DNA from: a virus
Taxonomy: Duplodnaviria; Heunggongvirae; Uroviricota; Caudoviricetes
DNA length: 25,499 bases
Reading direction: 5' to 3' (one strand)
IMG/VR virus record: IMGVR_UViG_2734482552_000002
The position numbers and the translations under genes were made by a program. Below the pieces are notes generated by a model, which was not told the origin of the DNA, made no database searches, and saw nothing but the letters and a program-made list of their open reading frames with translations. Shown here one piece after another: positions 1 through 25,499 of this stretch. Numbering within the stretch: the stretch's first letter is position 1; the number at the start of each line of letters is the position of its first letter.

Positions 1-2
1 GG

Positions 3-212
3 TTATCGCTCGCCACGGGAATATCTGCGGCAGCGGGCTTGTAATGGGTTAAGTGATAACAGATGTCTGGAAATATAGGGGCAAATCCAATCGTCGCCGT
101 ATTCCCGTATTAACAGAGACCGTAGCCCGACGGGGAACTCCTTCTGCGCGAGTGTGCGGGAATAATCAAAAACGATGCACACCGGGGTTACCGGGTACAC
201 ATATTTCATCAT
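3..212 (-). CDS. hypothetical small protein (69 aa), weakly supported
   Basis: Complete ORF from the track (MMKYVYPV...), start codons at 210-212/207-209, stop at 3-5. Same orientation as and 45 nt downstream of the 258-668 gene. No clear Shine-Dalgarno; product not recognised. Confidence 0.2.
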   Translation of the reverse strand: MMKYVYPVTPVCIVFDYSRTLAQKEFPVGLRSLLIREYGDDWICPYISRHLLSLNPLQARCRRYSRGER

Positions 213-257
213 GCCAGCGAGTCCGGTTCTGGCACGGAAGAAACCGGACGTTATGAT

Positions 258-668
258 TTAGTGCGGAAATATTTGTGTAGTGTTCTGTATGTTCTCAGTA
301 AAGAGTAATGAATTATCAAAGGTATAGTAATACCTTTTGTTTTCGTGGATATTTGTAATCCATCTGAAAACCCCTGCTGTAGCAAGATTTTTCCTGTATT
401 CGTAAAATGATAACTCTCCTGATTTGAATCCTTTTAAGGTGGCTTCTATAAGGCATTTATTTTTTGAAAATCTTACATTTACAACCTTACCCTGTCCTTT
501 TATTAAAACCGTATTATCGTTTTCAAGAACAAGATGAATATTCTCTGTGGCTAAATAGTAAATGTAATGTGAGACATTGTGACGTTTTAGTTCAGAATAA
601 AACCAGTGATAGTTTAAATTATTTCGCACTTTATCGAATATTTGTTTAAAAATGGCAACCTGAGCCAT
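258..668 (-). CDS. hypothetical protein, AT-rich moron gene (136 aa from second ATG; 141 aa if ATG at 683 is used)
   Basis: ORF-track ORF 258..683. The internal ATG at 668 is preceded on the coding strand by GGAAGG about 8 nt upstream, so it is the more likely start. Visibly AT-rich (roughly 30% GC by eye) against a roughly 50-57% GC background. Product rich in N/K/Y/F; I do not recognise a family. Confidence 0.5.
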
Positions 669-725
669 TGTAGTACCTTCCATGTGATATGAGGGGGCGT
701 AGTCTGCACGATTATCTAAATTGCT

Positions 726-959
726 TCAATCTGGTCTAACCTGTTTTCTGAGCAATTCAGTAATGTCACTCTTTTCTTTGTTTGCTTCAGGCGAAACTCT
801 TTTTTCTGAGCACAGTCTCCGGCGGCAGGCTTCAATGACCCAGGCTGAGAAATTCCCGGACCCTTTTTGAACAAGAGCGATGTTAATTTGTTCAATCATT
901 TGGTTAGGAAAGCGGATGTTGCGGGTTGTTGTTCTGCGGGTTCTGTTCTTCGTTGACAT
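726..959 (-). CDS. small basic DNA-binding protein, ribbon-helix-helix (Arc/CopG/MetJ-like) fold predicted
   Basis: 77-aa ORF MSTKNRTRRTTTRNIRFPNQMIEQINIALVQKGSGNFSAWVIEACRRRL... The pattern is a basic N-terminus, a short beta-strand (RNIRF), helix A (PNQMIEQINIAL), a G-x-G/N turn and helix B, which is typical of RHH repressors and antitoxins. Sits 57 nt upstream of the 258-668 gene on the same strand. Confidence 0.5.
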   Translation of the reverse strand: MSTKNRTRRTTTRNIRFPNQMIEQINIALVQKGSGNFSAWVIEACRRRLCSEKRVSPEANKEKSDITELLRKQVRPD

Positions 960-1158
960 GAGGTTGCCCTGTATTCAGTGTCGCTGATTTGTATTGTCTG
1001 AAGTTGTTTTTACGTTAAGTTGATGCAGATCAATTAATACGATACCTGCGTCATAATTGATTATTTGACGTGGTTTGATGGCGTAGATGCACGTTGTGAC
1101 ATGTAGATGATAATTATTATCATTTTGCGGGTCCTTTCCGGCGATCCGACAGGTTACG

Positions 1159-1170
1159 GGGCGGAAGGCG
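1159..1170. promoter_or_regulatory. cosN: cosN 12-nt cohesive-end segment (GGGCGGAAGGCG)
   Basis: Positional alignment to lambda: the 12 nt following ...CAGGTTACG and preceding CGCGGGTTTTCGC. The lambda overhang I recall is GGGCGGCGACCT; here positions 7-12 read AAGGCG. Confidence 0.6.
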
Positions 1171-1266
1171 CGCGGGTTTTCGCTATTTATGACAATTTTC
1201 CGGTTTAAGGCGTTTCCGTTCTTCTTCGCCGTAACCTAATGTTTTTATTTAAAACACCCCCTGAAA

Positions 1267-1323
1267 AGAAAGGAAACGACAGGTGCTGAAAACGGGCTTT
1301 TTGGCCTCTGTCGTTTCCTTTCT
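1267..1323. repeat. cosB: cosB inverted repeat (Nu1-binding R-element pair)
   Basis: Perfect 16-bp inverted repeat AGAAAGGAAACGACAG (1267-1282) / CTGTCGTTTCCTTTCT (1308-1323) between cosN and the nu1 start, as for the lambda R3/R2 elements. Confidence 0.7.
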
Positions 1324-1347
1324 CTGTTTTTGTCCGTGGAATGAACA

Positions 1348-1867
1348 ATGGAAGTCAACAAAAAGCAGCTGGCTGACATTTTCGGTGCGAGTATCCGTAC
1401 CATTCAGAACTGGCAGGAACAGGGAATGCCCGTTCTGCGAGGCGGTGGCAAGGGTAATGAGGTGCTTTATGACTCTGCCGCCGTTATAAGATGGTATGCC
1501 GAAAGGGATGCTGAAATTGAGAACGAAAAGCTGCGCCGGGAAGTTGAAGAACTGCGGCAGGCCAGCGAGACAGATCTCCAGCCAGGGACTATTGAGTACG
1601 AACGCCATCGACTTACGCGTGCGCAGGCCGACGCACAGGAGCTGAAAAATGCCAGAGACTCCGCTGAAGTGGTGGAAACCGCATTCTGTACTTTCGTGCT
1701 GTCGCGGATCGCAGGTGAAATTGCCAGTATTCTCGACGGGATCCCCCTGTCGGTGCAGCGGCGTTTTCCGGAACTGGAAAACCGACATGTTGATTTCCTG
1801 AAACGGGATATCATCAAAGCCATGAACAAAGCAGCCGCGCTGGATGAACTGATACCGGGGTTGCTGA

Positions 1868-1893
<26 letters not shown>
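1348..1893 (+). CDS. nu1: terminase small subunit Nu1
   Basis: 181 aa, MEVNKKQLADIFGASIRTIQNWQEQGMPVLRGGGKGNEV...; recognised as lambda gpNu1 (winged-HTH N-terminus). Overlaps A by 26 nt as in lambda. Confidence 0.95.
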
Positions 1894-5574
<3,681 letters not shown>

Positions 5575-5594
<20 letters not shown>

Positions 5595-6894
5595 TCTCCC
5601 GCATATTGCCAGCATGGCTTTTAATGAGCCGCTGATGCTTGAACCCGCCTATGCGCGGGTTTTCTTTTGTGCGCTTGCAGGCCAGCTTGGGATCAGCTGC
5701 CTGACGGATGCAGTATCCGGCGACAGCCTGACTGCCGGAGAGGCACCCGCGGCGCTGGCGTTATCCGGTGATGATGACGGACCACGACAGGCCCGCAGTT
5801 ATCAGGTAATGAACGGCATCGCCGTGCTGCCGGTGTCCGGCACGCTGGTCAGCCGGACGCGGGCGCTGCAGCCGTACTCGGGGATGACCGGTTACAACGG
5901 CATTATCGCCCGTCTGCAACAGGCTGCCAGCGACCCGATGGTGGACGGCATTCTGCTCGATATGGACACACCGGGCGGAATGGTGGCGGGAGCATTTGAC
6001 TGCGCTGACATCATCGCCCGTGTGCGTGACATAAAGCCGGTATGGGCGCTGGCCAATGACATGAACTGCAGCGCAGGTCAGCTGCTTGCCAGTGCCGCCT
6101 CCCGGCGTCTGGTCACGCAGACCGCCCGGACAGGCTCCATCGGCGTCATGATGGCTCACAGTAATTACGGCGCTGCACTGGAGAAACAGGGCGTGGAAAT
6201 CACGCTGATTTACAGCGGCAGCCATAAGGTGGATGGCAACCCCTACAGCCATCTACCGGATGATGTCCGGGAAACATTGCAGTCCCGGATGGATGCAACC
6301 CGCCGGATGTTTGCACAGAAGGTGTCGGCATATACCGGCCTGTCCGTGCAGGCTGTGCTGGATACCGAGGCTGCAGTGTACAGCGGTCAGGAGGCCATTG
6401 ATGCCGGACTGGCTGATGAACTTGTTAACAGTACCGATGCGATCACCGTCATGCGTGATGCACTGGATGCACGTAAATCCCGTCTCTCAGGAGGGCGAAT
6501 GACCAAAGAGACTCAATCAACAACTGTTTCAGCCACTGCTTCGCAGGCTGACGTTACTGGCGTGGTGCAAGCGACGGAGGGCGAGAACGCCAGCGCGGCG
6601 CAGCCGGACGTGAACGCGCAGATCACCGCAGCGGTTGCGGCAGAAAACAGTCGCATTATGGGGATCCTCAACTGTGAGGAGGCTCACGGACGCGAAGAAC
6701 AGGCACGCGTGCTGGCCGAAACCCCCGGTATGACCGTGGAAACGGCCCGCCGTATTCTGGCCGCAGCACCACAGAGTGCACAGACGCGCAGTGACACTGC
6801 GCTGGATCGTCTGATGCAGGGGGCACCGGCACCGCTGGCTGCAGGTAACCCGGCATCTGATGCCGTTAACGATTTGCTGAACACACCAGTGTAA
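5575..6894 (+). CDS. C: prohead protease / capsid assembly protein gpC
   Basis: GTG start at 5575 (VTAELRNLPHIASMAFNEPLMLEPAYARVFF...), 20-nt overlap with B as in lambda, 439 codons. The ORF-track start at 5440 is an upstream in-frame extension overlapping B. Confidence 0.9.
6289..6894 (+). CDS. nu3: scaffolding protein Nu3 (in-frame internal start within C)
   Basis: In-frame ATG at 6289 (MDATRRMFAQKVSAYTG...) giving a 201-codon product co-terminal with C, the known lambda C/Nu3 nested arrangement. Confidence 0.75.
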   Translation: MDATRRMFAQKVSAYTGLSVQAVLDTEAAVYSGQEAIDAGLADELVNSTDAITVMRDALDARKSRLSGGRMTKETQSTTVSATASQADVTGVVQATEGENASAAQPDVNAQITAAVAAENSRIMGILNCEEAHGREEQARVLAETPGMTVETARRILAAAPQSAQTRSDTALDRLMQGAPAPLAAGNPASDAVNDLLNTPV

Positions 6895-6903
6895 GGGATG
6901 TTT

Positions 6904-7236
6904 ATGACGAGCAAAGAAACCTTTACCCATTACCAGCCGCTGGGCAATAGTGACCCGGCTCATACCGCAACCGCGCCCGGCGGATTGAGTGCGAAAGCGC
7001 CTGCAATGACCCCGCTGATGCTGGACACCTCCACCCGTAAGCTGGTTGCGTGGGATGGCACCACCGACGGTGCTGCCGTTGGCATTCTTGCGGTTGCTGC
7101 TGACCAGACCAGCACCACACTGACGTTCTACAAGTCCGGCACGTTCCGTTATGAGGATGTGCTCTGGCCGGAGGCTGCCAGCGACGAGACGAAAAAACGG
7201 ACCGTGTTTGCCGGAACGGCAATCAGCATCGTTTAA
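6904..7236 (+). CDS. D: head decoration protein gpD
   Basis: 110 aa, [27 protein letters not shown]...; AAGGGA Shine-Dalgarno 5 nt upstream of ATG 6904; matches lambda gpD. Confidence 0.95.
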
Positions 7237-7291
7237 CTTTACCCTTCATCACTAAAGGCCGCCTGTGTGGCTTTTTTTACGGGATTTTTTT

Positions 7292-8317
7292 ATGTCGATG
7301 TACACAACCGCCCAGCTGCTGGCGGCAAATGAGCAGAAATTTAAGTTTGATCCGCTGTTTCTGCGTCTCTTTTTCCGTGAGAGCTATCCCTTCACTACGG
7401 AGAAAGTCTATCTCTCACAAATTCCGGGACTGGTAAACATGGCGCTGTACGTTTCGCCGATTGTTTCCGGTGAGGTTATCCGTTCCCGTGGCGGCTCCAC
7501 CTCTGAATTTACGCCGGGATATGTCAAACCCAAGCATGAGGTGAATCCGCAGATGACCCTGCGTCGCCTGCCGGATGAAGATCCGCAGAATCTGGCGGAC
7601 CCGGCTTACCGCCGCCGTCGCATCATCATGCAGAACATGCGTGACGAAGAGCTGGCCATTGCTCAGGTCGAAGAGATGCAGGCAGTTTCTGCCGTGCTCA
7701 AGGGCAAATACACCATGACCGGTGAAGCCTTCGATCCGGTTGAGGTGGATATGGGCCGCAGTGCGGCGAACAACATCACACAGTCCGGCGTCACGGAGTG
7801 GAGCAAGCGTGACAAGTCCACGTATGACCCGACCGACGATATCGAAGCCTACGCGCTGAACGCCAGCGGTGTGGTGAATATCATCGTGTTTGACCCGAAA
7901 GGCTGGGCGCTGTTCCGTTCCTTCAAAGCCGTCAAGGAGAAGCTGGATACCCGTCGCGGCTCTCATTCCGAGCTGGAGACAGCGGTAAAAGACCTGGGCA
8001 AAGCGGTGTCCTATAAGGGAATGTATGGCGATGTGGCCATCGTCGTGTATTCCGGACAGTACGTGGAAAACGGCGTCAAAAAGAACTTCCTGCCGGACAA
8101 CACGATGGTGCTGGGGAACACTCAGGCTCGCGGTCTGCGCACCTATGGCTGCATTCAGGATGCGGACGCACAGCGCGAAGGCATTAACGCTTCTGCCCGT
8201 TACCCGAAAAACTGGGTGACCACCGGCGATCCGGCGCGTGAGTTCACCATGATTCAGTCAGCACCGCTGATGCTGCTGGCTGATCCTGATGAGTTCGTGT
8301 CCGTTCAACTGGCGTAA
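7292..8317 (+). CDS. E: major capsid protein gpE
   Basis: 341 aa from ATG 7292 (MSMYTTAQLLAANEQKFKFDPLFLRLFF...); matches lambda gpE in sequence and length. Confidence 0.95.
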   Translation: MSMYTTAQLLAANEQKFKFDPLFLRLFFRESYPFTTEKVYLSQIPGLVNMALYVSPIVSGEVIRSRGGSTSEFTPGYVKPKHEVNPQMTLRRLPDEDPQNLADPAYRRRRIIMQNMRDEELAIAQVEEMQAVSAVLKGKYTMTGEAFDPVEVDMGRSAANNITQSGVTEWSKRDKSTYDPTDDIEAYALNASGVVNIIVFDPKGWALFRSFKAVKEKLDTRRGSHSELETAVKDLGKAVSYKGMYGDVAIVVYSGQYVENGVKKNFLPDNTMVLGNTQARGLRTYGCIQDADAQREGINASARYPKNWVTTGDPAREFTMIQSAPLMLLADPDEFVSVQLA

Positions 8318-8319
8318 TC

Positions 8320-8341
8320 ATGGCCCTTCGGGGCCATTTTC
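8320..8341 (+). terminator. possible attenuator hairpin between E and FI
   Basis: Perfect 7-bp stem ATGGCCC-TTCG-GGGCCAT (8320-8337) followed by TTTTCTCTCT, directly after the E stop. Weak as a terminator. Confidence 0.3.
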
Positions 8342-8358
8342 TCTCTGTGGAGGAGTTC

Positions 8359-8757
8359 ATGACGAAAGATGAACTGATTGCCCGTCTTCAGGAGCTGGGT
8401 GAGCAATTGAACCGCGATGTCAGTTTGACGGGAACGAAAGAAGAACTGGCGCTTCGTGTGGCAGAGCTGGAAGAAGAGCTTGATGACACGGATGAAACTG
8501 CCGGTCAGGACACCCCTCTCAGCCGGGAAAATGTGCTGACCGGGCATGAAAATGAGGTGGTATCAGCGCAGCCGGATACCGTGATTCAGGATACGGCTGA
8601 ACTGGTCACGGTCGTGGCACTGGTGACGCTGCATACTGATGCACTTCACGCCACGCGGGATAAACCTGTGGCATTTGTGCTGCCGGGAACGGCGTTTCGT
8701 GTCTCTGCCGGTGTGGCAGCCGAAATGACAGAGCGCGGCCTGGCCAGAATGCAATAA
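8359..8757 (+). CDS. FI: DNA packaging accessory protein gpFI
   Basis: 132 aa from ATG 8359, GGAGG 4-5 nt upstream; MTKDELIARLQELGEQLNRDVSLTGTKEELALRVAELEEELDD...; matches lambda gpFI. Confidence 0.9.
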   Translation: MTKDELIARLQELGEQLNRDVSLTGTKEELALRVAELEEELDDTDETAGQDTPLSRENVLTGHENEVVSAQPDTVIQDTAELVTVVALVTLHTDALHATRDKPVAFVLPGTAFRVSAGVAAEMTERGLARMQ

Positions 8758-8768
8758 CGGGAGGCGCT

Positions 8769-9122
8769 GTGGCTGATTTCGATAACCTGTTCGATGCTGC
8801 CATTGCCCGCGCCGATGAAACGATACGCGGGTACATGGGAACGTCAGCCACCATGACATCCGGTGAGCAGTCAGGTGCGGTGATACGTGGTGTTTTTGAT
8901 GACCCTGAAAATATCAGCTATGCCGGACAGGGCGTGCGCGTTGAAGGCTCCAGCCCGTCCCTGTTTGTCCGGACTGATGAGGTGCGGCAGCTGCGGCGTG
9001 GAGACACGCTGACCATCGGTGAGGAAAATTTCTGGGTAGATCGGGTTTCGCCGGATGATGGCGGAAGTTGTCATCTCTGGCTTGGACGGGGCGTACCGCC
9101 TGCCGTTAACCGTCGCCGCTGA
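8769..9122 (+). CDS. FII: head completion (head-tail joining) protein gpFII
   Basis: 117 aa, GTG start per ORF track, MADFDNLFDAAIARADETIRGYMG...; matches lambda gpFII. Confidence 0.9.
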   Translation: MADFDNLFDAAIARADETIRGYMGTSATMTSGEQSGAVIRGVFDDPENISYAGQGVRVEGSSPSLFVRTDEVRQLRRGDTLTIGEENFWVDRVSPDDGGSCHLWLGRGVPPAVNRRR

Positions 9123-9133
9123 AAGGGGGATGT

Positions 9134-9553
9134 ATGGCCATAAAAGGTCTTGAGCAGGCCGTTGAAAACCTCAGCCGTATCAGCAAAACGGCGGTGCCCG
9201 GTGCCGCCGCAATGGCCATTAACCGCGTTGCTTCATCCGCGATATCGCAGTCTGCGTCACAGGTTGCCCGTGAGACAAAGGTACGCCGGAAACTGGTAAA
9301 GGAAAGGGCCAGGCTGAAAAGGGCCACGGTCAAAAATCCGCAGGCCAGAATCAAAGTTAACCGGGGGGATTTGCCCGTAATCAAGCTGGGTAATGCGCGG
9401 GTTGTCCTGTCCCGCCGCAGGCGTCANNNNNNNNNNNNNNNNNNNNNNNNNNNNNNNNNNNNNNNNNNNNNNNNNNNNNNNNNNNNNNNNNNNNNNNNNN
9501 NNNNNNNGGGCTATGCGCTGCAGCATCAACTGAGAATGGTAATAAAGCGATGA
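9134..9553 (+). CDS. Z: tail completion protein gpZ (interrupted by N-run, incomplete)
   Basis: MAIKGLEQAVENLSRISKTAVPGAAAMAINRV... and C-terminus ...[14 protein letters not shown] match lambda gpZ; the middle is replaced by 81 N. Lambda Z is 192 aa as I recall, so the N-run likely under-represents the missing sequence. Confidence 0.85.
   Translation: MAIKGLEQAVENLSRISKTAVPGAAAMAINRVASSAISQSASQVARETKVRRKLVKERARLKRATVKNPQARIKVNRGDLPVIKLGNARVVLSRRRRXXXXXXXXXXXXXXXXXXXXXXXXXXXXGYALQHQLRMVIKR
9427..9507. other. N-run (81 nt), assembly gap or masked sequence inside Z
   Basis: Literal n characters in the sequence. Confidence 1.
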
Positions 9554-9945
9554 AACATACTGAACTCCGTGCAGCCGTACTGGATGCACTGGAGAAGCAT
9601 GACACCGGGGCGACGCTTTTTGATGGTCGCCCCGCTGTTTTTGATGAGGAAGATTTTCCGGCAATTGCCGTTTATCTCACCGGCGCTGAATACACGGGCG
9701 AAGAGCTGGACAGCGATACCTGGCAGGCGGAGCTGCATATTGAAGTTTTCCTGCCTGCTCAGGTGCCGGATTCAGAGCTGGATTCGTGGATGGAGTCCCG
9801 GATTTATCCTGTGATGAGCGATATCCCGGCACTGTCAGATTTGATCACCAGTATGGTGGCCAGCGGCTATGACTACCGGCGCGACGATGATGCGGGCCTG
9901 TGGAGTTCAGCCGATCTGACTTATGTCATTATCTATGAAATGTGA
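9550..9945 (+). CDS. U: tail terminator protein gpU
   Basis: 131 aa, [38 protein letters not shown]...; matches lambda gpU; ATGA overlap with Z. Confidence 0.95.
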
Positions 9946-9952
9946 GGACGCT

Positions 9953-10693
9953 ATGCCTGTACCAAATCCTACAATGCCGGTGAAAGGTGCCGGGACCACC
10001 CTGTGGGTTTATAAGGGGAGCGGTGACCCTTATGCGAACCCGCTTTCAGACGTTGACTGGTCGCGTCTGGCAAAAGTTAAAGACCTGACGCCCGGCGAAC
10101 TGACCGCTGAGTCCTATGACGACAGCTATCTCGATGATGAAGATGCAGACTGGACTGCGACCGGGCAGGGGCAGAAATCTGCCGGAGATACCAGCTTCAC
10201 GCTGGCGTGGATGCCCGGAGAGCAGGGGCAGCAGGCGCTGCTGGCGTGGTTTAATGAAGGTGATACCCGTGCCTATAAAATCCGCTTCCCGAACGGCACG
10301 GTCGATGTGTTCCGTGGCTGGGTCAGCAGTATCGGTAAGGCGGTGACGGCGAAGGAGGTGATTACCCGCACGGTGAAGGTCACCAATGTGGGACGTCCGT
10401 CGATGGCAGAAGATCGCAGCACGGTGACGGCGACGACCGGCATGACGGTGACACCCGCCAGTGCTTCCGTAGTGAAAGGGCAGAGCACCACGCTGACCGT
10501 GGCATTCCAGCCGGATGGCGCAACCGACAAGAGCTTCCGTGCGGTGTCTGCGGATAAAACAAAAGCCACCGTGTCGGTCAGTGGTATGACCATCACCGTG
10601 AAAGGTGTTGCTGCAGGCAAGGTCAACATTCCGGTCGTATCTGGTAATGGTGAGTTTGCTGCGGTTGCAGAAATCAACGTCACCGCCAGTTAA
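9953..10693 (+). CDS. V: major tail tube protein gpV
   Basis: 246 aa from ATG 9953 ([31 protein letters not shown]...); matches lambda gpV including the C-terminal Ig-like domain. Confidence 0.95.
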
Positions 10694-10708
10694 TCCGGAG
10701 AGTCAGCG

Positions 10709-11131
10709 ATGTTCCTGAAAACCGAATCATTTGAACATAACGGTGTGACCGTCACGCTTTCTGAACTGTCAGCCCTGCAGCGTATTGAGCATCTCGACCT
10801 GATGAAACGGCAGGCAGAACAGGCGGAGTCAGACAGCAACCGGAAGTTTACTGTGGAAGACGCCATCAGAACCGGCGCTTTTGTGGTTGCGATGTCCCTG
10901 TGGCATAACCATCCGAAGAAGACGCAGATGCCGTCCATGAATGAAGCCGTTAAACAGATTGAGCAGGAAGTGCTTACCACCTGGCCCACAGAGGCAATTT
11001 CTCATGCTGAAAACGTGGTGTACCGGCTGTCCGGTATGTATGAGTTTGTGGTGAATGATGCTCCTGAACAGGCAGAGGACGCCGGGCCTGCAGAGCCTGT
11101 TTCTGCGGGAAAGTGTTCGACGGTGAGCTGA
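10709..11131 (+). CDS. G: tail assembly chaperone gpG
   Basis: 140 aa, MFLKTESFEHNGVTVTLSELSALQRIEHLDLMKRQAEQ...; matches lambda gpG. Confidence 0.95.
   Translation: MFLKTESFEHNGVTVTLSELSALQRIEHLDLMKRQAEQAESDSNRKFTVEDAIRTGAFVVAMSLWHNHPKKTQMPSMNEAVKQIEQEVLTTWPTEAISHAENVVYRLSGMYEFVVNDAPEQAEDAGPAEPVSAGKCSTVS
11107..11113 (+). promoter_or_regulatory. programmed -1 ribosomal frameshift slippery heptamer GGGAAAG (G to G-T fusion)
   Basis: GGGAAAG in the G frame (G-GGA-AAG), 6 codons before the G stop; the -1 frame continues as the T ORF. This is the conserved lambda G/T frameshift. Confidence 0.85.
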
Positions 11132-11547
11132 GTTTTGCCCTGAAACTGGCGCGTGAGATGGGGCGACCCGACTGGCGCGCCATGCTTGCCGGGATGTCAT
11201 CCACGGAGTATGCCGACTGGCACCGCTTTTACAGTACCCATTATTTTCATGATGTTCTGCTGGATATGCACTTTTCCGGGCTGACGTACACCGTGCTCAG
11301 CCTGTTTTTCAGCGATCCGGAGATGCATCCGCTGGATTTCAGTCTGCTGAACCGGCGCGAGGCTGACGAAGAGCCTGAAGATGATGTGCTGATGCAGAAA
11401 GCGGCAGGGCTTGCCGGAGGTGTCCGCTTTGGCCCGGACGGGAATGAAGTTATCCCCGCTTCCCCGGATGTGGCGGACATGACGGAGGATGACGTAATGC
11501 TGATGACAGTATCAGAAGGGATCGCAGGAGGAGTCCGGTATGGCTGA
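11113..11547 (+). CDS. T: gpT portion of the G-T frameshift fusion tail assembly chaperone
   Basis: -1 frame ORF ...FDGELSFALKLAREMGRPDWRAMLAGMSSTEYADWHRFY...; matches lambda gpT. Expressed only as a G-T fusion (10709..11547 with frameshift at 11107-11113). Confidence 0.9.
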   Translation: MFDGELSFALKLAREMGRPDWRAMLAGMSSTEYADWHRFYSTHYFHDVLLDMHFSGLTYTVLSLFFSDPEMHPLDFSLLNRREADEEPEDDVLMQKAAGLAGGVRFGPDGNEVIPASPDVADMTEDDVMLMTVSEGIAGGVRYG

Positions 11548-14101
11548 ACCGGTAGGCGATCTGGTCGTTGATTTGAGTCTGGATGCGGCCAGATTTGACG
11601 AGCAGATGGCCAGAGTCAGGCGTCATTTTTCCGGTACGGAAAGTGATGCGAAAAAAACAGCGGCAGTCGTTGAACAGTCGCTGAGCCGACAGGCGCTGGC
11701 TGCACAGAAAGCGGGGATTTCCGTCGGGCAGTATAAAGCCGCCATGCGTATGCTGCCTGCACAGTTCACCGACGTGGCCACGCAGCTTGCAGGGGGGCAG
11801 AATCCCTGGCTGATCCTGCTGCAACAGGGTGGTCAGGTTAAGGACTCCTTCGGCGGGATGATCCCCATGTTCAGGGGGCTTGCCGGCGCGATCACCCTGC
11901 CGATGGTGGGGGCCACCTCGCTGGCGGTGGCGACCGGTGCGCTGGCGTATGCCTGGTATCAGGGCAACTCAACCCTGTCCGATTTCAACAAAACGCTGGT
12001 CCTTTCCGGTAATCAGGCGGGACTGACGGCAGATCGTATGCTGGTCCTGTCCAGAGCCGGGCAGGCGGCAGGGCTGACGTTTAACCAGACCAGCGAGTCA
12101 CTCAGCGCACTGGTTAAGGCGGGGGTAAGCGGTGAGGCTCAGATTGCGTCCATCAGCCAGAGTGTGGCGCGTTTCTCCTATGCATCCGGCGTGGAGGTGG
12201 ACAAGGTCGCTGAAGCCTTCGGGAAGCTGACCACAGACCCGACGTCGGGGCTGACGGCGATGGCACGCCAGTTCCATAACGTGACGGCGGAGCAGATTGC
12301 GTATGTTGCTCAGTTGCAGCGTTCCGGCGATGAAGCCGGGGCATTGCAGGCGGCGAACGAGGCCGCAACGAAAGGGTTTGATGACCAGACCCGCCGCCTG
12401 AAAGAGAACATGGGCACGCTGGAGACCTGGGCAGACAGGACTGCACGTGCATTCAAATCCATGTGGGATGCGGTGCTGGATATTGGTCGTCCTGATACCG
12501 CGCAGGAGATGCTGATTAAGGCAGAGGCTGCGTTTAAGAAAGCAGACGACATCTGGAATCTGCGCAAGGATGATTATTTCGTTAACGATGAAGCACGGGC
12601 GCGTTACTGGGATGATCGTGAAAAAAAACGCCTGGAGCGGGATGCAGCCCAAAAGAGGGTAGATCAACAGCGTCAACAGGACAAAAATGCGCAGCAGCAG
12701 AGCGATACCGAAGCGTCACGGCTGAAATATACCGAAGAGGCGCAGAAGGCTTACGAACGGCTGCAGACGCCGCTGGAGAAATATACCGCCCGTCAGGAAG
12801 AACTGAACAAGGCACTGAAAGACGGAAAAATCCTGCAGGCAGATTACAACACGCTGATGGCGGCGGCGAAAAAGGATTATGAAGCGACGCTGAAAAAGCC
12901 GAAACAGTCCGGCGTGAAGGTGTATGCGGGCGATCGTCAGGAAGACAGTGCTCATGCGGCCCTGCTGACGCTTCAGGCAGAACTCCGGACGCTGGAGAAG
13001 CATGCCGGAGCGAATGAGAAAATCAGCCAGCAGCGCCGGGATTTGTGGAAGGCAGAAAGTCAGTTCGCGGTACTGGAGGAGGCGGCACAACGTCGCCAGC
13101 TGTCCGCACAGGAGAAATCCCTGCTGGCGCATAAAGACGAGACGCTGGAGTACAAACGCCAGCTGGCTGCACTTGGTGACAAGGTTACGTATCAGGAGCA
13201 CCTGAATGCGCTGGCGCAGCAGGCGGATAAATTCGCACAGCAGCAACGGGCAAAACGGGCAGCCATTGATGCGAAAAACCGGGGGCTGACTGACCGGCAG
13301 GCAGCGCGGGAAGCCACGGAACAGCGCCTGAAGGAACAGTATGGCGATAATCCTCTGGCGCTGAATAACGTCATGTCAGAGCAGAAAAAGACCTGGGCGG
13401 CTGAAGACCAGCTTCGCGGGAGCTGGATGGCAGGCCTGAAGTCCGGCTGGAGTGAGTGGGAAGAGAGCGCCACGGACAGTATGTCACAGGTTAAAAGTGC
13501 AGCCACGCAGACCTTTGATGGTATTGCACAGAATATGGCGGCGATGCTGACCGGCAGTGAACAGAACTGGCGCAGCTTCACCCGCTCCGTGCTGTCCATG
13601 ATGACAGAAATTCTGCTTAAGCAGGCAATGGTGGGGATTGTCGGGAGTATCGGCAGCGCCATTGGCGGGGCTGTTGGTGGCGGCGCATCCGCGTCAGGTG
13701 GTACAGCCATTCAGGCCGCTGCGGTGAAATTCCATTTTGCAACCGGGGGATTTACGGGAACCGGCGGCAAATATGAGCCAGCGGGGATTGTTCACCGTGG
13801 TGAATTTGTCTTCACGAAGGAGGCAACCAGCCGGATTGGCGTGGGGAATCTCTACCGGCTGATGCGCGGCTATGCGGAAGGTGGTTATGTGGGCGGTGCC
13901 GGAAGTCCGGCGCAGATGCGGCGGGCTGAAGGCATTAATTTTAATCAGAACAATCACGTGGTGATTCAGAACGACGGTACGAATGGTCTGCCAGGTCCAC
14001 AGATGATGAAGGCCGTGTATGACATGGCCCGCAAGGGTGCCCGTGATGAAATTCAGACACAGATGCGTGATGGTGGCCTGTTCTCCGGAGGTGGACGATG
14101 A
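11540..14101 (+). CDS. H: tail tape measure protein gpH
   Basis: 853 aa, MAEPVGDLVVDLSLDAARFDEQMARVRRHF...; same length as lambda gpH; coiled-coil-rich middle and Gly-rich C-terminal region. Confidence 0.95.
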   Translation: MAEPVGDLVVDLSLDAARFDEQMARVRRHFSGTESDAKKTAAVVEQSLSRQALAAQKAGISVGQYKAAMRMLPAQFTDVATQLAGGQNPWLILLQQGGQVKDSFGGMIPMFRGLAGAITLPMVGATSLAVATGALAYAWYQGNSTLSDFNKTLVLSGNQAGLTADRMLVLSRAGQAAGLTFNQTSESLSALVKAGVSGEAQIASISQSVARFSYASGVEVDKVAEAFGKLTTDPTSGLTAMARQFHNVTAEQIAYVAQLQRSGDEAGALQAANEAATKGFDDQTRRLKENMGTLETWADRTARAFKSMWDAVLDIGRPDTAQEMLIKAEAAFKKADDIWNLRKDDYFVNDEARARYWDDREKKRLERDAAQKRVDQQRQQDKNAQQQSDTEASRLKYTEEAQKAYERLQTPLEKYTARQEELNKALKDGKILQADYNTLMAAAKKDYEATLKKPKQSGVKVYAGDRQEDSAHAALLTLQAELRTLEKHAGANEKISQQRRDLWKAESQFAVLEEAAQRRQLSAQEKSLLAHKDETLEYKRQLAALGDKVTYQEHLNALAQQADKFAQQQRAKRAAIDAKNRGLTDRQAAREATEQRLKEQYGDNPLALNNVMSEQKKTWAAEDQLRGSWMAGLKSGWSEWEESATDSMSQVKSAATQTFDGIAQNMAAMLTGSEQNWRSFTRSVLSMMTEILLKQAMVGIVGSIGSAIGGAVGGGASASGGTAIQAAAVKFHFATGGFTGTGGKYEPAGIVHRGEFVFTKEATSRIGVGNLYRLMRGYAEGGYVGGAGSPAQMRRAEGINFNQNNHVVIQNDGTNGLPGPQMMKAVYDMARKGARDEIQTQMRDGGLFSGGGR

Positions 14102-14427
14102 AAACCTTCCGCTGGAAAGTGAAACCCGGTATGGATGTGGCTTCGGCCCCTTCTGTAAGAAAGGTGCGCTTTGGTGATGGCTATTCCCAGCGAGCGCCTG
14201 CCGGGCTGAATGCCAACCTGAAAACGTACAGCGTGACGCTTTCTGTCCCCCGTGAGGAGGCCATGGTACTGGAGTCGTTTCTGGAAGAGCACGGGGGCTG
14301 GAAAGCCTTTCTGTGGACGCCGCCTTATGAGTGGCGGCAGATAAAGGTGACCTGCGCAAAATGGTCGTCGCGGGTCAGTATGCTGCGTGTTGAGTTCAGC
14401 GCAGAGTTTGAACAGGTGGTGAACTGA
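14098..14427 (+). CDS. M: minor tail protein gpM
   Basis: 109 aa, MKTFRWKVKPGMDVASAPSVRKVRFGDGYSQRAPAGLNANLK...; matches lambda gpM; ATGA overlap with H. Confidence 0.95.
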   Translation: MKTFRWKVKPGMDVASAPSVRKVRFGDGYSQRAPAGLNANLKTYSVTLSVPREEAMVLESFLEEHGGWKAFLWTPPYEWRQIKVTCAKWSSRVSMLRVEFSAEFEQVVN

Positions 14428-15014
14428 TGCAGGATATCCGGCAGGAAACACTGAATGAATGCACCCGTGCGGAGCAGTCGGCCAGCGTGGTGCTCTGGGA
14501 AATCGATCTGACAGAGGTCGGTGGAGAACGTTATTTTTTCTGTAATGAGCAGAACGAAAAAGGTGAGCCGGTCACCTGGCAGGGGCGACAGTATCAGCCG
14601 TATCCCATTCAGGGGAGTGGTTTTGAACTGAATGGCAAAGGCACCAGTACGCGCCCCACGCTGATGGTTTCTAACCTGTACGGTATGGTCACCGGGATGG
14701 CGGAAGATCTACAGAGTCTGGTCGGCGGAACGGTGGTCCGGCGTAAGGTTTACGCCCGTTTTCTGGATGCGGTGAACTTCGTCAACGGAAACAGTGACGC
14801 CGATCCGGAGCAGGAGGTGATCAGCCGCTGGCGCATTGAGCAGTGCAGCGAACTGAGCGCGGTGAGTGCCTCTTTTGTACTGTCCACGCCGACGGAAACA
14901 GATGGCGCTGTTTTTCCGGGACGTATCATGCTGGCCAACACCTGCACCTGGACCTATCGCGGCGATGAGTGCGGTTATCACGGTCCGGCGGTCGCGGATG
15001 AATATGACCAGCCA
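14427..15014 (+). CDS. L: minor tail protein gpL (3-prime end lost in N-run)
   Basis: MQDIRQETLNECTRAEQSASVVLWEIDLTEVGGERYFFCNEQNEKGEPV...; matches lambda gpL up to the gap. Lambda L is 232 aa as I recall, so about 36 C-terminal codons are missing. Confidence 0.9.
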
Positions 15015-15312
15015 NNNNNNNNNNNNNNNNNNNNNNNNNNNNNNNNNNNNNNNNNNNNNNNNNNNNNNNNNNNNNNNNNNNNNNNNNNNNNNNNNNNNNN
15101 NNNNNNNNNNNNNNNNNNNNNNNNNNNNNNNNNNNNNNNNNNNNNNNNNNNNNNNNNNNNNNNNNNNNNNNNNNNNNNNNNNNNNNNNNNNNNNNNNNNN
15201 NNNNNNNNNNNNNNNNNNNNNNNNNNNNNNNNNNNNNNNNNNNNNNNNNNNNNNNNNNNNNNNNNNNNNNNNNNNNNNNNNNNNNNNNNNNNNNNNNNNN
15301 NNNNNNNNNNNN
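15015..15312. other. N-run (298 nt), assembly gap or masked sequence spanning the L 3-prime end and the L-K junction
   Basis: Literal n characters. Confidence 1.
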
Positions 15313-15330
15313 CCGGAGGCGTATTTCCGT

Positions 15331-15930
15331 ATGTCGCCGGAAGACTGGCTGCAGGCAGAGATGCAGGGTGAGATTGTGGCACTGGTCCACAGCCACCCCG
15401 GTGGTCTGCCCTGGCTGAGTGAGGCCGACCGGCGGCTGCAGGTGCAGAGTGATTTGCCGTGGTGGCTGGTCTGCCGGGGGGCGATTCACAAGTTCCGCTG
15501 TGTGCCACATCTTACCGGGCGGCGCTTTGAGCACGGGGTGACGGACTGTTACACGCTGTTCCGGGATGCTTACCATCTGGCGGGGATTGAGATGCCGGAT
15601 TTTCATCGTGAGGATGACTGGTGGCGTCACGGTCAGAATCTCTATCTGGATAATCTGGAGGCCACAGGGCTGTATCAGGTGCCGTTGTCAGCGGCGCAGC
15701 CGGGCGATGTGCTGCTGTGCTGTTTTGGTTCATCGGTGCCGAATCATGCCGCCATTTACTGTGGTGACGGCGAGCTGCTGCACCATATTCCTGAACAACT
15801 GAGTAAACGAGAGAGGTACACCGACAAATGGCAGCGACGCACACACTCCCTCTGGCGTCACCGGGCATGGCACGCATCTGCCTTTACGGGGATTTGCAAC
15901 GATTTGGCCGCCGCATCGACCTTCGTGTGA
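15331..15930 (+). CDS. K: tail assembly protein gpK (MPN/JAMM plus NlpC/P60-like); 5-prime end may extend into the gap
   Basis: First ATG after the gap (MSPEDWLQAEMQGEIVALVHSHPGGLPWLSEADRRLQ...), 199 codons; the open frame continues upstream to the gap edge at 15313. HSHPGG is a JAMM-type motif. Matches lambda gpK. Confidence 0.85.
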   Translation: MSPEDWLQAEMQGEIVALVHSHPGGLPWLSEADRRLQVQSDLPWWLVCRGAIHKFRCVPHLTGRRFEHGVTDCYTLFRDAYHLAGIEMPDFHREDDWWRHGQNLYLDNLEATGLYQVPLSAAQPGDVLLCCFGSSVPNHAAIYCGDGELLHHIPEQLSKRERYTDKWQRRTHSLWRHRAWHASAFTGICNDLAAASTFV

Positions 15931-16499
15931 AAACGGGTGCCGAAGCCATCCGGGCGATGGCCACACAGCTCCCTGCGTTTCGTCAGAAGCTGAGCGACGG
16001 CTGGTATCAGGTGCGTATTGCCGGGCAGGATGTTAGCACGTCCGGATTAACGGCACAGTTACATGAGGCTCTGCCTGACGGCGCTGTGATTCATATTGTT
16101 CCCAGAGTCGCCGGGGCCAAGTCAGGTGGTGTATTCCAGATTGTCCTGGGAGCAGCCGCCATTGCCGGATCATTCTTTACCGCCGGAGCCACCCTTGCAG
16201 CATGGGGGGCTGCCATTGGTGCCGGTGGTATGACCGGCATTCTGTTTTCTCTCGGTGCCAGTATGGTGCTCGGCGGTGTGGCTCAGATGCTGGCACCGAA
16301 AGCCAGAACTCCCCGCACACAGACAACGGATAACGGTAAGCAGAACACCTATTTCTCCTCACTGGATAACATGGTTGCCCAGGGCAATGTTATGCCTGTT
16401 CTGTATGGTGAAATGCGCGTGGGGTCACGTGTGGTATCTCAGGAGATCAGCACGGCAGACGAAGGGGACGGTGGTCAGGTTGTGGTGATTGGTCGCTGA
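15828..16499 (+). CDS. I: tail assembly protein gpI
   Basis: 223 aa, MAATHTLPLASPGMARICLYGDLQRFGRRIDLRVKTGAEAIRAMATQLP...; matches lambda gpI; overlaps the K 3-prime end by 103 nt. Confidence 0.93.
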   Translation: MAATHTLPLASPGMARICLYGDLQRFGRRIDLRVKTGAEAIRAMATQLPAFRQKLSDGWYQVRIAGQDVSTSGLTAQLHEALPDGAVIHIVPRVAGAKSGGVFQIVLGAAAIAGSFFTAGATLAAWGAAIGAGGMTGILFSLGASMVLGGVAQMLAPKARTPRTQTTDNGKQNTYFSSLDNMVAQGNVMPVLYGEMRVGSRVVSQEISTADEGDGGQVVVIGR

Positions 16500-16559
16500 T
16501 GCAAAATGTTTTATGTGAAATCGCCTCCGGGCGGTTTTATCGTTTATGGAGCATGACGA

Positions 16560-19500
16560 ATGGGTAAAGGCAGCAGTAAGGGGCATACCCCGCGCGAAGC
16601 GAAGGACAACCTGAAGTCCACGCAGCTGCTGAGTGTGATCGATGCCATCAGCGAAGGGCCGGTTGAAGGTCCGGTGGATGGATTAAAAAGCGTGCTGCTG
16701 AACAGTACGCCGGTGCTGGACAGTGAGGGGAATACCAACATCTCCGGCGTCACGGTGGTGTTCCGGGCAGGTGAGCAGGAGCAGTCACCGCCGGAGGGAT
16801 TTGAATCCTCCGGCTCCGAGACGGTGCTGGGTACGGAAGTGAAATATGACACGCCGATCACCCGGACCATCACGTCGGCAAACATTGACCGACTGCGTTT
16901 TACCTTCGGTGTACAGGCACTGGTGGAAACCACCTCAAAGGGAGACAGGAATCCGTCTGAAGTTCGCCTGCTGGTTCAGATACAGCGTAACGGTGGCTGG
17001 GTGACGGAAAAAGACATCACCATTAAGGGCAAAACCACCTCGCAGTATCTGGCCTCGGTGGTGGTGGATAACCTGCCGCCGCGCCCGTTTAATATCCGGA
17101 TGCGCAGAATGACGCCGGACAGCACCACAGACCAGCTGCAGAACAAAACGCTCTGGTCGTCATACACCGAAATCATCGATGTGAAACAGTGCTACCCGAA
17201 CACGGCACTGGTCGGCGTACAGGTGGATTCGGAGCAGTTCGGCAGCCAGCAGGTGAGCCGTAATTATCATCTTCGCGGGCGCATTCTGCAGGTGCCGTCG
17301 AACTATAATCCGCAGACGCGGCAATACAGCGGTATCTGGGACGGAACGTTAAAACCGGCATACAGCAACAACATGGCCTGGTGTCTGTGGGATATGCTGA
17401 CCCATCCGCGCTATGGCATGGGGAAACGTCTTGGTGCGGCAGATGTGGATAAATGGGCGCTGTATGTCATCGGCCAGTACTGTGACCAGTCGGTGCCGGA
17501 CGGCTTTGGCAGCACGGAGCCGCGCATCACCTGTAATGCCTGGCTGACCACACAGCGCAAGGCGTGGGATGTGCTCAGTGATTTCTGCTCGGCGATGCGC
17601 TGTATGCCGGTATGGAACGGGCAGACGCTGACGTTCGTGCAGGACCGACAGTCGGATAAGGTGTGGGCCTATAACCGCAGTAATGTGGTGATGCCGGATG
17701 ATGGCGCGCCGTTCCGCTACAGTTTCAGCGCCCTGAAAGACCGCCATAATGCCGTTGAGGTGAACTGGATTGACCCGGATAACGGCTGGGAGACGGCGAC
17801 AGAGCTTGTGGAGGATACGCAGGCCATTGTCCGTTACGGTCGTAACGTCACGAAGATGGATGCCTTTGGCTGTACCAGCCGGGGGCAGGCACACCGCGCC
17901 GGGCTGTGGCTGATTAAAACGGAACTGCTGGAGACGCAGACCGTGGATTTCAGCGTGGGTGCTGAAGGGCTTCGTCATGTACCGGGCGATGTCATTGAAA
18001 TCTGCGATGATGACTATGCCGGTATCCGCACCGGCGGGCGCGTGCTGGCGGTGAACAGCCAGACCCGGACGCTGACGCTCGACCGTGAAATCACGCTGCC
18101 ATCCTCCGGCACCACGCTGATAAGCCTGGTTGACGGGCAGGGGAATCCGGTCAGCGTGGAGGTCCAGTCCGTCACCGACGGCGTGAAGGTAAAAGTGAGC
18201 CGTGTTCCTGACGGTGTTGCTGAATACAGCGTGTGGGGGCTGAAGCTGCCGACGCTGCACCAGCGATTGTTCCGCTGCGTGAGTATCCGTGAGAACGACG
18301 ACGGCACGTATGCCATCACCGCCGTGCAGCATGTGCCGGAAAAAGAAGCCATCGTGGATAACGGGGCGCACTTTGACGGCGACCAGAGCGGCACGGTGAA
18401 TGGTGTCACGCCGCCAGCGGTGCAGCACCTGACTGCCGAAGTCACCGCAGACAGCGGGGAATATCAGGTGCTGGCGCGCTGGGACACGCCGAAGGTGGTG
18501 AAGGGCGTGAGCTTCCTGCTCCGTCTGACCGTAACAGCGGATGACGGCAGTGAGCGGCTGGTCAGCACGGCCCGGACGACGGAAACCACTTACCGCTTCA
18601 CACAACTGGCGCTGGGGAACTACAGGCTGACAGTCCGGGCAGTAAATGCGTGGGGGCAGCAGGGCGATCCGGCGTCGGTATCGTTCCGGATTGCCGCACC
18701 GGCAGCGCTGTCGCGGATTGAGCTGACGCCGGGCTATTTTCAGATAACCGCCACGCCGCATCTTGCGGTTTATGATCCGACGGTACAGTTTGAGTTCTGG
18801 TTCTCGGAAAAGCGGATTGCGGATATCAGGCAGGTTGAAACCACAGCACGCTATCTTGGCACGGCGCTGTACTGGATAGCCGCCAGTATCAATATCAAAC
18901 CGGGCCATGATTATTACTTTTATATCCGCAGTGTGAACACCGTTGGCAAATCGGCATTCGTGGAGGCTGTTGGTCAGCCGAGTGATGATGCATCCGGTTA
19001 TCTGGATTTTTTCAAAGGCGAGATAGGGAAAACCCATCTGGCTCAGGAGCTGTGGACGCAGATTGATAACGGTCAGCTTGCGCCTGACCTGGCTGAAATC
19101 AGGACGTCCATTACGGATGTCAGCAATGAAATCACGCAGACCGTCAATAAGAAACTGGAAGACCAGAGTGCGGCAATTCAGCAGATACAGAAGGTTCAGG
19201 TTGATACAAATAATAACCTGAACAGCATGTGGGCTGTGAAGCTGCAGCAGATGCAGGACGGACGCCTTTATATCGCGGGTATTGGTGCCGGTATTGAGAA
19301 CACCCCTGACGGCATGCAGAGTCAGGTGCTGCTGGCGGCGGACAGGATTGCGATGGTTAATCCTGCGAATGGCAACACAAAACCGATGTTTGTTGGTCAG
19401 GGCGATCAGATATTCATGAACGACGTGTTCCTGAAACGCCTGACGGCCCCCACCATTACCAGCGGTGGAAATCCATCGGCATTTTCCCTGACTCCGGACG

Positions 19501-20057
19501 GAAAGCTGACCGCTAAAAATGCGGATATCAGTGGCAGTGTGAATGCGAACGCCGGGACGCTCAACAATGTCACGGTAAATGAAAACTGTACGATTAAGGG
19601 CATGCTGGAGGCGACTCAGGTCAGAGGTGACTTCGTTAAAGCTGTATCCAAATCATTTCCGAAACAGGCTGGTACGTGGGGTAACACGGAAACACCAAAC
19701 GGGACGGTTACAGTCACCATAAGCGATGATCATAACTTTGACCGCCAGATTATTATTCCGCCCATTATTTTTAACGGTATAGCGTATGACGATCCGGGGA
19801 GCGGAAATAACCCAGGAGGCACGCGATACACGGGTTATGGTTTTGAAGTTCGCAAAAACGGCGTATTAATCGCATCCAGAGAAACTAAAGGGGCCATTCC
19901 CGGTAGTTACAGTGCAGTTATTGATATGCCTAGTGGTGGTGGTAGCGTCACTCTGGAGTTTAAGATTTTCCAGAAAGGCAATCAGGGGGCAGGCAATATC
20001 ACCGACTGTACGGTGATTGTGACCAAAAAAGCGGCTTCCGGCATCAGTATTCGTTGA
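16560..20057 (+). CDS. J: tail tip attachment / host specificity protein gpJ (central tail fibre)
   Basis: 1165 aa, [53 protein letters not shown]...; the N-terminal and central parts are clearly lambda gpJ. Lambda J is 1132 aa as I recall, so the length differs, most likely in the C-terminal receptor-binding part. Confidence 0.93.
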
Positions 20058-20079
20058 AATATTTATAACCCCAATAAAT

Positions 20080-20106
20080 GGCGTCAGGAATGACGCCTTT
20101 TTTATT
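20080..20106 (+). terminator. rho-independent terminator downstream of J
   Basis: GGCGTCA-GGAA-TGACGCC hairpin (20080-20097) followed by TTTTTTATT. Confidence 0.75.
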
Positions 20107-20127
20107 GCAGAAAAGCGAGAGGTAATT

Positions 20128-20943
20128 ATGCGTAAAGTTTGTGCAGCCATTTTGTCCGCAGCCATTTGCCTGGCCGTATCCGGTGCGCCTGCATGGGCGT
20201 CTGAACATCAGTCCACGCTGAGCGCGGGGTATCTTCATGCCCGGACCAACGTTCCCGGCAGTGATGATCTGAACGGGATTAACGTGAAATACCGTTATGA
20301 GTTTACGGATACGCTGGGGCTGGTGACGTCATTCAGCTATGCAGGAGACAAGAATCGCCAGCTGACCCGTTACAGCGATACCCGCTGGCATGAAGATTCC
20401 GTGCGTAACCGCTGGTTCAGCGTGATGGCGGGGCCGTCTGTGCGCGTGAATGAATGGTTCAGCGCGTATGCGATGGCGGGTGTGGCTTACAGCCGTGTGT
20501 CGACTTTCTCCGGGGATTATCTCCGCGTAACTGACAACAAGGGGAAAACGCACGACGTGCTGACCGGAAGTGATGACGGTCGCCACAGCAACACGTCTCT
20601 GNNNNNNNNNNNNNNNNNNNNNNNNNNNNNNNNNNNNNNNNNNNNNNNNNNNNNNNNNNNNNNNNNNNNNNNNNNNNNNNNNNNNNNNNNNNNNNNNNNN
20701 NNNNNNNNNNNNNNNNNNNNNNNNNNNNNNNNNNNNNNNNNNNNNNNNNNNNNNNNNNNNNNNNNNNNNNNNNNNNNNNNNNNNNNNNNNNNNNNNNNNN
20801 NNNNNNNNNNNNNNNNNNNNNNNNNNNNNNNNNNNNNNNNNNNNNNNNNNNNNNNNNNNNGACCGGAAGTGATGACGGTCGCCACAGCAACACGTCTCTG
20901 GCGCACTGACGGTTTCATCGTGGGTGTCGGTTATAAATTCTGA
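20128..20943 (+). CDS. lom: outer membrane protein Lom (Ail/Lom family), interrupted by N-run
   Basis: MRKVCAAILSAAICLAVSGAPAWASEHQSTLSAGYLHARTNVPGSDDLNGINVKYRYEF... (signal peptide plus beta-barrel) and C-terminus ...WRTDGFIVGVGYKF match lambda Lom. The reading frame across the gap is not trustworthy. Confidence 0.88.
   Translation: MRKVCAAILSAAICLAVSGAPAWASEHQSTLSAGYLHARTNVPGSDDLNGINVKYRYEFTDTLGLVTSFSYAGDKNRQLTRYSDTRWHEDSVRNRWFSVMAGPSVRVNEWFSAYAMAGVAYSRVSTFSGDYLRVTDNKGKTHDVLTGSDDGRHSNTSLXXXXXXXXXXXXXXXXXXXXXXXXXXXXXXXXXXXXXXXXXXXXXXXXXXXXXXXXXXXXXXXXXXXXXXXXXXXXXXXXXXXXXXXPEVMTVATATRLWRTDGFIVGVGYKF
20602..20860. other. N-run (259 nt), assembly gap inside lom, flanked by an identical 40-nt direct repeat
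   Basis: Literal n characters; GACCGGAAGTGATGACGGTCGCCACAGCAACACGTCTCTG occurs at 20562-20601 and again at 20861-20900. Confidence 1.
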
Positions 20944-20970
20944 TTAGCCAGGTAACACAGTGTTATGACA

Positions 20971-20997
20971 GCCCGCCGGTTCAGGCGGGCTTTTTTG
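20971..20997 (+). terminator. rho-independent terminator downstream of lom
   Basis: GCCCGCCGG-TTCA-GGCGGGC hairpin followed by TTTTTTGT. Confidence 0.8.
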
Positions 20998-21007
20998 TGG
21001 GGTGAAT

Positions 21008-24000
21008 ATGGCAGTAAAGATTTCAGGTGTACTGAAAGACGGCACAGGAAAACCGGTACAGAACTGCACAATCCAGCTGAAAGCAAAACGTAACAGCACC
21101 ACGGTGGTGGTGAACACGCTGGCCTCAGAAAATCCGGATGAAGCCGGGCGTTACAGCATGGACGTTGAGTACGGTCAGTACAGCGTTATTCTGTTGGTGG
21201 AAGGATTCCCGCCGTCACATGCCGGGACCATCACCGTGTATGAAGATTCCCGACCCGGTACGCTGAATGATTTTCTCGGTGCCATGACGGAGGATGATGC
21301 CCGTCCGGAGGCACTGCGCCGTTTTGAGCTGATGGTGGAAGAGGTGGCGCGTAACGCGTCCGCGGTGGCACAGAACACGGCAGCCGCGAAGAAATCAGCC
21401 AGCGATGCCAGCACATCAGCCCGTGAGGCGGCAACCCATGCGACTGATGCTGCAGATTCAGCACGTGCAGCCAGCACGTCAGCCGGACAGGCCGCTTCGT
21501 CGGCTCAGTCAGCGTCTTCCAGCGCAGGAACGGCATCAACAAAGGCCACTGAAGCCTCAAAAAGTGCTGCCGCTGCAGAGTCCTCAAAAAGCGCGGCGGC
21601 TACCAGTGCCGGTGCGGCGAAAACGTTAGAAACGAATGCGGCAGCGTCACAACAATCAGCAGCCACTTCTGCATCCACCGCGACCACGAAAGCGTCAGAA
21701 GCTGCCACCTCAGCCCGGGATGCGTCGGCTTCAAAAGAGGCGGCAAAATCATCAGAAACGAACGCATCATCAAGCGCCAGTAGCGCAGCTTCCTCGGCGA
21801 CGGCGGCTGCAAATTCTGCGAAGGCGGCCAAAACGTCCGAGACGAACGCCAGGTCTTCTGAAACGGCAGCGGGACAGAGTGCCTCAGCTGCGGCAGGCTC
21901 AAAAACAGCGGCTGCGTCGTCTGCCAGCGCCGCGTCAACAAGTGCCGGGCAGGCCTCAGCCAGTGCCACCGCCGCCGGAAAATCGGCAGAAAGCGCCGCA
22001 TCATCCGCTTCAACAGCCACAACGAAGGCTGGCGAAGCCACTGAGCAGGCCACGGCAGCAGCGAGGTCAGCTTCCGCAGCGAAGACATCCGAAACGAACG
22101 CGAAAGCGTCGGAAACCCGTGCAGAATCCTCAAAAACGGCTGCCGCATCGTCCGCCAGTTCGGCGGCGTCATCGGCATCATCGGCGTCTGCTTCAAAAGA
22201 TGAGGCGACCAGACAGGCGTCAGCAGCGAAGGGCAGCGCCACGACGGCATCCACGAAGGCGACAGAGGCTGCTGGTAGTGCGACGGCAGCAGCTCAGAGC
22301 AAAAGTACGGCGGAATCTGCAGCAACGCGCGCTGAGACAGCGGCAAAACGGGCAGAGGATATTGCATCCGCCGTGGCGCTTGAGGATGCGAGCACGACGA
22401 AAAAGGGGATAGTACAGCTCAGTAGTGCGACTAACAGCACTTCCGAGTCACTGGCGGCAACACCAAAAGCCGTTAAGGCCGCGTATGACCTGGCTAACGG
22501 GAAATACACCGCACAGGATGCAACGACAGCACAGAAAGGGATAATCCAGCTAAGCAGCGCGACCAACAGCACGTCTGAAACGCTGGCGGCAACGCCAAAG
22601 GCAGTAAAAGCAGCCAATGACAATGCTGAGAAACGTCTGCAGAAAGATCAGAACGGTGCGGATATCCCTGGCAAAGACACCTTTACGAAAAATATTGGTG
22701 CCTGCCGTGCCTTCGGTGGGTCAGTAAGCACAACAACAGGAAACTGGACGACTGCACAGTTTATCGAGTGGCTGGATTCTCAGGGAGCATTTAACCATCC
22801 ATACTGGATGTGCAAGGGTTCCTGGTCTTATGGCAATAATAAAATCATTACTGATACTGGCTGCGGTAATATTCATCTCGCCGGAGCTGTCATTGAAGTA
22901 ATGGGGATAAAGTCAGCGATGACGATCCGCATTACCACTCCGACCACATCCAGCGGTGGCGGAACAACCAACGCCCAGTTTACCTATATTAATCACGGAA
23001 CAGATTATTCACCTGGCTGGCGAAGGGACTATAACTCCAGAAATAAGCCAACGGCATCAGAGATCGGGGCGCTACCGTCAGGTGGAACAGCAGTATCATC
23101 AGTTAATCTGGCTTCAAAAGGTCGGGTAGCCGCGCTGACAGACAATACGCAGGGGGCAGCAGGTCTTGAGTTATACGAGGTGTATAACAACGGATATCCA
23201 ACAGCGTATGGAAATATCATTCACCTGAAAGGGATGACAGCCGTTGGCGAAGGTGAGTTACTCATCGGCTGGAGTGGTACAAGCGGTGCTCATGCTCCGG
23301 CATTTATTCGTTCACGACGGGATACGACCGACGCAAACTGGTCGCCGTGGGCGCAGCTTTACACCTCGGCTCATCCTCCTGCAGAGTTTTATCCAGTCGG
23401 TGCACCAATCCCGTGGCCATCAGATACCGTTCCGTCTGGTTATGCCCTGATGCAGGGGCAGACTTTTGACAAATCTGCTTACCCGAAACTTGCAGCCGCT
23501 TATCCGTCAGGCGTGATCCCTGATATGCGTGGCTGGACGATTAAGGGCAAGCCCGCCAGTGGTCGTGCCGTATTGTCTCAGGAACAGGATGGCATTAAAT
23601 CGCACACCCACAGCGCCAGCGCATCCAGTACGGATTTGGGGACGAAAACCACATCGTCGTTTGATTACGGCACTAAATCCACGAATAACACCGGGGCGCA
23701 TACGCACAGTCTGAGCGGCTCTACAAGTTCAGCTGGGGCCCACCAACATAGTCAGACTGGGCCCAGAACGAATAGCGGGAGTCAACCTACTGGAATGTTT
23801 CCGGCAGGGAGTACTCAAGTTAGCGGGACTAATCAGGTTGGTATCAGTGGCTCATTAACCAGTGGCACCTCCCAATGGGTAGGTAAATCATCTTCAGAAG
23901 GAAACCATACACACTCACTGTCCGGCACAGCAGCATCTGCGGGTGCACACGCGCATACTGTCGGTATTGGTGCTCATACGCACTCTGTTGCGATTGGTTC

Positions 24001-24091
24001 ACATGGACACACCATCACCGTTAACGCTGCTGGTAACGCGGAAAACACCGTCAAAAACATCGCATTTAACTATATTGTGAGGCTCGCATAA
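21008..24091 (+). CDS. stf: side tail fibre protein Stf (long form)
   Basis: ATG at 21008 ([37 protein letters not shown]...) matches the lambda Stf N-terminus. Long Ala/Ser/Thr-rich low-complexity repeat region, then a His-rich repeat region (GAHTHS / GAHAHT / GSHGHT) and the conserved ...[12 protein letters not shown]-terminus. 1027 aa from this ATG, against 774 aa for lambda Stf as I recall. Confidence 0.9.
22400..22615 (+). repeat. tandem duplication of the tail-fibre repeat motif inside stf
   Basis: Two copies of K-G-I-(V/I)[11 protein letters not shown](S/T)[11 protein letters not shown] spaced 45 codons apart (22400-22483 and 22535-22615); the DNA of the two copies differs at many synonymous positions. 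Confidence 0.8.
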
Positions 24092-24672
24092 TGGCATTCA
24101 GAATGAGTGAACAAGCACGGACCATAAAAATTTATAACCTGCTGGCCGGAACTAATGAATTTATTGGTGAAGGTGACGCATATATTCCGCCTCATACAGG
24201 TCTGCCTGCAAACAGTACCGATATTGCACCGCCAGATATTCCGGCTGGTTTCGTGGCTGTTTTCAACAGTGATGAGTCATCGTGGCATCTCGTTGAAGAT
24301 CATCGGGGTAAAACGGTTTATGACGTGGCTTCCGGCGACGCGTTATTTATTTCTGAACTCGGCTCATTACCGGAAAATGTCACCTGGTTATCCCCGGAAG
24401 GGGAGTTTCAGAAGTGGAACGGCACAGCCTGGGTGAAGGATACGGAAGCAGAAAAACTGTTCCGGATCCGGGAGGCGGAAGAAACAAAAAACAGCCTGAT
24501 GCAGGTAGCCAGTGAGCATATAGCGCCGCTTCAGGATGCTGTGGATCTGGAGATCGCAACGGAGAAAGAAACCTTGTTGCTGGAAGCTTGGAAAAAGTAT
24601 CGGGTGTTGCTGAACCGTGTTGATACATCAACTGCACCGGATATTGAATGGCCAGTAGCACCTATAGGGTAA
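24091..24672 (+). CDS. tfa: tail fibre assembly protein Tfa
   Basis: 193 aa, [54 protein letters not shown]...; matches lambda Tfa; start overlaps the stf stop (TAATG). Confidence 0.93.
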
Positions 24673-24758
24673 ATTCGTAATGATTACCTAAATACGTTAT
24701 TCTTTTGTTAAAAAAGTGATTTTGCTATAGGTAGGGAGTATGTTCTTGGATTAAGAAT

Positions 24759-24789
24759 AAAAAATCGCCATGAAAGAGCTTCATGGCGA
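24759..24789 (-). terminator. rho-independent terminator for leftward (minus-strand) transcription
   Basis: Perfect 10-bp stem TCGCCATGAA / TTCATGGCGA with a 5-nt loop (24765-24789), immediately preceded on the plus strand by AAAAAA (24759-24764), that is a U-run on the minus-strand transcript. Confidence 0.6.
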
Positions 24790-25421
24790 GTACATAAACG
24801 TACAAAATGTGATGAAAGTAGAGTGGCGTAAGCCACTATATTAAGATATGACAATAGCGAAGAAAAGTAAATAACATTTTATGGACGTTTAATTGTTAAT
24901 TATAAAAACTAGAGTGCCCGATATTGTTTATCTTGCTTTAAAATAATGTACTCAAACCAAATTTTTGAGCTAAAAGCTCAAATAATATAAATGCAATAAT
25001 AATGTTTAATAAGACAATTAGCTTGCTTTGTATTTTCATTTCGGAATACTGTTAAGTAACTTTGATGACCCTAACAATAGATCGGAATTTTCTTAGAGTC
25101 AATGGTCACTGTTTTTGCTTGCAAAGCAAATGTTTTGGTGGTTATAAGTCGTCTTAATATAGTCACGCATGCAACTTGTTCCATGCGGAGATTAAAGATT
25201 GGAATATAACGCGAAGATGGAATTAAATTACATTTGCAATAATTAATTTATTATTACTCAATAATTACCGATATTATTATTGTAAATTAATCATTAGAAT
25301 GCAAAAAGAAATGTAACGGCAAAATAAGAGGACGATAGCTGAGAAAAAAGCGTGCTTTCCCAATCTGGGGCAAATCACGTCTGAATGACACCTGAAAACA
25401 GGTGGTAGCCTCAAGAAGGCT

Positions 25422-25499
25422 GGTGATGCTGCCAACTTACTGATTTAGTGTATGATGGTGTTTTTGAGGTGCTCCAGTGGCTTCTGTTTCTATCAGCTG
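25422..25499 (+). mobile_element. IS1: IS1 insertion sequence, terminal inverted repeat and start of insA (element continues beyond the window)
   Basis: GGTGATGCTGCCAACTTACTGATTTAGTGTATGATGGTGTTTTTGAGGTGCTCCAGTGGCTTCTGTTTCTATCAGCTG is the IS1 end and insA 5-prime region as I recall it. Confidence 0.85.
25477..25499 (+). CDS. insA: IS1 InsA N-terminus (partial, runs off window)
   Basis: GTG GCT TCT GTT TCT ATC AGC TG = (M/V)ASVSISC..., the start of InsA. Confidence 0.75.

Follow-up and report, generated by a model that had tools for sequence, protein, structure and literature searches.

Here, we report the analysis of two adjacent minus-strand genes near the cos site of a lambda-like virus, in a stretch of 25,499 nucleotides (IMGVR_UViG_2734482552_000002; the whole stretch is called the window below). 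The pair is probably this phage's copy of the ynfO-ydfO arrangement of the Escherichia coli K-12 Qin prophage, that is, two individually conserved, independently mobile accessory genes of the slot between the lysis genes and cos. Both genes are already known, as named K-12 genes and as Pfam families (DUF3950 and DUF1398). The reading is built on the observed family membership, synteny, separability, purifying selection, and conserved 5′ region of these genes.

Locus organization

The window is a lambda-type late region in which Nu1 lies at 1348 to 1893 (Pfam Phage_Nu1, 2e-101), followed by the terminase large subunit gene A and then by a full set of head and tail open reading frames (ORFs); the Nu1 start is 389 nt from the start codon of the DUF3950 gene. 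To the left of cos, ORF calling on the window placed two minus-strand ORFs, one encoding 77 aa and one spanning 258 to 683. The latter has an internal ATG at 668, downstream of a GGAAGG ribosome-binding site (676 to 681), which gives a 136-aa product and a 57-nt gap to the upstream gene and is the start annotated for K-12 ydfO. The features of the locus are collected in Table 1.

The initial annotation, made on the sequence alone, had described two co-oriented genes 57 nt apart, transcribed against the late operon in the slot between the lysis region and cos, the downstream one at roughly 30% GC by eye. Its factual core is correct, since the ORFs, the start at 668, the gap, and the GC contents (136-aa gene, 31.4%; 77-aa gene, 44.4%; whole window, 53.4%) all check out. 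The order of lysis cassette, gene pair, and cos/Nu1, with the pair antisense to the late operon, is the same in PhiR49_1 and ev099 (the closest phages) and in lambda, and the slot is indeed the variable accessory region where lambda has bor.

Table 1. Coordinates of the gene pair and neighboring features in the window
Feature	Position	Strand	Basis
ynfO-like gene, 77-aa DUF3950 (YlcI/YnfO)	726..959	-	Pfam, NCBIfam, PHROG, identity to K-12 YnfO
ydfO-like gene, 136-aa DUF1398 (YbcV/YdfO), soluble, AT-rich	258..668	-	Pfam, PDB 2HH8, identity to K-12 YdfO
Conserved block 5′ of the DUF1398 gene (control region)	669..745	-	Promoter scan, four-locus conservation
54-nt segment replacing 613 nt of lambda	743..796	.	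blastn against lambda
Inverted repeat ATCAATTAATACG / CGTCATAATTGAT	1029..1061	.	Repeat search
Phage DNA 3′ of the cassette, homologous to the lambda ybcV-bor spacer	90..257	.	Homology starting at 89/90
Right end of an IS3-family (IS2-like) element, outside the cassette	1..89	.	Match in E. coli LR-71-1
cosN cohesive-end sequence GGGCGGAAGGCG	1159..1170	+	Alignment with lambda, PhiR49_1, DLP12, Qin

The 77-aa protein

The 77-aa protein is a member of DUF3950: it matches Pfam PF13132 (2e-20, 72.8 bits; cut-off, 25), scores above the NCBIfam cut-off for NF041551 (YlcI_YnfO_N; 35.2 bits versus 30), matches phrog_949 (6e-33), and shares 97% identity with YnfO of E. coli K-12. The dN/dS of its core is 0.28 against lambda, 0.23 against phage 2851, and 0.07 against phage 705R7 (the last reached at dS 1.4), and that of the DUF1398 gene is 0.29 against lambda. 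Because these values are accompanied by Pfam scores far above cut-off, the 77-aa and 136-aa ORFs are, on sequence evidence, judged to be real genes under purifying selection, not chance ORFs. In the family alignment, the N-terminal ~50 residues are almost invariant and the tails are hypervariable after CRRRL; the protein divides into a basic N-terminal arm that does not vary, a core (residues ~14 to 52) that is probably ribbon-helix-helix (RHH), and a variable C-terminal tail. The gene adjoins, and diverges from, the packaging genes in the window, lambda, DLP12, Qin, and phage 2851. The lambda counterpart, a ylcI-like ORF at 48139 to 48303 (equal to window 795 to 959), is unannotated in J02459 / NC_001416.

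An RHH signature had been read in the 77-aa product by the initial annotation; the predicted helices and an alignment in Arc register are in line with it, but no structural or profile match in the PDB was significant. An AlphaFold monomer model (pLDDT, 68.6; core, about 82) is extended up to residue 18 and has helices at 19 to 32 and 34 to 52, joined at G33; the N-terminal strand of RHH proteins forms only in the dimer, and this model is of a monomer. The best Foldseek matches of the model in the PDB were ParD antitoxins, at E > 3, and its nearest structural neighbors were ParD, MazE, and RelB antitoxins, none of them significant. When the DUF3950 core was compared by hhalign with RHH sequences, the NikR N-domain (P = 0.004) and Arc (P = 0.009) aligned, as did RelB and Mnt, all four in the correct strand and helix-A register, while seven non-RHH controls gave only fragments of 3 to 16 columns with P of 0.28 or more. 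A profile search of the PDB with DUF3950 returned no RHH match. The family pattern N-[IL]-R-[FW]-P-x-x-[MV]-[IL]-[DE] ... G-x-x-x-x-S runs in register with Arc, and the predicted strand-helix-turn-helix fold and the basic N-terminal arm are shared with RHH regulators (Arc, Mnt, the NikR N-domain, ParD, RelB, and M. tuberculosis MazE). DUF3950 differs from RHH regulators and antitoxins in that it is a separate Pfam family, no comparison with them was significant, and neither a partner toxin nor an operator was found. From the model and the alignments, an RHH fold is likely, if weakly supported.

The inverted repeat of Table 1 lies 70 to 100 nt upstream of the DUF3950 start codon. It was considered as an operator of the probable RHH protein but is not established as one, being present in all lambda-cos-type loci and missing ahead of the DUF3950 gene of phages 2851 and 705R7; with its conservation confined to close relatives of lambda-cos type, the repeat gives no basis for naming an operator.

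The 136-aa protein

The 136-aa protein, which the initial annotation could not assign to a family, proved to belong to DUF1398 (PF07166, 3e-43, 147 bits; cut-off, 22; profile positions 1 to 119 of 119) and is 76% identical to K-12 YdfO and 76% identical to lambda lambdap78. Over residues 1 to 135 it aligns with PDB 2HH8, the NMR solution structure of YdfO (E = 2.9e-67), a "YdfO-like" fold that structural genomics solved without a function assignment and that was the only match in a profile search of the PDB with DUF1398. All 16 divergent DUF1398 members matched the DUF1398 family only. A HEPN_AbiA_CTD match (E = 0.014) was discarded as noise; it was gone with the 136-aa start and was not found in 15 other family members. 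Our own model of the 136-aa protein had a pLDDT of 48.6, too low for fold comparison, and an internal repeat in DUF1398 was weakly suggested (P = 0.006).

A search of the 136-aa protein for a hydrophobic segment found none. The gene is labeled "head protein" in RefSeq and PHROG, without sequence support, and the label "putative envelope protein" is likewise unsupported, since there is no hydrophobic segment and a solution structure was obtained. Every DUF1398 gene examined has a GC content 9 to 22 points below that of its surroundings, which bears out the foreign base composition claimed earlier for the downstream gene; low GC is a trait of the whole DUF1398 family and fits a horizontally moving accessory gene.

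Relatives and distribution

The K-12 Qin prophage has the layout of the window: nohA, ynfO (234 nt), a 57-nt gap, and ydfO (411 nt). Its ynfO (b4533) and ydfO (b1549) agree with the window pair in family, order, strand relative to the Nu1 homolog nohA, lengths, and gap. The Qin pair lies in a decayed cryptic prophage, whereas the window pair lies in a lambda-like late region that appears complete, from Nu1 and A to the tail genes, and, unlike that of Qin, has an IS element 168 nt downstream. Lambda (lambdap78, lambdap79, and the ylcI-like ORF) and DLP12 (ybcV, ybcW, and ylcI) hold both families in the same Rz/bor-cos slot and on the same strands, and the lambda DUF3950 core (residues 1 to 55) is 94.5% identical to that of the window. 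In lambda and DLP12, however, the two genes are separated by ybcW (lambdap79), which is on the opposite strand, and there the DUF3950 protein is shorter (64 aa, versus 77 aa in the window) and has a different tail. The comparison across lambdoid prophages that had been proposed as a check thus found the same slot and strands in Qin, lambda, and DLP12, but not an inseparable pair. The initial annotation had also named, as a finding that would count against it, that both proteins were conserved lambda genes of known non-defense function; conserved in lambda they are, but a known non-defense function they do not have.

Phages PhiR49_1, ev099, Kati, and Chlobot contain an identical cassette, and lambda, DLP12, and HK629/630 carry both genes. 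The cassette is in at least 80 IMG/VR contigs (two viral scans, which found near-identical copies only), and a match spanning 80% or more of window positions 1 to 1350 is present in at least 2,629 of 5,426 complete E. coli genomes. Each gene also occurs by itself. By tblastn against a phage collection, DUF3950 was found in 155 records and this DUF1398 in only 43; the Stx-type phages 2851 and 705R7 have DUF3950, between the lysis genes and an HNH-TerS-TerL module, without DUF1398 within 2.5 kb. Solitary distant DUF1398 genes lie beside an aryl-polyene cluster in Pseudocitrobacter and in a JGI genome and beside a fimbrial operon, and K-12 ycgX, a homolog of ybcV and ydfO, adjoins bluR on the chromosome (PMC3509220).

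DUF1398, with its atypical GC content and its presence or absence among similar phages (43 records), is moron-like; ybcW, too, is present or absent between relatives. With the lambda morons bor and lom, the window genes share the kind of slot, the anti-late orientation, the atypical composition, and dispensability for lytic growth; bor and lom, however, encode outer-membrane proteins with known phenotypes, whereas neither the 77-aa nor the 136-aa protein has a signal peptide or membrane segment.

Several other records were encountered in these searches. A 177-aa DUF1398 protein (only 27% identity by tblastn) is encoded in the Rz-to-Nu1 slot of other E. coli prophages (L008-L010, locus positions 5001 to 5534), likewise antisense to the late genes but in the absence of any DUF3950 ORF; the slot is repeatedly occupied by the DUF1398 family. 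Contigs of ~3.5 kb in ENA contain hundreds of singleton frameshifted variants of both proteins, which inflate homolog counts and look like error-rich reads of lambda DNA, not natural diversity. Record MW057783.1 ("Campylobacter phage CJLB-4," 48,361 bp) has a lambda-identical YbcV at near-lambda coordinates, and a "Campylobacter" record is also among the DUF3950 matches; MW057783.1 probably represents lambda DNA, not a Campylobacter phage.

The 5′ control region and mosaic breakpoint

In addition to the ribosome-binding site, the block upstream of the DUF1398 gene contains a promoter-like site (−35 TAGACC, 738 to 733; −10 GATAAT, 716 to 711), which matches the consensus at only 9 of 12 positions in the promoter scan, and a PdhR-box-like sequence, ATCTGGTCTAACCTGTT, at 729 to 745. 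The block overlaps the last codons of the upstream DUF3950 gene. Sequence conservation among the window, Qin, DLP12, and lambda covers the ~75 nt preceding the DUF1398 start, with or without a DUF3950 gene on the upstream side, the shared elements being GGAAGG, the GATAAT −10-like hexamer, and GGT(C/T)AGACCAGAT. The DLP12 counterpart of the last element is a reported PdhR site between ybcV and ybcW, and ybcV mRNA was down 10-fold in a pdhR mutant (PMC7660256). Because the block is conserved whatever lies further upstream, DUF1398 carries a control region of its own along with it; in the window layout, the two genes may be cotranscribed. A repeat search found no repeat shared between the DUF3950 upstream region and the DUF1398 promoter.

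By blastn, the window matches lambda at 94.9% identity over 797 to 1400 and at 82.6% over 89 to 742, and the intervening 613 nt of lambda (ybcW and the 3′ end of the ylcI-like gene) are replaced in the window by 54 nt. The right mosaic breakpoint (796/797) cuts the DUF3950 gene at codon 54-55, so that codons 55 to 77 are nonhomologous to the lambda tail, and a recombination breakpoint inside the gene accounts for the invariant N terminus and hypervariable tail of the family. Since it partly overlies the ybcV promoter DNA of lambda, the tail is unlikely to be a conserved partner-binding domain.

Flanking features

A possible third ORF (3 to 212) in the initial annotation turned out to be a chimera, because it runs from phage DNA into an IS terminus at 89/90. 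Homology to related phages, including lambda, begins at that point, and bases 1 to 88 match no phage record; bases 1 to 89 match the end of an annotated IS3-family transposase element in E. coli LR-71-1 and, from the terminal sequence, are probably the right end of IS2. The ~41 phage-derived codons of the ORF matched no PHROG family. The IS end, which truncates the phage DNA, abuts it 168 nt downstream of the DUF1398 stop codon, and the exact IS/phage junction was found in one piece in no complete E. coli genome of the collection. Beside the junction, at the equivalent of about window 96 to 122, the HK629 annotation has a consensus-like minus-strand promoter.

The cos site was placed at 1158/1159 because window 1158 is where the linear lambda record stops. 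The cohesive end is GGGCGGAAGGCG in the window and GGGCGGCGACCT in lambda, PhiR49_1, DLP12, and Qin, with differences at five of the last six bases. Among the loci retrieved, 7 distinct IMG/VR contigs have exactly the window variant, which is a minority allele (85 E. coli records match window 1136 to 1195 at ≥95%, versus 2,944 lambda-type records at 90 to 95%); it could change cohesive-end or terminase specificity. A sigma-70-like site at 1096 to 1123 on the plus strand (10/12; GTGACA-16-TATCAT), directed to cos and Nu1, overlaps the palindrome ATGATAAT-T-ATTATCAT (1107 to 1123), 35 to 50 nt left of the cos nick. An Rfam scan of positions 1 to 1500 gave only chance miRNA-like hairpin matches, at 1262 to 1329.

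Reported expression and phenotypes of homologs

Lambda lambdap78 was nonessential in a CRISPRi screen (PMC10695390). The ydfO promoter is inducible, with a 12-fold (microarray) to 117-fold (quantitative PCR [qPCR]) response to ionic liquid (PMC4077768), and ydfO is responsive to DicC overproduction (PMC11430063). In MG1655, the convergent genes ybcW and ylcI overlap, and the overlap is transcribed (PMC12288877); DUF3950 is listed in capsid-forming satellites with their own TerS/TerL (PMC13612085). The slot carries lysogen-expressed accessory genes such as bor (PMC7067206). YdfO overexpression has been credited with higher oxidative-stress resistance (PMC4077768), a statement traced to Wang 2010; this, the sole phenotype claimed for YdfO, was set aside as a gene-name mix-up, since Wang 2010 names YfdO of CPS-53 and never ydfO. 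A second paper prints ydfO in place of yfdO (papers concerned: PMC4077768, PMC9181523, and PMC3105296). In the literature searched, no phenotype of either gene was reported.

Discussion

The initial annotation held that the arrangement fits a type II toxin-antitoxin, superinfection-exclusion, or abortive-infection module, or a regulator with cargo; the toxin-antitoxin or defense reading is unsupported: the genes are inherited separately, the DUF1398 gene has its own 5′ region, and no PADLOC match was meaningful. In a type II toxin-antitoxin system, the 77-aa protein would be an RHH antitoxin whose C-terminal tail neutralizes a DUF1398 toxin. The arrangement is suggestive, with a small RHH-like gene followed, 57 nt further on and on the same strand, by a larger one, and so are the nearness of the 77-aa model to the ParD, MazE, and RelB antitoxins (nonsignificant), a weak PHROG match of the 77-aa protein to HicB-like antitoxins (E = 0.055), and the variability of the tail across the DUF3950 family. 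We nevertheless regard this as highly improbable. Co-inheritance is lacking (155 versus 43 phage records, and solitary copies of each gene), an opposite-strand gene splits the pair in lambda and DLP12, and the genes are not tightly coupled as a bicistron, the 57-nt gap holding a conserved promoter-like region and a separate ribosome-binding site. Moreover, the tail arises at a recombination junction, partly over the lambda ybcV promoter region, the 136-aa protein matches no toxin family (DUF1398 alone in Pfam and the PDB, and noise only in PADLOC), and YdfO could be produced for the NMR structure 2HH8. It is very unlikely that either gene or both, each acting singly, serve in phage defense or superinfection exclusion when expressed from the prophage: PADLOC-DB 2.0 gave nothing for the 77-aa protein and only Csx23 for the 136-aa protein, at noise level (E = 0.023, 12.7 bits), the weak HEPN_AbiA match was not reproduced in other family members, and chromosomal DUF1398 copies lie beside metabolic and fimbrial genes, not in defense islands. 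What speaks for such a role is a slot that holds lysogen-expressed accessory genes such as bor (PMC7067206), together with AT-rich composition, transcription of homologs from cryptic prophages, and dispensability for lytic growth.

It is unlikely that the two genes form a regulator and its cargo, with the DUF3950 protein directly controlling the adjacent DUF1398 promoter in the Qin-type layout. The genes are adjacent, the promoter-like site of DUF1398 reaches into the 3′ end of the DUF3950 gene, and many RHH proteins regulate adjoining genes; yet DUF3950 is conserved in many phages without DUF1398, and vice versa, the DUF3950 upstream region and the DUF1398 promoter have no common repeat, and the DLP12 homolog is reported to depend on host PdhR (PMC7660256). 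The most interesting rival, because the position is kept across unrelated terminase types and in capsid-forming satellites, has DUF3950 act at the junction of lysis and packaging genes, on transcription into the packaging genes or on DNA near cos. The gene always immediately precedes the packaging module and diverges from it, be the module Nu1/A or HNH-TerS-TerL, it occurs in capsid-forming satellites with their own TerS/TerL (PMC13612085), and its core is under very strong purifying selection (dN/dS 0.07 at dS 1.4). Such a role is quite improbable all the same, as the gene is read against the late operon, is retained and transcribed in cryptic prophages in which DNA packaging has been lost, and has unrelated upstream DNA in the two packaging types, and as conserved synteny alone suffices to explain its position. 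We also think it unlikely that either of two wider claims is right, namely that DUF3950 is a dedicated RHH regulator of the lysis/packaging junction or else that the Qin-type pair is a new antitoxin-like/effector pair.

Under the reading that we prefer, the two would be independent accessory genes of lambdoid prophages that happen to adjoin each other in the Qin-type layout. The DUF3950 gene would most likely encode a small dimeric RHH DNA-binding protein with a basic N-terminal arm, as the model and alignments suggest, a transcriptional regulator made from the prophage and fixed in position next to the packaging genes; its C-terminal tail would be whatever sequence follows the recombination breakpoint at about codon 55. 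The product of the DUF1398 gene would be a soluble cytoplasmic alpha+beta protein of the YdfO fold, encoded by a gene with its own host-regulated promoter and ribosome-binding site and of AT-rich foreign composition, dispensable for lytic growth. By analogy with its homologs, it may be a lysogen-expressed accessory protein, which fits because DUF1398 homologs are switched on by host regulators and stress.

As a discovery, the pair carries little weight, with K-12 gene names, Pfam families, and one PDB structure already to hand and the region present in about half of complete E. coli genomes. Its residual value is that two strongly constrained genes are kept by lambda and by thousands of prophages.

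Follow-up and report, generated by a model that had tools for sequence, protein, structure and literature searches.

The window, by which we mean the whole 25,499-nucleotide stretch of DNA analysed here, carries a lambda-like cos site whose cohesive end departs from that of lambda only in the half proximal to cosB, and we regard this variant cosN, with a probability of about 85%, as a functional and tolerated natural allele rather than a lesion. The sequence, its recurrence, the intactness of the other cos parts and the closeness of the terminase to that of lambda are observed directly, and from these we infer the nick positions and that the site is cleaved. The confinement of all changes to bp 7-12, together with recurrence on many genetic backgrounds, is what supports the tolerated-variant reading. 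The allele is a further example of variation in a half-site already known to vary, and it probably circulates among lambda-like phages, N15-like phage-plasmids and satellites as a tolerated polymorphism.

Window positions 1159-1170 read GGGCGGAAGGCG, and the same columns in lambda read GGGCGGCGACCT, in a gap-free alignment with the Lambda PV340536 and DE3 records, the latter of which labels the aligned 12 bases 'cos site'. Five of the 12 bases differ (C7A, G8A, A9G, C10G and T12G, at window 1165-1168 and 1170) and C11 is retained, which leaves an identity to the lambda cohesive end of 7/12; the window is without GGGCGGCGACCT, so the allele is not that of cosN-lambda, which lambda, DE3 and the majority of E. 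coli prophages have. A preliminary description, made from the letters of the window, had reported that the overhang appears to differ from lambda's, while the flanks and terminase look lambda-like. The lambda overhang given there was accurate, GGGCGGCGACCT being found in both reference records, and the remaining claims hold as well: the flanks are identical, and the terminase subunits nearly so. The stretch at 1152-1183 consists of GGTTACG, GGGCGGAAGGCG and CGCGGGTTTTCGC in succession and occurs once in the window (chance expectation 0).

Apart from the cosN block, window 1143-1192 equals lambda, i.e., some 25 bp on either side are identical. Positions 1050-1350 were aligned with six phage records found by megablast (Lambda PV340536, DE3, 2H10, PhiR70_1, Kati and a Stx1a phage), and over these 301 bases the window shows 22 mismatches with lambda, five of which fall within a single 6-bp block, a clustering beyond chance (permutation p ~0.002). 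By a hand count from the sequence, the 10 rotationally symmetric positions of the 16-bp core in lambda become 8 in the window. The sum of stacking energies over the overhang is -19.8 kcal/mol in the window as against -20.2 kcal/mol in lambda, and G+C stands at 10/12 in each; given equal G+C and near-equal stacking energy, cyclisation should be unaffected. To the right of the cohesive end, Stx1a-converting phages read CGAGGG as against CGCGGG (bp 15). The features of the region are collected in Table 1.

Table 1. Subsites of cos and the adjoining terminase genes, in window coordinates.
Feature	Position	Strand	Basis and remarks
cosQ heptamer GGGTCCT, packaging termination signal	1129..1135	+	Sequence search; lambda positions -30 to -24
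cosQ-cosN spacer	1136..1156	+	As lambda save T1142C; most variable stretch among allele carriers
cosN core, CG + 12-bp cohesive end + CG	1157..1172	+	Alignment with lambda and DE3; putative nick positions
cosN left half GGGCGG, as lambda	1159..1164	+	Alignment; half in which, e.g., G2C cuts yield (PMC4669245)
Variant cosN right half AAGGCG (lambda CGACCT)	1165..1170	+	Alignment; 5/6 bases changed, C11 kept
I2 spacer (lambda bp 18-50)	1176..1208	+	Length as lambda; one substitution, A35C at 1193
cosB R3 (lambda bp 50-65), as lambda	1208..1223	+	Alignment; R3 coordinates from PMC9026076
IHF site I1 region, R3 to R2	1224..1266	+	5 differences from lambda
cosB R2, 16-mer CTGTCGTTTCCTTTCT	1267..1282	-	Sequence search
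cosB R1, 16-mer CTGTCGTTTCCTTTCT	1308..1323	+	Sequence search
Nu1 (TerS), 181 aa	1348..1893	+	178/181 as lambda; PF07471
gpA (TerL), 641 aa	1868..3793	+	637/641 as lambda; PF05876 residues 47-285, PF20454 residues 322-600

The cosQ heptamer is identical to that of lambda in the alignment and invariant over the 39 allele-bearing haplotypes. The identity and position of this heptamer in lambda were reportedly given by Wieczorek and Feiss in 2001, and cosQ has been described as a highly conserved 7-bp site (PMC4669245). The spacer between cosQ and cosN varies among allele carriers (CCGGCAGGCTACG, CCAGAACGTTACG, CCGGCCTGTTACG) with the 12-mer constant. The CG dinucleotides at both nick flanks are kept (1157-1158 and 1171-1172), and the spacing from cosN to R3 is exact, with zero indels relative to lambda and I2 present in the alignment. 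The 16-mers of R2 and R1, which are the same 16 bp (PMC9026076), are identical to lambda and correctly oriented. The changes in the I1 region are common to other lambdoid prophages, e.g., Stx1a phages. The sequence features that mark a cos as lambda-like are found together here: the left half, the CG flanks, the cosQ spacing, the cosN-R3 spacing, a complex cosB and the terminase genes.

Published genetics already treat the two halves of cosN as unequal. Differences in bp 7-12 are called 'common' among lambda-like phages, with N15 and phiD326 differing at 9 and 12 and Gifsy-1 at 8, 9 and 11, and many right-half cosN mutations have minimal effect whereas the symmetric left-half mutations are severe; G2C, for example, brings the yield down ~10-fold, while the symmetric C11G has no phenotype (PMC4669245). 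Anchorage to cosB for the bottom-strand nick lets TerL-lambda nick right-half variants efficiently, and the left/right asymmetry depends on proximity to cosB (PMC4669245). Feiss and colleagues find cosQ, the left half and the CG flanks conserved, conclude that selection does not act on bp 7-12, and report that cosN-N15 serves TerL-lambda no less well than the enzyme's own cosN, at initiation and at termination (PMC4669245). In the sections of that paper drawn on here, the tolerance data cover individual right-half mutations and the 2-bp N15 difference rather than a 5-bp block (PMC4669245). The position of the nick is set by distance from R3 (PMC4856287, PMC9026076), and the first four cosN bases and two flanking bases per side are given as conserved in another report (PMC9303873, citing the survey of Vahanian et al. 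2017). The allele of the window is in keeping with all of these rules.

Set beside the lambda cos, the window has the same cosQ and spacing, GGGCGG, CG flanks, I2 length, R3 and R2/R1 16-mers, and a Nu1 and gpA that match at 178/181 and 637/641 residues; it differs in bp 7-12 (AAGGCG versus CGACCT), in A35C within I2 and in five changes of the I1 region. In N15, whose record reads GGGCGGCGTCCG at cosN, and in phiD326, variation is likewise restricted to the right half, and T12G is common to N15 and the window. N15 has 2 differences from lambda as opposed to 5 in the window, its cosB is simple and its TerS has a specificity of its own, whereas the window features the complex lambda cosB. The phages PhiR46_1 and YDC107_1 combine the window's allele with lambda-type Nu1/A, without N15's own packaging module. 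Gifsy-1 and the pair mEp213 and LLS, in both of which cosN is GGGCGGCGCGCT (PMC12315714), also provide natural right-half alleles, at fewer and other positions than the window; Gifsy-1 alters bp 11, which the window keeps. Among the published alleles compared (N15, phiD326, Gifsy-1, mEp213/LLS), that of the window, with its five changes, lies furthest from lambda.

We propose that the allele would be handled by terminase much as the lambda site is. Nu1 (TerS) and IHF would assemble on R3-I1-R2-R1, with gpA (TerL) anchored at a fixed distance, and the anchored gpA would then nick the bottom strand between 1170 and 1171 largely whatever bp 7-12 are. A second gpA would read the conserved GGGCGG and the flanking CG and nick the top strand between 1158 and 1159, the expected product being 12-nt 5' overhangs GGGCGGAAGGCG and CGCCTTCCGCCC in place of lambda's. 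In termination, the bottom-strand nick depends on cosQ and not on cosB.

The terminase genes are those of lambda in nearly every residue. Nu1 residues 1-47, which include the winged helix-turn-helix DNA-binding domain, are identical to lambda, and the Nu1 start lies 190 bases after bp 1, the same as in the lambda record used. The four differences in gpA are T151S, D185E, L404R and T466I. We considered whether the gpA nuclease has evolved together with the allele, and rejected this: over 641 columns, comparing 9 allele carriers with 32 lambda-type loci, there was no gpA residue that co-varies with the cosN allele, and the suspected L404R is private to the S. sonnei lineage to which the window belongs. 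N9D and S21A are associated with the allele in part only, an association that looks like linkage to cos. The pairing of a near-lambda gpA with either allele speaks against any need for altered specificity.

The allele is by no means peculiar to the window. Six NCBI assemblies of this S. sonnei prophage lineage, independent of one another, have the same 12-mer together with A35C (nine loci, L206-L214), and an exact copy of the window's gpA protein is listed in 7,057 blocks of a public assembly collection. A 54-base query for the allele, designed without any 28-base word common to lambda-type sequences, gave BLAST matches in 160 of 5,426 complete E. coli genomes, full-length in 77. Nine records with full-length matches were fetched, spanning 100% to 94.2% identity, and 9/9 carry the exact GGGCGGAAGGCG, differences being confined to the cosQ-cosN spacer. 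As a cos region is matched in 4,179 of the 5,426 genomes, the allele amounts to ~2% of cos-bearing genomes. Its carriers come from chickens, pigs, humans and water, and from Korea, Czechia, China, Switzerland, Norway, Belgium and the USA, and the E. coli carriers differ in their neighbouring lysis and accessory modules.

Beyond chromosomal prophages, the allele is present on 23 plasmids in E. coli, S. sonnei, E. albertii and E. fergusonii, all typed as non-mobilizable, mostly ~46 kb and N15-like. It occurs in two phage records, YDC107_1 (genus Ravinvirus) and PhiR46_1 (PV340565), both complete phage-plasmids of the N15-like kind in which the set of lambda-type head and tail genes is full. The linear plasmid-prophage PhiR46_1, complete and N15-like, has annotated telL/telR, ParAB and a full lambda-type Nu1-to-J set. 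The host field of its record is ECOR13, one of three indicator strains across the PhiR record series, which suggests that PhiR46_1 was recovered as infectious particles. Many other carriers are prophages, some of them clearly defective, as in E. coli APEC E14033 with its interrupted capsid gene. The GTDB species representatives include a carrier of the allele, Escherichia sp. E1V33. Searches of the accessible literature for the 12-mer in a phage context, and for a source publication on the PhiR phages, returned nothing, and no phage record in the collection searched starts at the GGGCGGAAGGCG end.

A scan of IMG/VR for sites in which position 10 is not C returned 51 contigs with the allele and the rare relatives CAGGCG, AAGGCT, CAGACG and CTGACG. 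Within lambda-cosB loci, an allele-unbiased scan gives the lambda type at 82/85 and AAGGCG at 1/85, while AAGGCG accounts for 45/47 in the scan that required position 10 to be other than C. The intermediates CAGGCG, AAGGCT and AGACCT were sighted once each. In total, the allele was found on 39 distinct flanking haplotypes. In the phage PhiR70_1 (PV340577; host E. coli C) the allele is GGGCGGAGACCT, which is a single step (C7A) away from lambda and may represent an intermediate. A lambda or lambda-like cos is also present in genomes from unrelated phyla, namely the GTDB genomes of Raphidiopsis brookii, Aeromicrobium sp. and Archangium violaceum and in a 'plasmid' of Alicyclobacillus fastidiosus (L199-L202), exactly that of lambda in 3/4; contamination by lambda or by a cosmid vector is the most likely source.

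Of the competing explanations, the one that fares best, and which we still consider unlikely, is compatible with the main reading: it accepts that the site is cut normally and holds that AAGGCG defines a second cohesive-end compatibility type, common to a subset of lambda-like phages, N15-like phage-plasmids and their satellites and maintained alongside the lambda type by positive frequency dependence. Chromosomes running from a lambda cos to an AAGGCG cos, such as would arise in single-crossover recombinants or mixed concatemers, would have 5/12 of their end positions mismatched and would be expected to fail to cyclise. A 2-bp mismatch between lambda and N15 ends lowers the viable yield ~4-fold (PMC4669245); from this cost, 5/12 mismatches in recombinants could be near-lethal, which would favour a few common alleles, and allele frequencies in lambda-cosB contexts are indeed strongly bimodal. 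However, simple descent at a few percent of cos divergence predicts bimodality too, and the mismatch cost is transient, being resolved within one cycle (PMC4669245). The backgrounds of the allele are, moreover, mosaic, with flanks and gpA N-terminal haplotypes that are common to lambda-type phages, which means that exchange between the two classes occurs close to cosN. Were the compatibility-type explanation correct, the allele would to some extent block cross-packaging as well as single-crossover recombinants.

The preliminary description had posed the choice differently, as one between a tolerated cosN variant and a degenerate cos that leaves the prophage unable to package. The first alternative is the one that gains from the restriction of the changes to bp 7-12, the many backgrounds and the complete phage-plasmids; the second, in which AAGGCG is a lesion that blocks the terminase cut and its carriers cannot package, seems to us very improbable. 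It can appeal to the five substitutions adjoining the bottom-strand nick site, to the decay of the window's prophage, with IS elements at both ends and a lineage-private L404R in a conserved nuclease motif, and to the plainly defective state of some carriers. A lesion should nevertheless be lineage-private and accompanied by other decay of cos, but the allele is not private to one lineage, the subsites and both terminase genes are intact, and the 12-mer is kept on 39 flanking haplotypes with cosQ, the left half, I2 and cosB intact. The non-mobilizable plasmids in four species, 23 in all, have no obvious route of spread except virions, and the right half is tolerant in published genetics (PMC4669245). 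An artefact of sequencing or assembly, a possibility that the preliminary description had also raised and here one at a GC-rich site of a single record, has next to no probability and can be discarded, the 12-mer being present in the six independent assemblies of the lineage, in unrelated E. coli genomes and in IMG/VR contigs.

If the tolerated-allele reading concerns cosN in general, whether the prophage of the window can itself package is a separate matter. The window covers part of a lambdoid prophage of S. sonnei and is delimited by IS sequences, much like a short-read contig between IS repeats: an IS3-family element ends in its first ~89 bases (1-89), and an IS1 end makes up its last 79 (25421-25499). 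CP104423 equals window 1-9426 at 100% identity, and a second assembly with the 12-mer and the identical gpA, CP041322, represents a Shigella sonnei chromosome (PMC8209639). IS elements both flank and interrupt the prophage.

Within gpA, L404R (window 3077-3079) lies three residues past the Asp of a conserved AGIDSQ motif, in the GpA_nuclease domain (PF20454, residues 322-600). To judge from the motif, this Asp is presumably catalytic; a search for published catalytic-residue data on lambda gpA D401 found none, the literature matches concerning T4 gp17 only. Position 404 is Leu in 95 other loci and in the N15 TerL, which is ~65% identical overall to that of lambda (PMC4669245), and outside the S. 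sonnei lineage Arg is found only in two IMG/VR contigs (L152, L188). The substitution could impair or alter cleavage at cos, and far more plausibly so than the cosN allele. In I2, A35C (1193) breaks an A4T4 tract inside the critical bp 30-35; I2 has been defined in lambda, and there block replacement of bp 30-35 is lethal (PMC4856287). A35C is absent from 9/9 sampled E. coli carriers of the allele, and is present in one further locus with the same cosN allele (L105) and in one with a lambda-type cosN (L086). If the prophage cannot package, L404R, A35C or the IS insertions are more likely to be at fault than cosN. So far as its sequence tells, cosN gives no ground to doubt packaging by the window's prophage.

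Truncation of the tail genes Z, L and K was considered as a sign of a dead prophage and ruled out. Runs of N occupy 9427-9507 (gene Z), 15015-15312 (the L/K junction) and 20602-20860 (a lom-like gene), and because they fall inside these genes, the genes look truncated or fused in lists of open reading frames. The length of such a run is not the true length of the segment (81 N in the window stand where CP104423 has 240 nt), and Z is intact in CP104423.

Two simple origins for the six-base block were also tried, and neither convinces. A micro-inversion would require the reverse complement of lambda GCGACCTC, which is GAGGTCGC, to match the window's GAAGGCGC, and an extra pair of indels would be needed. 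A second AAGGCG, found at the left margin of R3 (window 1207-1212; lambda bp 49-54), could hint at a templated copy from R3, but a given 6-mer recurs within ~200 bp by chance about 1 time in 10.

In practical terms, a search for the literal lambda 12-mer will overlook ~2% of the lambda-type cos sites that E. coli and Shigella contain, which matters for annotation and for the prediction of phage ends, and a variant cosN should not be read as the sign of a dead prophage. The allele also offers a possible natural test of how many end mismatches are tolerated in cyclisation. For biology at large the consequence is small, as it was already an established rule for lambda-like phages that cosN can vary freely in its cosB-proximal half.

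The cos alleles are shared with satellites. Lambda-dependent PICI satellites, for which the cos layout has been described, have a cosQ-cosN segment near-identical to that of the helper (PMC9026076). In the satellites met with here (PICI/cf-PICI-type), the sequence from cosQ to bp ~34 is like that of the phages and displays the same alleles, after which a different right flank begins; they have no lambda cosB and bear a Nu1-like or Rpp-like gene within ~100 bp, whereas the window contains the full phage cosB and terminase. Among 39 loci with satellite flanks in IMG/VR, 25 are lambda-type, 8 are GGGCGTCAGGCG, which includes the left-half change G6T, 4 are GGGCGGAAGGCG, and CAGACG and CTGACG are represented by 1 each. 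The satellite cosN is more polymorphic than the phage cosN (satellite loci including L104, L140, L144, L146, L174, L179, L182 and L217-L247).

Two satellite-like elements were seen inside allele-carrying prophages, at 13007-21926 of the S. sonnei CP041322 locus (L214) and at 18428-24121 of the E. coli APEC E14033 locus (L127). Both encode an integrase, AlpA, Bro-N, a D5-type primase and SSB, and the former also has a lambda-E-like capsid and a D-like decoration protein. One sits in the portal gene B and the other in the capsid gene E, the head gene being destroyed in each case. An element of the same kind, with its own Nu1-like TerS, occurs at a further locus (L144).

Follow-up and report, generated by a model that had tools for sequence, protein, structure and literature searches.

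In lambda, the end of the late operon meets leftward b-region transcription at the junction of tfa with the b region. The stretch analyzed here resembles that junction in its position directly after tfa, in an abrupt drop in GC content, and in a predicted terminator directed against leftward transcription. Unlike the lambda b region, it holds no leftward genes or recognizable remnants of them, and lambda itself was not matched by blastn. A second point of comparison is the AraC-like regulators that prophages carry as cargo. AppY, of the K-12 prophage DLP12, PsrA and PsrB, of EHEC, and PatE all feed the GAD acid-resistance network (PMC10057817; PMC10877973). [quoted passage not shown] AppY and PsrA/PsrB are cargo of the same kind as PatE; the genes differ, as does the DNA upstream of them, and no sequence relation between them and our stretch was found. 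patE itself is the gene to which this stretch leads in relatives that lack IS1. We consider it probable that the stretch is no dedicated gene or RNA locus but a non-coding mosaic, formed of junction DNA where the late (tail-fibre) operon of a lambda-like prophage ends on its right.

The window, by which we mean the whole 25,499 nucleotides of DNA analyzed (IMG/VR record IMGVR_UViG_2734482552_000002, Caudoviricetes), carries lambda-like late genes upstream of this stretch, from terminase through J, lom, and stf to tfa (24091-24672). The stretch (24673-25421, 749 bp) is bounded by the tfa stop at 24672 and by the left inverted repeat of IS1 (GGTGATGCTGCCAACTTACTG, 25422-25442). A first-pass annotation had described an AT-rich gap here, of about 28% GC by eye, with no ORF of 60 aa or more. 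Both descriptions hold, with a measured GC content of 31.5% for the stretch vs. 54.0% for the rest of the window (the preceding 24.7 kb). The lack of long ORFs is the chance expectation for such a composition and is not unusual: the longest open frame has 58 aa, compared with 70.5 ± 17.6 in 500 dinucleotide shuffles, and in 25% of the shuffles the longest frame was equal or shorter. Sigma-70 promoter-like sites showed no enrichment (5, vs. 6.4 ± 2.3 in shuffles).

Homology searches gave the stretch no identity as a gene. Searches of Pfam and PHROGs with all six frames, stops masked, returned nothing below E = 0.06, and a decayed known gene was rejected as unsupported given this empty result. 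Decayed b-region DNA, one of the origins that the first-pass annotation had offered, fares no better, given that no frame holds a protein-coding remnant and that similarity to phage DNA is limited to four close relatives. These are the records of mEp332, PhiR70_1, and ev099 (deposited twice); a sensitive blastn search of 50,697 phage records found only these four, with lambda not among them and no diverged copy. Nucleotide comparisons gave modular matches in E. coli genomes and in the four phage records, while the same kind of search against plasmids gave no match. Among the E. coli matches listed (1,343 genomes match), no annotated feature lies on the first three of the four modules described below. 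Two of the four phage records annotate a "hypothetical protein" on the stretch. The one in ev099 is a 55-aa minus-strand ORF (5615-5782 in the locus of strain TUM9757) that we rejected as a gene; it spans the breakpoint between the third and fourth modules, and IS1 cuts it.

Of 5,426 complete E. coli genomes, 1,343 have some part of the stretch, in each case on the chromosome, and only 280 have at least 80% of it. The matches resolve it into four modules with sharp homology breakpoints at 24839/24840, 25250/25251, and 25336/25337. Module A (24673-24839; 33.5% GC) is a 167-bp tfa 3′ flank with two hairpins, and is 96-100% identical in every context examined. Module B (24840-25250; 28.7% GC) is 411 bp of AT-rich filler that travels with tfa and A; it is present in 828 of the 5,426 genomes as two alleles (∼99% and ∼94.5% identity), with nothing annotated among the matches listed. 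Neither A nor B has an exact 20-mer or 25-mer match in 185,579 species-representative genomes. Module B′ (25251-25336, 86 bp; 24.4% GC) is found only in the patE-type (lambda-att) lineage and is present in all type I contigs. Module C1 (25337-25421; 48.2% GC) consists of the first 85 bp of a right arm of serU-integrating lambdoid prophages, truncated by IS1, and hundreds of genomes match query positions 665-749 only, which is the C1 part. Qin-type prophages are homologous as far as 25250, and the prophage of E. coli 042 from 25337 onwards; the right end of the 042 prophage, which neighbours zinT (L005), shares 97% identity with positions 5665-6199 of the TUM9757 locus.

Modules A and B together (578 of the 749 bp) follow tfa in lambda-att prophages and also in Qin-type prophages at ydfJ (such as L004), two backgrounds that are unrelated. 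The Qin type accounts for most carriers of A+B and is without patE. In L006, a Qin-type prophage likewise at ydfJ, A is the only piece present; it lies in the order tfaQ, A, tfa 3′ remnant, and other DNA follows beyond 24839. Remnants of the tfa 3′ end recur in these loci, at 4869-5000, 5592-5687 (...AWKKYRVLL...IEWPAVPVG), and 6347-6421 in L004 and at 4169-4231 in L006, and they bracket A+B in the former and A alone in the latter. The conserved 3′ part of tfa is itself matched by an Rfam model, IS009 (RF02111), at 24434-24632 on the plus strand of the window (218 bits vs. a gathering score of 117), and the same match in the TUM9757 locus scores 228 bits. Judged from these arrangements, the conserved tfa 3′ end (Rfam "IS009") evidently serves as a recombination linker, with the downstream modules stacked behind it. 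Between the two prophage types A+B are ∼99% identical up to ∼25150, which could reflect constraint rather than recent exchange.

What the stretch had earlier been joined to, a question raised by the first-pass annotation, can be read from relatives: a serU attR relic, core chromosome, and patE. In the IS1-free relatives (strain TUM9757, L001; phage mEp332, L002; phage ev099, L003; and several IMG/VR contigs) the spacer measures 1,505 bp, with 756 bp more from the end of our stretch to a plus-strand AraC-family gene. The stretch is contiguous with this gene in these three named relatives as well as in L019, L030, L040, L042, L051, and L053. In these relatives, C1 is followed by the last 66 nt (3′ end) of a tRNA-Ser gene and then by ∼275 bp of core chromosome. 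The anticodon, read from the sequence, is CGA, and this anticodon plus the zinT neighbourhood on the K-12 map lead us to assume that the gene is serU. ARAGORN found no complete tRNA at the fragment, and the fragment or its flank matched sequence with a tRNA-Ser annotation in 5,423 of the 5,426 E. coli genomes. Together, the tRNA-Ser fragment and its host flank correspond to what is found in place in E. coli 042, namely the attR of a serU-integrating prophage with the host DNA next to it. The core DNA is followed by 306 bp of AT-rich DNA and then by the AraC-family gene of 247 aa, whose proximal upstream region has 34% GC.

The protein encoded there is YdeO/GadX-like and falls below every NCBIfam equivalog cutoff. 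It is identical at 246 of 247 positions to ECs0287, the sole AraC-type regulator of the O157:H7 Sakai prophage Sp1. We presume that Sakai Sp1 corresponds to CP-933H/OI-8 of EDL933. From this correspondence, the identity with ECs0287 (99.6%), and the location of z0321 on OI-8, the downstream AraC-type gene is here taken as patE. The IS1-free relatives and the O157 patE moron share the serU fragment, its flank, the proximal upstream cassette, the near-identical gene, and the same IS3-family remnant after it. They differ in setting: the O157 cassette starts at the serU fragment, has none of A, B, B′, and C1, and belongs to an e14-like prophage at thrW, in which a GIY-YIG gene precedes it. In the window a further difference applies, with IS1 parting the stretch from patE and patE itself lying outside. 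A serU-integrated lambdoid phage may have acquired the attR, the host flank, and patE through aberrant excision.

The window holds only the first 78 bp of IS1 (25422-25499, IS1A family), whose left end and plus-strand transposase orientation were read directly from the sequence. The junction, ...CAAGAAGGCT/GGTGATGCTGCC... (25421/25422), is identical in 79 genomes. In one of the loci with IS1 (L007), a full IS1 of 768 bp replaces positions 5750-6299 of the TUM9757 locus and leaves 206 bp of native DNA upstream of patE. Its flanks, ...CAAGAAGGCT/IS1/CTTATTGGC..., share no common 9-bp repeat, that is, there is no target duplication. The right junction of this type, with 206 bp retained, occurs in 101 genomes, among them the strains that share the left junction. 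Another locus (L022) has the same left junction and a larger deletion, which brings the right end of IS1 up to AATTGGGTGGATGATATG, at a distance of 16 bp from the start codon of patE; a query for this junction gave 129 matches, a figure that includes the type with 206 bp. In a rearranged locus (L008), IS1 is followed by htrE. A fixed left end with nested rightward deletions is classical IS1 adjacent deletion. All features agree with such events (the fixed end, the variable far endpoints, and the missing target duplication in L007), and nothing about them is unusual. Continuity with patE has been severed by IS1, with at least 550 bp deleted.

Under the reading that we prefer, junction DNA at the end of the tail-fibre operon, successive recombination events would have built the stretch. 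Until IS1 inserted, it would have formed the far end of the 1.5-kb spacer that precedes patE, and in the lineage of the window IS1 would have uncoupled it from that gene, the commonest variant presumably having patE 206 bp beyond IS1. Its AT-rich remainder is probably silent filler bound by H-NS. The one working element would be the minus-strand terminator described below, which may shield the tail-fibre genes from antisense transcription arriving leftward, with pL/int, the IS3 remnant, or antisense transcription from patE as possible sources.

The suggestion of the first-pass annotation that comes closest to the truth is the control region of a gene displaced by IS1. It is correct in that continuity with patE was cut by IS1, but A+B, which make up 578 of the 749 bp, come after tfa in Qin-type prophages lacking patE as well, and the greater part of the stretch is thus filler linked to tfa, not control DNA specific to patE. 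A stronger version would make the stretch functional distal control DNA of patE, such as a silencer or a site where H-NS nucleates, with the IS1 insertion and deletion acting as adaptive de-silencing. This version is in keeping with contiguity in the IS1-free relatives, with an AT-richness like that of the proximal patE upstream region, and with nested IS1 deletions that approach patE to 206 bp (101 genomes) and 16 bp. The related prophage regulator AppY has, in addition, been reported to depend on H-NS among global regulators (PMC10057817). However, contiguity is not accompanied by co-inheritance: most carriers of A+B, those of the Qin type, are without patE, the patE of O157 Sp1 is wholly without modules A to C1, and between the stretch and the patE promoter region lies a 340-bp block of core chromosome with ordinary GC content. 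We therefore regard a distal control function as unlikely.

The structural features of the stretch are few. The first-pass annotation had called a strong minus-strand intrinsic terminator at 24759-24789, and its stem, energy, z-score, and U-tract all bear this out. The element spans 24753-24789, with a stem-loop at 24765-24789 (TCGCCATGAA-AGAGC-TTCATGGCGA; a 10-11 bp stem with 5 G-C pairs), a minus-strand U-run at 24764-24759, and further U-rich sequence to ∼24753. Its folding energy is -15.2 kcal/mol (z = -5 to -6 vs. dinucleotide shuffles). On the minus strand UUUUUUAUUCUU directly follows the stem, the plus strand has no T-run, making the site polar, and a terminator scan reported 24765-24789 on the minus strand only. 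As predicted from these features, it would stop leftward (minus-strand) transcription.

The same annotation had listed four inverted repeats, including the terminator, and these proved to be of unequal quality. The terminator and the repeat TTTGAGCT-AAA-AGCTCAAA at 24964-24982 (-8.3 kcal/mol, z ∼ -4) are real; the scan rated the latter weakly terminator-like on the minus strand, and no allele carries a variant of it. The hairpin at 25114-25130 is no better than shuffles (-4.7 kcal/mol, z ∼0), and that at 25166-25187 is marginal (z -1 to -2.3), with one pair broken in the Qin-type allele. A second perfect hairpin, AGTGGC-GTAA-GCCACT, was missing from that list and is equally good (24822-24837, at the A/B boundary; -10.4/-8.9 kcal/mol, z ∼ -5); it has two singleton variants, at 24824 and 24837. 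The three good hairpins are nearly invariant, with too little variation for compensatory changes to be seen, and the terminator served as a search anchor. Fold z-scores of about -3 on both strands single out neither strand and indicate no specific RNA. Overall, what the first-pass annotation had named as evidence against its own proposals is essentially what was found, namely unannotated intergenic matches in relatives and no conserved structure beyond the terminator.

Of the small motifs it had pointed out, the AGGGAG at 24733-24738 finds no support as a Shine-Dalgarno sequence; it lies 1 nt from the ATG of a 4-codon ORF and is polymorphic at 24734 and 24735. The proposed 17-codon ORF at 25002-25055 exists, but it is without a Shine-Dalgarno sequence and is broken in one allele. 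As for a hypothetical antisense RNA antitoxin, a plus-strand promoter-like site lies at 5176-5205 of the TUM9757 locus (24848-24877 in the window).

Diversity within A+B was assessed in 64 full-length copies from IMG/VR, metagenomes, and annotated genomes, which represent 35 alleles. Segments used as search anchors were masked; the mask over the terminator was offset by 2 nt (24763-24787 vs. 24765-24789), which does not affect the region of interest. Variable columns per 40-bp bin, counted from 24673, were 4, 4, 3, 4, 6, 7, 1, 1, 1, 3, 3, 6, 7, 13, and 5. An island at ∼24930-25090 (100-160 bp) thus has 3 variable sites in 120 bp, compared with 4-7 per 40 bp in its flanks, and the position-corrected permutation P for the dip (∼24930-25070) is 0.006-0.036, depending on window size. 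This low-diversity island is an unexplained, modestly significant observation.

Within the island lies an orphan hydrophobic ORF of 33 codons, MKIQSKLIVLLNIIIAFILFELLAQKFGLSTLF, on the minus strand at 24938-25039. It raises the alternative that module B carries a minus-strand gene missing from annotations, for a 33-aa membrane peptide or for a short RNA that overlaps it. In its most explicit form, module B would be a small leftward moron, with a promoter at 25102-25074, a single-pass membrane peptide of the type I toxin or small-membrane-protein kind, and an end at the terminator. The sigma-70 promoter-like site (TTGACT-17-TATTGT, 25074-25102 on the minus strand, 9 of 12 positions) faces the ORF and the terminator, so that the three are collinear on one strand, and in the peptide a hydrophobic stretch of 18 residues comes after a basic N-terminus. 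None of the 35 alleles disrupts this ORF, whereas every control micro-ORF is broken in at least one. However, the 15 nt upstream of the ATG at 25039 hold no Shine-Dalgarno sequence, a T-rich strand gives hydrophobic ORFs by chance, and the terminator-like hairpin at 24964-24982 lies inside the ORF. The substitutions informative on selection are two, one synonymous and one I18V. The peptide has no Pfam or PHROGs family, and phmmer against 1.84 billion representative proteins found the peptide itself and a frameshifted variant only. An A24D variant also exists, and gene callers predicted the ORF on just 2 contigs.

Comparison with described classes leads to a similarly mixed picture. Like the type I toxins and small membrane proteins Ibs, ShoB, Ldr, ZorO, and TisB, the candidate has one hydrophobic helix, sits in prophage DNA, and is followed by a strong terminator. 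Unlike them, it has no Shine-Dalgarno sequence, identified antisense RNA, family match, or homologues outside the locus, so that neither the translation signals nor the known family or relatives elsewhere that mark a type I toxin were found. As for phage morons, of which AT-richness and a terminator are typical, the stretch has the deviant GC content (28.7-33.5% vs. 54%) and the presence/absence polymorphism (B is in L004 and not in L006). It has no recognizable gene, the sole persistent micro-ORF being this orphan; as to a promoter and terminator of its own, the terminator is convincing, while the promoter-like site belongs to a kind that is not above shuffles in number. The ORF is a candidate only and probably not expressed, and we consider a minus-strand gene in module B quite improbable, although such a gene would account for the low-diversity island.

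Very doubtful, finally, is a minus-strand Hfq-type sRNA of ∼130 nt, running from ∼24890 to the terminator, whose 3′ module would combine, as is typical, a hairpin, a linker rich in U, and the terminator plus its U-tail: the two perfect hairpins with a U-rich linker between them and an exact TATAAT at 24904-24899 lie on the minus strand as it would require, and a MicC model matches 24751-24878 (-) over its full length, but in a permissive-threshold scan with Rfam 15 this match, the only one within 24673-25421, is at noise level (22.8 bits vs. a gathering score of 90, E = 1.1), no acceptable -35 was found and the promoter scan omits the site, the presumed 5′/seed region (24833-24912) has 13 variable columns in 80 bp, and L006 keeps module A with other DNA replacing the sequence past 24839. 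The regulatory or ncRNA-bearing moron suggested by the first-pass annotation finds no support in Rfam, where nothing within the stretch, hairpins included, reached a gathering score, and part of the segment that would encode the sRNA ranks with the more variable portions of A+B to the left of 25150.

Taken as a recombination patchwork with a terminator, the AT-rich gap would be of little importance in itself as an RNA or gene locus. Should the minus-strand gene be real, it would be a tiny moron after tfa in lambdoid prophages of ∼15% of E. coli genomes, overlooked by gene callers and Rfam; the 33-aa ORF or an overlapping RNA would then add one further very small prophage gene. A modestly useful by-product of the analysis is the putative role of the tfa 3′ end as a recombination linker with stacked cargo modules. 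The viable phages mEp332 and ev099 carry the serU attR relic and 275 bp of core chromosome by patE, which would be the footprint of cargo capture by aberrant excision. Moreover, IS1 deletions that reach to 206 or 16 bp from patE may alter expression of an acid-resistance regulator in ∼100 sequenced strains.

The match to the Rfam family IS009 (RF02111, 218-228 bits) covers window positions 24434-24632, inside tfa, in its coding 3' end. Truncated copies of this 3' end recur downstream in the Qin-type prophages at ydfJ, with a different module behind each copy (L004 5592-5687 and 6347-6421; L006 4169-4231). Since the match falls in coding sequence and such copies recur, 'IS009' looks like conserved coding or recombination-linker sequence and not an RNA gene. 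Upstream, the stf ORF (window 21002-24091) encodes a tail-fibre protein whose N-terminal third is one long low-complexity region rich in Ala, Ser and Thr (window 21300-22500; 60-63% GC). On either strand, shadow ORFs of 250 aa arise there in the remaining frames.

Within the stretch itself, about 24930-25070 forms a low-diversity island (three variable sites in 120 bp; permutation P 0.006-0.036) in otherwise variable AT-rich DNA. The island overlaps the 24964-24982 hairpin and an orphan 33-codon hydrophobic ORF on the minus strand. The next post-tfa module of the Qin-type prophages carries, also on the minus strand, a 65-aa orphan gene (WP_000348576.1; L004 5820-6017), which had no match in Pfam or PHROGs; it belongs to a cluster of 185 members and is found on at least 1,000 contigs. 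This module is also present in L034, a hybrid contig in which it occurs together with the cassette that joins C1 (the right arm of serU-integrating lambdoid prophages), serU and patE.

Beyond IS1, directly upstream of patE, which encodes an AraC-type acid-resistance regulator, lie the 3' 66 nt of tRNA-Ser(CGA) and approximately 275 bp of core E. coli chromosome (5860-6199 in L001, the IS1-free relative TUM9757), the latter present in 5,423 of 5,426 E. coli genomes. The same fragment and flank are carried by the viable lambdoid phages mEp332 and ev099, where they are a probable footprint of aberrant excision from the serU site. The O157 Sakai prophage Sp1 also contains this serU-flank-patE cassette. 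Directly 3' of patE, an ISEc48-like (IS3-family) transposase remnant (L001 7291-8036; L010 24850-25319) was found in every context examined, namely the lambda-att prophage, phages mEp332 and ev099, and Sp1, which makes it a component of the mobile patE cassette.

IS1 (L007 6173-6940; L022 about 10849-11616; L008 6173 onwards) is fixed at its left junction, and the deletions to its right are nested. One deletion type, in 101 genomes, keeps 206 bp of native DNA upstream of patE; another keeps just 16 bp, the RBS alone. In STEC409, IS1 adjoins htrE instead of patE. patE and the IS1 transposase are read in the same direction. The nested IS1 deletions may affect patE expression.
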